A stretch of 58,663 bases of DNA, the filler included, from Dugesia japonica (Eukaryota), in assembly GCA_001938525.1 (NCBI GenBank). It is 5 parts of 5 records of this genome, joined end to end, with 100 filler letters (N's around TTAATTAATTAA, not from the genome) between each part and the next. Parts side by side here need not be neighbours in the genome. Positions count along the whole stretch, not along the records: positions 19,738 to 36,282 come from MQRL01583068.1; 4 more parts are not named here. One strand, 5' to 3'. Every line of letters begins with the position of its first letter. Positions within the stretch are counted from its first letter, which is position 1. Below are positions 1 to 58,663 of the stretch, piece after piece. The position numbers and the translations under genes are program-made. The notes under the pieces were generated by a model, which had not been told where the DNA came from, did no database searches, and worked only from the letters and a program-made list of their open reading frames with translations.

Positions 1-24
1 AATAATAATAATAACAATAATAAA

Positions 25-77
<53 letters not shown>

Positions 78-80
78 TAA
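1..80. repeat. (AAT)n microsatellite
   Basis: Direct AAT tandem repeats. Confidence 0.95.
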
Positions 81-1982
81 CTTTATCAATTACTTTTACT
101 TGTGCATATTACAAAGTATCATTCAAATTCAGATATTTAGTGTGTGATCCATTTGTGAAAAACTCTATATCATTTCTTCATATATATATTAAATTCATTA
201 GAAACACATCTTCAAATATACCATATTCAATAACAGCTGGAGTAGATGGTCGATCAAAAATACATAATTAAGTTTTTCTGGAAATCTTTTTTGAATAACT
301 TTCCATGTCCTCTCATTTCTTTTTTTATACGTGATGGGATTCATTTCTTACGTTTTTTTAATCTGTTACTTTATTATCATATTACCTATTTTATTAAGTA
401 TTTTATTTGACATACTTGATGGCAACATGTTTGCTATTTTAGGTATCATACTGGTCACTCTACATAGTAAGAAAGATACTTAGTTTACAAAATGCAATAG
501 ATTTCAATGATGGTAGTAATATTTCATTGTTAATTAGTACATTTTGAGCTGTTTTCATACCAAATGAGCCAATCCGTTTAAGAATAGGAAGCGCAAATTG
601 ACCCATTCTTTGCAACCAACTAGATCTATACTATTTTACTATAAAGTAAGATAATTCTCTATCTGCTTGACTAGTACTATGCAATGATACAATATCAAGA
701 TTCATTATTATTTTTTCTAAACTGTAACATTAAATGTGTTTTTAAGTCTTTAGCAAAATTAATTAATTTTCGACTGCTAGGTAAATCTTCAATATCTAAT
801 TCATTTTCCAAATCAAAACTAATATTTTGAGACTACTACAACACTGTTATTTAAAAATAATTATCATTGTAAAGAACTGATTGAAACTTATTACCAAATC
901 AACTCACTTTCTATTGGCTAAAAATATTAAATAATAGTTATTTCCTTATGTCCAATATCAACACGTATATTTCTGTATTGCTTATATATGATGAAGAAAT
1001 AGGTAAATACATTGGACGATCAACAATTATTTGAAATATTTTATCATCCTCATGTTGTTCTATTCATACTGCTTGCAATGAAAAAAATTAACATCACCAA
1101 CAACAATAGGTTCAACAATAATACAATAGATGAACATTTCATAATAACACTTTAATATTTTAGGTTTCCTGATACTTTCATCCTGAATACGTATTTGAGT
1201 ATATTGTTAGTCTTTAAATCATAATGATTTTGTTTAGATTAAATATAATTTAAGACTTTTAGTACTACTTGAAATAATTCATCTTGCTTTAATTACAAAG
1301 TTATAAATAATGTTAAAAGGTTTTTTTAATATAATCATTTAGTGGTTTTAAATAATTTACTTGAATTGACTGATTTGAATAGGAATCACCGAGAAAAAAG
1401 TATTATGTGATATGTAATATCTAGTGTCCATATGTTTTGCTTGTGTTTTTATCTATCAACACTCTTTTATCATCATTATTTGTGAGAGCTAATTTTGAAC
1501 TCATAAACTAAAAAGCTGATGATTTATAGTCCTTATTCTATATTGATTAACTAAAACTCCCTTTTTTCATTGTAGCAATAAAAATAGGGCTAGTGTGTTA
1601 GGTCTATATCTTTCAACACTATTCCCTTAACTTTCATGCTAACTTTTTTTGGAGAACATTATTTTTATTGTCTATTTTTATGGTTCTTCTAAAACTTTTC
1701 TTTGAAATGTAAGTAATCAAAGATTGGGCTGAATTACAAATCCTGGAGTTAATTCTTTTCTTTAAATTTTCTACACCTTTCCATACCGATTATTATTTAA
1801 TAGCTTGTGATACTTATTCTCCAATTTTATTATACTGAGTGTTCTTAGTTCTGTGCTCATTTATATGTATTTCTTAAATATGTTAACCGGACTAAACTTA
1901 AGACCTCTATGTAAATTTGCCACTTGCATACCTAATTGTAAGAACATCTGCAACAGCTTCCAGTGAACTACATAATTCGCCT
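80..1982 (-). mobile_element. Highly decayed Polinton/adintovirus copy D (pPolB 3' part, penton, pX-like, MCP 5' part)
   Basis: The reverse complement aligns by eye with 28640-29525 (penton IVGDV, pX LPILKRIGSFGMKTAQ, MCP CIFDRPS and YLNLNDTL) and with pPolB (NYVVHWKLLQMFLQLG, KLLNNNRYGKGVENLKKR, DDKRV..KTYGH). Confidence 0.85.
1421..1982 (-). pseudogene. polB: Protein-primed PolB C-terminal remnant with internal deletion
   Basis: Translates to HWKLLQMFLQLG..HRGLKFS, KLLNNNRYGKGVEN, MKVKGIVLK and DDKRVLIDKNTSKTYGH, with stops and frameshifts. Confidence 0.8.
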
Positions 1983-2508
1983 AAAATTATCTAAAACTTT
2001 AATTTTATGTGTAAAATACAATAAGTTTAGACATTTCAAATAACAAGTGAAAATTTAAGCTTTTCTACAAAAAGATGATTATTATAGGTACTACTTTATA
2101 AAATTTAAACTTTTACAATTACATAGAGGAAAAATATAAACAATTTATGGTTTCACATTCAGTAAATAATAAATAAATAAGAATTCTTTTTTATTTTTCA
2201 ATTAGAATATTATAATAAATAAGAATAATTTTAAAATTAAATTCATTGAATATTATTAGTTACTCAAATAGTTATTGATTTGATTATAATTTTACTTTGA
2301 AAAAAAATTTCTATGAAGATTTTTCTAATTAATTTAAAATATATTTAAATGAATAAATCAATTGACTTTAAAGACTAATAATAGGTTTAATTGGACAAAG
2401 TCTTAATCATTGAAAAAATGTATGTTTCAAGTAGGTAATTATTTGATTAATAAACACATTAGAAATATATTTCATTGAAATAAGAAAAAGCTTCAATCCA
2501 AGTAAAAT

Positions 2509-2594
2509 TTATTTGTAAAAAAGTTCAAATTTTCGACAATAGTCTTCTTCCTGAAGAAGACTATTGTCAAAACTTTAAACTTTTTTACTAATAA
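2509..2594. repeat. Palindrome (~42-bp arms) containing a minimal hammerhead-like motif; probable Penelope-like element terminus
   Basis: Inverted arms around CT at 2551-2552. Consensus of the two arms is TTC-CTGAAGA-A-GAC-TATT-GTC-GAAA-ATTT-GAA. Confidence 0.6.
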
Positions 2595-2719
2595 TGTACA
2601 TTAGATGGAATGAACCTATATTCTCAAAGGATTTTATTATGTTAAGGTGAAAAATATGTCAATGATTGACTGAATTATTTGGTTTGATTGATAGTGAAGA
2701 ATTTTCCATGTGTATTTAG

Positions 2720-3430
2720 TTGGGAATTTTTTCAGTAAGGTCGAATGAGGTCAATTTTTGAATGGATAAGGTGAAATTGATCGGTTTGGGTAAAGTTTTG
2801 GTGACTTGGTAAAAATCTTCTTCGGGAATGGTTAACTTGGTTAATTTCTGGAAGATTTGGTCAATTATTTCCAAATTTTGGGTAATTTTTAGAAAATCTT
2901 AGTAAATTATTTACTCACAAGGGTTAGTTTTATGTAAACTTGAGCATTTATTTCCTCAAGTTTGTCAGTTTGGGTCAGTTTTGGATAATTTGGCCGATTA
3001 TTTACACGGTTGAGGTCATTTTGGTCAATTATTTACTCGTTTCGGGTAATGTTGGTCAAATATTTACTAGGTATAAGCAGACTTAAATAATTATTTGCTC
3101 ACAATGGCCATTTTGAAATTATTGGGTAAATAATTCCTCGGGATTAGTTAATTTTTAGGCAATATTGGTTAAATATTTCCTCAGATGTGTCAATTTGGGT
3201 AATTTTTGGATGATTTCGTCAATTATTTCCTCATGAATGGTTATCTGGGATGATTTTTTAGTAATTTAGTCAATTAGTTACTCGATTTGAGCGATTTAGG
3301 TTCATTATTTATTTAGTTTAGGCAATTTTAGTAATTTATTTAATCAATGTTTTCAGTTTGAGTATAATTTGGATAATCTTAGTTAATTAGTTACTCACAC
3401 GGACCAATTTTAGGTGAATTTATGTTGAAT
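2720..3430. repeat. Degenerate GT-skewed minisatellite
   Basis: Recurrent TTGGTCAATTATTT(A/C)CTC-like units. Confidence 0.6.
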
Positions 3431-4482
3431 TTTATGGGAATACATGGTAAAAGTCGAATTTGTTTAAATTTTCAAGTTTTTAAAAGATAATTTAAAAAAT
3501 TTTAGGGAAATTCGGGAGAACAGTCCATGTTGTTTAAATAATATAAAAAATTTAAATTTTCAAAGGAATTTTTATTAGGAATTTAGATACTCCTTAATAT
3601 CGAAAAACCTTTAAAAAATTTTTATCGAGATTTTCACATAAATAGTTTCATGACCCCTAATTCATTTATATAATTACTTAGTAAAACATTTATTTTAAAT
3701 TTAAAAATTCTCAACATAGAGTATTGAGTATTAATAATTCGATTTTAGATATTTTTTTAAAACATAAATTTAACCCTGTTTAAATATTCTTTGAATCCAT
3801 TTACCCATCAATCACTTAGTTAATGGTTAAATTTATCTATCGCTTATTTTACATAGTTAGCTCTATAGTTCACAGTGAATATATACTTTACAACCAAAAG
3901 AACCGGTTATTTATTTAGATATCTGCACTTTAATATAGAAAATTCTTATGAAATTATATTTTAATTGTGTTTATTCACCTATTAATCATATACTTGTAAC
4001 ATACATTTTATTTAATCATAAAAATTCTAACCTATCATTAACCTTTCAAATCAATTAATATATTTATTTAAAAATTTTAATTAATTATTTAGTTAAATCT
4101 TCACAGAAATTTTATTCAACCAAAGTAAAATTTAGAACCAACACTCACACGCATATATTATTCGTATTTAAAATTGAAATATCCTAATTGAAAATAATAG
4201 TGATCTTTATTTATTTTAGTATTTACTGAAAGTGAAACAATAAATTGTAAAGGTTTTATAATTGTTAAAGTTAAAAGTTTATGTTGGGATTCAAAAAAAT
4301 ACGAAAACCTGGATCATTGTTATTTGCAATTTTTATGATATTAATTGATTTTATGACAATATTTTTTAAATGATTTACGATAATTGTAACATTAATTGTT
4401 CTTCTCATTTTTATATTTTGGTGGGAAACATTTTATTCTGTAAATATGTTGCATTATTACTGTAATTATTGATTTGATTTGA

Positions 4483-4511
4483 TTATTATTATATATTATT
4501 ATTATTAGTAC

Positions 4512-4566
<55 letters not shown>

Positions 4567-4616
4567 NNNNNNNNNNNNNNNNNNNNNNNNNNNNNNNNNN
4601 NNNNNNNNNNNNNNNN

Positions 4617-4667
<51 letters not shown>

Positions 4668-4705
4668 CATTATTATTATTATAAATTATCATTATCATTA
4701 TTATA
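4483..4705. repeat. (ATT)n microsatellite spanning an assembly gap
   Basis: Direct ATT repeats on both sides of an N run. Confidence 0.95.
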
Positions 4706-4769
4706 ATTTTCAATTTCAATTAAATTAGCAAAAACTGTGCTAATTAATTTGGTAAAAATATTTTTGCAC

Positions 4770-5330
4770 CACTACTATTTACTCTCTTATTTTAAGAACA
4801 TCAACTTTTCTATTATTAGTTTAGGCCGAGCCTCTTTGATTTTTTTAGAATGAGGTCAAGCTGTTCATTGTGATCTTCTACTGTTTTTCCGAAAATTTAT
4901 ATTGTATCCAGGCATATGACATATTCTTTTCATTTCTCACTTCTTAGAACGATATTCAGGTTTCAGAAGTTGAGCATAACCAGAAAGGCATTCTTGTGTA
5001 TTAATATTGACTATACTTTGTGCTAAATGATGTTTTCTCTCTATTTTTTTCCGCAATCGGACCTTGGCAATAACCGCTCGATAAATCTGAAGATGAAAAA
5101 TATCTCGCATCTCCTATTTGGTCGAAGATTTCTTTAGCTGGTGATATGGGGAGTATAAGTTCATTTATTTAGGAATTCAGTGCTCGGTAGTCTTCGCACA
5201 TTTGACTATCTCTACGTTTTTTATCCTTCGACAATCGGAAACTTTTGCGGTAAAGTACTAAATTTCCCAATTCCTGCTTCTATAAAACTGCCTACCACAT
5301 TCTTTTAACCAACATATGTAACCCTCAGGT
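4770..5330 (-). mobile_element. Ty3/Gypsy reverse transcriptase remnant
   Basis: The minus strand gives degenerate RT motifs: MPF.LCSTSET, VICLDTI (the YLDDI position) and IFGKTVEDHNEQLDLILKKI. Confidence 0.7.
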
Positions 5331-6043
5331 ATTATAGTTACCTTAATTAATTAAATCCAAGGGCCCGGTCAAATCCATCCTCAAAACCAAAAATCAATAA
5401 ACTTCACACACACCTTTTGAGAAAACTGTTTTTTCACTATATTTTTACACGCACACACACACACACCATACAAACCGCACCTAAATATATACTTTTAAAA
5501 CGTAATGCCACTCAACCCCAATACCAAAAATATGTATAAAAAATATTTAAAAAATAAAATATTAAAAAAAATTTAAACAATATTGAAAATTTCATAAAAA
5601 ATGCAGAATTAAACTTTTAAAATGAATAAACCTATGAAATATAATACAATCATTAAAGCAGTGCGCCACTATTTATCTATTAACCTTCAATTGAGATTTA
5701 GCGTTGAATTGAAATTTCAAATTTGAGATTAAGATTAAATATTATAAAAAAATTCACATCGGATTGATGCAGCATCAATACTAATTGAATAAACTAAAAC
5801 AATGATTAAATTGATTAGTGAAATTATTAAAGAATATTTAGGACAAATAAAATGGGATGTGAGATGCATGCAAATATCAACAAGTATATAATTTTACCAT
5901 TTATTGGTCATTCTATTAATATCTCTAAAATAAAGGCACAATATTAGATTTGTCAGTCAATTAATTTTCATTAGTTGTTCATTTAAACAGAAAATAAATA
6001 TAAATTAAACTATAAAATTAATATTTGTTATTTATACAGAGTG

Positions 6044-6820
6044 ATGATTTTAATATTTTTCATCATCACAATTTTCATTAGTCCATTATTAAATGCTGAT
6101 AATGTTGACACCATGAATTGTGCATTTGATGCTGTCAATAACAGACGAATTTATTATTCAATGATATCCAATACATGCAGAATTCCGAAATCATTATCAG
6201 CAATTTGTGAAAAATATTTGTTCCAGAAAATATTTACAAAATTATCCCATCCAATTTATTTATTCCGAGTTTTATCAGGAAGTGGTGTTGACCCTTTTTC
6301 ATATTTTTTAGGAACCAATTCGTTAATTAATATTGTTCAAGAAGACAATGCTAACAAATTAACAAATTTTAGAAGTATATTACTAGATGAATGGGATAAT
6401 TTGAAACCAAATTCAATTAATATGACAATGAAAGATTATAATGATAAATTAATAGGAGGATTCACATTCATTGTGCAACCTTCTGACACTATTACATCAT
6501 GGTTTAGTTTAAAAAGTTTAGCTGATTCATTTCCATGGGATTTTAATTACATGAGAAGTGAAAATTATGATTATTTTGGTCTTTTTGAAATAACAGTTAA
6601 TTACGGAACTTGTTCATCAAATAGAGCAATTATTGCGGTCGCTATTATTCCGCATGTATGTTTAAACTATTGGCCTAATGGAACAAAGTTTACTCCTCAT
6701 CAATTGATATATATTCTAAACGAAAGTAAAACGGCAGCATCTTTGAGTGCATATTCAATACCTTATAAATCACTGGAACTTGTGGGAATCTATGATGCCA
6801 ACCTCATTATTTATTATTAA
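6044..6820 (+). CDS. Secreted Cys-containing protein of unknown function (258 aa)
   Basis: Intact ORF with a signal-peptide-like start (MILIFFIITIFISPLLNA). A splice acceptor TTATACAG ends at 6039 and an AATAAA lies at ~6946. Motifs FRVLSGSG, FRSILLDEW, SWFS and NYGTC resemble, from memory, an unnamed lophotrochozoan extracellular domain. Confidence 0.8.
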   Translation: MILIFFIITIFISPLLNADNVDTMNCAFDAVNNRRIYYSMISNTCRIPKSLSAICEKYLFQKIFTKLSHPIYLFRVLSGSGVDPFSYFLGTNSLINIVQEDNANKLTNFRSILLDEWDNLKPNSINMTMKDYNDKLIGGFTFIVQPSDTITSWFSLKSLADSFPWDFNYMRSENYDYFGLFEITVNYGTCSSNRAIIAVAIIPHVCLNYWPNGTKFTPHQLIYILNESKTAASLSAYSIPYKSLELVGIYDANLIIYY

Positions 6821-7289
6821 CATATTTAACTTGTTAATAAGTTTAACATTAACTTATTTAGTTTCTGCACGTTGGATAATATTTTATAATTTGTTATTTA
6901 GTTAACTTGTTTAGTTTTTGCACATTAGGAAATATATATTTAATTAATAAAGAATAATAAATGATTTCCCGTATTTGTCATTATATACAACATGGTCAAT
7001 ATAAATATTATATAACTTTTTGTATAAAATTATTCATATAATGTTTTTTGGAATATAAAAATAACACGAAAATTGTTTTTTTATAAATGTAACAAATTGT
7101 ATTTTTTTACAAAAATAAAACATATTTTTTGTAATGTAAATATTTTTAATATTAAATTTGTTAGTATTAAATAATTTGACAAAGATTTTTGTATGAAGAA
7201 TCGCATTTAATTTATTATTTGTTGGATTTAATTTATTTATCTAAGATAAACCCTAGATGAAAAAGTATTATTATAGCCTATAATATATG

Positions 7290-7400
7290 TTTACATTTTA
7301 ATGAGTTAATTATTTTGATCGGGTAAACTTACGAATACCTTTAATTTATAGATATTCGTAAGTTTACCCGATGAAAAGAATTAACTCGTTAAAATGTAAA
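7290..7400. repeat. Hairpin / collapsed MITE with ~48-bp inverted arms
   Basis: 7290-7337 is nearly the reverse complement of 7353-7400 (ATCGGGTAAACTTACGAATA versus TATTCGTAAGTTTACCCGAT). Confidence 0.85.
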
Positions 7401-8504
7401 TTTGATTAATTTGACAAATATTATCCAAAGATTGTAAAATTAAAGTTTTTCTTGTCGGGGAATATTTTTGAGAGATCTTCAAATAACATAAGTGTATTTT
7501 GTAATAAAAAACAATATTATTATACCATTTAAAACACACTGTAAAATCTAAATAATAAGATATAGTCATTTTTTAAAGTAAAAAAATTATTTAATAAAAA
7601 TCTGATCAATCTGTCTGTTTCGTATGTTTGGTTTTTATCTGGTTAATTTTTTCAAACTATTTTATGTTATGATAATTTTTAGGCTTTTTAATTGGAATTA
7701 ATTTCAAGCTTCTTAGTTGGTGATAATTTTTAGACTTTTTAAATTGTGATAATGGATCAATTGATTAATCCATAGAGTACAATTGCATTTAAATTAGTTA
7801 ATCTCATATGATAATAATACAAGTCACTCGTCTTTACATTAAAATTAGTTGACTTTAATTAATAAAATGTTAATAAATGTTATGTTTTAGGAAAAGCCTT
7901 TAATTTCAATTGTAAATTTCATCGACAAAGTTGATTGTATTTAATCAGGGGTAATTATTGCTTATTTCTAGTATATACAGCCAGTTTTAATGATTTTAGT
8001 TAAATAATTTAATTATTAATATAGACCTTTAGTCAACTACCGTTTATTTGTTAAGGAAGTTTCTCGTAATGATCTATTTGCTAAGGAATTTCATTGAAAA
8101 TGGTCCAATTTGAATTTTAACAATAAATTAGTCGTTCCCATGGAATTTTAACATTTATAGTTATAAGATGATAAATAAATTATAAATTAATTATAAGATG
8201 ATAAATAAATTTTAAAAAAATCTTTTCAATTATGTACTTAATGATTAGTTTGCGTAGCTCGAGTAGGGTATGCGCATCTCTGGTAGCACTGATTCTAACT
8301 GTTCCAATCTGGTCATGAATGTACACGGCTACAACAGTCTTTATGAAATAAAAACAATTGGTCATCCTACCTAATCCTTGAGAAGACACAAATCCGAAAA
8401 ATGATATGGAGTCCAATATATGTATGTATTTAATAAAATGATATTTTAAATAAGACAATGATAATAAAATAGAAATAGAGAAAATTCTTAACATTATATG
8501 CACA

Positions 8505-9400
8505 AAGATTTACCTTTCCTATTATTTAAGATGTTTCATTGGATAATATCCATTTCTCAAAAGCAGCTTTTCTTATTGTTTCGCCGTCTTGTCTAAGCAA
8601 TGCTTTAATAACTAGATATTTACTGTACTGGTCTATTATTTCAAAAATATATTTTTTCCGTCTACTTGTTTCTCGCATTGGCCTACATATAAATGTGGAT
8701 ATACCTTCAAACAAATTTTTAGCTAATAAACTCCTTGTCTTTTCTTTAGTTGCTGATGTCACTACTTTGGTCTTCCTATAAATTTCACAATTAAAAACTA
8801 TATTATGTATTTGGTTCCACAAATTCTTTGCAATATATTTGTTTCTCATATATTCGTATACCTTTTCAACTATTACATGTATTTATGTATGACAGTTTAT
8901 GTATTTATTCTATTGTTTCATGTGGTTTGTCATCCGGAATTTTTAATTTTTTGATCAAACCTGTTTCCTCAGAAAGGTTTAAATGATCTTCTTGTTCATT
9001 TTTAATTATATTCAATATTCTCGTTTTATTCTTCCTTTTCTTGGCATTTTTATTTAATATTTGACACTATACCTCACATCTTGATCTAGATAAAATATCT
9101 GCATTAGCATGTTGAATTCTTTTTCTATATTCCAAAACCATGTCTAAGCTGCTCAAATAATTATTCCATGTCTGAAATTGTGACGTAATTGGTTTCTTTG
9201 TCGTCATCATGAAAGTTAAAGCTTTGTGATCTGTTCTAAGAGTGAATCTTCTATCGTACAAGTAATATGTAAAATGCATACAGAAATAATAAACAGCAAA
9301 TAATTCCTTTCATGTAATGAAGTATCCCTTTTCATGAATTGTCAATGAGTGTGATCCATAAGCAACAACTATTTCTCTTCTTTCTTTATCTCTCTGAAAA
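8505..9400 (-). mobile_element. Ty3/Gypsy pol remnant (RNase H and integrase), same family as 42447-45123
   Basis: FTLRTDHKAL, HANADILSR and KYIFEIIDQYSKY. The nucleotide sequence closely matches 42890-43200. Confidence 0.9.
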
Positions 9401-9439
9401 GATCTCAATAAATGGAATATTTTCAATCTGCAAGGTAAA

Positions 9440-9780
9440 AGAATTCAATCAACAGAATATAGTCAAATAATACACAAAATGTGTTCTATATATTCATAAA
9501 ATATACACAATAAAACTCAATATAATGATATAATGCATGCAATACACAAAATAATGCTATAAATTACACCCAGTAATGTCAAATAATAAACCCAATAAAG
9601 TCACTTAAATAAACACAATATACTCTATATTCATATATTACATGCAATATTTAAAACTAAATATCATATAATACATACAATACGACAAATAATGTCATAT
9701 AATATACACAAATAACCCAATAAACTATAAAAATACACACAAAAGTACCCAGTAGTGCCTAATAATAACTTTATAGTGTT
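9440..9780. repeat. AC-skewed degenerate minisatellite
   Basis: Recurrent AATATACACA(A) and AATAATGTC units. Confidence 0.5.
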
Positions 9781-10524
9781 ATTTAATACTTAGATACATG
9801 TAAACGTTTTCAAAGATTTCATAGAGGTTGAACAAAAACTTTTAAAATTACAATGAAGTCGAAAAAAATTTTTTTAAATTACATAGAAGTCGGTGAAATT
9901 TTACAAAAGTAAAAATAAATTGTTAACAATGAAAAATTAATTTTAACAATTGATTTTACAACACTAAATAAAAATAATGTCAATCAGAAAGAAGAAAATA
10001 AAATGAAACAATAATGAATAAAAGTAGAGAACGAAAATATAACNNNNNNNNNNNNNNNNNNNNNNNNNNNNNNNNNNNNNNNNNNNNNNNNNNNNNNNNN
10101 NNNNNNNNNNNNNNNNNNNNNNNNNNNNNNNNNNNNNNNNNNNNNNNNNNNNNNNNNNNNNNNNNNNNNNNNNNNNATAATATATATATTGGGTTACTGT
10201 ATAAAATATATTGAATATTTTATTGAATATTTTACTAAAAACATGAAAATACTATTGAATTTTCGAAACCAAAAATGTCGTTTAGTAAAATAAAAAGTAA
10301 CATTTGAAGTAACATTTGAGTTAACAAATAAGTAATTTATTTTCAAATTAAATTCGCCAGACTAATTATTTTCCCAATGCTTCACATTTCTTTTTAATAA
10401 AGAAATGTAATTACAAAGAAAATGATATTAATAAAGACAGTAAATAAAGACATAAATTATGTCCCTATTTATTTATTATTTAAACAAAATGAAAATAATA
10501 TTATTTCACTATATTATTCATCCC

Positions 10525-10624
10525 NNNNNNNNNNNNNNNNNNNNNNNNNNNNNNNNNNNNNNNNNNNNTTAATTAATTAANNNNNNNNNNNNNNNNNNNN
10601 NNNNNNNNNNNNNNNNNNNNNNNN
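10525..10624. other. Artificial 100-bp scaffold linker
   Basis: 44 N + TTAATTAATTAA + 44 N; the 12-mer gives stops in all six frames. Confidence 0.9.
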
Positions 10625-11189
10625 AGATTATTATTTGCTTAAATTTTCGAAGTATTTAAAATAAAGTTTTAATTTAAAATTTATTAGAAAATAATTCCCA
10701 ATTGAAGCATGAATTTTAATTTGTTTGATTAACCAAATAATGATGTTATAGTTTTTATTTTAATAAATTTATTGTGTTGAATATTGATGTTGATAATCCT
10801 ATGAGTTCTCAAAACTCATCTAACATATATAAATATTTATATACATTTACATATTTTTGCTTCATTTCTTTTGTATTTTATATTATAAAAAATAAAATGA
10901 AATTTGAGTTAAAGCGGATATATTTATAAATAAAAATGATAATAAAAGTATTGTTGGAATTCAACATTAAATTAATCGAGAAGCACTAATTTGATGTTTT
11001 GTAAATTTNNNNNNNNNNNNNNNNNNNNNNNNNNNNNNNNNNNNNNNNNNNNNNNNNNNNNNNNNNNNNNNNNNNATAGTAGTGAATTATCCTCAATCAT
11101 TTACAATATTGACAATAGTGACGTATTTTAGTGCAACTGATATATTCAGCGTTGGTAAATCTAGTGTTAAAAAACAAATTATTAGCATT

Positions 11190-11840
11190 GTGAATGGTTT
11201 GAAAGGAAAATATGTGTAGATATGAATTGTATTAAGAATTTACATAATCTAATAAAAACGATATAATAAATAATGTATTATTCAAAAGAAAGTTTGCTAT
11301 AAAATATAGTACTTCTAAAGGAAACATTTCTCGAATCAAGAAGTAGATGAAGAAGATCAAGTTAATAATCAAATTTGTAGCTTAGAAGTTTGATCCGAAA
11401 ATTCATTGGTATTTGATTATGAAAAATTAGATTTTGAAGTGTTTTTAAGAAATTATCAAATCGATAGCCTTAAAACTTGTCAAGTAATTTCAAAACATCT
11501 AATTGCTGGCTCGTGAATTTTAAAGAAACATAATTTGTCTTTCAAAAACATATTTGGCGAATTTAAATCTAGTTGGTGAGTTTAAACCTAATTTTGAACA
11601 TAAATTAGTCAATATGAAGCATATAATATTGTGATAAAACTGCTCTATATTATAAAAGTCCACATGTAAAAAGCTTTTTAACGAGTGGTGACGAATTCAA
11701 GGGCCAAAAGCGCATAACTGTTATACATGTTTGTTATACATTAAGAGAAAAGCTAAACCCTTTGGTTATCGGTAAATTTAAAAATTCAAGGCCTTTAAAT
11801 AATTTCTTTATCAAAGAAATGGGCGCTGAATTTGATCTCA
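11190..11840 (+). mobile_element. pogo/Tigger (CENP-B-like DDE) transposase remnant
   Basis: Degenerate motifs (G)WL..F..HNLSFKNIFGE, CDKTALYYK, KRITV and EKLNPLVIGKFKNSR. Confidence 0.7.
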
Positions 11841-12418
11841 GAATTAATCAAAAAAATTGAAAAGAAAAAACTAACGCATATGTATTTAATTAAAATAAAA
11901 GGTGAGCGAGTAAATCAAATAAAGGAGGAAGAAATATGAATATTCAAATAAATAAAATAATAAATGAATAATAATAATTAATCAATTTAATAACGAAATT
12001 GAAATCTATGTATGAAATCTGCAAATATAAATATATTATGGAATCCTAGGTTAAAAAATATTAAATAATTAATGAATTCAGTAAAATTGGATTTCTTTTA
12101 AGTTTCAGAAATGAAGAAAAAGTTATTGTAAATATTTTTAAAAAATTAATATTTATCTCTTAAAAAAGAGAAAATATTTGATAACATATGAGAAAGATTA
12201 GAAAATTAAAAGAACACTTTCTTCCTCAAATCGGATTTAAAACGTTTGACAAGCAACCAATATATTAGCATACTTGATATTAAAAAACAAATCTATTATA
12301 ATCTATAATTTTTTATTGTTTTTTGGTCGAACACAGTGTCAAATTTTTACATTTATTCGAACCCAATTAGAATTTAGAAATCTTAGGCAAGTCATAAATA
12401 TATTTTGTGCTTTTAATA

Positions 12419-13030
12419 TTAGGTTGAGGGGAAAGTGTTGTCGCCTTTACACATGTAAACTTTAAAACAAAAAAGCTTAATAATTTATTAAAAATTCGAT
12501 TTATATTTGAATCAATACCATGATATGAAAACTTTTGTTAGTCTTAATCTTTGTTTTATCAATTTTAGTCTTGTTTTAATAATTTACATCCCGTTATACT
12601 GAACCATGACTACGGCACAAATTTGAACATGCCACTTGTATGAATATAAATTGAAAAGAAATGCATCAGAGGCTGCACGTAATATTTTCCCAGTATGGGG
12701 AAAGAATTCAATCATCAAACGAGATGCTCGGCGTTGGTGCCAGAGATTTTATTCTGGAGACAAGCCTACAAGATAAAGGTCGTTCAAGGTGATCATCACA
12801 ATATTTTAAAAGCTCTTATCGAGCCCAACCTTCAAGTGTTGTTGCCTTTACATATACAAATTTTTAAATAAAAAAGCTTAATAATTTAGTAAAAATTCGA
12901 TTTGTATTTGAATTAATAGAGTACTGGTAGACTTATACTCGGTTTTGATAATATGACTGTCTTCGACCATCTGTAATAAATTAGGAAAGTCAAAAACTGC
13001 TCAATTTGGTTCTTCATCAATTATACATAC
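12419..13030 (+). mobile_element. mariner 5' remnant (TIR and HTH domain)
   Basis: TA followed by a TTAGGTTG TIR start. Translates to LYEYKLKRNASEAARNI..VWG..RRWCQRFYSGD and a WVPHQL-like motif. An ~80-bp 5' segment is duplicated at 12837-12918. Confidence 0.8.
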
Positions 13031-13159
13031 TATGATAAGATGGAGCTGGAGTTTCGAAGTAAATTATTTGTGTGTCATTGTGTTTTACATGTTGAAAATT
13101 TACGTGGAAAGCAGATTAAGATGAAAAATGTCATGAATATAGGTGTTTTTTCGGTAAAT

Positions 13160-13945
13160 TTTATAAGACAGTTTAAAGAATTTCTGTTTTTATCTTGATG
13201 CCGAATACGGTGACGTAGTTTATCATAGTGAGGTTCAATGGTTAGGTAAAGCCAAGGTTTTNNNNNNNNNNNNNNNNNNNNNNNNNNNNNNNNNNNNNNN
13301 NNNNNNNNNNNNNNNNNNNNNNNNNNNNNNNNNNNNNNNNNNNNNNNNNNNNNNNNNNNNNNNNNNNNNTTAGTTGATATTATAAACCATATTTCATCTT
13401 TAAATATGAATATTCAAGGTAAAATTTAATTATCTCCCTGTTTATCACGAATATTAAATATTTTATATCAAAACTGTCATTTTTCTCAATGTTTAATAGT
13501 GGAAGCTAAATTTCCGCCCAAGAAATTAACAATTTGTAGAAAGAATTTGACGAGAGATTTGCAGAATTTCTCGCCAAGGAAAATGGAACTCGTATTTTTA
13601 CATCACCTTTCTCTGTAGAAATATAAAATGTATCCAAAGAATTGCAAATGGAAATTTTGGATTTACAATCTAATTCTTATTTTAAGGATATGTTTCGAGA
13701 AACTGCTTTGGTGGAGTTTTATCAGAAATATGTTATAAATGATAAGTTTCCTAATCTAAGCAATTTTGTTTCTGGAGTTCTTTAACTATTCGTAACAACA
13801 TATTTATGCGAGCAGTTTATTTTGATAAATTTAGCAAAAACAGAAGTACGTTAACCGATCCGCAGTTAAAAATTCTTTACGATTAGCTGCTTCGAACATT
13901 AGTCCCGATATTGATAGCATTATGAAAATGCATAAATCTCATTAA
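13160..13945 (+). mobile_element. hAT transposase remnant (GTF2IRD2/SPIN-like)
   Basis: RQFKEFL, DAEYGDVVYHSEVQWLG, ELQMEILDLQS, FPNL, TTYLCEQF and RLAASNISPDI. Confidence 0.85.
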
Positions 13946-15233
13946 ATTCCTAAAATATCAAATATATTTTTGATTTCATTAAATTAAAGGCTTCGATCAA
14001 AATATTTAAATATCAAAATTGAACTATTTTTGGATGTTCAGGTTTTCGATCAAAATAATAGAATCAAACAAAGTTTTATCTTGAACCCCATTTAATTATT
14101 TAAAAAATATTATTTGTTAAGTAGTTTGGTATTATACATTTATACATAGTTTTGTCATTTATTGTATACGATTTAGTAAATTAAGTTAAGCTTCATCTGT
14201 TTAATTGATTTTACAGATATATTGAAAAAGTTTCTTCTGAAATATATTTTCCTCATAGCTTATTACTTTTTATTAATTGTAATTTTTTTTCGTTCTTGCT
14301 ATAAACAAAAACAATGTTTTAATAAAATCATTTATATGGAATCTGGTTTTGTCTTATTATTAAATTGACATTAAAAAATGTTAACTACTTGTTTAATTAA
14401 TTATTTGATTTCATTGTATTTTTTCATTGAAACATTAAATATGCAAATTGCGTAACTTTGATGTGTTAATTTTATCCGTCTTATGTGATATTGGTATTCA
14501 ATTTTTGATTTTTATTTGATATTAAATAATATAAAAAAGTAATTAGAGATTTAATCGTTTAAAATATCTTAATAAATTTTTATATTTCAATACCGATCTC
14601 TGATTCTCTTTGAAATCTCGAGGACTGCTTCATAAATGACAGATTAAAATATTTAATTACTATTTTTAATAACCAGTTGAAATTAGTATATGGTTCCTTG
14701 CCAGACAGGTTATCTTTCAAACCAGAAAATCCTTCCAAGACATTACATCTTGATTTTTCAGCGAGTTACTATAAGAAAAAAACAAAAAGATAAGAAATTA
14801 AGAAGAATATACTCAATGAGAAGATCNNNNNNNNNNAAAAAACTCTAAGTTAGGTCTTCATTCATGCTTCACTGCTCATGACCTTTATTTTATCAAACTC
14901 ATTGTCAATAGAAGAGAGCAATCACATTGATTTAATTATGTTAAATTTGTTAAGAGAGAAATATATCTTGCATTTTAGATATTTATATTTCGATTCATAA
15001 CAATAACACAATTACAGCGATGGAGAAGCAACGAAAATATTTTTACTGTTATGGTTCGTCACAACATGAGGAGTTTATCTAGAGTTGAGGTACTGGAAAT
15101 GTTGATATTGATTTATATCTTCAAGATAAAATATAGAATTATTTTTTCATTAATTATTTAATATCGTTTCTTTTTAATAAATCATAACTATTTTCCATTA
15201 AATATAAAATGAGATTTAATTGTTTATTTTGAT

Positions 15234-15608
15234 CAGTGGTTCCGTAAAAATATGAAAGGGGTGCTGCGAACACTGTTAATTTTATTACTGAAAATTTATT
15301 AATTTCTTATTAAATTGATTGATTGCTAAATTTCTTTATTAAAATATTTAAGACAAAAACTGAACTCAATTGAGAATGAGTTAAGAGTAGGTTTGTCAAA
15401 TACGCGACCTATTATTATAGGTGATATGCAAAAAGTATCAAGCTCAAATTGCACAGTAATATGTTATGAAAAGGTTTTATTATTTTTATTAAGTATTGAA
15501 CTTACAAAACTTGTTATTTTCAAAGCTGAAAACTTATTATAATAAGGTTAAGTTGCTCCAAATTTTCCGTTAAAGCGCCACCATCTAACAAAAGGTTGAG
15601 AACGACTG
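15234..15608 (+). mobile_element. Non-autonomous hAT (Buster-like) element
   Basis: Ends CAGTGGTTC and GAACGACTG. The 8-bp TSD ATTTTGAT/ATTTAGAT matches at 7 of 8 positions. Contains a transposase C-terminal remnant, ENELRVGLSNTRP. Confidence 0.75.
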
Positions 15609-15740
15609 ATTTAGATTATTATTGTGAGTATTTTTTGTTCTTATTTTATTCTTATTCTCAAATATTGATATGCATTAAAATGCTATTTTAAAATATTATT
15701 TATTATCTTATTTATATGGTTGATTTATATTTTTATGTAG

Positions 15741-16284
15741 AGTGAATACAACTGTTAAACCTGGTTCATCGCCAATATACTCAGATATGTCTTTATGTAA
15801 CCAAAAAAATAACGAATCTAATGATAACATTTTCTCAGATGATTTGTATTGTGATATAAATGAACAAATTAATTCTCAAAAGCAAAACGATATCGATTTG
15901 AATCATACAGAAATTCCAAAATCTACACAACCTGTAAACATATTTAATGTTACAATGATGAACGATGATGTATATTTTTGTCCAAACGAGCTTGTTGATC
16001 CTGAAGTTGTCAATATATCTGGAAATACTATATCTGATGATATTTATTTAATACCAAATGAAATAGAAAGAAGTGTACAAAATTCACCTAATGAAAATGT
16101 TAATAATGTTGATGATGTTTATTATAATCCGAATGATGAAATGGATTTTCCAGTGCTAAGTAAATTCAAAGAAGACTTGTTAATGAAATGGAATGAAATC
16201 GATGTTGAAAGAGCTTTTCGTGTTGCTCATAACGATGAAATTCTTGCAAGAGAGATTTTAATCGAATTTGTTGCCCCAAAATGA
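15741..16284 (+). CDS. cbl: Terminal exon of a Cbl-family E3 ligase (Tyr-motif tail and UBA domain)
   Basis: Acceptor TTTATGTAG ends at 15740. The C-terminus DVERAFRVAHNDEILAREILIEFV matches the Cbl UBA pattern, and DDxY motifs are repeated upstream. AATAAA at ~16580. Confidence 0.7.
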
Positions 16285-17254
16285 ACTTCTCGAACTTTCA
16301 GTTTATTGAAACGATTAAATCGTGATTTTAAATTGTATTATTTGTAAATGTATAAGTGTTTTCTCCTGCATGTTAGAAATTATAATTATTTTTATATGGA
16401 ATTTTAACGATTATTCAATTTTTTTGGTGCGTTATAATAATTCATATGGATTTTCTATTTTATTGTATTTGTTTTTGAATTTATTGAATATTAATTTAAT
16501 TGTCATTTTGATTTTTATCAAAATGTTTTGCGTCAGCATTTTTATTCTACGCCAAATTTTAAGCACAAATTTTGATTGAAATAAAACAATTAATCGTAAT
16601 TATTTTAATTTGATAAATGTTAAGATACATTTCATATTCTTAAATTTTTGTTTTAAATATGTGAATACTTGAAAGTGCATTTATTATAGTTAAGAATTGA
16701 ATAAAATTATTTTTGACACAATATGAAATAAAATTATTTAAATAAGTTTGATAATTTCTAAAACAAAGGATTTCAAATTTTTTCCTTTAAATCCTAACAT
16801 TAAGACCAATCAATTTTTGAAAATTTTGTTTAAGTCGCAAGTATTGTAGAAAATTGCCTGTTATTTTCTTATTATGCCTTTGCTAATAAGTAATCTGGCG
16901 TACTGATTTAAAAATTTCATCTCTGAATATGCTGTTGCAAGATCTTGGGGTTATTAATTTCGGAATTTGAATTGATCCTTGTTATATTGCTTATGATTTT
17001 AATATTCTAATAATTACAATTTTAATGATATCATTGTAAAGTAATGACCTCTTTTTTTAACAATGTCTCACCTATTTCTAATAAACATAAATGTGGTTGT
17101 TGGTTCGTACGATGTCGAATCCATAAATACAAGTTAAAATGCCAATATTTATTAAAATCCACGTTTCTTCTACAAAATGAATTTGATTAAAGTATATTTT
17201 TAATTTAAAATGTAATATAATTAAAAGTCATTACACAACCNNNNNNNNNNNCCG

Positions 17255-19240
17255 AGGTAGTTTGAAAGTCTTCGGAATGTTGGTTTGAGTCTGTTGACTG
17301 ATACCGTTTTTCTAATTATTTCAATGTAAGTTTCAAATCTGTACTCTTGTGGATGACAAGATATGGTACTTCGTATGGTGATTACAAGCTCGTTGTATTG
17401 GGCGATCGGAGCTATACTTGTTCACAATTTTGTAGAGCTAATGGAATGAAGAGGGTTCTTTTGGTTATATTGGGTGGCTTTGATCTCCCGAGTATTTGAA
17501 TTGAACATTTTCTTTCGTAATGACATTTTCCATGTCTGTGGTTGGAATGATGTCTCCTCGGAGGTGAGTTGATGAGCTGTAGACAAGTTGTTCTCATTAG
17601 ACTTGTTGACCTGTAATCGTTGCAATGGACCTTGTCCTTCATTTAAATGTGTTATGTGTTTGAAAAGCATTTTTCAGGATTCGATGCAGTCTCGATTTCA
17701 CCTTTACATTGAGGATGGTATGATGTTGTGTTGTGGTGATCGATTTTCTATCTTTTGCAAATTTATTTGAATTGATTTGATATAAAAAGTCTTCGTTGAT
17801 CAATAGTTGTGATCTACGGTGGACAAAATCTACTGCTTCACACTTTTTCGAACGCATCTACGATTGCTTTTGACCAAAATTTTTCACAATCTATCATCGT
17901 CAGAATGAGCCGCTTTCTTTAACATTGAAGAACAGTACCGACAATATCCATGCATAACTGTACTNATTTTGGAAGATATTTNAGTGGGGATTGCGTATGA
18001 ACTGTTCATTTTTGTGATAGACATCTATGGCATTGTCTCGTTCATTCTCGAACGTCCGATTTCATCTTTGGTCATATGTAGCGAGCTTGAATGAAATCTG
18101 TTGTTTTCTTGGCCCCTAGGTGCGCAATGTTATGCAATCTGTCAAACTCAGTCTTCTTGTATCGCGTTTGTAGTATTTGTCATGATTCTCTCGATCTTCT
18201 TTATTTTTAGTAATTGATTGAGTGAAGCGTCTGATTGTTGCTCTTTGATCAATTCATCCTTTGGTATTGAAAGACTTTTGGATTCAGAAAGTCTGAATAA
18301 CAAATCAGCTACGACGTTTTTTGATCCTTTCGTTTATTTGAGCTGGAATGAAACCTGGCTGATAAATTCAATATGATGCCATTGCATGTTTGTTGGGTTT
18401 TTTATCGATTGAATATATAGTAGTGATCTGTGAAAATTATGAATTCGTTGCCTTCTAAGTAGTGCTTTAAATTCTTGATGGATAGATAAATAGCTAAGAG
18501 TTCTCTATCAAATGTTGAATATATTTGTTCTGCTTTGTTTAATTTTCTGGAGAAAATGCGAAAGTAGTAAGCATGTCGTTAATTTTGTGATTTAGACTTG
18601 CTCCAACTACGATGTTTGATGCATCTGTTTATGGTATAAACTTTTTGTTANAATCAGGTGGAGTCATATTTGTGATTTCATGCTCGACTGTCCATTGTAG
18701 CTTTCTGTAAGTATTTTTCGACAATACTAACAGATTATGAAGAGGAGCTATTGTTTTAAAGAGATGCAGAGTCAGTCATCCATTCGTAGAATATGACTGC
18801 TCCTAAAACTCTTCTTAGTGACTAAACAGTGGTTGGTGAGAGACAGTTGGTTATCGGTTAAATGATAACCTAGCGATTGAATATAAATCGTAAGTATCAA
18901 TATACGATTTTTTATTGGTTTATATATTGAATCCACGAAAATCAACAGACGTCATTCTGAATTTGCTTTTGGTTTCATGATATTTAGATTTTCTCTCATT
19001 AGAACTTTTCAGTTGTTTTTAAATGAATTTCGTGGTCGCCAATTGATTTAGAGAACATGATAATATCATCAAAGCTTTCTGTGTGGTGAANNNNNNNNNN
19101 NNNNNNNNNNNNNNNNNTTTGTGAGGCATTTTGGAGTCCAAGTGGCATCCTTGTATATTTAAAAAGACCAAAAGGTATAATGATTGCTGTCTTTTGAATA
19201 TCTTCTGGATTGATTGGTATTTGATGGTAATATTTCCTAC
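17255..19240 (-). mobile_element. Ty3/Gypsy pol remnant (RT, RNase H, integrase), a second family
   Basis: YYHQIPINPEDIQKTAIIIPFGLFKYTRMP, TDASNIVVGA, YSTFDRELLAIYLSIK, NVVADL, TTQHHT (integrase) and SPYEVPY (GPY-like). Confidence 0.9.
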
Positions 19241-19637
19241 ACTTGCGTTTGGCTTAAATAATTAGTAACTACTTATAATATATATTTATTTTATTTGATA
19301 AACAACATATAAATACTTTAGGTGTACTCATATATCTAATGGATAATCTTGCGTAAACGGAGTTTTGGTTTCTGATTTTTTCAGCAGATAATCATCATGA
19401 TCTTTCAACCGCTTTTAGGATGCAGATCATTCAATTAACATGATCTCTTTCTCTCATTATATTGCATCAGAAACTCAATACCTTAAGATAATAGCTGAAC
19501 CAAGAGCATTACAAATATGTTCCAAATGTTTTAATTTTTTTGTTGCTAATTTCAACTCACGTTTGAGCTACAAACGTTATTTAGTTGGGTGATTGCGATA
19601 GCTCTTTTATGGGCTAACTCAAATTCAATATCAATTT

Positions 19638-19737
19638 NNNNNNNNNNNNNNNNNNNNNNNNNNNNNNNNNNNNNNNNNNNNTTAATTAATTAANNNNNNN
19701 NNNNNNNNNNNNNNNNNNNNNNNNNNNNNNNNNNNNN
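19638..19737. other. Artificial 100-bp scaffold linker
   Basis: 44 N + TTAATTAATTAA + 44 N. Confidence 0.9.
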
Positions 19738-19745
19738 TTGTTTCT

Positions 19746-20447
19746 CTAGAAATATCTAAGACGACTTTTTAATAATTCTTCATTCTTCAAACTTTCTTTA
19801 AACATGATATCATTGAATGCATCAATATTAGCGAATTTGTTGTTACCGATTAAATGTTGAAATCTTACAATTTCAGATAAATCTGATAAAATAATTTCTG
19901 GTTTTTTCGGTAGATCAGATTCGTCGAAAAATTTCCTAAACTTCACCAGACATCTGTCCTCATGATATATAATCGACCTTAATGAATACCGATTACCACA
20001 AAGATAACAAACAATACTTTGACGAATCATATTGTTATTACTGATATTTATATGGGTATCAATTGGAAAATCTGTTTTATCACCAGCTCCTTTGAATTTA
20101 TTAATAATAACACACTCTTTCTCATGATCTGAAAATCTTTTACAAAAGAACCATTTATTACATGCTGAACAATTGAAATTGGTAAATGTTTCTTGGTTGT
20201 CGATTTGAGTAGTTGATTCGTCGTCAAATTTGAAAAAAAAACAACAGCCTTGATCGATACCGTTTGGAATTTTACTAACGTTTTCTTTAAATTGAACTTC
20301 AAGACTTTTACTTTTTTTATGTAGAATTTTGTTTCGAATTATCGAATTCTTTTTCATTAATGGATAATAAATTAATCTATTTTCATTTGTTTTCAATTCA
20401 GAATTATTGGAACTAGTATTCGGTTTGTAATCACGTAATGCCCGCAT
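19746..20447 (-). CDS. ZNF474-like C2HC zinc-finger protein
   Basis: CSACNKWF..RFSDHEKEC and IVCYLCGNRYSLRSIIYHEDRCLVKF..LPKKP..IDAFN match the ZNF474 zf-C2HC_2 repeat pattern. First ATG at 20447. Confidence 0.7.
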   Translation of the reverse strand: MRALRDYKPNTSSNNSELKTNENRLIYYPLMKKNSIIRNKILHKKSKSLEVQFKENVSKIPNGIDQGCCFFFKFDDESTTQIDNQETFTNFNCSACNKWFFCKRFSDHEKECVIINKFKGAGDKTDFPIDTHINISNNNMIRQSIVCYLCGNRYSLRSIIYHEDRCLVKFRKFFDESDLPKKPEIILSDLSEIVRFQHLIGNNKFANIDAFNDIMFKESLKNEELLKSRLRYF

Positions 20448-20691
20448 TGTTTTGTTTTGTAATTTGAAAAAAAATCTTTCAGTCAATAATAAAATTGACT
20501 TATTATATTTTGTAACTAATATATTTTGTTATTTAAATATAAAGATTTTATTATACTCTTAAAAGTTTAACAATTTTTTAAATCTTTTTTATAATAAAAA
20601 TGTGTGTATCTATGTGTGTGCTTGGTGTGCATTATTTTTTCTACCCTTTTTCTTTAATATAATGACTTATTAAACTTTGGCCCGTATTTTT

Positions 20692-20983
20692 CTGGTCAGA
20701 ATTTTAATACAGTTTTGGTCAGAATTTTAATTAAATTGGTCAGAATTTATATTAAATGGTCAGAATGTATCGGTCAGAATGTATCGGTCAGAATTACAGA
20801 TAGCAGAATACATAATAAATAGTCAAAATTTATATAAAATGGTCCAAATTTAAAATAAATTGGTCATAATATATTCTGACCCTATCATAATTTTATTCTG
20901 ACCGATCTTAATTTTTATTCTGACCATTTATATTTTTATTCTGACCATCAATTTTTAAAATTCTGACCATTTAATTTGTCGCC
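20692..20983. repeat. Foldback element with internally repeated arms
   Basis: Tandem GGTCAGAAT units followed by tandem ATTCTGACC units, which are their reverse complement. Confidence 0.8.
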
Positions 20984-21191
20984 TTAAACCTTTAGTAAAT
21001 TTTTATGTATATCACTCTATTTTACCGTATTTTCTGGTTGATACCGCGTGCGTTATTTATACAAAAAATATAAAAATCGAGAAAATGTGACTGTGCATTA
21101 TACAGAGGAACAAAATTTTATTTAAAAGCGAAGTGTATATTTTATCAATTCGATAAAAGTAGATAGATAGTAGCGCACTGTATCCCCCCCT

Positions 21192-21655
21192 TCAAGGTCA
21201 AATTTTTTCAAGGTCACTGATACAGTATACTTGATTCTGATTGGTCCGTGATCTAGTATACTCAATTATAATTGGTGGAAAATATGAAGGTCAACTTTTC
21301 AAGGTCAAACTGATACAGTATACTCTATTTTGATTGGTCGAAATATTTTCAAGGTCAAAGTGATACAGTATCTTGTGTTTTGATTGGTCAAAGTGTATCA
21401 AGGTCAAAGTGATATAGTTTCCTGCGATCTGATTGGTCGAAGTAGTTCAAGGTCAAAGTGATAAAGTATCTTGCGATCTAATTGGTCAAAGCATTTCAAG
21501 GTCAAAGTGATATAGTATCTTGCGATCTGATTGGTCGAAATGTTTCAAGGTCAAAGTGATACAGTATCCTGTGTTCTGATTTGCCCAAACGTTTCAAAGT
21601 CAAAGTTATATAGTATCGTGCGATCTGATTAGTCGAAATGTTTTAAGGTCATCTG
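21192..21655 (+). promoter_or_regulatory. 49-bp subterminal tandem array containing TCAAGGTCA and TGATTGG (CCAAT) motifs
   Basis: Exact TCAAGGTCA at 21192, 21208, 21299, 21349, 21398, 21447, 21496 and 21545, plus variants. Period is 49-50 bp. The repeat is directly seen; a regulatory role is inferred. Confidence 0.65.
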
Positions 21656-21849
21656 ATAAACTTCAACTAAAAATTCCCCGGGCATACTAAATATTTAAAT
21701 TTCTCTCGCAAAATTAATATTAATATATTTATTTATTTTTTTATTTTGTTTTAATGTATCAAAATTTTTTTTGAAATATATTTGTTTCACTACTTATGAA
21801 AATAAAAAACAATTTTAAAAAAAATATTTATTTGATAACATAATTAACA

Positions 21850-22175
21850 GTCAATATAATGAAATATCTGTTGATTTTTCTAAAACTTCCGAACCTTTAA
21901 TTATCATTATTCCTTCTTCATTCATTGGCGCATCTTCAACAGTTTGTATATCGGCTATTATTTCAACATCCGCTTGAATACTTTCTAAGTTATTCATTAT
22001 TTAAATAATAAATTAATAAAAATATCTTATCTATAACTTTAACAAATGTTTCCTTCATCTCTTCTGTCAATGAAGACAATTCTTCATTCAATTCTGCAAC
22101 ATTTTGTTGATTTTCATGAGAATAATTTATATCAATATATTCAACCATATCATCTATAACTTTATCTATATTCAT
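21850..22175 (-). pseudogene. Small acidic accessory ORF of the element, possibly spliced
   Basis: ORF MNIDKVIDDMVEYID.. followed by a second acidic segment after an AT-rich stretch ending in AG. Confidence 0.35.
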
Positions 22176-22626
22176 TGTTGATTAAAGGAAAAATGTTGAT
22201 TTTGTTTATATTGGCCACTGTTGCAACTTCATCTTCTTTGTTTAACTTGCCTTCTTATTGCAAAAATACATTCCTCGTGCTCATTGTATACTTGCATTTG
22301 AGTTGCATTGTCATTGTTTAACTTGCATTCAAGTTGCACAAGTATGACTCGTAGTTTTTTTCTTCTTGAATTGCATCAGTATTGCATGTTCTTTGTTTAA
22401 ATTTCTTTCTCGAACTTTTAATTTTTAGCCCTAATGAGGACTTATATACTCATAATCAATATTTGTGCTCCTAAAGACGACCGTTACTCGTTCACATATA
22501 TACAATTTTCTTCTTTTTTCTGAATATAAAAATTTTAAATATTATCTAAAATCAAATAATTTCATACTTTGAGATAGATTGGACTGAGAATGATTGAGTT
22601 GAATTGATCTTGATTGAGGAAAAGTA

Positions 22627-25600
22627 TTACAATGAATAATGCCCGTATGGTAAGCTTAAATCTTTCTCTGTCCATACTCGCTTATCATCCTTATTAGACA
22701 GTGCCATATTTTTATTCTTAATACTGTAGAGCTGATGATTTTTCGATGTTATTCGAAATTGCTCTACTGAGACCGTCTCATTATAATTATAACAGTCAAG
22801 GTATGACTGATAACAAATGTCAGTACCTTTTAATGTTATGCCCTTAGCTTTCATTGATTCTTTCTCATTAAGTAGGCTATAACACTTCGGTCTCAAAAAT
22901 ATCCATTCTTGATATTTCTCCTCTTTGCTCTCATCCTTGAACTTGCCAATTACTGAATTTAAACTGTTGCTGTAAAAGGAATGGCTTGTGTTGTAATTGG
23001 ACGTATCTAATAGCTGATCCTTCTTCATTGATCCGGTCAGTTTTTCCAAACTTATGTCTACTACTTCTAAGAAAAAACTATCGGTATCACCGGCTATTAT
23101 ATTTNNNNNNNNNNNNNNNNNNNNNNNNNNNNNNNNNNNNNNNNNNNNNNNNNNNNNNNNNNNNNNNNNNNNNNNNNNNNNNNNNNNNNNNNNNNNNNNN
23201 NNNNNNNNNNNNNNNNNNNNNNNNNNNNNNNNNNNNNNNNNNNNNNNNNNNNNNNNNNNNNNNNNNNNNNNNNNNNNNNNNNNNNNNNNNNNNNATCAAT
23301 TTTTGAGCTGAATTACACAATCTTAAATTCATTCTCTTCTTTAAATTCTCAACTGTTTTACCATACAGCCTATTGTTTAAATATAATTTATTTATAAGAA
23401 TTATTTATAATAATTCTTCTCCAACTCTGATTTACACTCTGATCTTAATTTAGTGTTGACATCTATATATTGTTTGAAAATAGATGCCTGGCTGAACTTA
23501 AAACCTCTATGTACCTTTGTCATTTGTACACCCAATTGCAAATAAATTTGCAGCAAACTCCAGTGTATGACATAATTTTCTTTCGGGTAATGAGTCAGCA
23601 TTAATTTTATCACCTTACTACCTGGAGGACTTTGATGTTCTGCTGCAACAGGTAAATTATTCAGTTTGTCTTGAATTTTTGCTGGTATAACCATATCTAC
23701 TTCTAATGTGTATCCATATGGTAANNNNNNNNNNNNNNNNNNNNNNNNNNNNNNNNNNNNNNNNNNNNNNNNNNNNNNNNNNNNNNNNNNNNNNNNNNNN
23801 NNNNNNNNNNNNNNNNNNNNNNNNNNNNNNNTCGATGTATAATAAATCCGTGTTTTCATTACTAACAACATGGTGTTTATTTACAAATGTTAGCCCACCT
23901 CGTATCCCCTTCAAAAAATGTATACATATCATTATCAGTCAACAATTCAATTGGTTCATTTAATGACATCAATACAGATGCCAAACTCATACCCGGGATG
24001 CCAAAGAATGTTAATGGCTCCAAATTATTGTGTGCCAATGATTTTGTCCTGAACTGTTGAAAGAAATCGGCTAACAAAAACACATCTAATTTCAAATATA
24101 GTAGCAAATAATCCAATAGATTGTTGCATTCTGTTATAGTCCACATTTCCAATGCTTTTTGATAATCCTGCTCATTAACTTCCTCCCATCTTGGTGGCAT
24201 TGTTGTTGTTTCAATCAGAACTCGCAAACTGGTTGCATAATTATAAGGAAATATCCCCTTTGACATTGTTATTCTGCTATCTCTAAATTAATTTGTTGTC
24301 AAAGGTGTCTCTTTTAAGGATTTGACTGCTGCATCCAATGAAGAGTTAATAAATTGATAAGAGTCAATAAATCTGATTGTAATTTCTTTCAGATGTCCAA
24401 TGAGGCATAGGAATTTTTCTGATGTTGTTGGCATGCAGGATATGGTCCAATGAGGAAATTTATTTAATCCATACTTTAATATATGGTGAAGGTCATATCC
24501 TCTCAAATTATGGAAGACTACTGGTAATTGATAGATGATTCGTCTGCTTAAATTGCATTTATTACAGGCGGCTCCTATATACTTACCTGTAAAATGGTCA
24601 TGATCCCGGACTGGATTACTTAAAAGGTTTTTTACACAAATGACATATTGTACTATGTTTAAATTCCATTTCTTGATCCGGGTTCATAATTCGTTTCTTT
24701 TTTCCTTCTTTAATATAATATGGATATACAATATTATTACCAATTTCCTCCACATCCTTTAGAAATTCATATAAGCATTCATTTCCAATAAACTGGCTGT
24801 ATTTGACTTCATTGGTAAAATTATTTACCAACAGCAGTCCAGCTGAAACAGCTAAATGTTTTTGGAAATGCTTTTCATCGCTGGGTAATACCGATTCGAA
24901 ATCAGCATATATAACAAAGGGTGGAGTTATAGTTTTGGAGTAATCTTGAAACTCCAGATTCTTTTCTGTTGGCATCTTGTATAATGTTGTGCCAGTCTGA
25001 ATTTTCTCACAAATTGGCTCATGAGTCTTGTAAGCCGTATTATCCTTGAATCCGTTGAGATAATTCTCGCATCAGATTGCTTGAATTCGAACACCATCCT
25101 TTTTAATATCTCTGTTCATCAATCTATTCAAATTCATTACTGCAGTGTAATGAAATTTGTTGGCATCTTCCAATGACAATAAATTGATTTTTACTCCATC
25201 ACATTTAGACCGATGTATAATGTCTAAATTCGAATGCTTCATTATAACATCATCATCGTCCTCAACTGATTGAGGATTCCATGAAAAACATTAATTGATA
25301 AGCCAAGGTCTTGATTTTCAAATTTTGGTATATTTGTGAGCTTCATTGGCATGTCCCCTTCATCGAATACAAGATCAGACATATTTTGATGCTCGATTCT
25401 GATTTTTTCCAACTTTATCCTTTTTGAGAATTGCTAGGATACTATATATAAAACACATATTATCATTATTCTGTATTTAAGAACGGCTTTTTTATTTTTC
25501 AAGTTTTTTGGTGTTGGAATGTAGCCATGTCCAGATAATCTACTGATATCTGATACCTTTGTGATTTTAAAATTTATTTCCAATATGCGGCTCAGTATCC

Positions 25601-26316
25601 AACTAGATCCGAGCTCGCTTCGTATAGCAATCTTCCATTTAACTGTTTTATTCCATCTTCGAAAAAAGAATTACTCAATGGACTAGCTCGATTTGATAAT
25701 CTACAAGTTTTTGTTACGTCGTCTTTTTCGAATTCAACATTTATTCCGAATTAGATCTTGACATTTTTTAATTCTTCAATAATTTTGAATAACTGCTCAA
25801 TCATGGAGTTTGGTAAAACGATTTCTCTCGTATTCCATCTTGAAACATTCATTTTTAATATCTGGTGACATTTATATAAGTCACTTCCTATTATCACATC
25901 TTCATTGAGGGAGCCACCAGCTTGTGCTTCTTCTTCATCTATAAAACTTTGCATGGCAATATCTTCTTCATCTATTTCATCTATGATTTGAAAATCGGAC
26001 CAATCATCTTCAATTATCTGAGATTCCACCTTTATTTCTCCATCTGAGATAAAATCTTCTTTTCTCTTCTTCGATGGTGGACCATTTATCTCTTTTTCTT
26101 ATATCATCTTCAATAATTGTTTTTTATTTGTTGTAAACTGCCCTGCATGCAACCTATAAAAGTCTAAATATTCACCTATTCCTATAGACATGCATGATGG
26201 ACATATGTAATACTTTTCCTCATAANNNGATTGTGCATAGTATCTCTCCATAGTACTATGACAGTCGCCTTTATGAGTACAATTTGCACAATAATGTTTG
26301 TACATTGTACAACAAT
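22627..26316 (-). pseudogene. polB: Protein-primed DNA polymerase B (EndoVII-domain type), frameshifted
   Basis: Ordered motifs: GSSW, YIPTP..KKAV, CFIYSILA, YADFES, CHLC..DHDHFTGKYIGAACNKCNL, FHNLRGYD, FIDSYQF, KGIFPY, GIRGG, GKFKDE, LRPKCYS, KAKGI, DDKR and PYGHY. Confidence 0.95.
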
Positions 26317-26859
26317 CTGGAAAAAATAAGTTTAAAACATTTTATAAAATTATTAAAATTTATTAAATTATTAAAACATAAAATAAGTTATAAAATGAAA
26401 AACTAACTTTTATCATAAATAGGAGCCGCAACAGGAGAAGAAACAACAGAAGCATCATAAATTTACTTTAATTAAACTCTTTCTTTTGATACATCTTCCA
26501 CCTTGCTTTGAATTATTATAATTCTAAAATAAAAATTAATAATCATTAAATACTAAAAGTAAATTTACATTATCAATCATTAAACTTGACGAATTCATAT
26601 TTCGTTTATCGTTTATATTGTTCATAACCTGAAAGTGTAAAATAAATAAAAATAATAATGAAAATAGTTTACCTTTTCTTCGTTCAACAATTTTCTCAAT
26701 ATGCTTTGATTGTTCATAATCTAAAAATATATATAAAATAGATATAAAAAATAACAAACTTACGTATCAAATTTGTCGCTTTTAAAAATAGTTTTTTGAA
26801 AATTGTGAAAATTTTTCAAAATTAACTGTTTTTATAATGTCAAAATAATTATTCTTTCA

Positions 26860-27040
26860 CCATTGTATGCATGTATTTTAATTTTTCTATCTCCTTTGTA
26901 TGAGTGTATCATATATTTTCTATTCCTTCGATGTGTGTATAATATATTTTCTATTCCTTCGATGTGTGTATAATATATTTTCTATCCCCATTAAACTATT
27001 TGTGTATGTATCATAACTTTTTCTATCCCCTTTGCAAGTG
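26860..27040. repeat. ~30-bp tandem repeats upstream of the pPolB leader exons
   Basis: TGTGTATAATATATTTTCTATTCCTTCGA-like units repeated about 5 times. Confidence 0.7.
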
Positions 27041-27352
27041 TTTATTCAAAATTTTAAAATACCACAACGTAGTATATCAAGTTGTAACAAGAAATCATTT
27101 TTTTATGATAAAATAATTTTAAAGTACTGCAACGTAGTATAATTTTGCATTTACAAATTTATTAGTCATGAAAATAACAAAGACATGTTTTTATTATAAC
27201 AAAGGTCAATTAACTGCTTTATATTTTTATGATTTTAAAAAATTTAACTATTTTATAATTTAAATAAAAATATATCAAATATTTTCATATAATACATTTA
27301 TTTACATACAACATATACATTGTTGATTATTTTTCACATAAAATGTTGATTT

Positions 27353-27736
27353 TCAGATACAATGTTGACTTTTAAGCCACAATAGACAATGTTGACTACA
27401 GGTTGTTGTAAAAGGATTTTGAAATCTAATTTTGTTATATTTAATTGGCTTTGATATTTTTGAGAGATGTGAGACCAATATATGTAGATAATAAAATCCA
27501 AGTGGATCAAAAACTGAAATAATTTCAGGCTTATGATAAACTGCTATCCAATTTTCTCCACAAAGATTTGATGTTTCAGTATTGTAGATTAAGGCTTTAT
27601 TAACTGGAAAGTATGGTAGTTTGTCTAATGTATATACTCCCAACCACGACGATCCCAACAATTTTGATCCAATTTGATTAATCTGAAAAGAACTAATAAA
27701 GTAAAATATTAAAATTAAATGAAAAACTTATTTCAT
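27353..27736 (-). pseudogene. Adenain-like cysteine protease with a 39-nt intron (27693-27731)
   Basis: Spliced product MNSFQINQIGSKLLGSSWLGVY..NT..GENWIAVY..FDPLG..QNPFTTTCSQHC. The catalytic His position reads Asn and the donor reads ATAAGT. Confidence 0.85.
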
Positions 27737-27768
27737 ACTTTTGATTATTTGATTTTATTAGATATTGT

Positions 27769-28065
27769 TTACCGTAGTACTGTTCTATTAGCATTTATTT
27801 GGGTTTCGCTTTCAAATACTCCATTTATTATAACATACGCTTCCGTCTCCAAAGCTTTAGCAAACTTTATATCCAATCTTAAATTTCCTTGTTGAGGCAA
27901 TTGACTCTGATTAATATCGAAGTCTGGAGCAAGTACAAATGTAAAAAACGGATATTTGCTTTTTAATTTCTCAAGTTTTATTCCACAATTCATATTCTTA
28001 TCCAAATATCCCATATTGTACTGTATCACCATTCTGTATTCTACATTTCCAGTATATAATAAGTC
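27769..28065 (-). pseudogene. Major capsid protein (hexon-like), C-terminal fragment
   Basis: FFTFVLAPD, GNLRLDIKFAKAL and VFESETQINANRTV are typical of the F54H12.2-like MCP C-terminus. Confidence 0.85.
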
Positions 28066-28069
28066 GAAA

Positions 28070-28895
28070 ATGAAATACATGACTGCAAAAAAATATATTA
28101 AATGAAATAACTGTAACAATTAATAATAAGGAAAAAGCGATTAGTGCGATCAAAATACAAATATTGAAATATTTGAATAGAATCTCACAAGAATTTATTG
28201 TGATTTTCCATATATTGTCATATTTGAAGATGCAAATATCGCGCATTCATTTGGATTAGAATTTAAATCTAACAAATTAAAAAAAACTTTTGGAGCTATC
28301 TATACAAACTTTGCAAATGATGACACAATACAAAAAGTAAAAATTAAAGTAGATTATACAAAGGTGAATTATCATAATTTTCAGTTTAAAAAGGATACAT
28401 ACATATCAGAATTAGAATATTAAGTAAATATTTGTCAAAAAATTGTACTCAAATACTTAAGAAATGTCTTACAAATGTAGATATTTTGAATTCGAGCTAC
28501 AAGATGATGTCAAAAATGTTGAATTTTATTATGTCTAAAAAAGAACATTTGGATTAGACAAACAACAATATTCTCCTACAGTTATGAAGGGAGGCAAATT
28601 CAAAGCTATTGCTAAATAAAATGAATAAAATTACATCAGCAAATATTCATCTATAGTAATCTTGTTGAAACTATAATTGTAGGTGATGTTAGTGTACATT
28701 TGTTGAAAACAATATGGATAGAAAAGCATGAAACTGATGAAGTAGTACAAATGATAGTTAAGAATCCAATGTATTTAACTATGGTAACATCATGTATAAA
28801 CAATATAAAAATTAATATACGCGATGATAACGAAAAATTAATGAAGGTTATAAAATTCAAAAACTCATTTAACTTTACATTTTAAAAAACTAAGT
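28070..28895 (+). pseudogene. Minor capsid protein (penton)
   Basis: YSNLVETIIVGDVSVHLLKTI..NPMYLTM..INNIKINIRDD and a terminal LTLHFKK. The 5' boundary is approximate. Confidence 0.8.
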
Positions 28896-28896
28896 A

Positions 28897-29320
28897 ATGA
28901 ATCCTGATATTTTTTCAATGTATAGTACTAGTCAAACAGGTAGAAAACTACCTTACTTTCTTGGAAAACAGTGTTGATCTGGTTGGTTGTGAAAAATAGG
29001 GAAATTTGTATTACCTATTCTTAGACGTATTGGTTCATTTGGTATGAAAACAGCTCAGGATGTACTAACTAAATTGGAGAAATACTACCAACATTAAAAT
29101 CTAATGCATTCGCTGAACTTGGAAATTTTATGTCATCATTACATAGAGGAGTAACCAGTATGATTCCAAAAATAGTAAAAAAGTAAAAATAGCATAGTAA
29201 ATAACGAATATGCTATCAAATCAAGTCAAAACACCACAAATTCATAGAAAGCGTACAAAATCTCGCGCATCACGTATAAACAAACTAATGAGAGAGCATA
29301 GAACAATATTTGAAAAATGA
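28897..29320 (+). pseudogene. pX/core-like virion protein with putative adenain cleavage motifs
   Basis: MNPDIFSMYSTSQTG.KLPYFLGKQC*SGWL..IGKFVLPILRRIG.., with a basic C-terminus. Its TGA overlaps the MCP ATG (ATGA at 29317). Confidence 0.65.
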
Positions 29321-30322
29321 TTTGCAGTAAAACTGAATTATGTATTTTTGATCGACCATCTCCTCAAGTTGTAATTAAAAGTGGTAGGTTTGAAGATGTC
29401 TTTCCTATAAATTCAATTTCTGAATCACAAAGCGACATAGAGTTTTTTATAAATGGATCTCAAACAGAATATTTGGATTTGAATGATACTTTATTGTATA
29501 TTAAAGTAAAGGTGATTGATAAGACAATTTGGCCGACACTCATTATGTTGTTCCAAGTAACTATATGCTGCATACGCTTTTTAAGGATGTAATTCTTTCG
29601 TTTATTAATTTCAAAATTGAAGGTGGGAATGGATCTTATCTTCTCAAAGCATTAATTGAAACTATAATAAATTATATAGGTGATAGTAAAAATATCTGTC
29701 TTACATCAATGAAATATGGAAGCAGATATAAAAGGTCTACTAAAACATCAAAAAGATTTTCCCTATGTGGTGCATTGCAACTCGATTTCATGGATCAACC
29801 AAAATACCTTATTCCTGGTGTTAATGTTGATATTAGGTTGAAACAATTGTCTTCAAAGATAAGTTTAAAGTCTGCAGCTAATGAACCAAGATATGTATTA
29901 CTAGATACAAAATTAATGGTTAGACGTGTATGTGTTGAACTCTCAGTACTAGCTGCTTATCAAATGGGACTATGAGACTGTTTCCTTGACGAAAAACACT
30001 AATTATTGAGAAATATACACTGAAGATTTTACAAACGATAATTTTACCACTACATATATGTAATCTATAGTAAGAAATATGGGATATTTGGATAAGAATG
30101 TGAATTGTGGAGTAACACTTCAAGATTTTAAGGATAATTATACCTTCTTTTCATTTGTTCTTGCTCCAGATTTTGAAATAAATCAGTCAATTAACTCAAC
30201 AAAAAAATTTGAGATTGAATATCAAATTTGCCAAAGCTTTAACAACATCAAAATATGTTATAATTTATAGACTATTTGAAAATGAAATTCAGGTTAAAGC
30301 CAACGAAACAGCATTAGTGTAA
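29317..30322 (+). pseudogene. Major capsid protein (double jelly roll, F54H12.2-like), internally deleted
   Basis: CSKTELCIFDRPSPQ..IEFFING..YLDLNDTLLY, LHTLFKDV, DFMDQPKYLIPGVNVDIRL and FVLAPD. Confidence 0.9.
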
Positions 30323-30350
30323 ACAATATGTTGGATAATTGGTACATGTT

Positions 30351-30635
30351 ATGAAGTAAGTGTTATTAAAGTAATGATTTTTATTTTCATAGTACTATTC
30401 AGATTGATAGGATTGCACCAAAGTGGCTTGGATCAGCATGGTTAGGTGTTTATGCGTTAGATAAACTTCCAAATTATATTACAGTAAACAATGCCTTAAT
30501 TGTCAATAATCATACATCAAATCTAGGTGGATAACATTAAATAGCTGTTAACAATAAATCAGATATCAAAATCCATTTACAACTATATGTGGTCAACACT
30601 GTTAGTTATGGACGAAAAAACAACATTGTACTTGA
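30351..30635 (+). pseudogene. Adenain-like protease with a 37-nt GT-AG intron (30356-30392)
   Basis: ATG AA|GTAAGT..TTTTCATAG|T ACT ATT CAG gives MNTIQIDRI..WLGVYALDKLP..GG*H*IAV..QNPFTTICGQHC. Confidence 0.85.
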
Positions 30636-31397
30636 CAGATTTATATGTACTTGTTGTATAAAATAAATGCTTTTTATTGAAATTAAATCTTTCTTATTTA
30701 TTAAAATTATGAATAAAAATAATAAAATAACAACATTTATTTACAAACTATTTGTTAGTAATATGCTAATAATTCATGTTTTTTTATTATTTTGACACGT
30801 TTTATTATCAAAAAAATAAAATTAATTTAAAATACCACAACGTAATATATCTGTACTTTGAAAAATTAAATTAAAATACCTCAACGTAATATGTCTGCAA
30901 TATTTAAATATATTTTGACATACATATTCGAATTTGATTGGTTAGATTTGAAAACCTTGGTAAAAGTTATTATTCTTCATTATAATTTCAAATTTTCTTT
31001 ACAAAACCAGTGAACAAATAAAAGAACAGTAGAAAATAACAACATTTATTTATAAAATATTTGTAATTATTATACCATTAATGCATGTTTTTTATTATTA
31101 TTTTTTTAAGTTAAATTTTTTTAATATTTTACTTTAAAAACTACTATTATGCTATTTTATTATGAAGAAGAAATGTTCGGTTTGTTTTATGAAAAGTTCT
31201 ATGCTTTTATTATTTTGCTGAGAAAAGTTCCTAGCTAATATGTTTTTTATAGAAAAAGTTCAATGCGTTTTATATTTTATAAAGAAAAATGTTATTAAAA
31301 GTTTTATTAAAATTATTATGTTATTGTTAAAATTATTATTTTATCATTATGTTATTAATTTTTAATTAAAACTATTAAAATCGCATCATTATTTTAG

Positions 31398-33621
31398 GAA
31401 AGTATCAATTATACAAAAAACATTGCGCTAGTGCGAGTCACAACGGTGACTGTCATAGTATCATGGAAAGATACTATAGCCAACGGTTTTATGAAAGAAA
31501 CTATTTTATATAGCATAATAGTAAGGTATTAAGTTTAGGGGACTACTTAGATTTTTATAGGATACATAAAAACCACTTGTCATGTTTTAGTACTAGTAAA
31601 AAATATATATTAAAATCAATATTAGATAGAAAGTTGGATAGTATGTTTTATGATGCACCAGTAAATAAGACAATTAAGTTTGAAGAAACAACAATTAAGG
31701 ATGAGCCTATTGAAATAATCGTAATTGAAGATGACGTTGAGTAAATCATCCATTTGAACCTGGAAAAAGGAGAAACATCAAATATTGTACAAGAAGAAGA
31801 AGCAATAAATATTTAATTTTACAGCAAAATAAAAAAACAATTAAATTCTTTCACAGCTATCAGATCAAAAATTCCTCATTGGACACTGCTGCTAAATACT
31901 TAAAAGCAACACCTTTGACTACAAAAGAATTTAAGAGTCAGATTAGTACAAAATCAATAGGGATATTTCCTTACAATTTTGTAACGAGCGCACAGGTTCT
32001 AGAAGATACAAAACAAATGCCGCCAAAATAGGAGGAAATTAATAGGAAAAAATATGAGAAAAAATAATCGATGTGGGAAATATTTAGTTACACAACATCT
32101 TTGAATTATATGATGTTATATTTAAAGTTAGATGTATATTTGTTAGCAAATTTTCTCCAGCAATTCCGTCCAAAGTCTTTATGGCACAACAATTTTGAAC
32201 CGTTGAATTCTTTCGGTATACCAGAAATATCATGGGTATCTGCGTTGATATCATTATAAAAACATATTGAATTGCTGCAAGATAACGATATTTATACATT
32301 TTTTGAAGGAGATATAAAAGGAGAATTAACTTTTGTAAACAAGCATCATATTACCACTAGTGAAAATGTTGATTGGTTGTACATAGATATTAATAATCTA
32401 TATGGTTGGACACTGAGTCAAAAGTTGTCCTATACAAATTTTGAGTGAGTCTATGATGGATTGAAAAGAGTTTTGGAAGTGTGTAAAAATGCAGACCTAG
32501 ACTCATTACCATATGGATACACACTCGAGGTGGACATGGTAATTCCAGCAGAAATACATGATTATTTGAATAATTTACCAGTTGCTACAGAACATAGAAG
32601 CACTCCAAGTTCAAAAGTAAAGAAATTAATGTTAACCCACTACTTCAAGATCAATTACGTAGTGCACTAGAAATTGCTGCAAATGTATTTAAGTTTAGAA
32701 GTTCAAGTAACAGAGGTTTATAGAGGTGTTAAATTCCGCCAAGCTTCAATATTTGAGAATTATATCAACACCAACACAATTTTCAGATCAAATTGTGTTA
32801 CAGAATTAGATAAAAACTATTATAAACTGTTAAACAATAATTTATATGAAAGGTCAGTGAAGAATCTTAAGAACAGGAAAAATCTGCGCTTAAGTAATTC
32901 AGCAAAGAAGTTGATTACATTCGCATCAAAAGCCAGATTTAAAAAAACCACAAAAATTGATGATGATTTGATAGCTGTTCTTCTCAAAAAGGATATCGTT
33001 TGTTTAGATCGTCCGAGCTACATAGGACAAACAGTACTTGGCCTCTTAAAATTGAGAATGTACAAACTTCAGTATATTGAGTTGGACAAGTACAGGAAGG
33101 AATATAATTGCAAAATTAATATTGTAGCCGGCAAGACAGATAGTTTTTTTCTAGAAATAAAAAATATACGTTTAGAAACAATAACAGCGAGTATAGTGAG
33201 AGATCAGTTACTTGATACTTTGAATTATGATACAGATCATGCTCTTTATAATAGCATCTCGAATTTGGAAACATGAAAATTCAAAGATGAGAATAAAGGG
33301 AAGAACTATCAAAAATGGGTATTTCTGAGGCCGAAATGTTATAGCCTACTCAGTGATAAGAACAGTATAAGAGCAAATGGCATAACATTGAAGAATACAG
33401 AAATTTGTCATCAGTCTTACCTTGACTGTTATAATGAGAACAAATCGGTCTCGGGGAAACAATTTAGGATAACCACCAAAAATCATCAATTGTATAGCAT
33501 TAAGTCAAAACAAATAGCACTGACAAACTCAGATAATAAGCGTGTATGGGTTAATAAAAACAACAGTGTACCATATGGTCACTATACCATAAAATTGTTT
33601 TTTTCCATCAATTCGATCTAG
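31398..33621 (+). pseudogene. polB: pPolB copy B: N-terminal Cys/His and acidic part joined by deletion to the polymerase half
   Basis: GDCHSIMERYY, then GIFPY, YLKLDVYLLA, DINNLYG, YYKLLNN, KTDSFF, KFKDE, LRPKCYS, DNKR and PYGHY. Confidence 0.92.
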
Positions 33622-34326
33622 CCTCATCAAGAACAAAACCGCAAACAAAGGTATTTATTTTGGTTTTTTAAAAATATTAGTTTAATTATTTTTTATTTAG
33701 ATTATGACAAGAAAAGCACAAAAACAACTGTGAACGTATAAATGGTCATCTTTAGGATAAAAAATTGTACATTGAATTGTGAATAATGTTATTATTATTT
33801 CTTATTATTTATTAGGTTTTTTAATGAACATGATGTCAGCATGAAAAAACAAGACGCGAGCATGCGTTGTACATGACATCTGCTTTTTACAAATAATAGA
33901 ATTTAACAATAAATTTAATTTTTAATTCAATTTATATTTTTATTTCTTTCTTACAAATTGAATATTAAAACAAATATAACATTTGGAATTTGATTATAAA
34001 ATTTCCATAATTCGTTATTACAAACTTTGAAGTAATTATTTTCAATTAGCTTTGAAACTTTTCAAGAAAAAGAAATTTCAATTAAACTAAAAAATACTTT
34101 TATAAAATTTGTTTAACAAAATTTAAAATTATTTAAATTTCTATTAATAAAATAATTCGTTAAATAGTTATGATGATCTATAATATTTCTTAAATTTAAT
34201 AAATGAATTCTACTAGAAATTATTCATTTTTTAAAAAAAATATTAATTTAAATTATTATANNNNNNNNNNNNNNNNNNNNNNNNNNNNNNNNNNNNNNNN
34301 NNNNNNNNNNNNNNNNNNNNNNNNNN

Positions 34327-36070
34327 ATGGTTTTACGAGAAACAGTATTTTTATGCCATAACTTTATGTCATTAGAATAAAGTTATTACAAAAAAATTTA
34401 ATAGGACCCACAGTTACCATCTGACAACTGTTGCTATGAATAAGAAAAAAGTATTAAAATTCATTCTAGATAGAGAATTATATGTACGAAATAAGATAAT
34501 TAAGTTGGAAGAACCGGAAGGTATTACTATCAAGGATGAACTGATAGAAGTTATTCTACTTGAAGATGATGATGAAGAAGAAGAATAAATCAAGACGAAA
34601 CTATAAGAATAAACTATCAATCTTGCACCAGAAGGAGAAGCAACCAATAATGAACAGAATTTTACAACAGAAGATTAAAGCAGTTTCGAAATCATTTATG
34701 AATTAGATGAAGAAAAGATTATATAATTCAGTAATTCGTTGATGCAGAAGAAGATATTCAATTTGGCTGTGCATTAAATCTTGTTATTGCCGATAAAAAT
34801 GTAAAAGGATTTATATCGTTATTACCTAATTATAAAAATAAATTTATCAAGTTGGAACAAAATCAAATAATACTAAGAGAAAGCTTGGTTTTCTAAAAGT
34901 TTAAGATAATAAAAGAGTTGAAAAAAGTGAAAATTCAATTTGGAATAACTGTCGAGTTCATAAGGGACGAGGAGATAAAAACTAGCAGAATATCAAAAAG
35001 AGCTATTTCATTAAATAACAGTTCTTTCAAAGACGGAGTAAAGCAATTGAATAAAAAATTGTTAAAAAGACTGAGCTCGGTTTCAGCTAGATACTAAGCA
35101 GAATTTTGAAAGTAAATTTCAAAATCACCAAAGTGAAATTTATTTGCAGACTGTCAAAGCAAAGTTATATATCGACACAAAACAATCTCTCAAAGAAAAA
35201 AGCGATTGTCAATATTAGGAACCATGAAAATAAATGCTTTATTTAGAGCATTCTAGCTATTATAAAAAAAGATCAAGTTAATAAGAAATCCAGAAATAAA
35301 ACATCCGTATATGAAAAATATATGTCTGAGTTAGAATTGGAAAAATCAAACATTCCAATAAAGCTAGATATTATTCTCAAATTTGAAAAAAAAATCCAGG
35401 ATTTTTTTTTCAAATTTGCGAATAATATCTAGCTTTATTGGAATTTTTGATTTTTCAAATTCTAACTCAATGCCTTTTCATGGAATTCAAATGACATGAA
35501 AAATGGCGATGAGGAAGTTTTCAAACATTTTAATTTAGATATAATCAAAAGGTCTAATGTAGTTGATGGTAAAAAAATATATCTGTTGTTGCTAAAAGAT
35601 TGCAATAAATACCATTACACAGGCGTAATGAACTTTGATAGGTTGGAATTGCCAACAAAGGAGCTAACATGAGAATTCAATCAATATGTTGTTAATATTG
35701 TTTAAATGGATCCAGAAAGGAAATAGCTTTAGAGNAGCATCAGATAATTTGCTAGAAAATTCAAACCGAAACAACTTTATATACCACGCTGACCAAAAGC
35801 AATTTAGAGTTAAAGCATTTCTCTAAAGCTCTAACACCACAAATCCTCATATATGCTTATTTTGAATCAGTTTTGCCGTCGAATGAACATATGCCAGTTT
35901 CAGAAGGAATACTGTTAGTAAATAATTTTTCTAACAAAAGAACATATAAAGACCTCATTGAAAATGACTGCAAATATGATTTTCTAAACAAAATTAATGA
36001 AATCAACCACAATATAGTGTCTTCATGTTACACACTACATGGAAATAACATAATTGCAATTATTAGTTAA
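34327..36070 (+). pseudogene. polB: pPolB copy C, N-terminal half only
   Basis: Collinear with 24700-26230 of copy A: FYEKQYFLC, acidic tract, KKAIVNIRNHENKCFI, YHYTGVMNFDR and YAYFESVLPS. Confidence 0.85.
35328..35468. repeat. Fold-back inverted duplication (~70-bp arms) inside pPolB
   Basis: GAGTTAGAATT..AAAATCC A GGATTTT..AATTCTAACTC. Confidence 0.9.
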
Positions 36071-36282
36071 ATTCAAAGTTTCACAAGTCTCCATAAATTG
36101 CTTATTGAATATTACAAGTCTTTTATTATAATGAAAAATGATAAAACACAATTCACAATATTCAAAAAAGTAATCTGAGAAATCTTAATAAAATATTTTT
36201 CAAAAATATTGATTTTTTAAATTCCAAAATACTGTTGGGGTCCCACCTGAGTTGAGCGACAAAAAAGGTGGCTGGGGAAAAA

Positions 36283-36382
36283 NNNNNNNNNNNNNNNNNN
36301 NNNNNNNNNNNNNNNNNNNNNNNNNNTTAATTAATTAANNNNNNNNNNNNNNNNNNNNNNNNNNNNNNNNNNNNNNNNNNNN
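36283..36382. other. Artificial 100-bp scaffold linker
   Basis: 44 N + TTAATTAATTAA + 44 N. Confidence 0.9.
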
Positions 36383-36500
36383 TTATAGATTTTATACATG
36401 ATGAGTTATGTCATGCGGGAGGCCAAAAACTGACGGAGTATTTGAGTGTGATTTATTTTTGGCCAAATATGCAAAGAAATATAGAATATCAACTAAAAAC
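36383..36500 (+). mobile_element. Gypsy integrase Zn-binding fragment
   Basis: FIHDELCHAGGQKL..YFWPNMQRNI. Confidence 0.65.
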
Positions 36501-37339
36501 TTAACTGATTCTAGCATTATTATTAATAATTAGTTGTTGTAAATAAATAATTATGGAAAGTCCAAGTCTTTTAGCTTATTCAATAAATAATTCATATTTA
36601 ATTTTAATTACTTTTATTATTCAGTAATTCGTACTTGTTCGTTTAGGAAATTCTATATTAAATGGGGAAAATTCTAATATCAATCGAGTGAAAATTTATA
36701 AAACTTAAAAGGGAAATGAGCCCCATACATAATTATTTGTTATCTGTTTTTATTCATAGTATAGTATGTTTTTAATTATGTTTTAAATTTAAAAAATTAT
36801 GTCCTTAAAATCATTTCTTACTTTTAATTTTGTATTCGATATTTTATAAATTTTTATAAACTCCTTGATAATCGCAGAAAACACACAATAATATCATTGT
36901 TTCGTAACAACTGATTTCGATATTGGTACTGGAGTTTGACCTCTTGATAACTAGAGATACATATTGATGTTTATTTTTTGAATACTCCTATGCTATCCAT
37001 TTCTTTTCTCCAGTTATTATCCATATGAAATTCTTTTAGATATCAATTGATTAATGAATCGCATATCTGGACTCGAACTTACTTCATTCTGGGTTTAAAT
37101 AATGAGGAATTCAAAAACCGCATTTATTACTTTTACCGATGTTTCATGTGGTTCTAGACACTGCTGACACTACAATTTTGTAAAACCGACAATTTTTCTA
37201 ATGTTTGCTTCTGGTCTCTTTTGATAATGGCCTTCAACACATAATTATCACCCAAAGATTGTTGATGCCCACTTGGCTTGTTATACACACAAAAATACCA
37301 GCAAAAATTATATAATTGTCTTCAATGCTAAAATTTGAT

Positions 37340-38020
37340 AGCACACAAATTATTCAATTTTCATCGTTGCAAAAAACATCTATAAAATATCAAACCACTA
37401 GATTACGTAGTATGGAATGGGGCGGTCCAGTGCGCACTTATCTATCTATTAAGCACTTTTTGTCAAAAAGTATGATTTGGTCAATAAAAATGACCTAATT
37501 TTCCATCATTACTGGACTAGGCCACACATTGCCAAAAATGACTGCAAAAAACTGAAGGCCTTCCAGTGGCAAGTAATACCACAGTCTCCATAAAGCCCAT
37601 ACATTGTACCTTCAGGTTTTACTATTTTTTGTATTTAATAGAAATGAAATATTAAATAAGGACAATAATAATAATCAAATAATAATAAATTCAAATAATA
37701 GTAGTAAATTCATAATAAATTTAACAAGGAAAAAATCATCAAAAATAATCAAATATTAATAATAATAATAAATGGTTAATAATAAATGGTTAATTATGAT
37801 AATAAATGTGTAATAACAATAATAATAAAAAAAGTCTAAATCTAATTACTATTTGTTCCGATCGCTTCAAAATTTCCTTCAGAACAAATATTTTTGACAC
37901 AATGACAAATATCGAATCTGTTCTTACTCGGTTTTTCTATGAAAAGCTTAATAACTGGTGAAGCGATGGAATTGAAAGTTTGGTCAAAAGTTTGGAAGAC
38001 ATTGATAAAATTGTGAGTTC
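37340..38020 (+). mobile_element. mariner transposase C-terminal remnant interrupted by an AAT-rich insert
   Basis: FHHYWTRPHIA..WQVIPQSP*SPYIVPS (HDNARPH and YSPDLAPSD-like). The reading resumes as YLFRSLQNFL at ~37848. Confidence 0.8.
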
Positions 38021-38458
38021 ACTGACTTCTTTGCATAAATAAATTTGAATTTTCTTTCAAAAAATGAATTTTCAATTTGAAAAATTGAAAATAAAATTTT
38101 TTGTAAAAATTTGAAATTAAAATTTGATAAAAATNNNNNNNNNNNNNNNNNNNNNNNNNNNNNNNNNNNNNNNNNNNNNNNNNNNAGTATTTTTTAAAAT
38201 TTCCCGTTTATATTTTCATTAAAAATAGAATAATTAAACCACCAAATCAGTCAAAAAGGATGAAATATATTACTCGATAATAAAATAACTAATTGGTTTT
38301 GAACAATAACCAAAGCACGCAAACACACGAACAAAGACACACAATCATATTTTAATTGTAAGATTATAAATCCAGTTTACCCATATTTCATTTTTATTGA
38401 TTTATGTCATTAAGTATATGTTAATTGTGCATTGATTCATTTTTGATTGTTCAATTAA

Positions 38459-38856
38459 ATGAATAAACCTGAAACACCAAATCCTATCAAAATCGAAAAT
38501 GAAACAGAAATTAATAAAGACGAAATTTCTGAAGATAATCAGTCAATTGATAAAAATAAAATGCAAGACATTAAAAATAAGGACTTATATTTTCCTAGAA
38601 GATATATTGTTTTAGCTTTATGTTGGAGTGGTTTATTTATAATACATGCTATGAGAGTGAATATTGGAATAACTGTGGTGACAATTTTGGATATTGAAGC
38701 TCATTCTAAAGTTGGTAGTAAAGAAGCTGTACAAAGTTTACCTAATGTTACGTGGAACTCAAAAATGATTGGGTTCCTTCACAGTGTATTTTATATAGGA
38801 TTTATTTTAACTCAAATTCCAGGAGGATGCATATCTAGGAAATCATTTGCAACTAA
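38459..38856 (+). CDS. SLC17-family (VGLUT/sialin-like) MFS transporter, exon 1
   Basis: PRRYIV..MRVNIGITVV and WNSKMIGFLHSVFYIGFILTQIPGG. Donor GTAAGT at 38857. Confidence 0.9.
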
Positions 38857-38903
38857 GTAAGTGGATATTTAATTAAAATGTTATAATTATCTAATTTATT
38901 CAG

Positions 38904-39021
38904 ATTATTTAGTTTGGGTATTGTAATTTCTTGCATTTTAAATGTTTTATTACCCATTGGAATACAAAGTGCAAATTACTACTTCACGTGTTTCATCAGA
39001 TTTTGTCAAGGTTTATCAGAG
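38904..39021 (+). CDS. SLC17-family transporter, exon 2
   Basis: Follows a 47-nt intron and reads in frame LFSLGIVISCILNVLLP..IRFCQGLSE. Donor GTAATA at 39022. Later exons were not found in this scaffold. Confidence 0.88.
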
Positions 39022-39684
39022 GTAATAGGTTTAATTTTTTTTGAAAATGTTTTTATTAACTGAATACGCTTGGATGAATAACAGTGGGAATCAAAACACT
39101 TATTCCAAAAAATCCCATTAGTGAACTTTGCAATGTTTTTTAATATTATTGAATAATTTCTTCCAGTTTTTTTAAAATAAATCAAATTTTTTAAAACATT
39201 TTCAAAATATTAGTACCCAACCTTTTTTGTAAACCGGCCGCATCATCAGCTTAAATCAAAGTTGCTTGGCATGCATTCAAAAATTGCGGGCCGCAGGTTG
39301 TGCATCACTGATATTATAGGTACTATACTATACTATATAGCTTCAAAAATTTAATATAGCGCTGTTAAAGTTTCATTTTGTGAATAGAATTTTTGAATTA
39401 TTTGTTGTAAAGAACTATGTTTCTATAAAAAAATACATTTTAAAATTTTCATGAACTTGGATCGCCGACCACGGGTTGTGCATCACTGGCTTATATGATG
39501 ATCAAAATTATTAAAAAATCGATAAAAGGAAGAGACAAGAATTTGAAAACAAAATAATGTTTCCGTAAAATTATTTAATATATATATATATATTAGATGA
39601 TAAGAATATTTAAAAAACTATTAAAGAAAGAAATACGCAAATTTTTTGAAGTTATAACAAAATTGTACCCATTATTTCTTAGAT

Positions 39685-40053
39685 CAGGGGGAGCCAACTA
39701 GTGCCATTTTTTTGGCACGCGAGATTCATCACACTTTTACAAAATATATATTTTCAATAATACATATTTTTTAATTTCATATATATTTATATATATTTTA
39801 TATATACATTTTTAGTGTTATATATTTTTGTACGATGTGCGTTTAATATAATTATTATATTATCTATGTTTAAATGTAAGAATAATAGTAAACGCAATAA
39901 TAATAACTCATTATGTTACAATTTTTCACTCCAAAAAATTTCTATAGATTTAGACTCTAAATCTAAGATGTGGTTATAGTTTTATACGAGGCCCGCGGAG
40001 TTATGATGCATTTCCAAAGTGGCCCTTAAGATCATTTGGGTTGGCCACATATG
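39685..40053. mobile_element. hAT MITE with a perfect 8-bp TSD
   Basis: TCTTAGAT on both flanks. Ends CAGGGGGAGCCAAC and GTTGGCCACATATG. Confidence 0.8.
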
Positions 40054-40069
40054 TCTTAGATCAACATGA

Positions 40070-40530
40070 AATATCTTGAAATTCAATAGAACATAAATAA
40101 GCAAGATTTTAAATGCAAGTATTATACTAAAAACTGGTTAATTTCCAGAAAATATGAATTCTACACAAATCATTGATGCAAGACAAAAATACTAAAGAAG
40201 AATATGTTCTATTCATGGTAATAGTTTGTTGTTCATTAATGAGATAGGAATAAGCTAGGTCTATAAATGAAATTAAGAACCTATGCTAAATAGTAAAGAC
40301 TAACAAAGGAAAAAGCATCGCATTTTATATTAAAACAAGTGTTTTTAATTTTATTACTAAAAGTTATTGGATCATTTTATAGCGAATTTAAATGATGTGT
40401 TTGTAATGGATAATTGTTGTTTTAATATTAAATTCATAATTATTTCTTATCGTCTCTTTTTTCTATTATCGCCGACAGTTAAATCCCGTAGAAGCGTGTT
40501 TTAGTCGTTCCAAATCTAAATTAAATGTCC
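40070..40530 (+). mobile_element. Tc1/IS630-like transposase remnant
   Basis: LFINEIG, VFVMDNC and YRRQLNPVEACFS (YSPxLNPIE-like). Confidence 0.55.
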
Positions 40531-40625
40531 TTTGTCAATTATTAATAGTTTATTTATGAATAACATTTTTTAAAAAATATTAATAATTTTAGTGAATGGT
40601 ATAGAAATATGGAGTTATAAATTAT

Positions 40626-40806
40626 ATTCATTTAAAATAAAAGCTATGATAAAAATTTGTATTTTTGGTTTTTTTAAGATTAATTCGATATTTCGACCTT
40701 GTCTTCGTCAGGAAAGTCAATTCCTGACCAAGACAATGTCGAAATATCGAATTAATCTAAAAAACCAAAAAACGAATTTTGATCTAAGCTTTTATTTTAA
40801 ATGAAT
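40626..40806. repeat. Palindrome (~88-bp arms) holding two inverted minimal hammerhead motifs; Penelope-like terminus
   Basis: The arms are near-perfect reverse complements around the loop at ~40715-40720. Confidence 0.85.
40682..40714 (-). ncRNA. Minimal type I hammerhead ribozyme motif
   Basis: The minus strand reads TTC-CTGACGA-A-GAC-AAG-GTC-GAAA-T-ATC-GAA. It has an intact CUGANGA/GAAA core, stem II, a palindromic stem III, an AUC cleavage triplet and stem I TTC/GAA. Confidence 0.65.
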
Positions 40807-42446
40807 TCTGAAAAGCGATCAATGGTTATGTCCAACAATTATTCTGGCAATAATTGCAATTGTAAAACAATTATAAATTAACTTATAATGTTGTAAAATA
40901 AGAATTTTTATTAAAAAATCAGTTGATTTTGAGCGCATTGTTGTATTTTGATTAGTACAATTAATTCCAATTATTTGAAAGATAACTTTATTTGGAATTA
41001 CAAACGACTTTTGATTTTTCTCAGTTTCTACCATTGATAATTTTTAATTTAAAGTATTTAATTAAAGTATTTATTTTAAAACCGAATAATATTTTAAGAA
41101 TAATTTTTCAATTGTGTATTAAATATTTTCCTGTATTGTAGTCCGAGATGTTGGTTAACCTTGATATAAATAAATTAGAAAACAGTTATATTCTTAAATT
41201 TTTTATTATTTTAACTGATAAAATTATAAAATATTGTTCAGTTATCTAAAATACGAGTTATTAACTATTTTTATCCATATTTTTTTTATAAAAATTTAAG
41301 AAATTTCATCAAGCATACTTTCATCATTTTAGATGTTTTTTGATAGTTTAGACGCTTTTTTAATATTACTTTATCAGTTTTTCGTTCATATAGCGAATTA
41401 AAATGAAGAATAAGATGAACAATTTGTCTCGAAGTTGTTACAAATATGATTTTATTGAGGTGTTTTGACTTGATGACATATCTCTATGGGGTGTATATTA
41501 TCACATCCAGGTTATTTATGGAACAGGAGTTCAAAGATTAAAAGCAATTGAGAAAGATTACAAGTATGTAACAGATGTACAAATTAAATTGTGATCTAAC
41601 ATTTTATTTCTACTAAATTTAAACCCACCGTAGTATATTTATATTAATTGAGCACTCAACTGCACAAGTAGTCGCAGGTAATATCAATAATATTAATGTC
41701 AGACAGACACACAAAAACCATAGAAACAAATCAATAAATTATATATCAATCAATTGTGGCTATTAACTCAGTTTCATAAATTTCTATTTTTTACGTGATA
41801 TTTACGATTAACATTTATTCTTTAAAATGTTCACAACTAAGATTAGTTTTTTNNNNNAACAAATAGCGAAAAAAGATTGAACTGAGGATTATGGGTTTAA
41901 AAAAACAACTAGACTTGTAAAGGTAAAATATAAAGTCAATAAATTCCATGAAGAAAATAATTTATAAGCTGTTTTTTGATTAATTCCACTGGAAATTATT
42001 GATAACGATTTAGATTGAGTATTTACACAGGATTAGTTGGATTGAATTGCCGAGTCAAATATTTGGATTGAATTTTTGGATAGAATATGTGTAGCATGTT
42101 TGTAGGATGTTTATTCGTTGGTGGTGTATGTATGATTGTATATATGTTTGCAACGCTGAATCCCAACACATAAACGTTTTAAAATAATAAATATTACTAG
42201 AATAATTGTTGGATTTAATCGTTAATCCCATTTTTAAAGTTTCAATAAATTAATAAGCTTAGATCAAAAAGATGTTATTTTAAAAATTTTTTGTTAGAAA
42301 TCCAAATTTTCGACGATAGTCTTNNNNNNNNNNNNNNNNNNNNNNNNNNNNNNNNNNNNNNNNNNNNNNNNNNNNNNNNNNNNNNNNNNNNNNNNNNNNN
42401 NNNNNNNNNNNNNNNNNNNNNNNNNNNNNNNNNNNNNNNNNNNNNN

Positions 42447-45123
42447 AACATCTTAAGCAGAAAGAAAGGTGCATTATCCTCGTCTTGTTTAGGCAATGTT
42501 ATCAGAACCAGATATTTACTGAACTGGTCTAATATTCGAAAAATGTATTTTTCCGTACACTAGTTTACCGCATTGGTTCACATATATCTGTGAATATGAC
42601 TTAAAACAAATTGGTAGCTTCTAATCTTTTTGTCTTCTCTTTAGTTATTGTCTTCAATACTTTAGTATTCTGACAGATTTCACAGCTACGAACTATCTTC
42701 TGTATTTGGTTCCACAAATTCTTTGTAACGTATTTCTTTCTCATATAGACATACACCTTTTCAACTACTACATGATATAGTAATTTGTGTTTTTCTTCTA
42801 TTGTCTCACTTATATGTCATTCTGAATATTTATTTTGTTGATTAAATCATAAATGGTTAATTGCTCATCTTCTGGCTTTTCGATTGTGTTCAGTATCTGG
42901 TTTAAATCTTCCCTTTCTTGATATCTGCGTGTGACATTTGGCATTGTATGCATCCCTTACATCTTGGTCTAGATAACATATCTGCATTACCATGTTGAAT
43001 TCATTTTCTATATTCCAATATTATGTTTAGACTACTGAGATAATTAATCCATGTCTGAAATGGTGACGTAATTGGTTTCTTTGTCGTCATCATGAAAGTT
43101 AGAGCTTTATGATTTGTTCTAAGAGTAAATCTTCTAATGTGCAAGTAATGCTTGAAATGAATGCAGAAATAATAAGCAGCCAATAACTATTGACTTTTCA
43201 TTGACTGTAATCTATGAGCCACAACTCTTTCTATTCCTTCTTTATCTTTCTGTGACAGTACAGCTCCAGTTGTATCAAAATTGGCAGCTGTATCTAATAC
43301 AAATCTTTTATTTATATCTGGATAACACAATATTGACGCAGTCATTAGAGCTTTCTTTAGAAAGTATCGTTTATTTTGTCTCGTTTTTAATTGCATAATT
43401 CAAATAGTAATTACAAATTTCTAAGAAACCTCTGAACTTCTTCACACAGTTAGTTTTACCAAATGTTCTTTTTGTTTCTAATTTAGCTGTATCAGTACTA
43501 ACATCATCCCTGTTAATTATGTATCGATGAAATTTGATTTCGCTTAGAAAAAACTGACACTTTTCCGAATTAATTCTTAAACCAGCTATCATTATTTCCG
43601 TCAATATTCTTTCTATTACTTCATAGTGTTGAATTTTATTGTTCGTAAATATCAGAATGACATCAAGATAAACGATGGCTCCACTTTTGTCACAATCTCC
43701 TGAAATGTACCTTGCACCGCTGCAATGTCAAATGGCATTCTATTAAAACAATATTATCCATGTTTCGTTGTAAACGCCGTTTTTTCTTGAGAATATTCTT
43801 CGAACTTTACCTGATAGTATGGGTTTCCAAAATCTATTGAACTGAAATATTTTACTCCATCTAACGTGTCCAGCCTTTTATCTACGTTAGCCATCGGAAA
43901 GGTTTCATTACTGCATTCAATTGTCCAAAATCCAAACATATTCTTATGTCCTTCTTTTCCTTTTTTCAAACAAAAGTCAGTGGGATATTCCACGGAGAGT
44001 TGCATTTCCAGATTATATTATTCTCAAAAGGTCTTTNGATAGCTTCTTCAATTTAAGCCTCTAAGTTCATTGCTTGTTTGTACGGTTTCATATTGATTGG
44101 TTCACCACTTATAATTATTTTGTGTTTTATCAGATGTGTACATACTACACCTTATTTATCTACCATGAAAACATCTTTATTTTCAATTATATTCAATAAC
44201 CGTTGATCGTCTTTAATCTACAGAATATTTAAAGCTCAATATTTTAACTTCAATCACTCACCAAATGATGTCCAATGTCCACCATTTTCACATCGTTTAT
44301 ACCATACTTCTTGACATAACCTTTTAATATGGCCAACCTTTCCACAACTAAAGCATTTTGTTGGTTTTTTATCTGGACAAACTTGACTTATATATCGTGT
44401 TTTATAACAAGTCCAACACTCTACCACTTTTATTGTCGGCAATTTATTTTAGTATGACAGATATTATGACAACCAACATTAGATATTTCGTTTTTTCTTT
44501 CTTTGATCCACTGTTTTACAGGTAATTTCGACTTGTAATTCTGGCTTTGATTTCTGCTCTTTTCTATTCGATCTACTAATGTCATTGTTTCTTCAATCTC
44601 TTCTATATTCTAACGTTTCCGCAAAGTAACCTCTTCTTCAACTTTTTTGTTATCTGAACAATAAACTAGTATCTTTGCTACCATTTTATCCTCTGTAGAA
44701 TATTTATTTGAGAAAAATCTTTTAAATTCTTAAAATAAACTTGAATCTCATTATTTTCACGCCTGTAGTTAATCAAATTTTGAAAATCTTTTTTACATTT
44801 TTTCTTACTCAAATGCCAAACGTAAACGAGCCTGAAACCCTTCAAAGTTAATCAATGTCTTCACATACTCTTCCAACAAATCGTCATCTAGCAAATAAGA
44901 GACTGATTTCTCCTGTTATTTCATTTGGGTGAAGTTTTTATCCTCATAATACAATTCACAACGCTTTCTGAAGTTTTCAATGTCATCTCCTCTACAGAAC
45001 ACATTTGGTAATAACCTATCAGTAATAGAATCGGTAATTACCGCTGCCACCATGTTAGGTACATCTTATGAAGATAATTGATTTTCGAAATCACAACAAT
45101 TAATTTCAAACATATTTGTATTT
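42447..45123 (-). mobile_element. Ty3/Gypsy LTR retrotransposon (LTR end, PBS, gag with zinc knuckles, RT, RNase H, integrase), decayed; lies antisense downstream of SLC17 exon 2
   Basis: LTR end ..AACA followed by PBS TGGTGGCAGCGGT. CFSCGKVGHIKRLC, YFSSIDF, KTAFTT, YLDVIL, FVLDTAA, FTLRTNHKAL and ILDQFSKY. Confidence 0.92.
45040..45052 (-). other. Primer-binding site (tRNA-Leu-like)
   Basis: TGGTGGCAGCGGT immediately follows the LTR-terminal CA. Confidence 0.65.
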
Positions 45124-45223
45124 NNNNNNNNNNNNNNNNNNNNNNNNNNNNNNNNNNNNNNNNNNNNTTAATTAATTAANNNNNNNNNNNNNNNNNNNNN
45201 NNNNNNNNNNNNNNNNNNNNNNN
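45124..45223. other. Artificial 100-bp scaffold linker
   Basis: 44 N + TTAATTAATTAA + 44 N. Confidence 0.9.
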
Positions 45224-47479
45224 GAGATAGGAAAATCCTTGATCTCTACGACCAACAGCAATTTATATTAAATAATCAAAATATAAACCAAATAATATCT
45301 CTTCGATAATTAAAAAAAAACAAAAATGATTAAAAAGATAAAGTCCAATTGTTTCTTCGAAGAAAAACAAAACAATCAATCATTTTGGCCCTAAAAATTA
45401 CCGTTGTTCGTTCTCATTTGTGACCAGACACGTGTGGTTTGGCGACCTAAACACAAGCTTGATCTGCGGTAAATTTTTCTAGTTCATTGATAATTAGAAA
45501 AATATTGGCTGAAGTGATGACCTGAATTAATGTTACTTTCATAGAATTGAATTACAATTGAATTAATTAATCTTCATCTATTTAAAGCCTAATTAAAGGT
45601 AAAATATAAATGGAATATTAGCAATAAAAAATACTTTAAAGGACGTTCAAAATTAACAAAATATGAATCACAAAATGAACTGTGAGTAAATTGAATTCTA
45701 TTTAAATAATAAGTATAATAATTGCATTTTTGTTAAAATAATAACAGGCATTTCTAAAATTGTTAACAATTTATTAAAACTTTAATATATAAAATAAATT
45801 ACCAATATAGCTGTATTTATCTTCGCTGTAAATTATTAAAACAATTAATTAAAATAAATAAACGTAAACGACATGGCCGGAAAATATTAAATGGGCCGAA
45901 TAAACAAACGAGCATTCCAGCAAATTAATAATTGGTAAATAACGTACATTTGAGAATAAATTGAGACTATTAAGTAATTTTAAAATAAAATTCAATAATA
46001 GAAATAAATGAAAATAAACAGATTGAATTAAGAGTAAGTAAAAATAATAAAATTAAAATCGAATTAAAGCAAACTAAGAATAATGTGTGTAATGTAAAGT
46101 ATGAAACTAAAATCAAATTGATGTAAGAAAATAAGGGTAAAATTAAGGCAAAGTAGAAATTTTGGAATCCAAATAAAAGGAAAATAATAAAATTAAAGTA
46201 ATATAAGAGGATAAGAGATTAAGTAGCAAAATCGAAATAAAATAATATTAAATTGAAACTAAACAAATTACGCTTATAGATTAAGAATGTGTAAGTAATT
46301 GGGGCATAATAAAGCTGTCTAAGTATGGTAAGTTAAGCAAATATTATATAAGTAAGACTAATAAGATTTAAAGTGGATTAAACTTAGTAGTATTAAAACG
46401 GAACTAACGTATAATGGACATGTTAAAGTAAATCAAGTACAATCCAATATATTACGATTAAAGCAATGTAAGAATTTGGAAACAAATCTACAGTATTTAA
46501 CGAAAACCCAGTATATTTCAAATAAGATTTTAAAGATCTAGCAAAGCAACTGAAAGTAAGTAAAGTCTACTATGTTCAAGTGGATAAAGTATATTTTGAT
46601 TAAGAATAAGTGAAGTAAAAATGCTGAAATTGTTGTGAACCAGGCCTGCCTAGAAACAAGGATTTACAAAAGACCAAGAAGATAAATTTGAAGGCCAGAA
46701 GAGGTCGCCTGCCCTTTAAATTGTACTCCCACATAACTTATAAATACCCGGTTGGCCAGGAGTGTTCGCCTGTTACTTAAATGGTACTCCCAACGCGCCT
46801 AGGAGCAAGAAAGGAGACAAAATTAAAACAACACAACCCACAGGAAGACTAAGTACATTAAGGAGCCTCAACTATCATACTAGCTGAGATTAGTGGTTGT
46901 GAATTGGTTTGATCAACCAGACATCTGAGATACGATCGGCTCATTTGTCCCCAACAAAGTTGCTCAGTCGGTGGTGATTGTTATACCAAATTCAAAATCC
47001 TTCTTAATTCAAATAAAATTTATAAAATTGTTGAAGTTCCACCTGACTTGAATGAAGAAAATTGGGGCTGGGGAAAAACAGCCCTCAAGGGACCCTTTCA
47101 AGAATTAAACCTAATGCCCCTAGGTTATGTATTCAGTTCATGGTGGTTGACCTCTCGTTTAAAGGGAGGTACGCGCCTACAAACCTTTAGATTTGGGTCC
47201 ACTATTTTCCCTATTACTACTAATTTATTAAGAAGTGAAGTACAATCGAACTATACATTCTTTATTCTAGGAAATAATTACATCAAATCCAACGCCCATG
47301 GGTCTAGCCATTGGGCCGGATCAATTATCAAGAAATTAAAGGTGGCGATATCAATAAAAAGATATAATTAAACAAATTTATTTGCAACAAGAATCCCCTT
47401 TTCATTAAATTAGAGTAATATAAGTGAAGGCAAAAAAAATCTTTTATTAACAACGGATTTATTTATATATATATATATA

Positions 47480-48900
47480 TAGAAAGAGTCTAATCGTGGA
47501 ATACAGATTTGGTTTGGGTGCTTTTATTGAACATGAGGGGTTCGATGTAGGACTTCTCCTTAAGGAGCAAAACGTCGGTAACCAGTTTATTTTCGCGGTC
47601 ATGGCTGAACCGGATGATCTCGGAAATGCTTCGACTTGCTTCTTCCATACCCGTTCTTGGATGTGGGAGACCTCGGCTTCTTTCTTAAAGCCAAAGCGTT
47701 TTTCTGGTATCGGAGAACTTTACTATTCGCGGTGGCCATTTCAGCCTCCCAACATCGCTTGGCGAGTCGATAGAGGTCCCAAGTCATCTCTTGGTCCTCG
47801 CTGGTATCCCTCATTTTTTTGGTAGGAGCCGTAGAACGATTTAGAGACGAATGCACTTCAAGAGAATATACATACTAAAATTAATGATTGTTAAGAATTA
47901 CTCAAAATTCTTTTTATTCCTTAATGACCAACCGAAATTCTATTATTAATAATACCAAAAGACAAACAAAAATAACGAAGGGACTAGTTATATTATTATT
48001 AAATAAAACACCCATTTATTTATAAGTATAAATGATAACTAAGTTAAACATCAGGAAGTAGGCGATGTGTCAGTAACCGGAACTGTGTTTTCCGTGTCCT
48101 CGACCCTAGAGGGTTCCCTAGAGCCCCAAAGCAAGTTATTAATAAACGCTTGCACTACCAGGGGAGGAGCTGGAGCCTGATAATGAAAAGGGATAGTATG
48201 ATTTCGTGTCGGCCCATTCCACTGTTGGTAATTCAACCTTTCCCCGAAGCTCTGATTGCGAGCTACGGCGGCGTCCACATGGGGCATGTTAGTTCGTTCA
48301 ACCAGTATACCGGCATCGCGGTTATATGTGTTATAGTGTCGCCTAAAGATAATGTGGCGCGTTCGCCGATCGACGATTCTTTCCCAAATAGATTCCATTC
48401 TATAATAGAAAAGTTATTTTAATCTCTGAATGTTAATATGGATATCAAGCAATAATAACATTTTAAACTAAAGAGTTAAACAAGACTATATTTTATTTCT
48501 ACTAAATCAATTCTTTATCTAAAATCACAATTCCTCATCTAAGTCAATTTTCGCTGACAATGGGAACATTTCGGTGAAGCAAATCAAATCCGTTTCGTCG
48601 GGGTGTATGATCAGACTGGGAGCTATGAGATGTCCGATTAACTGTCGCTTGCGTGATCGTTCGCGCTCTCACTGAATTAATTGAAGTGTCCTCTGGAATA
48701 TGTTGGACACGGGATATCTAAAACAGTTTTTTTACATTATTATATCGTCGACGAGAAGTTAGTACTCCCACCGTTTGCCGTAGGTTATGAGTAAGAGTAA
48801 TACTCAAGATGTCACGATAATCGAAAATGACAAAAATAAATTCGTCCTCCACAGTTCTCCGAAACCTGGACCTACTAGTCAGGGTAGGTAACAAAGATGA
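47480..48900 (-). other. Putative multi-exon orphan gene or element cargo
   Basis: GC-richer ORF blocks (48051-48398, 47599-47856) are separated by AT-rich spacers that end in polypyrimidine-AG on the minus strand. No recognisable domain. Confidence 0.35.
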
Positions 48901-49899
48901 TGGTAATGGTATTACTATCTATATCCTGATATTTCAAGAAAGTCTATTATAGCAAGATCTATTCGATAAAACGTGAATATTAACAGTGACTGTGTTATAA
49001 CAAAGTTGTAGTGCTATTATTACTTCGGTCAAATATATAACAAAACCCACTACCTTAGTACTATTTTAGTTTTAAATAATTAACACTAATCGTTGGGAGA
49101 TTATTTATATGCTATTAAATATTATTATTGTAATATTATTATGATATTATTCTTCGGTGTTCAAAATTACATATTCCTATTTATTTATATTCATTTTATT
49201 TATAACATATCAGGTAAATGCGAACTATACAAATTTTTAAAAAATTAACAATTTTTTTATTTAATTTAAATTTGGGCGCGGTCTGTTACCTAGCACCGCG
49301 AAGGACGTAATGGGTTGGTGTTAATACACACGCAAAAAATAAATTAAATAATGGTATGTGTGCAGGCATAGCAGACAAAATTCGCTATCTATCGGTGATT
49401 AAGCTAATTTATCATGATTACCATGGTAAAATTTATCTATTACGTCAACCTAAGTTACAATCGAGAACGGCTGAATGTTTACATCTACAGAGAATTGAGG
49501 GATTACACACGCTGATATCATGATAAAATTAAATCTAACTAAGTCACTCATTTCGGCAGATCATGCCGTTAGAAATATGATGATTAAATGAATTTATTTG
49601 ACCGAAACGAAATTTAATTTCATTGTTAAAAAAAATTTTTACTGAAATAAAATTAGAATTAAAGTCATATCAAATATCTTTAAAATTATATTATTTCAAT
49701 TCAACACAACAGACTACTTACTATCAAAAACGGCTGCTACAAGTCAATGACGAGTGAATGATTTTCGGTTGTAGGTAATAGGAGTCGCAACTTTTGCTGT
49801 TTGGTAAAAATTGAAATTAGCTCAAAATTCAATGAATAGAATTACTTTGTAAATCGATCGACGCGCGATAACTAATCACGTTGGTTTCAAATTATTATC

Positions 49900-50682
49900 G
49901 TAGTAAAATTCTGCCGATAAATTTTTTTTATAACTGACGAATGTGCGGTTTTGACGTTTCGGTTGTTTATAAGTTTTGAGGTTTTTTCTGCTAATTCCAT
50001 GATTCCTTTTATACGATTTTTCTTCGCACCCTAACTTCTTTCATATTCGTTGGTTATTTTTAACTGGAATTTTCGGCTTCCTATTGGTTCTAATGCCTAT
50101 TTTCTAAAATTTTTTAGAGTTTTAGAGCTTCAATTGGCGGTTATTTTTAAAACCTCATGTGATCGATTGTCTTTTTTTTATTTTCAGGTTCCTTATTGGC
50201 CCAATTTTGAAATACCTGCAGCAACCTTCTGGATGGTGGTAGGATTTTCTTCTTAACAAATTCTAATGATACTCATTATTTTCTTTTTGGATTTTCTTAC
50301 CCGAACTCTCTCTGATTTTCCTGGGCGAAGTTATCCACAAAAATCAGGTTTTCGTCCAATTTAGATTTAATTTCAAGTAAAATTTAATTAATAATTCTTC
50401 CTTAATTAATTCTTCTTTAAATTTAATTTTCTTTGTATTTAATATTATTTAATATTTTTTCTAATTATTATTTCAATAAAGGTTGCATTTGTCAATTAAA
50501 GATCTTTTCCTTCTACAGATGTTCATTGTTAGTTCGATTGTCGGTTGCCATGAGATTTTATGTTAATTCTTCCAACGCTATTTATTCCTTATGAGTTTCC
50601 TTTGATTCACCCACCCATATTGGTTTATACGCTTAGCCCTTGGCTTCAATTTCCTTCTAACTTGAGGTGTTTCACCCCAACA
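49900..50682 (-). repeat. Interspersed repeat starting TGTTGGGGTGAAAC (LTR-like), copy 1
   Basis: The reverse complement is collinear with 56915-57700, with a 26-bp identity between 50216-50241 and 57372-57397. Confidence 0.75.
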
Positions 50683-52799
50683 ATATATATATTAGTATGT
50701 TTAATATAAATAATAAATATAATTATAAATAAACTAAATTGATCAAAAATGACTTTTTAGAATATATATATACCTACACACCAAGTAATAATTAATAAAA
50801 CCTTTAGTCCATGAAGAATATAACAGAAATACAAAATATTGCATCTATTTTTTATTGAAATAATTTATTTCGATACCATCCCAATACCTTTAACAACTTC
50901 CAGTCCAATTAAGATCCAGTTAAGATCCCTCTAAACGAAATAGTCATATTGAACAATATTTCCTTTTTGAAAAAGATTTAGCAATAACTGACATGGAATT
51001 TCATAATAAGACAGAGTGTTGCAAACCGTTATCAGTTTTCAAAACTCCATATCATCCTCATACGATGAACGATATAACTTCATTTATCATAGCATTACAC
51101 CGGAAACAACTTTACAGTGTCAATAAGCGAAATATTCATTAACATAATTAAATATTACTCAACAACAGGCCCATAAGTTGCTTAGGGAAAAGACATTCCT
51201 TACTGGTAAGAGGTGATATCACCACGGTTAAAGTTTAATAATAAACAAAAGAACATATCCTGAAAATCCTTTCGCAGGTATTCGGGAATGTCAAAATATC
51301 CTCTTGATAACAATCAATATTCAAACAATAAAAACTCATATAGTAATGTTTATTAACTCAGACGTCGAAATCCACTGTCGAGATCTAATGCATCTAAATC
51401 GTAAAGAAAATCTTAGAAAGGCAAAAATTTCCAACGAATGTAAGAGACAAAAATCTCAAAAAACCGCATCAATAATTCAAATGTTAATAATAATAATTCA
51501 AGATTAACACAAATTAAATCTCATTTCCAAAATGAAATTTATCAGCACTATTCATCAATGTGTCAAATACCGATCTAATGGAACTCAACGATCACATGAA
51601 TAATCTAACTGTTTACAATCAATTATTAATTTTGTTATCGAACTTTGCGACAATGATTAATTTGTATATTTCTTTTTACGGCAATTCAACTTCCATTATT
51701 TTTATCCCTTTTATTATTAATATTCTCAATTTATATAAATTATAATTTAAGTTAATTTTAATAGAAAACTTTTAAAAAATTAGGAAATTTATAGGAAATA
51801 TTTATACAGTCCGTTTCAAAAGTCTGTTCGCACCCATGTAAATTACAAAAATCGAAGCATCAATAAGAAGCAGCAACAGAATAATTTAAAATTAAAAGTA
51901 GTAACACAAACATTCTGTAATACCGCAATAGAAAAACCGAAATGATAAAACCGCAATGTAAAGCATGAGTTAAAACAACATCGGTTGTAGATATATAGAT
52001 TAGTAGAAACCAATTTTTTAGCATTGCTATCAATACAGTAGACATAAAAAAGTGATTCGATAATAAAACATCATTGGTACATGGTAAATTCGAAAACCAT
52101 TGATTTTTATATTATTATTTATTATATTATTTATTTATAACAATTAAAATCACACACGCACGCACAACACAAAACATAATACAAGCAAACACAATATTGT
52201 ATACAACAATCTAACTAACAATCAAGATGATCAATACAAACGACAAGGCAACAAAACCTTCGGATTTTATATTTGATCCTTCAAACTTTATTTTTTTAAA
52301 TCTGATTATTGAATTAATTTTGTTTTTTATGATATAAATCCATTGAATAAATTATTGGATTTACTGTACAAATTCTTTTTATTGCCTATTTGAAAAATGA
52401 AAAAAGTTTTTATCATTATAAAAAATTATTTTAATGAAACATAATTATTGTAATATAAGCCATTGATTACAATCGTTAATTTTGAAAAGTATGTGTAGGT
52501 TTATTTATATATTTCGGAAAATCTCAATAAAATAATTTGTTTTTGGAAAATTCTCATAAATTAAATAGGATTTTATGTAATTGTATGGTGAATGATCTAG
52601 ATTCTAGATCATCAACTCTTGCATGAACAGTCATAATTATAAATAGTGGTTTCTGATTTATTATTTTTAAACTCTTTTTGATATTGCAAAAAATTCTCTA
52701 GCTAATTGAGTTGCTGGCTAGCAATCAAAATAGTGACGCAGATTTTTTTAAACGTATATATATATATATATATTTATATCATTTCATACATGTGTTTGG

Positions 52800-54030
52800 C
52801 TTCTAGGTTTTGAGGTTATTATTCTATTCTCTTGCTCTTGATTATTTTTAATTTTCTAGGGGCAGATACCCAGAAGCCGGCAAAATTTGATCAACACCTT
52901 CTGTGTTGAGACCATATACACCATGGTTCATGTGGGACTTTTCGGTATCCCGTCTTTGAGAAAGTCTTGGATGTTCTGGCCTAAACTTTTTGTTTTATTA
53001 TATTCATAAGTAAATAAGAGAATGTAATATTTATACATTTATTTATTTACATCCTATGGTAACCCAAATATCGTTTCATCTGTAATCACACATTCGTCAT
53101 TGACATTTCTTTTCACCTCATACTCGTTTCAAAGAGTTTTCACATTTGAGAAAACAGCGGCTTCTCGATCTGTATATGATTTTATGATCTCTACGAACAT
53201 CCGATTATTTTCGATGAATGTGAGTTCCTTCCGACCACTTTTTTTCTTTGTAGTATTAATGGTATCTTTCATTACCTTCGAATCTCTTGGGAGTTTCTTG
53301 ATTTCTGCCCGATCAATTTGTTCTTTGAATAAATCAGCTCGATCGGCTTTGCCAATTACGGACGTCATTCTAAATTAGAGAGTAAAATTTTATTCTCAGC
53401 TATAATAGTTTAAAAGCATATCATTTTATATCGTTTAAACATTAATATTAAAATTGTAACATGTAATTGTTCGTTATTCGCTTTCTCTATTTTAGATGAT
53501 AAATAAATTGTTAAGTCAAATAACTATTAAGGTATATTCACAGATATATACAGTTTTCGTCTTTACGCCGCATCCTCCTTTGCTATCTCTCCATTTTTTA
53601 TCAGATATGGTACTAATGTTGGAATGACTCGCTCGATGTTGTTATCCAATCTCTGCGCTACTTTTCGATGCTCTAAGATTTCTCTTTCGATTAGAGTTCC
53701 ACGAGGAGTAGGCTGAGGTGGATTCCTGAGGTGTTGTGACACCCGGAACAGTTGATCTGCTGATGCCTGATTCTGCATTTATGTGTTCTATTCACGTTTC
53801 GCCTCCTCTTTCTTTACCAGTTGTATCTTTAGTTCCGCAATTTCCTGTTTTAGATCTTCTCGAATTTCTTTAATCTTAATTTGTCCGCGCTCATCCATCA
53901 TGGGTCACGATCGGCTCCATACTCGTTCCAGGAGTCGTATAAATTCGGCATATTGTTACATAATGCTGTTGAAAAGGCCCATTCATCGAGCGATTGCACT
54001 GCTTCCTTAAATCTGATTTTTCGTGCCATA
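52800..54030 (-). pseudogene. Putative decayed multi-exon orphan gene (coiled-coil rich)
   Basis: Coding-like blocks (IKEIREDLKQEIAELKIQL, and ORFs 53563-53778 and 53129-53368) separated by AT-rich spacers, with in-frame stops. Confidence 0.3.
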
Positions 54031-56914
54031 CTGTTAATTAAATGATACAATTTATAACAGCGATATTGAAGTGTTAACTAAAATTATTATGATAATGAAC
54101 ATTATTGGTTTATATATAATTTATTTTACTTTTATTAAAATATTAAAACACGATAATGCATGAATCAGGAGTTGAAAATCCTCTGCGAGAGCTTATTGCC
54201 CTCGGGGACTGACACTTTGCGACTCATTTCTTTGTAATAATTTAGAGATTATATTTATAAATCGCGAATGTAGATTTTATTATTAAAAAATTTCACAACC
54301 ATTAATTTAAATTACGGAGCTTGTAATCGAATTAATATCGTCGTATTTGTTACTTATAAGAGTTTATTTTCAACGTTCTCAGATTACATATTTAATTTCA
54401 TTTCAAACTTTTATATTTGCAAATTTATTATTAATTTCAATAAAACACGTTAGTCATTAGTTCAATAACTCGATTCAGTGATTCAGGAAATTCAGTGATT
54501 AGTTTTATTTGGTCCGTACTTATTAAATTTATATCCAAAATCATTGATTAATATGAATAAATCTGCAGAAATCGTAAGATGTTTATTGATCTTTATGTTA
54601 GCATATAGAAATAATTAAATCAACTGAAAAACATAATCAGTAAGCAAGTATCCAAATTTGAAAACCACAATTATCAAATAGTGTTTAGAATCGTTTAATT
54701 CTTATATCCTCCTTATTTATTAAGAAATTCAAATGTAACAATTAAAATTTACAAAAATGAAAAGCAAAGTTCTTAAGTTTTAGAAAATATTGATCAAATT
54801 GCTAAATATCAATTTAAATTCAAAATCAAATTTAAGCATACTAACAATCTTACAAATCCAAATTAGAAAAGAATCATAACCACATTCCTCGATCATCGCC
54901 AGGTAGCATTATCTCATTATATTAATTCATAATTAATTTAGGTTAACCATTTGTATTCATATCTCATCGTACTTCACTTCTCATATCACTAGTCACTCAA
55001 TTACAATTTTAATCAATTGCTGATACACACTTTTCTGTTTGATTCATTTTCTTTACTCATTTGTTGATTGTTCTGTTTTATTTCTTTCACCTTCCATTTA
55101 ATTTATTTCGATTTTATTATTTTATTTTCTTTTAATAGAATTATTATGGAATATCTTTCTTTGTTTACTTTAATTTAGTTATTTCCTATTTTGTAGGTTC
55201 ATTCGCATTGACTGACTTTTCTAATTTCATTTCTCTTTTAATTATTCCTTTCTTTAATAAATATATTTATTTCCAATTCATTGCAATTTAATTATTTCGT
55301 TTGTTTTTAATTCTTTTAATTTATCTTAATGATTATTTCGGCGACTTCGTATTATTCTCATTTTCGATATTTCACTGGCTCACATTCAAGCCGTTCTAGT
55401 CGAACACTTGTAATAATGTGTTAGTTTTTCACATTTGAGTACTGTTAGAATAAGAATCAAATGAAAATGTGTTAATTATTCACTTGATAAAAATAACATG
55501 TCTAATGAATAAAATCAATCAAACACATTTGATAAAGGAAAAATAAACAAATGTTAAATCAACAAGATTTGATAGATATTTCTGTCGTTTGGATTGGTTG
55601 AGTGGGTATTTAAACTTAGATTGAATTGACTGGAGAATTGACTCTTGTCTCGAATTCGAATATTACATTTTGTATGTGTATATATATACATGTATCTGTT
55701 GTGTGATTTATGTGTGTTTGGTAATTGTTCTCCATAACATTGAGATTCATTAAAGAATTGCCGATCGATGAGTTTCAAAATTATAAAAGTTCCTTAAAGA
55801 TCTTAAATTTTCCCATATTGAATACAGAAATAACTGGTGAAAAATATGTGTTAATTGGTTATATAAACATGCATGTTTCATTAGAAATATATTAAAATTT
55901 GATTGGTTGAATTTTTTCCTGTTAAATATTTGAATAAATGTCAACGAACAAAACATACTTTTGAAATTAATGCTATCAAAAACTGAAACTTCAGTTTCTG
56001 ATGATTTTTATTCCACGGAAGTGAAAATAATTCTATTAAAGAAACTTAAGCTATCTGAAATTTAAACAAATTTTAAATAGAAACATCAAATATCCAATCA
56101 CAGCGTAAATCAAAACCAACAGAGTTGAATATGTTCAATTCCACAGATGCAAACATTTAATAAACCTGATCATTTTCAATGAATACTAATACGATAAATA
56201 GACGTATATTTAAATTAATTGTTATATTTAAATAAATAGCATGTTCATTATTTCTCAAAGTTATTGTTTATAATATTTCATTGAAATAGAGAATTCCAGG
56301 TTGGGTCAAAATTTATTAACGTTTATCATTACATTAAATTTGTTTTTCTGTCAATAGTAAAAACCTTTCATGCCATCTATACACCACTTTGTGGCTAAAT
56401 GAAATAACATTCTGTTGTTTCTAGTAGAGTGTCTTGCAACTAGTCACCACGAAACCATGTTATGTTACTTTTGTTACTTTCCCCTTTCTACCAGGTGAAT
56501 GAACTTTCTATTAACTTGTCAACTTAAGTATGTAGGATCACAACTTAACTGTTTATTAAAATTACCCATAGTAAAACACAAAACATTATATATTAAAATA
56601 ACATACCTCGTGTATTATAAATGAAAACACTTTCAAACAAAATTTGGTTCAAAATGAAATTAACACTATTGTTGGGGTGAAACTCCCATTAAAGAAGAAA
56701 AATAAGACCAANNNNNNNNNNNNNNNNNNNNNNNNNNNNNNNNNNNNNNNNNNNNNNNNNNATTAACTTGTCAACTTAAGTATGTAGGATCACAACTTAA
56801 CTGTTTATTAAAATTACCCATAGTAAAACATTATATATTAAAATAACATACCTCGTGTATTATAAATGAAAACACTTTCAACCAAAATTTGGTTCAAAAT
56901 GAAATTAACACTAT

Positions 56915-57700
56915 TGTTGGGGTGAAACTCCCATTAAAGAAGAAAAATAAGACCAAAGAAANCCAAATCGGCAAAAAAGAACAGTNGGGCATAATATCTG
57001 CCCATAATGAAATCCAAAAGGAAAAGCAATCATGATCGAGGGAGGTTATAATGGAAATAACCAGTAGAGAAGAACAGTAGAAAATATAATTAGAAATGGA
57101 TACGACGGACCGGGTAAAATAAAAGTAACTTACATCAATACTGGAATTAAAAAGAATTATTAAATTCATAAGGAGAAATTAAGAAATCANNNNNNNNNNN
57201 NNNNNNNNNNNNNNAAAAATATTAATTAATTTTGAAATAAAAAAGAAGAAAAATTAGTTAAAAATCTGTTTTACACGAATAACTTCGCTCAAGGAAATTG
57301 GAAAGAACCTGGGTAAGAAAATAAGGAAAGAAAATAACAAGACGCATTGAAATTGCTAAGAAGAATAAACTTACCACCATCCAGAAGGTTGCTGCAGGGT
57401 CCTCAAGATCGGGCCAATAAGAAATCTAAAAATAAAACAAAGACACAATTATCATGTGTCAGTCCAAAAATAACCACCAATGGTAACTCCAAAATTCCGA
57501 AAATTTTAGAAAAATTGGCACTAGAACCAATAGGAAGTCTAAAATACCAGTTAAAAATAAACAACAAATCGGAGAGAAGTTGGGGTGCGAAGAAAATCCT
57601 ATAAAAGGATCTCGGAATTTAGAGAGCAAACAACACAAAAAAATCCTTCTTTTTATCATCAAAATATTACTTTGTAAACGATATCTGCAAAGCAATTTGA
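56915..57700 (+). repeat. Interspersed repeat starting TGTTGGGGTGAAAC (LTR-like), copy 2
   Basis: Diverged inverted copy of 49900-50682. The right boundary is uncertain. Confidence 0.75.
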
Positions 57701-58596
57701 TTCAAGAAGTTTATCGGAAAAGAAACTTTCATTATAACAATATTCATCAAAAAACTCCAATACAACCAGTTATCGCGCATCAATTATCCGAGGCACCATA
57801 CAACAGAGTAATTAGATTATTCAGAATTACAAATTAATCAGAAATTGTTTTGAATAGTAGAACTTATCGATAATCCGGTGATTGATAATAAATTCCAAGA
57901 GCTTTAGGAGGAAAAGAGAACCGTTGCAGAAATTCTTATCAGAAAAAGTTTTTATAGTAAGTATGTTTATGTGTTTGAAAATAAAATAAACTTTAAAATG
58001 CATAGTTCTTATATTTTGAATTGTTATGATATTAAAAAAATTATTGAAAAAGCACCAGAAAGCATTTTTTTGTTTGTCAAATAAATTTATCAGAAACCGC
58101 ATGATCCCGATGATCCAACAATTGAAATTTTGTGAGTTTAATTCGGTTTAATGCATAAATAATTTTTTGTTCACATCGCACATACATTACTAAGTATGCA
58201 CTATCGTATCCCCGTTAATAGTGACAGGAAATTTATAACATAATAACTTAAATCCACTACCCAGTTAGTAAGATAAAGTGTTAGTACACCCACTACTCCT
58301 AACCTCTAATTTATCAGTGTGTATTGCTATAGCATCTTAAATTGTGTACTACTGCTAGACAACCCTTTCCAGCGGAATTTTTCAAAGTCCGAAATTGGGT
58401 TTATTGCTGAAATTTTATCAAATATACTAATTACAGGTAGAACTTCCTAAAATTTCCACAGAAAATATTACTTCTATCAATATTATCATTATTATGATTA
58501 TTAATCTTATTATAGTTATTATTATTATACTATTGCTCTTATAATTATTATCTGGAGTAGTGTTTAACATTATTATGATTATTAAGATTGATAATC

Positions 58597-58597
<1 letters not shown>

Positions 58598-58663
<66 letters not shown>
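58598..58663. repeat. (ATT)n microsatellite
   Basis: Direct repeats. Confidence 0.95.

Follow-up and report, generated by a model that had tools for sequence, protein, structure and literature searches.

A tandem array of candidate nuclear-receptor and NF-Y sites at the likely end of a Polinton-like remnant in Dugesia japonica

Animal Polintons are known almost only from sequence, and the locus described here bears on how and in which cells they are activated. The locus studied lies in a 58,663-nucleotide stretch of Dugesia japonica DNA (GCA_001938525.1, filler between its five parts included), which we refer to as the window. In it, the remains of a Polinton-like element lie beside a repeated array of short words that resemble the binding sites of host transcription factors, and a preliminary description proposed that this array is an origin or enhancer placed at a viral terminus. 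We therefore asked what the element is, where it ends, how the array is built, and which function, if any, best accounts for it.

The element and its likely end

We found the following features at the terminus and inward of the array:

21158..21173, plus strand: likely element terminus, with the AG-initial short repeat AGTAGATAGATAGTAG, unique in the window and coinciding with a depth step; located to a bin only
21855..22260, minus strand: decayed acidic open frames between polymerase and array, multi-copy like the rest of the element
22627..25891, minus strand: remnant of a protein-primed family B polymerase (by PF03175, homologues, and tblastn with intact relatives), pointing to the array
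26845..27030, plus strand: internal 31-bp tandem repeat upstream of the polymerase unit
27353..27727, minus strand: likely maturation protease, 48% identical to the capsid-adjacent ORF of the related locus L086 (E 2e-29)
27769..28044, minus strand: C-terminal part of the major capsid protein, 60% identical to L086 ORF 5008-6219 (E 3e-30)

The polymerase matches PF03175 in three pieces, one of which scores above the curated cut-off, and has 165 homologues at E<=0.001; this copy is broken by stops, frameshifts and two assembly gaps. The best metagenome matches to its C-terminal piece are 48-60% identical, and the array lies ~970 bp beyond its stop (22627). The acidic frames, which are possibly a small spliced gene, gave one weak Pfam match below the cut-off and no tblastx match in 37 related loci. 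While the capsid piece has no direct Pfam match, the Atlas clusters nearest to the L086 ORF that it resembles are double-jelly-roll-like (score 0.97). The frame beside it has no Pfam, NCBIfam or PDB match, and we take it to be the likely protease from its position and from motifs known in such proteins. An rve integrase and a packaging ATPase, both present in L086 (L082 has matching ORFs), are absent from the window by tblastn; this copy stops within the capsid gene, where it abuts an oppositely oriented Polinton remnant. Altogether, the element is a truncated, decayed Polinton-like remnant that carries the array at its likely end.

The surroundings of this remnant form a nest of several decayed Polinton remnants (21158-36100 and 83-1977). 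Two of them share a co-oriented capsid-protease-polymerase order and stand head to head at ~28,100; in the related loci L078, L080, L082, L086 and L089, the polymerase and capsid blocks are convergent.

The preliminary description had placed a terminus at 21158, where AGTAGATAG has its single occurrence in the window. To this region (20300-23100), we aligned three contig sets (X1, X3 and X8, the last from organism B) and one RNA run. Summed contig depth, which is not equal to copy number, was in X1 (which may be the window's own source) ~25 over the unique flank, 2,310 in the bin 21052-21145 and 117,186 in the bin 21146-21239. The step between these two bins was 51x in X1, 46x in X3 and 335x in X8, and it locates the end only to a 94-bp bin. 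Over the array, depth was 3e4-1e5, the same order as at the polymerase end (6e4-2e5). The table of common contig ends was empty; one X3 contig, among the 24 listed of 16,155, begins to match at 21167, following 253 letters of unrelated sequence, which is how a separate insertion would look.

In vertebrate Mavericks, the ends read (AGT)2 or (AG)3, TSDs are 6 bp long and the terminal inverted repeats (TIRs) measure 46-1,447 bp (PMC8097293). The AGTAGA end seen here is a 5/6 match to (AGT)2 and falls in the same bin as the depth step. Like the TIRs of Polintons and Mavericks (PMC8097293; for nematodes, bioRxiv 2023.08.22.554363), it has an AG-initial repeat beside a protein-primed polymerase and capsid, and a length within the published range; unlike them, it reads AGTAGA rather than (AGT)2 or (AG)3, and is known here from one end only. 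Neither a repeat search nor self-BLAST found a partner TIR in the window, and the element's other end lies outside it. Because the depth step recurs in three runs, the repeat is AG-initial, and Polinton genes lie inward of it, the proposed terminus is well supported, and we regard 21158 as very probably the end of the element throughout its family.

Upstream of this end lies a palindromic multi-copy repeat (20693-20977), MITE-like, made of ~21-bp GGTCAGAAT units in inverted halves, with the word CCGTATTTT on either side of it at 20682 and 21025. We considered this repeat as a part of the element and ruled it out, since its depth is roughly tenfold lower and a low-depth gap lies between the two.

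Several further features of the window were noticed. Decayed remnants that by eye resemble LTR-retrotransposon pol lie on the minus strand at 17200-19260, 8585-9396 and 42481-44900, with two copies 75% alike. An ORF at 15787-16284 has no Pfam match and ends in a UBA-like segment that, we presume, recalls the C-terminus of Cbl. A 258-aa ORF at 6044-6820 has a hydrophobic N-terminus and likewise no Pfam match. The first exon of a host SLC17 transporter lies at 38459-38857; its identity is 69-75% with S. mediterranea Slc17a-10 against 53-59% with three other matches, which makes a dugesiid planarian the likely host. An Atlas search with this gene did not place the host.

Layout and conservation of the array

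The consensus site of NR5A is YCAAGGYCR, and that of NF-Y is RRCCAATSR. All eight matches to the former in the window (8/8), and five of the eleven to the latter, fall inside the array, which is laid out as follows:

21192-21200 and 21208-21216, plus strand: doublet of the exact nonamer TCAAGGTCA, preceded by a run of seven C; numbered from the putative end, the two copies are at nt 35 and 51
21208..21296, plus strand: outer irregular units, a nonamer with a TGATTGGTC box at 21238-21246 and a variant nonamer at 21285
21269-21277, plus strand, inside the preceding feature: variant box of a partial unit without a nonamer
21297..21651, plus strand: 49-bp tandem array of 7.2 copies, with exact nonamers starting at 21299, 21349, 21398, 21447, 21496 and 21545 and variants at 21594 and 21643
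21331, 21381, 21430 and 21528, minus strand: full NF-Y-type boxes of the 49-bp array, with variants at 21479, 21577 and 21626

Eight exact nonamers and three variants had been reported, and a whole-window count bears this out. The eight are all on the plus strand, with none outside the array anywhere in the window; the three variants (21285, 21594 and 21643) each have one mismatch, and exact and variant sites together span 21192-21651. The identities given to the two motifs were also right by consensus match: the nonamer is of the NR5A type, and the full box, TGATTGGTC, fits the NF-Y consensus on the minus strand, so that five full NF-Y-type boxes lie opposite to the nonamer strand. In shuffled sequence, 0.31 exact nonamers are expected per window. 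The excess of eight over this expectation reflects the tandem amplification of one unit and, because the copies derive from that one unit, is no independent evidence of function. For a single shuffled unit, the chance of carrying both consensus 9-mers is 1.25e-5 (400,000 shuffles), before allowing for the motif pairs that could have been noticed.

The spacing proved less regular than had been described. An exact GATTGG does follow the nonamer at 31-33 nt in 5/8 of the exact sites, but this falls to 5/11 when the variants are counted; the shorter ATTGG follows 6/11 sites, and a degenerate form two further ones. A 49-bp tandem repeat is present only over 21297-21651 (7.2 copies, 81% matches by TRF), while no regular period holds over the outer 140 bp, where nonamers form doublets with spacings of 16 and 14 bp and ATTGG boxes are spaced by 31 bp. 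The array can be called phased in the sense that it has a fixed period, but helical phasing is ruled out: 49 bp corresponds to 4.67 helical turns, and the 46-bp period of other copies (see below) to 4.38, which does not place the repeats on one face. The distance from nonamer to box, at 31-33 bp, is about three turns. Rfam gave no match at 20500-22700.

If the words matter, they should vary less than the bases between them, as the preliminary description held that they do. Over six ungapped units, the nonamer and GATTGG together scored 0.916 against 0.796 for the rest, with a column-permutation p of 0.065 (0.050 with the 9-bp box) that, like the one below, is generous, since the units share ancestry and their boundaries were set by the nonamer. 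Within these units, the nonamer itself scored 0.963, the next eight columns 0.958 and GATTGG 0.844. When the two outer units were included, giving eight aligned units (with two partial units omitted, one at 21247-21284 that has no nonamer and the last of the array), the motifs scored 0.919 against 0.703, ranking first of 49 circular shifts with a similarly generous p of 0.0012. The lower variability of the motifs thus holds over eight units but is marginal over six, where the eight columns after the nonamer are just as conserved.

Other copies of the family give a mixed picture. The RNA run contains joints that step back 38, 40 and 42 bases with 8, 6 and 4 letters between (62, 56 and 43 reads, respectively), and other copies therefore have a 46-bp period, in units of the type seen in the outer part of the array. 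The 46-bp and 49-bp unit types keep both motifs and differ in the length of the spacer. Five RNA loose-end rows, among the 24 listed of 2,126, fall at the array: two have the nonamer, two have GATTGG, and one has neither. In X1, both motifs are altered in one unit of each of two contig forms (depth 94 and 41), and one loose-end row has a broken box. Some other copies have lost both motifs.

Related elements and RNA over the array

Are similar arrays found at the ends of related elements? We compared the window with 37 related loci from metagenomes (129,215 bp), in none of which a terminus is recognisable and whose ends are mostly missing. A nonamer cluster was found in none of the 37, and an NF-Y cluster in two, L108 and L110, which are one family. 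These two loci start with 41-43-bp repeats that contain TGATTGG, followed ~35 bp on by TATATAAA and then by the ATG of the polymerase unit. L108 and L110 thus represent one independent case, within the clade, in which repeated CCAAT boxes stand where a promoter would be expected. Their promoter-like start shares the word TTTCTATYC with the internal 31-bp repeat of the window, where the word is reversed with respect to the polymerase. The related loci contain many kinds of tandem repeats.

Two further candidates were set aside. Near the start of L112 are one CAAGGTCA and two CCAATC, which do not make a cluster by the criteria used, and this locus was not counted. At the end of L082, one word of a 33-bp repeat recurs in the array variants; because this repeat lies inside an open frame, it was rejected as a parallel cis-element. 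The array patterns had no match in metagenome contigs or viral contigs. A looser pattern gave 77 single matches, none of which (0/77) had two nonamers within 200 bp and none of which lay with Polinton proteins; these matches are due to chance. Searching the viral contigs with polymerase and capsid sequences likewise gave no relatives.

Other observations on these loci concern their genes. By eye, the polymerase genes of L108 and L110 (1-1400 in each) appear to be interrupted by short AT-rich GT-AG introns, which to our knowledge are unusual in Polinton-type elements. An ORF resembling the TATA-binding protein is present on the minus strand of L086 (11330-11779; PF00352, E 5e-18) and of L082 (10318-10764). 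L086 also has an ORF that by eye resembles a ubiquitin-conjugating enzyme (13480-13977) and two long hairpins (13242-13405).

We also examined RNA over the region. From the quarter of the RNA run that was read, 1,864 reads aligned, only 23 of them at least 99% alike; the RNA therefore comes from other copies or from another strain, and the copy in the window is decayed and close to silent. First mates over the array were on the plus strand in 233 cases against 46, and showed the same polarity over the polymerase (108 against 17). Assuming a standard stranded library, the array RNA runs toward the terminus. Such outward RNA does not fit an inward promoter at the array, and we found there neither a pile-up of transcript starts nor, at the array end, an inward-pointing gene. 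Between the polymerase-side RNA and the array RNA, at 21804-21897, RNA depth drops to 1.5 where DNA contig depth is 26,629. This dip hints weakly at separate transcripts, the neighbouring stretch having been filtered.

Candidate binders and readings of the array

Planarian NF-YB is needed in male germline stem cells, and one paper reportedly deals with NF-Y and neoblasts. An NR5 receptor is a plausible binder of the nonamer in a planarian host. S. mediterranea has one NR5A (FTZ-F1) and one NR5B (HR39) and is without ERR and NR6A (PMC11637366; PMC8363021), which makes ERR, named earlier as an alternative binder, unlikely; we ruled it out as the likely binder in a dugesiid host. Mouse Nr5a2 binds TCAAGGTCA at ~6 nM (bioRxiv 2022.05.17.492379), and in schistosomes FTZ-F1, which has a role in the oesophageal gland, recognises elements of the SF-1 type (PMC8673669). 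Among S. mediterranea promoters, CCAAT enrichment is seen for intestine and epidermis, with no motif enrichment for the genes of neoblasts (PMC10558129); Polintons are piRNA targets in planarians, and their activity rises on differentiation (PMC8532177). The suggestion that the array ties activation to the germline finds no support in these papers. Mavericks have expanded in Dugesia (bioRxiv 10.64898/2025.12.11.693146).

With about an even chance of being right, by our estimate, our preferred reading is that the array serves as a subterminal enhancer or promoter for host NF-Y, acting at the CCAAT boxes, and for an NR5 receptor (FTZ-F1/HR39), acting at TCAAGGTCA. The array would be part of the terminal inverted repeat. 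Its repeated sites would open chromatin cooperatively, and the bound array would drive the element's genes in cells that express the receptor. The number of units would shift by slippage or unequal exchange, and redundancy would let dead units be tolerated. Of the two functions first proposed, origin or enhancer, we place the enhancer or promoter above the origin, given the related family in which a TATA box and an ATG directly follow repeated CCAAT boxes. Also in its favour are the high copy number that array and polymerase share, with a low-depth gap to the palindromic repeat upstream; the concentration of consensus matches in the array (8/8 for NR5 and 5/11 for NF-Y); the conservation over eight units and the retention of both motifs in the 46- and 49-bp types; the four of five loose-end rows, among those listed, with one intact motif; and the S. 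mediterranea receptors together with the binding by Nr5a2 and by schistosome FTZ-F1. Against it stand the marginal p-values over six units with the equally conserved columns after the nonamer, the X1 forms with altered motifs, the lack of a nonamer cluster in all 37 relatives (ends mostly missing), the outward RNA and the lack of an inward gene at the array end. Moreover, in adenovirus, COUP-TF and CDP bind the terminal repeats without a role in packaging (PMC5033970); therefore, host-factor sites near a viral end need not matter.

Mobile elements offer precedents for such sites. The same nonamer is found in mouse SINE B1/Alu, where Nr5a2/Esrrb motifs are NR5A-bound (bioRxiv 2022.05.17.492379); there, the motifs are dispersed, single and act on host genes, whereas in the window the sites are arrayed in tandem, together with NF-Y boxes, and lie at an end like that of a DNA virus. 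Repeats derived from the C. elegans Polinton_CE_TIR at eri-6/7 also have putative transcription-factor sites, but the available text describes no tandem array or named factor (PMC11414722). An internal array of host-factor sites is likewise not described in the available parts of the work on Polinton and Maverick TIRs (PMC8097293; bioRxiv 2023.08.22.554363), and PMC3014272, PMC6431247, PMC8502044 and bioRxiv 2023.08.22.554363 gave, in their available parts, general features only. The ends of Polintons, and the presence of host-factor sites at the termini of protein-primed viruses, are already known; among the matches listed by our literature searches, which covered neither Repbase nor most subscription journals, none reports a nuclear-receptor or NF-Y array at the end of a Polinton.

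Could the array instead be neutral, a subterminal minisatellite in which a unit that carried both words by chance was amplified by slippage, while the family spread for reasons unrelated to the words? The marginal conservation over six units, the equal conservation of the flanking columns, the contig forms with both motifs altered, the single origin of the eight copies and the many kinds of tandem repeats in related loci would all fit such a repeat. It accounts less well for the small joint chance of the two words in one unit, for the p of 0.0012 over eight units with motifs kept across unit lengths, and for the CCAAT repeat at a promoter-like position in L108 and L110. On balance, we consider a neutral repeat unlikely.

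By analogy with adenovirus, the array might alternatively be an auxiliary replication origin, in which host factors at nt 35-90 would help to load the complex of polymerase and terminal protein as NFI and Oct-1 do. The adenovirus ITR, too, has host-factor sites (NFI, NFIII/Oct-1) tens of bases inside a protein-primed linear end (PMC6410123), and NFI binds nt 23-36 of that origin; here, counting from the putative end, the outermost nonamers are at nt 35 and 51 and the first box at nt 81, all within ~90 bp, and the short terminal repeat fits slide-back priming (PMC8097293). However, adenovirus has single sites of proven function in ~90 bp, whereas the window has 11 repeated putative sites for other factors over ~460 bp, extending to nt 494 and thus far past an origin of that size. 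The number and length of units also differ between copies, and relatives with similar polymerases have no nonamer cluster (0/37, ends mostly missing). An origin therefore seems to us a somewhat poorer prospect than a neutral repeat.

The adenovirus packaging domain suggests another possibility, that the repeats are sites for packaging or integration proteins encoded by the element and that their resemblance to host-factor sites is incidental. Adenovirus A-repeats, which overlap the E1A enhancer, are redundant, bipartite and near one end, as the array units are, at a comparable distance (220-400 bp), and both COUP-TF, a nuclear receptor, and CDP, a CCAAT-related factor, bind them (PMC5033970). 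The conserved block, which reaches past the nonamer to 17 columns, and the ATPase and integrase encoded by relatives would also fit. Yet the functional binders of the A-repeats are viral (IVa2 and 22K) and their pairs are 21 bp apart (PMC5033970), whereas the window has a period of 46-49 bp, a non-integral number of turns (4.38 and 4.67), and its best-conserved words are exact host consensus sites. We rate this analogy lower again, as quite improbable.

Finally, it is very improbable that the array is an independent high-copy repeat (MITE or satellite) that merely adjoins the Polinton remnant: no listed contig crosses the AT-rich filtered stretch 21708-21824, where letters were skipped, depth dips at 21616-21803, and the window holds another copy of the polymerase beside which no array is present over the 660 bp that precede an assembly gap, but array depth is of polymerase order in three runs, organism B included, the terminal repeat is AG-initial, and one contig form in X1 and X3 joins the array to sequence of the 22350 region, on opposite strands.

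The enhancer or promoter reading can be carried one step further. NR5 receptor and NF-Y at the array might together form a cell-type switch that licenses both transcription and protein-primed replication, and gain of the array might have helped the family to expand in dugesiids; this extension is speculative, and we hold it to be improbable as it stands. A sequence-specific activator could explain the tissue pattern of Polintons in planarians, and many dispersed arrays could act on neighbouring host genes. With two candidate host factors named for the terminus of a transcribed, high-copy family, the activation of a Polinton becomes testable in planarians, where knockdown is routine.

Follow-up and report, generated by a model that had tools for sequence, protein, structure and literature searches.

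Two decayed Polinton/adintovirus copies, B and D, lie head-to-head at 22.6-33.6 kb of the analyzed stretch of Dugesia japonica DNA (58,663 nucleotides; hereafter, the window), and in each of them capsid and protease genes adjoin a protein-primed DNA polymerase (pPolB) of the EndoVII/GIRGG type. We consider it very probable (about 85%) that B and D are truncated, decayed copies of an endogenous family of the "BA" kind, in which the pairing of capsid and polymerase is ancient and both modules have since been inherited together. The combination of a Beta-class capsid with an Alpha-class polymerase is old, already described, and not specific to this host.

Gene content of the copies

The pPolB of copy B (22612..26341, minus strand) was recognized by motifs, by Pfam, and by tblastn pieces covering residues 1-1226 of P0043, an intact 1,242-aa relative. 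It is near full length, but two N gaps as well as stops and frameshifts interrupt it. It has a zinc-finger-like N terminus (26099-26341, minus strand) and, in the exonuclease region, an EndoVII-like insertion (DHDHFTG...CxxCNL; 24550..24610, minus strand), identified from its motifs and from an Endonuclease_7 match (PF02945; E 0.002) below the curated cut-off. This match and one to DNA_pol_B_2 (PF03175; E 4.6e-6) came from the piece 24291-24683, and P0043 clears the Pfam cut-offs for both families. Between polymerase and protease is a spacer (26342..27352) that contains a 31-bp tandem repeat (26845-26986), in which no PW-like gene was detected and whose sequence recurs elsewhere among host contigs. 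The adenain-type maturation protease (27353..27727, minus strand; E 2e-38 with a profile of 25 relatives, 49% to the L028 protease) is followed by a major capsid protein (MCP) gene of which only residues ~318-405, with GNLRL, are left (27772..28038, minus strand; 77% identity to P0001, an intact 406-aa relative), as it is truncated at the junction with copy D.

Copy D runs on the plus strand. It comprises a penton (minor capsid) remnant (28181..28885; E 3e-27 with a penton profile), a stop-broken core protein gene (28897..29300; profile E 2.6e-20, with homology demonstrated for 28897-29091), an MCP with an internal deletion and frameshifts (29317..30319; residues 1-223 and 292-406, 67-73% to P0001), an adenain remnant (30391..30638) recognized by homology and the protease profile, and a pPolB (31409..33640; 54% to P0043) in which an N-terminal Zn piece is joined to residues 619-1229. 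The YADFE and EndoVII region of this polymerase is deleted and six in-frame stops are present, and in the tree it is the sister of the copy B pPolB. A separate N-terminal pPolB piece (residues ~100-525), recognized by homology to a relative's pPolB, lies downstream of copy D (34726..36043, plus strand). Copy A (82..1986, minus strand) consists of a C-terminal pPolB piece retaining only residues ~913-1225, a penton remnant, a core gene, and MCP residues 2-69; its polymerase is directly upstream of the penton remnant, a gene order unlike that of B and D.

The window copies are dead remnants from several subfamilies of one family that appears very abundant in the host. Its contig depth is high, and polyA reads come from other copies. 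A 49-bp tandem array (7.2 copies; 21297..21651) beyond the end of the copy B pPolB is a candidate subterminal repeat and may belong to the element.

Five diagnostic polymerase motifs occur once each in 22627-33621, all on the minus strand: YADFE (24909), DHDHFTG (24605) with CxxCNL (24566), KGIFPY (24260), and GIRGG (23908). The capsid motifs were also found once each, namely GNLRL (27888, minus), IVGD (28676, plus), KxELxxF..P..Q (29329, plus), and YLDL (29470, plus). When the region was shuffled 300 times, YADFE, DHDHxTG, and KxELxxF..P..Q never appeared and KGIFPY and GIRGG appeared once each, whereas GNLRL was seen 8 times, IVGD 22 times, and YLDL 117 times. The short capsid motifs by themselves are thus weak evidence, but the homology is strong: MCP pieces of the window are 67-77% identical to P0001, and pPolB pieces, spanning 1-1229 aa and including the N-terminal region, are 30-78% identical to P0043 (in which Pfam gave no OTU match). 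Relative-based profiles detected the penton in copy D and adenain in both B and D.

The original prediction had described these motifs as sets linked in copies A, B, and D. The linkage of polymerase and capsid genes holds in B and D, but the motif set had been pooled across copies: all five polymerase motifs belong to copy B, copy D lacks residues ~60-618, and copy A has only ~913-1225. Likewise, the capsid motifs are split, with GNLRL in B and the rest in D. The QxGSG core motif it had listed is not intact in the window, being broken by a stop in D and degenerate in A, and was seen intact only in the core proteins of relatives. Its label "F54H12.2" for the virion module came up in no search result and in none of the papers listed.

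The window thus holds a protein-primed PolB, a hexon/MCP of the double-jelly-roll type with a penton, and an adenain protease, all of them defining genes of Polintons and adintoviruses. No rve integrase was matched in the window by a profile of 18 relatives, the copies being cut where the gene sits in relatives, and no A32/FtsK packaging ATPase was matched there either; the intact relative L031 carries both rve (E 1e-12; Chromo below the cut-off) and a Pox_A32 ATPase. Terminal inverted repeats and a target-site duplication were not recognized around the window copies, all of which are truncated. Since integrase, ATPase, and terminal repeats were not found in the window, these copies alone do not show the full set of features that defines a Polinton/adintovirus.

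Class of the capsid and polymerase modules

By motif comparison by eye and by fold matches, rather than by a tree with the Mayetiola and Terrapene references, the capsid module is of the Beta class and the polymerase of the Alpha class, as the original prediction had proposed in assigning the modules to different reference classes. The Alpha isolate catsalivaAA shows YADFE, an EndoVII-like H-C-H..CNL stretch, KGVFPY, and GIRGG, the Beta polymerase of salamanderBB shows KGYFPHFFN and GGRT, and the Beta hexon of ribbonwormBB shows ELxLF..PPT and GNLRL (Buck et al. 2024, File 9, PMC11071296); the letter order of these isolate names was read according to the main text of that paper, and some "AG" names fit it poorly. 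The window carries the AA polymerase hallmarks, a Beta hexon, and a core protein of the "Cupiennin" class, which is a Beta virion hallmark in the same File 9; the GasderminX-like gene was seen in relatives only. Motifs of the Beta-class PolB (KGxFPHxFN, GGRT type, and NSxWGK) were absent from the window and from 70 related loci. Furthermore, bidnavirus-like and adintovirus polymerases ranked first for the fold of an intact relative's pPolB, and the Alpha PolB has been reported to be closest to bidnavirus and adenovirus polymerases (Starrett 2021, PMC8502044).

The predicted structure of P0001 (71% identical) is a double jelly roll (pLDDT 85). Among the best 50 BFVD matches listed for the MCP fold there was no Terrapene or Mayetiola hexon, and the best was a Cotesia bracovirus protein (24%). 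Pfam gave no name for MCP, penton, core, or protease, and PDB sequence searches gave no match for the pPolB profile and none significant for the core protein (best E 0.54), so that the "Cupiennin" resemblance has no structural support here. ESM Atlas searches returned only "hypothetical protein" clusters, sequence-cluster look-ups returned almost no named proteins, neither the window MCP piece nor the MCP alignment picked up a relative in IMG/VR, and a phage collection gave no match.

We use Alpha and Beta instead of groups 1 and 2 because the group numbering could not be pinned down. Alpha has been binned with group 2 (Starrett 2021, PMC8502044), both nematode polymerases have been placed in Group 2 (Jeong et al. 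2023, 10.1101/2023.08.22.554363), and the excerpts of PMC11161782, PMC8097293, PMC4028283, PMC3671162, and PMC4061559 contain no definition of the two groups.

Pairing in related elements and its history

Among the 70 related MCP loci, 7 reach a pPolB, and all 7 fit the window-type profile and none the Beta type; the other 63 have no polymerase, most being too short to reach one. The four full polymerases (L013, L017, L031, and L070) carry EndoVII, KGxFPY, and xIRGG motifs. Besides, related MCP clusters and pPolB clusters share contigs of seven identical sizes, and related elements on contigs of 13.7-16.3 kb are of full-element size. The window MCP falls within a 20-row clade (99% support; quick search) and the window pPolBs within a 24-row clade (100% support; FastTree) that contains the same partner elements. 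The agreement of the two trees indicates that the pairing is old and that both modules were inherited together. Identities of MCP and pPolB were correlated across 9 elements (rho 0.91, 3 of 5,000 permutations; 3 pairs joined only by equally sized contigs) and across 7 core elements (rho 0.65, 131 of 5,000), values that the long branch of the window can inflate. In 9 of 10 copy-to-copy comparisons dN/dS was 0.06-0.32, with 0.58 for the core gene; the copies diverged under purifying selection. The claim of a stable chimeric lineage in this host is therefore borne out as to stability; that the lineage is peculiar to the host is not supported, as the pairing is published as the BA class and intact relatives from beyond the window carry it too.

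Could B and D be unrelated fragments brought together by chance among decayed repeats, or by a scaffolding artifact? The window is rich in fragments and holds 31 N runs, no searched contig spans the stretch, and copy A has another order, but two copies ~30% diverged share the protease-then-polymerase layout, the spacer also occurs as a repeat, D-like spacer sequence is joined to B-like (30850 to 27054) on contigs from three DNA runs, and intact relatives have the same pairing. We rejected this reading as highly improbable. Equally improbable is a recent polymerase swap limited to the host, the strong form of the original prediction. The pPolB is co-directional after the protease in host copies and convergent in 7 of 7 relatives, as re-insertion could produce; however, an inversion inside an already paired element accounts for the orientation, and both genes have their closest relatives in one set of outside elements, from which they are about equally distant. 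Linkage in related loci and the correlation of MCP and pPolB identities largely refute such a swap, and it was rejected.

A tentative, less probable alternative to an acquired pairing is that no swap took place, the Beta capsid and Alpha polymerase being ancestral to the capsid clade and "hybrid" reflecting the choice of two references; it agrees with the preferred reading on class and departs from it on history. The clade MCP shares only 28% identity with mainstream Beta MCPs and does not fall among them in the tree, the distant L070 already carries the pairing, and BA is as common as AA in the list of Buck 2024. Against this, module reassortment is reported as common, and the control L096 is a separate BA pairing whose MCP nests in mainstream Beta and whose Alpha pPolB is not part of the clade that holds the window pPolBs; real swaps do therefore happen. 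The other controls, L101-L104 and L106 (one family), have a Beta MCP alongside a polymerase of the GGRT type, to which the window-type pPolB had no significant match (best E 0.24, C-terminal 516 aa of L101); L097 and L099, which sit on long branches and have a polymerase of a third type, were set aside, and the 14 IMG/VR loci whose pPolB is Alpha-like, without an MCP-profile match, served as tree context only.

A rather unlikely reading takes the host family for a BA element, rearranged and reduced, that would have shed its integrase and ATPase and reached very high copy number through a helper's integrase or as tandem arrays, with some copies still transcribing the polymerase. The proposed layout is penton-core-MCP-protease-pPolB on one strand. 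Neither gene was found in 58.7 kb, the copy A polymerase is directly upstream of the penton remnant, and the high depth of the contigs and the polyA reads that derive from other copies would fit; yet every copy is truncated where these genes would sit, and related elements on 13.7-16.3 kb contigs are full-sized.

Under the preferred reading of an ancient, co-inherited BA pairing, and judging from the biology of the group, an intact element would have a linear genome replicated by protein priming at terminal repeats, would integrate via its rve integrase, and would package DNA by an A32-type ATPase, with adenain maturing the capsids. Replication and virion modules would act largely independently, so that they can reassort. 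The lineage would have gained the pairing early, at a time when its MCPs had not yet diverged to about 50-60% identity, and would have kept both modules together afterward.

Known elements and implications

The pairing predicted as an apparent hybrid is an already published class. A Beta hexon with an Alpha PolB was reported in the text and Fig. S2 legend of Starrett 2021 (PMC8502044), e.g., for a Parasteatoda contig, and a list of 67 adintoviruses has 13 entries of the "AA" kind and 12 of the "BA" kind, the latter including isolates from Clytia, Lineus, Calanus, Nymphon, and Anelosimus (Buck 2024, PMC11071296). The window copies share both modules with BA adintoviruses, and intact relatives share the integrase-penton-Cupiennin-hexon-adenain order and the GasderminX-like gene, whereas the window lineage has a short MCP subclade (~407 aa), a host pPolB downstream of the protease on the same strand, and decayed copies without integrase, ATPase, or termini. 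BB adintoviruses and vertebrate-type Mavericks (Terrapene reference) resemble it in the class of capsid, penton, core, and protease, but have their own KGxFPHxFN/GGRT polymerase. AA adintoviruses (Mayetiola reference) resemble it in polymerase class, YADFE, EndoVII-like insertion, and GIRGG, but have another hexon type and PLA2X, neither seen in the window nor recognized in long related loci. Traits local to the host are the co-directional pPolB, the absence of detected integrase and ATPase in the window, and apparent high abundance.

Nematode pPolB2 Polintons, offered as a precedent, also show polymerase replacement and a nuclease domain inserted in pPolB (Jeong 2023, 10.1101/2023.08.22.554363). 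That swap is a different event, because its authors place pPolB1 and pPolB2 both inside one Polinton group; besides, it is recent, with other proteins ~80-90% identical, whereas the modules of the window lineage codiverged to ~50-60%.

Our finding adds an old, well-populated BA lineage with capsid-polymerase co-descent, and is a modest data point on how frequently Polinton replication and virion modules reassort. It opens no new question, the pairing having been in print since 2021, and its importance would grow should the host family prove to be without its own integrase and packaging motor. It also warns that two-group classification from polymerase alone or capsid alone is unsafe.

Anatomy and decay of the window copies

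By comparison with intact relatives from public assemblies, the region at 22627-33621 was found to consist of two head-to-head copies of a decayed Polinton (adintovirus). Copy B, on the minus strand, retains residues 318-405 of the major capsid protein (MCP), the adenain protease, a spacer of 1 kb, and a protein-primed DNA polymerase (pPolB) that is nearly full length, and copy D, on the plus strand, carries a penton, a core gene, an internally deleted MCP, adenain, the spacer, and a pPolB lacking about residues 60-618. An extra pPolB N-terminal piece (34726-36043) follows copy D and is interrupted by a near-perfect short palindrome (35327-35469) that is MITE-like. In copy A (82-1986), unlike in copies B and D, a penton remnant lies directly downstream of the polymerase C terminus on the same strand (within 1250-1986), an order that may represent a deletion junction, a tandem unit, or another gene order.

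The original prediction linked capsid and polymerase in copies A, B, and D; this held for B and D, each separately, the linkage in D being counted in its own right because its polymerase is the sister of the B polymerase in the tree. The motifs on which that prediction relied occur once each in 22627-33621, with QxGSG in broken form. They are pooled across copies rather than carried by one element, all five diagnostic polymerase motifs being confined to copy B. The long motifs well exceed chance expectation (0 or 1 of 300 shuffles of this region), and YLDL and IVGD, recovered in 117 and 22 of 300 shuffles, are not informative by themselves; gene identities are settled by homology.

No profile match to integrase, ATPase, GasderminX-like, TBP-like, or PW-like genes was obtained in the window, and the copies are cut exactly where relatives hold integrase and ATPase. 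Intact relatives carry the TBP-like gene (L013:2175-2618, L031:2420-2866, L014, L040, and L070; PF00352 E value of 5e-18 for L031). Contigs from three DNA runs stacked on the element and its spacer to a depth far exceeding that of neighboring pieces. Across 21800-36200, the summed contig depth over element genes was mostly 10^4 to 4x10^5, with individually listed contig pieces at about 5 to 35; this depth is not a copy number, but it suggests a family of very high copy number. That such abundance belongs to a reduced, helper-dependent family seems improbable to us.

DNA identity among copies A, B, and D is 65 to 74%, and the differences lie mainly at third codon positions, with dN/dS of 0.06 to 0.32 in 9 of 10 comparisons. 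Judged from these sequences, the copies descend from distinct subfamilies, which were still functional when they diverged and decayed afterward. Over the polymerase C-terminal half (22281-24685), polyA reads of run X10 were strand biased (depth of 22 to 28 versus 1.5 to 10; library strandedness not stated). These reads stem from other copies, since 1,248 of the 1,366 aligned there were only 90 to 95% alike and 8 were at least 99% alike, and they suggest some transcription of the family.

The window is AT-rich (GC mostly 20 to 35%) and contains 31 N runs and abundant decayed mobile elements. Decayed LTR-retrotransposon remnants at 8526-9410 and 42451-44017 are 75% alike over 818 columns (Integrase_H2C2 weak; RVT_1 E value of 1.7e-7), further short, near-perfect, MITE-like palindromes lie at 7290-7400, 40626-40806, and 2509-2594, and an inverted repeat pair without an assigned family (49993-50396 and 57217-57619) is 76% alike over 407 columns. 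Probable host gene exons are located at 38459-38860, 19746-20528, 5987-6820, and 15724-16284; the first presumably resembles the start of an SLC17/MFS transporter and the second has what we take to be C2HC-type zinc knuckles, and Pfam gave no match for either.

Class of the capsid and polymerase modules

All four pairings of Alpha and Beta virion modules and polymerases (AA, BB, AB, and BA, virion module named first) have been reported for adintoviruses (Buck et al., bioRxiv 2024.03.25.586562; PMC11071296). In the available text of that source, the hallmark polymerase of a BB isolate contains KGYFPHFFN and GGRT, whereas its counterpart from an AA isolate contains YADFE, an EndoVII-like stretch, KGVFPY, and GIRGG. 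Compared by eye, the copy B pPolB has the same motifs as the AA polymerase, and the window MCP shares ELxLF..P..(T/Q) and GNLRL with the BB hexon, whereas the AA hexon given there is without them; the window core family resembles the "Cupiennin" hallmark. In addition, the modeled polymerase of an intact relative (pLDDT of 84) gave bidnavirus-like and adintovirus polymerases as its best fold matches, the stated signature of Alpha PolB (Starrett et al., PMC8502044, as far as available), and an intact MCP relative has a predicted double jelly roll fold. The motif comparison and the fold matches bear out the prediction that the two modules come from different reference classes. Because they match Beta virion and Alpha polymerase hallmarks, the window element is assigned on this basis to the BA class. 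By our own count, the naming key of Buck et al. (PMC11071296, in the part available) has 67 adintovirus rows (25 BB, 13 AA, 12 BA, 7 AG, 6 BI, 2 AB, 1 BG, and 1 BBA), so that BA is about as common as AA in that list.

Co-descent and distribution of the pairing

A quick IQ-TREE search on 77 MCP rows placed the window fragment within a 20-row clade (99%), whose members with a known partner all have the window-type polymerase, and a FastTree analysis of 44 pPolB rows placed both window polymerases within a 24-row clade (100%) holding the same partners. One relative, L070, branches outside the core clade in each tree. In pairwise comparisons, MCP identity correlates with pPolB identity across nine elements (rho of 0.91; 3 of 5,000 permutations) and across the seven core elements (rho of 0.65; 131 of 5,000). 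In the control family (L101-L104 and L106), the polymerase accompanying the Beta MCP is of the GGRT type, as expected, and L096 represents a second, independent BA pairing, with a mainstream Beta MCP and an Alpha polymerase outside the window clade. With both trees only midpoint rooted, the pairing in the window clade may be the product of a swap or a retained ancestral state. Module reassortment is described as frequent in the available part of Barth et al. (10.64898/2026.10.13.758929), and the nematode polymerase swap, as far as it is given by Jeong et al., is recent and a different event from the window pairing.

When JGI metagenomes were scanned with the MCP alignment, 70 loci were recovered, 7 of which also reach the polymerase; in all 7 the polymerase matched the window-type profile and is convergent, whereas in the host copies it comes after the protease in the same orientation. 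EndoVII, KGxFPY, and xIRGG motifs are present in the four complete polymerases (L013, L017, L031, and L070). Since the window-type profile is blind to Beta polymerases (no match to control L101), a separate search was made, by a Beta query as well as by Beta motifs, and it found no Beta polymerase in the window or the 70 loci; 63 of these loci showed no polymerase, most being too short for one. Contigs of the related MCP and pPolB clusters have seven sizes in common (11.5 to 22.1 kb), which is circumstantial evidence of linkage. Judging from sequence comparison, the Beta capsid/Alpha polymerase pairing is old and widespread. It is therefore not a chimera peculiar to this host, as had been proposed, but a published BA arrangement found in intact relatives well beyond it.

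Among the relatives, tandem penton-like genes, judged from ORF starts, were seen in L031:5616-7684 (two) and L097:3-3317 (two or more), and a third polymerase type occurs in L097 and L099. Polintons of the window capsid class also lie inside bacterial MAG records (L098-L106); these sequences probably represent DNA of animal hosts that was binned together with their symbionts.

Proposed mechanism

Gene identities, class, linkage, co-descent, and past selection are established here. By analogy with established Polinton biology, replication would be protein primed, integration would proceed via rve, and packaging and maturation would depend on the ATPase and adenain, respectively. Because the replication and virion modules share few contacts, the polymerase may be exchanged between elements and then stably inherited.

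What the first reader, a model, noticed from the sequence alone, without database searches (positions are those of the whole stretch)
26317..26763. Chain of four GT-AG introns and mini-exons leading into the pPolB reading frame
Seen on the minus strand: introns at 26721-26763 (43 nt, GTAAGT..TTTAG), 26629-26672 (44 nt, GTAAAC..TTCAG), 26524-26568 (45 nt, GTAAAT..TTTAG) and 26317-26407 (91 nt, GTTAGT..TCCAG). The 48-nt and 60-nt exons join in frame as MNNQSILRKLLNEEK-VMNNINDKR.. and continue to a KQGG motif. Copy B has an acceptor TTTTAG at the equivalent position (~31397). Inference: the polymerase is expressed through a multi-exon leader or spliced N-terminus, loosely like adenovirus E2B splicing.
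Basis: partly seen in the sequence, partly recalled or inferred. Interest (0 to 1): 0.7.

Follow-up and report, generated by a model that had tools for sequence, protein, structure and literature searches.

The report
Spliced mini-exon start on Polinton polymerase
The DNA polymerase gene of a decayed virus-like Polinton element, in what is likely an animal genome, is preceded by a chain of tiny host-style introns, one of which is cut out exactly in RNA from sister copies, and splicing likely joins short exons that supply the protein's start, although intact vertebrate elements of this kind are described as intron-free.

Summary
The four GT-AG introns are at the stated coordinates; 1 of 1000 shuffles matches them under a rule written after seeing them. 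They precede the pPolB gene of a decayed copy of a many-copy Polinton/Maverick-type family. PolyA RNA reads from sister copies skip intron 3 exactly (5 reads, 2 of 4 runs, one study); introns 1, 2 and 4 have no listed junction. The last acceptor has the same place and phase in copy B and, judged from its protein, in a 57%-identical relative. Four metagenome relatives of the same clade have their own chains of 44-52-nt introns; 9 of 9 internal exons keep the frame, but at other positions. The protease-like gene shares an intron right after its ATG. Verdict: real host-type splicing that likely supplies the polymerase's start; not adenovirus E2B-style shared leaders. Eight literature searches found no description; this scan noted the same layout before in other genomes.

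The parts
26721..26763 (-). intron 1 (43 nt), in the 5' untranslated part, 3 nt before the ATG at 26717
   Evidence: no junction listed, the stretch is skipped as a repeat by read laying
26673..26720 (-). mini-exon 1 (48 nt), holds the likely start codon
26629..26672 (-). intron 2 (44 nt), phase 0
   Evidence: no junction listed
26569..26628 (-). mini-exon 2 (60 nt); its start resembles that of exon 1
   Evidence: z 3.5, weak
26524..26568 (-). intron 3 (45 nt), phase 0; skipped exactly in RNA reads of sister copies
   Evidence: X23 4 reads from 3 starts, X24 1 read, X21 and X22 none
26467..26523 (-). mini-exon 3a (57 nt, stop-free, basic patch and KQGG)
   Evidence: shorter side of the joint is 57 nt; 6 RNA reads leave the window's sequence at 26467
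26317..26407 (-). intron 4 (91 nt), phase 1; its acceptor marks where homology to relatives begins
   Evidence: no junction listed
22633..26316 (-). body of pPolB, copy A: Cys/His-rich module, acidic linker, predicted terminal-protein and vOTU regions, exonuclease and polymerase; broken by stops and frameshifts
   Evidence: domain names by analogy to bioRxiv 10.1101/2024.03.18.585575, not tested by structure
26845..26986 (.). 31-bp tandem array upstream of the leader, possible promoter region (untested)
27356..27736 (-). protease-like gene of copy A with a 39-nt intron-like stretch (27693-27731) after ATG-AA; donor decayed in this copy
27775..28044 (-). 3' fragment of the major capsid protein gene, copy A
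   Evidence: 60% to L001 ORF; L001 ORF: double jelly-roll-like clusters, score 0.97
21158..21651 (+). terminus-like end of copy A (AGTAGATAG..) followed by a 49-bp tandem array
   Evidence: end motifs in PMC8097293
30351..30626 (+). protease-like gene of copy B with a 37-nt GT-AG intron (30356-30392) after ATG-AA
31391..33582 (+). copy B pPolB: acceptor ending at 31397, same place and phase as intron 4; internal part missing

Best explanation
These are host-style spliceosomal introns at the front of a Polinton/Maverick-type DNA polymerase gene, and in intact family members the host spliceosome likely joins the mini-exons to give the polymerase its start codon and a short N-terminal extension. 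Shown: the introns and exon phases in the window; exact removal of intron 3 in RNA of sister copies; a fifth intron in sister copies; the last acceptor at the same place and phase in copy B; frame-keeping mini-exon chains in four relatives. Inferred: removal of introns 1, 2 and 4; translation from the ATG at 26717; an Asn-rich, partly basic extension (possible nuclear-import signal) ahead of a Cys/His module and the terminal-protein domain; growth of such chains by tandem duplication of intron-plus-exon units. The copy in the window is a dead fossil.
For: Exact 45-nt CT..AC joint in polyA RNA, all 5 reads with the first mate on +, as expected for a minus-strand RNA in a usual stranded library. 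Six RNA reads leave the window at 26467, the boundary before a GTAAAT donor, and the intron-3 joint has a 57-nt short side, which fits a second splice there. Homology to the intact relative P0007 starts at window 26317 with its residue 8; its first residues (MFFFLRL) look like a read-through acceptor, and copy A, copy B and P0007 each have 8 codons from that point to the same Cys. Copy B has no Met between the acceptor and the Met of MERYY, yet conserved coding sequence lies between them. In L002, L003, L005 and L007, 12 introns of 44-52 nt are all phase 1 and 9 of 9 internal exons are multiples of three and stop-free; these loci fall in one clade (FastTree support 0.994) with the window's closest proteins. 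None of the other 54 scored loci has more than one such intron on the sense strand. A phase-2 intron after ATG-AA is shared by the protease-like genes of copy B and L001. A neighbouring host gene has a 47-nt intron of the same make.
Against: Only intron 3 has a listed junction, from 5 reads in 2 runs of one study; 2 of 4 runs show none, and at 26531 inside intron 3 run X23 has depth 19, so most reads there are unspliced. An opposite-strand 72-nt joint inside the polymerase in 3 runs shows that cryptic splicing or deletion variants occur in these transcripts. The DNA control is incomplete: 15 of 35 joint rows were shown. Only 5 of 3455 laid RNA reads are 99% alike, so the evidence is for sister copies. 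Intron positions are not conserved: in L002 the chain lies behind the Cys/His module, and L001 and L002 have a Met directly at that module. One AT-rich locus (L061) gave 3 hits on the antisense strand under the same rule. Acceptors and donors in relatives were picked by my rule, and one exon is shared by L005 and L007, so at most 8 of the 9 exons are independent. No protein evidence.
Confidence: 0.8

Rival explanations
1. The stretch is AT-rich spacer DNA that the host spliceosome cuts now and then; the polymerase starts at a Met behind intron 4.
For: Most reads over intron 3 are unspliced; an opposite-strand joint exists inside pol; gene callers start P0001 and P0002 at the Met of the MERYY-like motif; L001 and L002 have a Met at the Cys/His module.
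Against: Conserved coding sequence upstream of that Met begins at the acceptor in copy A, copy B and P0007; 9 of 9 internal exons in relatives keep the frame; 1 of 1000 shuffles.
Confidence: 0.1
2. The exons are spliced but form a leader with a short upstream reading frame that damps polymerase translation rather than adding residues.
For: In this copy the ATG frame stops in exon 3; intron 1 is untranslated; the extension has no conserved sequence between lineages.
Against: The stop lies where this copy is damaged relative to sister copies; the chains of relatives are in frame with pPolB.
Confidence: 0.06
3. The mini-exons are a captured piece of a host gene, or introns gained by single copies after insertion (introner-like), and play no part in the element's life cycle.
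For: Introns match host style; introners are known to enter maverick-polinton-like elements after integration in dinoflagellates (10.1101/2025.03.18.643946, passages).
Against: The leader region is covered by many divergent genomic copies (1837 contigs of X1 on 1.1 kb, with pieces spanning introns 1-3); the protease intron is shared with a distant relative; the window's introns do not resemble each other (z at most 1.3).
Confidence: 0.04

Closest known systems
Polinton/Maverick elements (adintoviruses with Alpha-type PolB: OTU plus pfam03175; PMC8502044, passages)
   Same: pPolB of the PF03175 family, double jelly-roll capsid gene, terminus-like AG/AGT end; the close relative L001 also has rve integrase and an A32-like ATPase.
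   Different: Intact vertebrate elements are reported with intronless genes, in agreement with Kapitonov and Jurka 2006 (PMC8097293, passages); here pPolB and the protease-like gene carry short spliceosomal introns at their 5' ends.
Adenovirus E2B transcription unit (recalled, no call)
   Same: A protein-primed polymerase whose start codon comes from a small upstream exon; related virus lineage (10.1101/2024.03.18.585575, passages).
   Different: Adenoviruses use long introns and shared leader exons for separate terminal-protein and polymerase mRNAs (recalled); here several tiny introns sit in one gene with a predicted fused terminal protein, and exon number and place vary by lineage.
Introners in dinoflagellate maverick-polinton-like elements (10.1101/2025.03.18.643946, passages)
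   Same: Spliceosomal-type introns inside Polinton-like elements.
   Different: Those are mobile intron families gained mostly after integration; these are not alike to each other in the window, cluster at the gene's start, and one position is shared across distant elements.
Group I introns in polinton-like viruses (PMC12220804, passages)
   Same: Introns in a related class of element.
   Different: Self-splicing, 309-376 nt, in a small gene before the capsid gene; unrelated in kind.

Membership tests
Polinton/Maverick | [quoted passage not shown] | tested here: met
   PF03175 hits in 3 of 27 window pieces, one above the cut-off; intact relative P0007 E 4e-32, 33-85% identical to copy A over 8 pieces
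Polinton/Maverick | [quoted passage not shown] | tested here: met
   window fragments 49-64% identical to an L001 ORF whose Atlas neighbours score 0.97 and carry PF21738 in 15-65% of members
Polinton/Maverick | retrovirus-like integrase and packaging ATPase | tested here: inconclusive
   present in the relative L001 (rve E 1.4e-12, Pox_A32 E 5e-6); no match in the window at E 1e-4, where the copies are truncated; no whole genome held
Polinton/Maverick | adenovirus-like cysteine protease | tested here: inconclusive
   homologous ORF after the capsid gene in both copies and L001; no Pfam hit, only a weak PDB hit to a viral cysteine protease, E 0.64; named by position
Polinton/Maverick | terminal inverted repeats with AG/AGT end motif and 6-bp target duplication | tested here: inconclusive
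   one terminus-like end at 21158, no partner in the window
Polinton/Maverick | terminal-protein and vOTU domains in front of the polymerase | not tested
   assigned by position and analogy to 10.1101/2024.03.18.585575; no fold was run
Intact vertebrate Mavericks (descriptive trait, not part of the definition) | intronless genes | tested here: not met
   against PMC8097293
Adenovirus E2B unit | separate terminal-protein gene and leader exons shared by several mRNAs | tested here: not met
   relatives encode one 1238-1268 aa frame from the Cys/His or acidic region through the polymerase; no joint from the leader to another gene was listed in 24000-28000
Introner | many near-identical intron copies at unrelated sites | tested here: not met
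   window introns pairwise z -1.2 to 1.3; genome-wide copies could not be searched

The most novel reading that the evidence does not exclude
One clade of Polintons has made host splicing a required step of its cycle: start codons of the polymerase and the protease sit on upstream mini-exons, and the polymerase's N-terminus is an accordion of symmetric micro-exons that grows by tandem duplication of intron-plus-exon units and can be skipped singly, varying import signals and protease sites on the terminal-protein precursor and tying each lineage to hosts with very short introns.
Probability: 0.25. Interest if true: 0.72.

Novelty: new variant of a known kind. Interest (0 to 1): 0.52.

Why it matters
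Polintons are usually mined and judged intact as intronless frames. A clade with spliced starts would be mis-annotated (truncated N-termini, as in P0001, P0002, or intron read-through, as likely in P0007) and under-counted. Spliced polyA transcripts show nuclear transcription by the host machinery and give a direct test of which copies are expressed. The varying, in-phase chains offer a compact case of intron gain by tandem duplication in a virus-like element, and intron size may mark the host group of metagenomic Polintons.

Tried and rejected
No whole genome is held, so copies could not be counted or compared genome-wide. The look-up of sequencing runs: no RNA holder listed among indexed runs; the RNA runs used came by species label. 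X8 and X11, guessed as RNA, behave like DNA (high intron cover, no intron-3 joint among the rows shown) and were not counted as RNA evidence. Reads with loose ends at 26377 and 26412 match only about 36 AT-rich bases and were set aside as unrelated. Viral contigs gave nothing with P0002 and 2 distant loci with the alignment. Tandem duplication of intron-exon units is clear only in L003 (z 5.8) and L005 (z 7.4); in the window it is weak (exon starts z 3.5, introns 1.3), and an unrelated host intron reaches z 4.8 against L005, so lower values were rejected. KQGG does not fit the Q-x-G-G/S pattern seen at 'QAGG' behind the module and in the small core-like protein of L001; its role as a protease site is unsupported. 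The integrase and reverse-transcriptase pieces at 8.5 kb and 42-43.7 kb belong to another element. The first tree run failed on a row name and was redone with FastTree on 53 rows, 32 short matches left out; the window's own copy is not in the tree, P0001 stands in for it. Scan notes by place and by sequence found no look-alike.

Full report
Observation. A simple intron rule, written after I had seen them, finds 4 non-overlapping introns in 26300-26800; 1 of 1000 dinucleotide shuffles reaches 4, the opposite strand has none, and among 411 tiles of the window the only one with 3 is this region. An in-frame stop just before intron 1 makes that intron untranslated and the ATG at 26717 the likely start.

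Context. The chain lies between a protease-like gene and a pPolB gene on the minus strand. Comparison with a 12-kb metagenome locus (L001) maps capsid, core-like, protease-like and polymerase genes in two decayed copies, A (about 21.2-28.0 kb, minus) and B (28.6-33.6 kb, plus), with further fragments at 0-2 kb and 34.9-36.0 kb. L001 also encodes an rve integrase and an A32-like ATPase, and its capsid ORF lies next to double jelly-roll clusters in the Atlas (0.97). Copy A ends in a terminus-like AGTAGATAG.. at 21158 with a 49-bp array; no partner end is in the window. Copy A's polymerase aligns to the intact relative P0007 in 8 pieces over three frames, 4 with stops: it is a fossil. A VGLUT/SLC17-like host gene (E 5e-11) with a 47-nt GTAAGT..TTCAG intron suggests an AT-rich animal with very short introns; a planarian would fit, but this is my inference and no call names the host.

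RNA. Four RNA runs of the same species label (2 studies) were laid on 24000-28000; of 3455 reads only 5 are 99% alike, so they report sister copies. One joint skips 26524-26568 exactly, with CT..AC ends: 4 reads from 3 starts in X23, 1 in X24, none in X21 or X22. Its shorter side is 57 nt. On the narrower lay, 6 X23 reads leave the window's sequence at 26467, just before a GTAAAT donor at 26466, while other RNA reads and DNA contigs carry extra intron-like sequence a few bases further on. I read this as a fifth intron in sister copies, bounding a 57-nt phase-0 exon; the window's copy is damaged there. Against: introns 1, 2 and 4 have no listed junction (intron 1 lies in a stretch the tool skips; one joint was dropped there in X24); most reads over intron 3 are unspliced (depth 19 at 26531 in X23); and a 72-nt joint with the opposite mate direction inside pol, in 3 runs, shows that other splicing or deletion variants exist. 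In the DNA run X1, 1837 contigs lie on 1.1 kb and listed pieces span introns 1-3 unspliced; the intron-3 joint is not among the 15 of 35 joint rows shown, so this control is incomplete. None of the 40 of 224 substitution rows shown (13 within the finding) hits a GT or AG.

Relatives. A protein search gave 4 hits among 317 candidates. P0001 and P0002 start at the Met of the MERYY-like motif; P0007, from P0002's cluster (57% to the query piece), starts MFFFLRL and its match to the window begins at 26317, the intron-4 acceptor. Copy A, copy B and P0007 each have 8 codons from there to the same Cys, and both window copies are phase 1; the acceptor in P0007 is inferred from protein only. Of 82 loci fetched, 60 had enough upstream DNA to score: the 6 closest have 1, 3, 3, 4, 0 and 4 sense-strand introns, the other 54 have at most 1 (11 have one), and one AT-rich locus has 3 antisense hits. 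Walking upstream exon by exon in L002, L003, L005 and L007 gives 12 introns of 44-52 nt, all phase 1, and 9 of 9 internal exons that are multiples of three and stop-free; one exon is shared by L005 and L007, and sites were chosen by my rule. L006 has a 121-nt phase-1 candidate between two Cys-rich modules. These loci form one clade with P0001, P0002 and P0018 (10 of 53 rows, support 0.994; 29-71% pairwise identity). Positions differ: in L002 the chain lies behind the Cys/His module and L001 and L002 have a Met at the module. Neighbouring introns are near-duplicates in L003 and L005 (z 5.8, 7.4), weakly or not in the window. The protease-like gene has an intron right after ATG-AA in copy B (37 nt) and L001 (39 nt), with the same flanking bases, and a decayed counterpart in copy A.

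Mechanism. Shown steps are listed above. I infer that the host's polymerase II and spliceosome make an mRNA in which 4-5 short introns are removed, giving an Asn-rich, partly basic extension of roughly 70 residues ahead of a Cys/His module, an acidic linker and the terminal-protein, vOTU, exonuclease and polymerase regions (domain order from 10.1101/2024.03.18.585575, passages; not tested by fold). The extension is not conserved between lineages, so it is probably a tolerant region where introns accumulate; symmetric exons let units duplicate or be skipped without breaking the frame. A regulatory role is possible but not shown.

Literature. Eight searches listed no paper on spliceosomal introns in a Polinton pPolB leader. 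Read as passages: PMC8097293 (no introns in intact vertebrate elements; end motifs), 10.1101/2023.08.22.554363, PMC8532177 (planarian Polintons are transcribed and piRNA-silenced), PMC6431247, 10.1101/2024.03.18.585575, 10.1101/2025.03.18.643946 (introners), 10.1101/2024.03.25.586562, PMC5803895, PMC8502044 (Alpha PolB), PMC11296320, PMC12220804 (group I introns). No supplements were read; genome maps there, Repbase entries and the 2006-2014 founding papers (not seen) may hold exon annotations. The adenovirus E2B comparison is recalled. Five earlier notes of this scan describe spliced pPolB genes in other genomes; they are unchecked and are not counted as evidence. What this window adds is an exact RNA junction, a clade-level pattern and a shared protease intron.

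Verdict. Real feature; new variant of a known kind; interest 0.52.

Noticed in passing
window 30356-30392 (+), 27693-27731 (-); L001 4962-5000 (-): The protease-like gene has a 37-39-nt intron directly after ATG-AA, shared between the window's copies and a distant relative.
   Followed up: partly
window 22520-22567 (-) and 33651-33700 (+): 48-50-nt GT-AG intron candidates just behind the polymerase stop in both copies, before a further small gene; in copy B the acceptor is followed by ATTATG as at intron 1.
   Followed up: no
window 24247-24318: A 72-nt joint in 3 of 4 RNA runs with the opposite mate direction to the intron-3 joint: possible antisense splicing inside the polymerase gene, or a deletion variant.
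   Followed up: partly
window 21158-21651: Terminus-like end of copy A with a 49-bp tandem array of about 7 copies.
   Followed up: partly
L001 11333-11806 (-): The Polinton-like relative L001 encodes a TATA-binding-protein-like ORF (PF00352, E 1.7e-18) next to its ATPase.
   Followed up: no
L006 120-900: pPolB relative with two Cys-rich modules separated by an intron candidate and an Ala/Glu-rich repeat.
   Followed up: partly
window 38459-39022 (+): Host VGLUT/SLC17-like gene with a 47-nt intron (38857-38903).
   Followed up: partly
window 8183-9396 and 42481-43727 (-): Two related retrotransposon pieces (integrase zinc-binding domain, reverse transcriptase), 75% alike.
   Followed up: no
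window 19746-20528 (-): A 260-codon frame outside copy A's terminus with Cys/His pairs and no Pfam hit, next to 21-bp repeats at 20693-20977.
   Followed up: no
window 34918-36043 (+): A displaced piece of the polymerase's N-terminal half lies behind copy B, whose own gene lacks that part.
   Followed up: no
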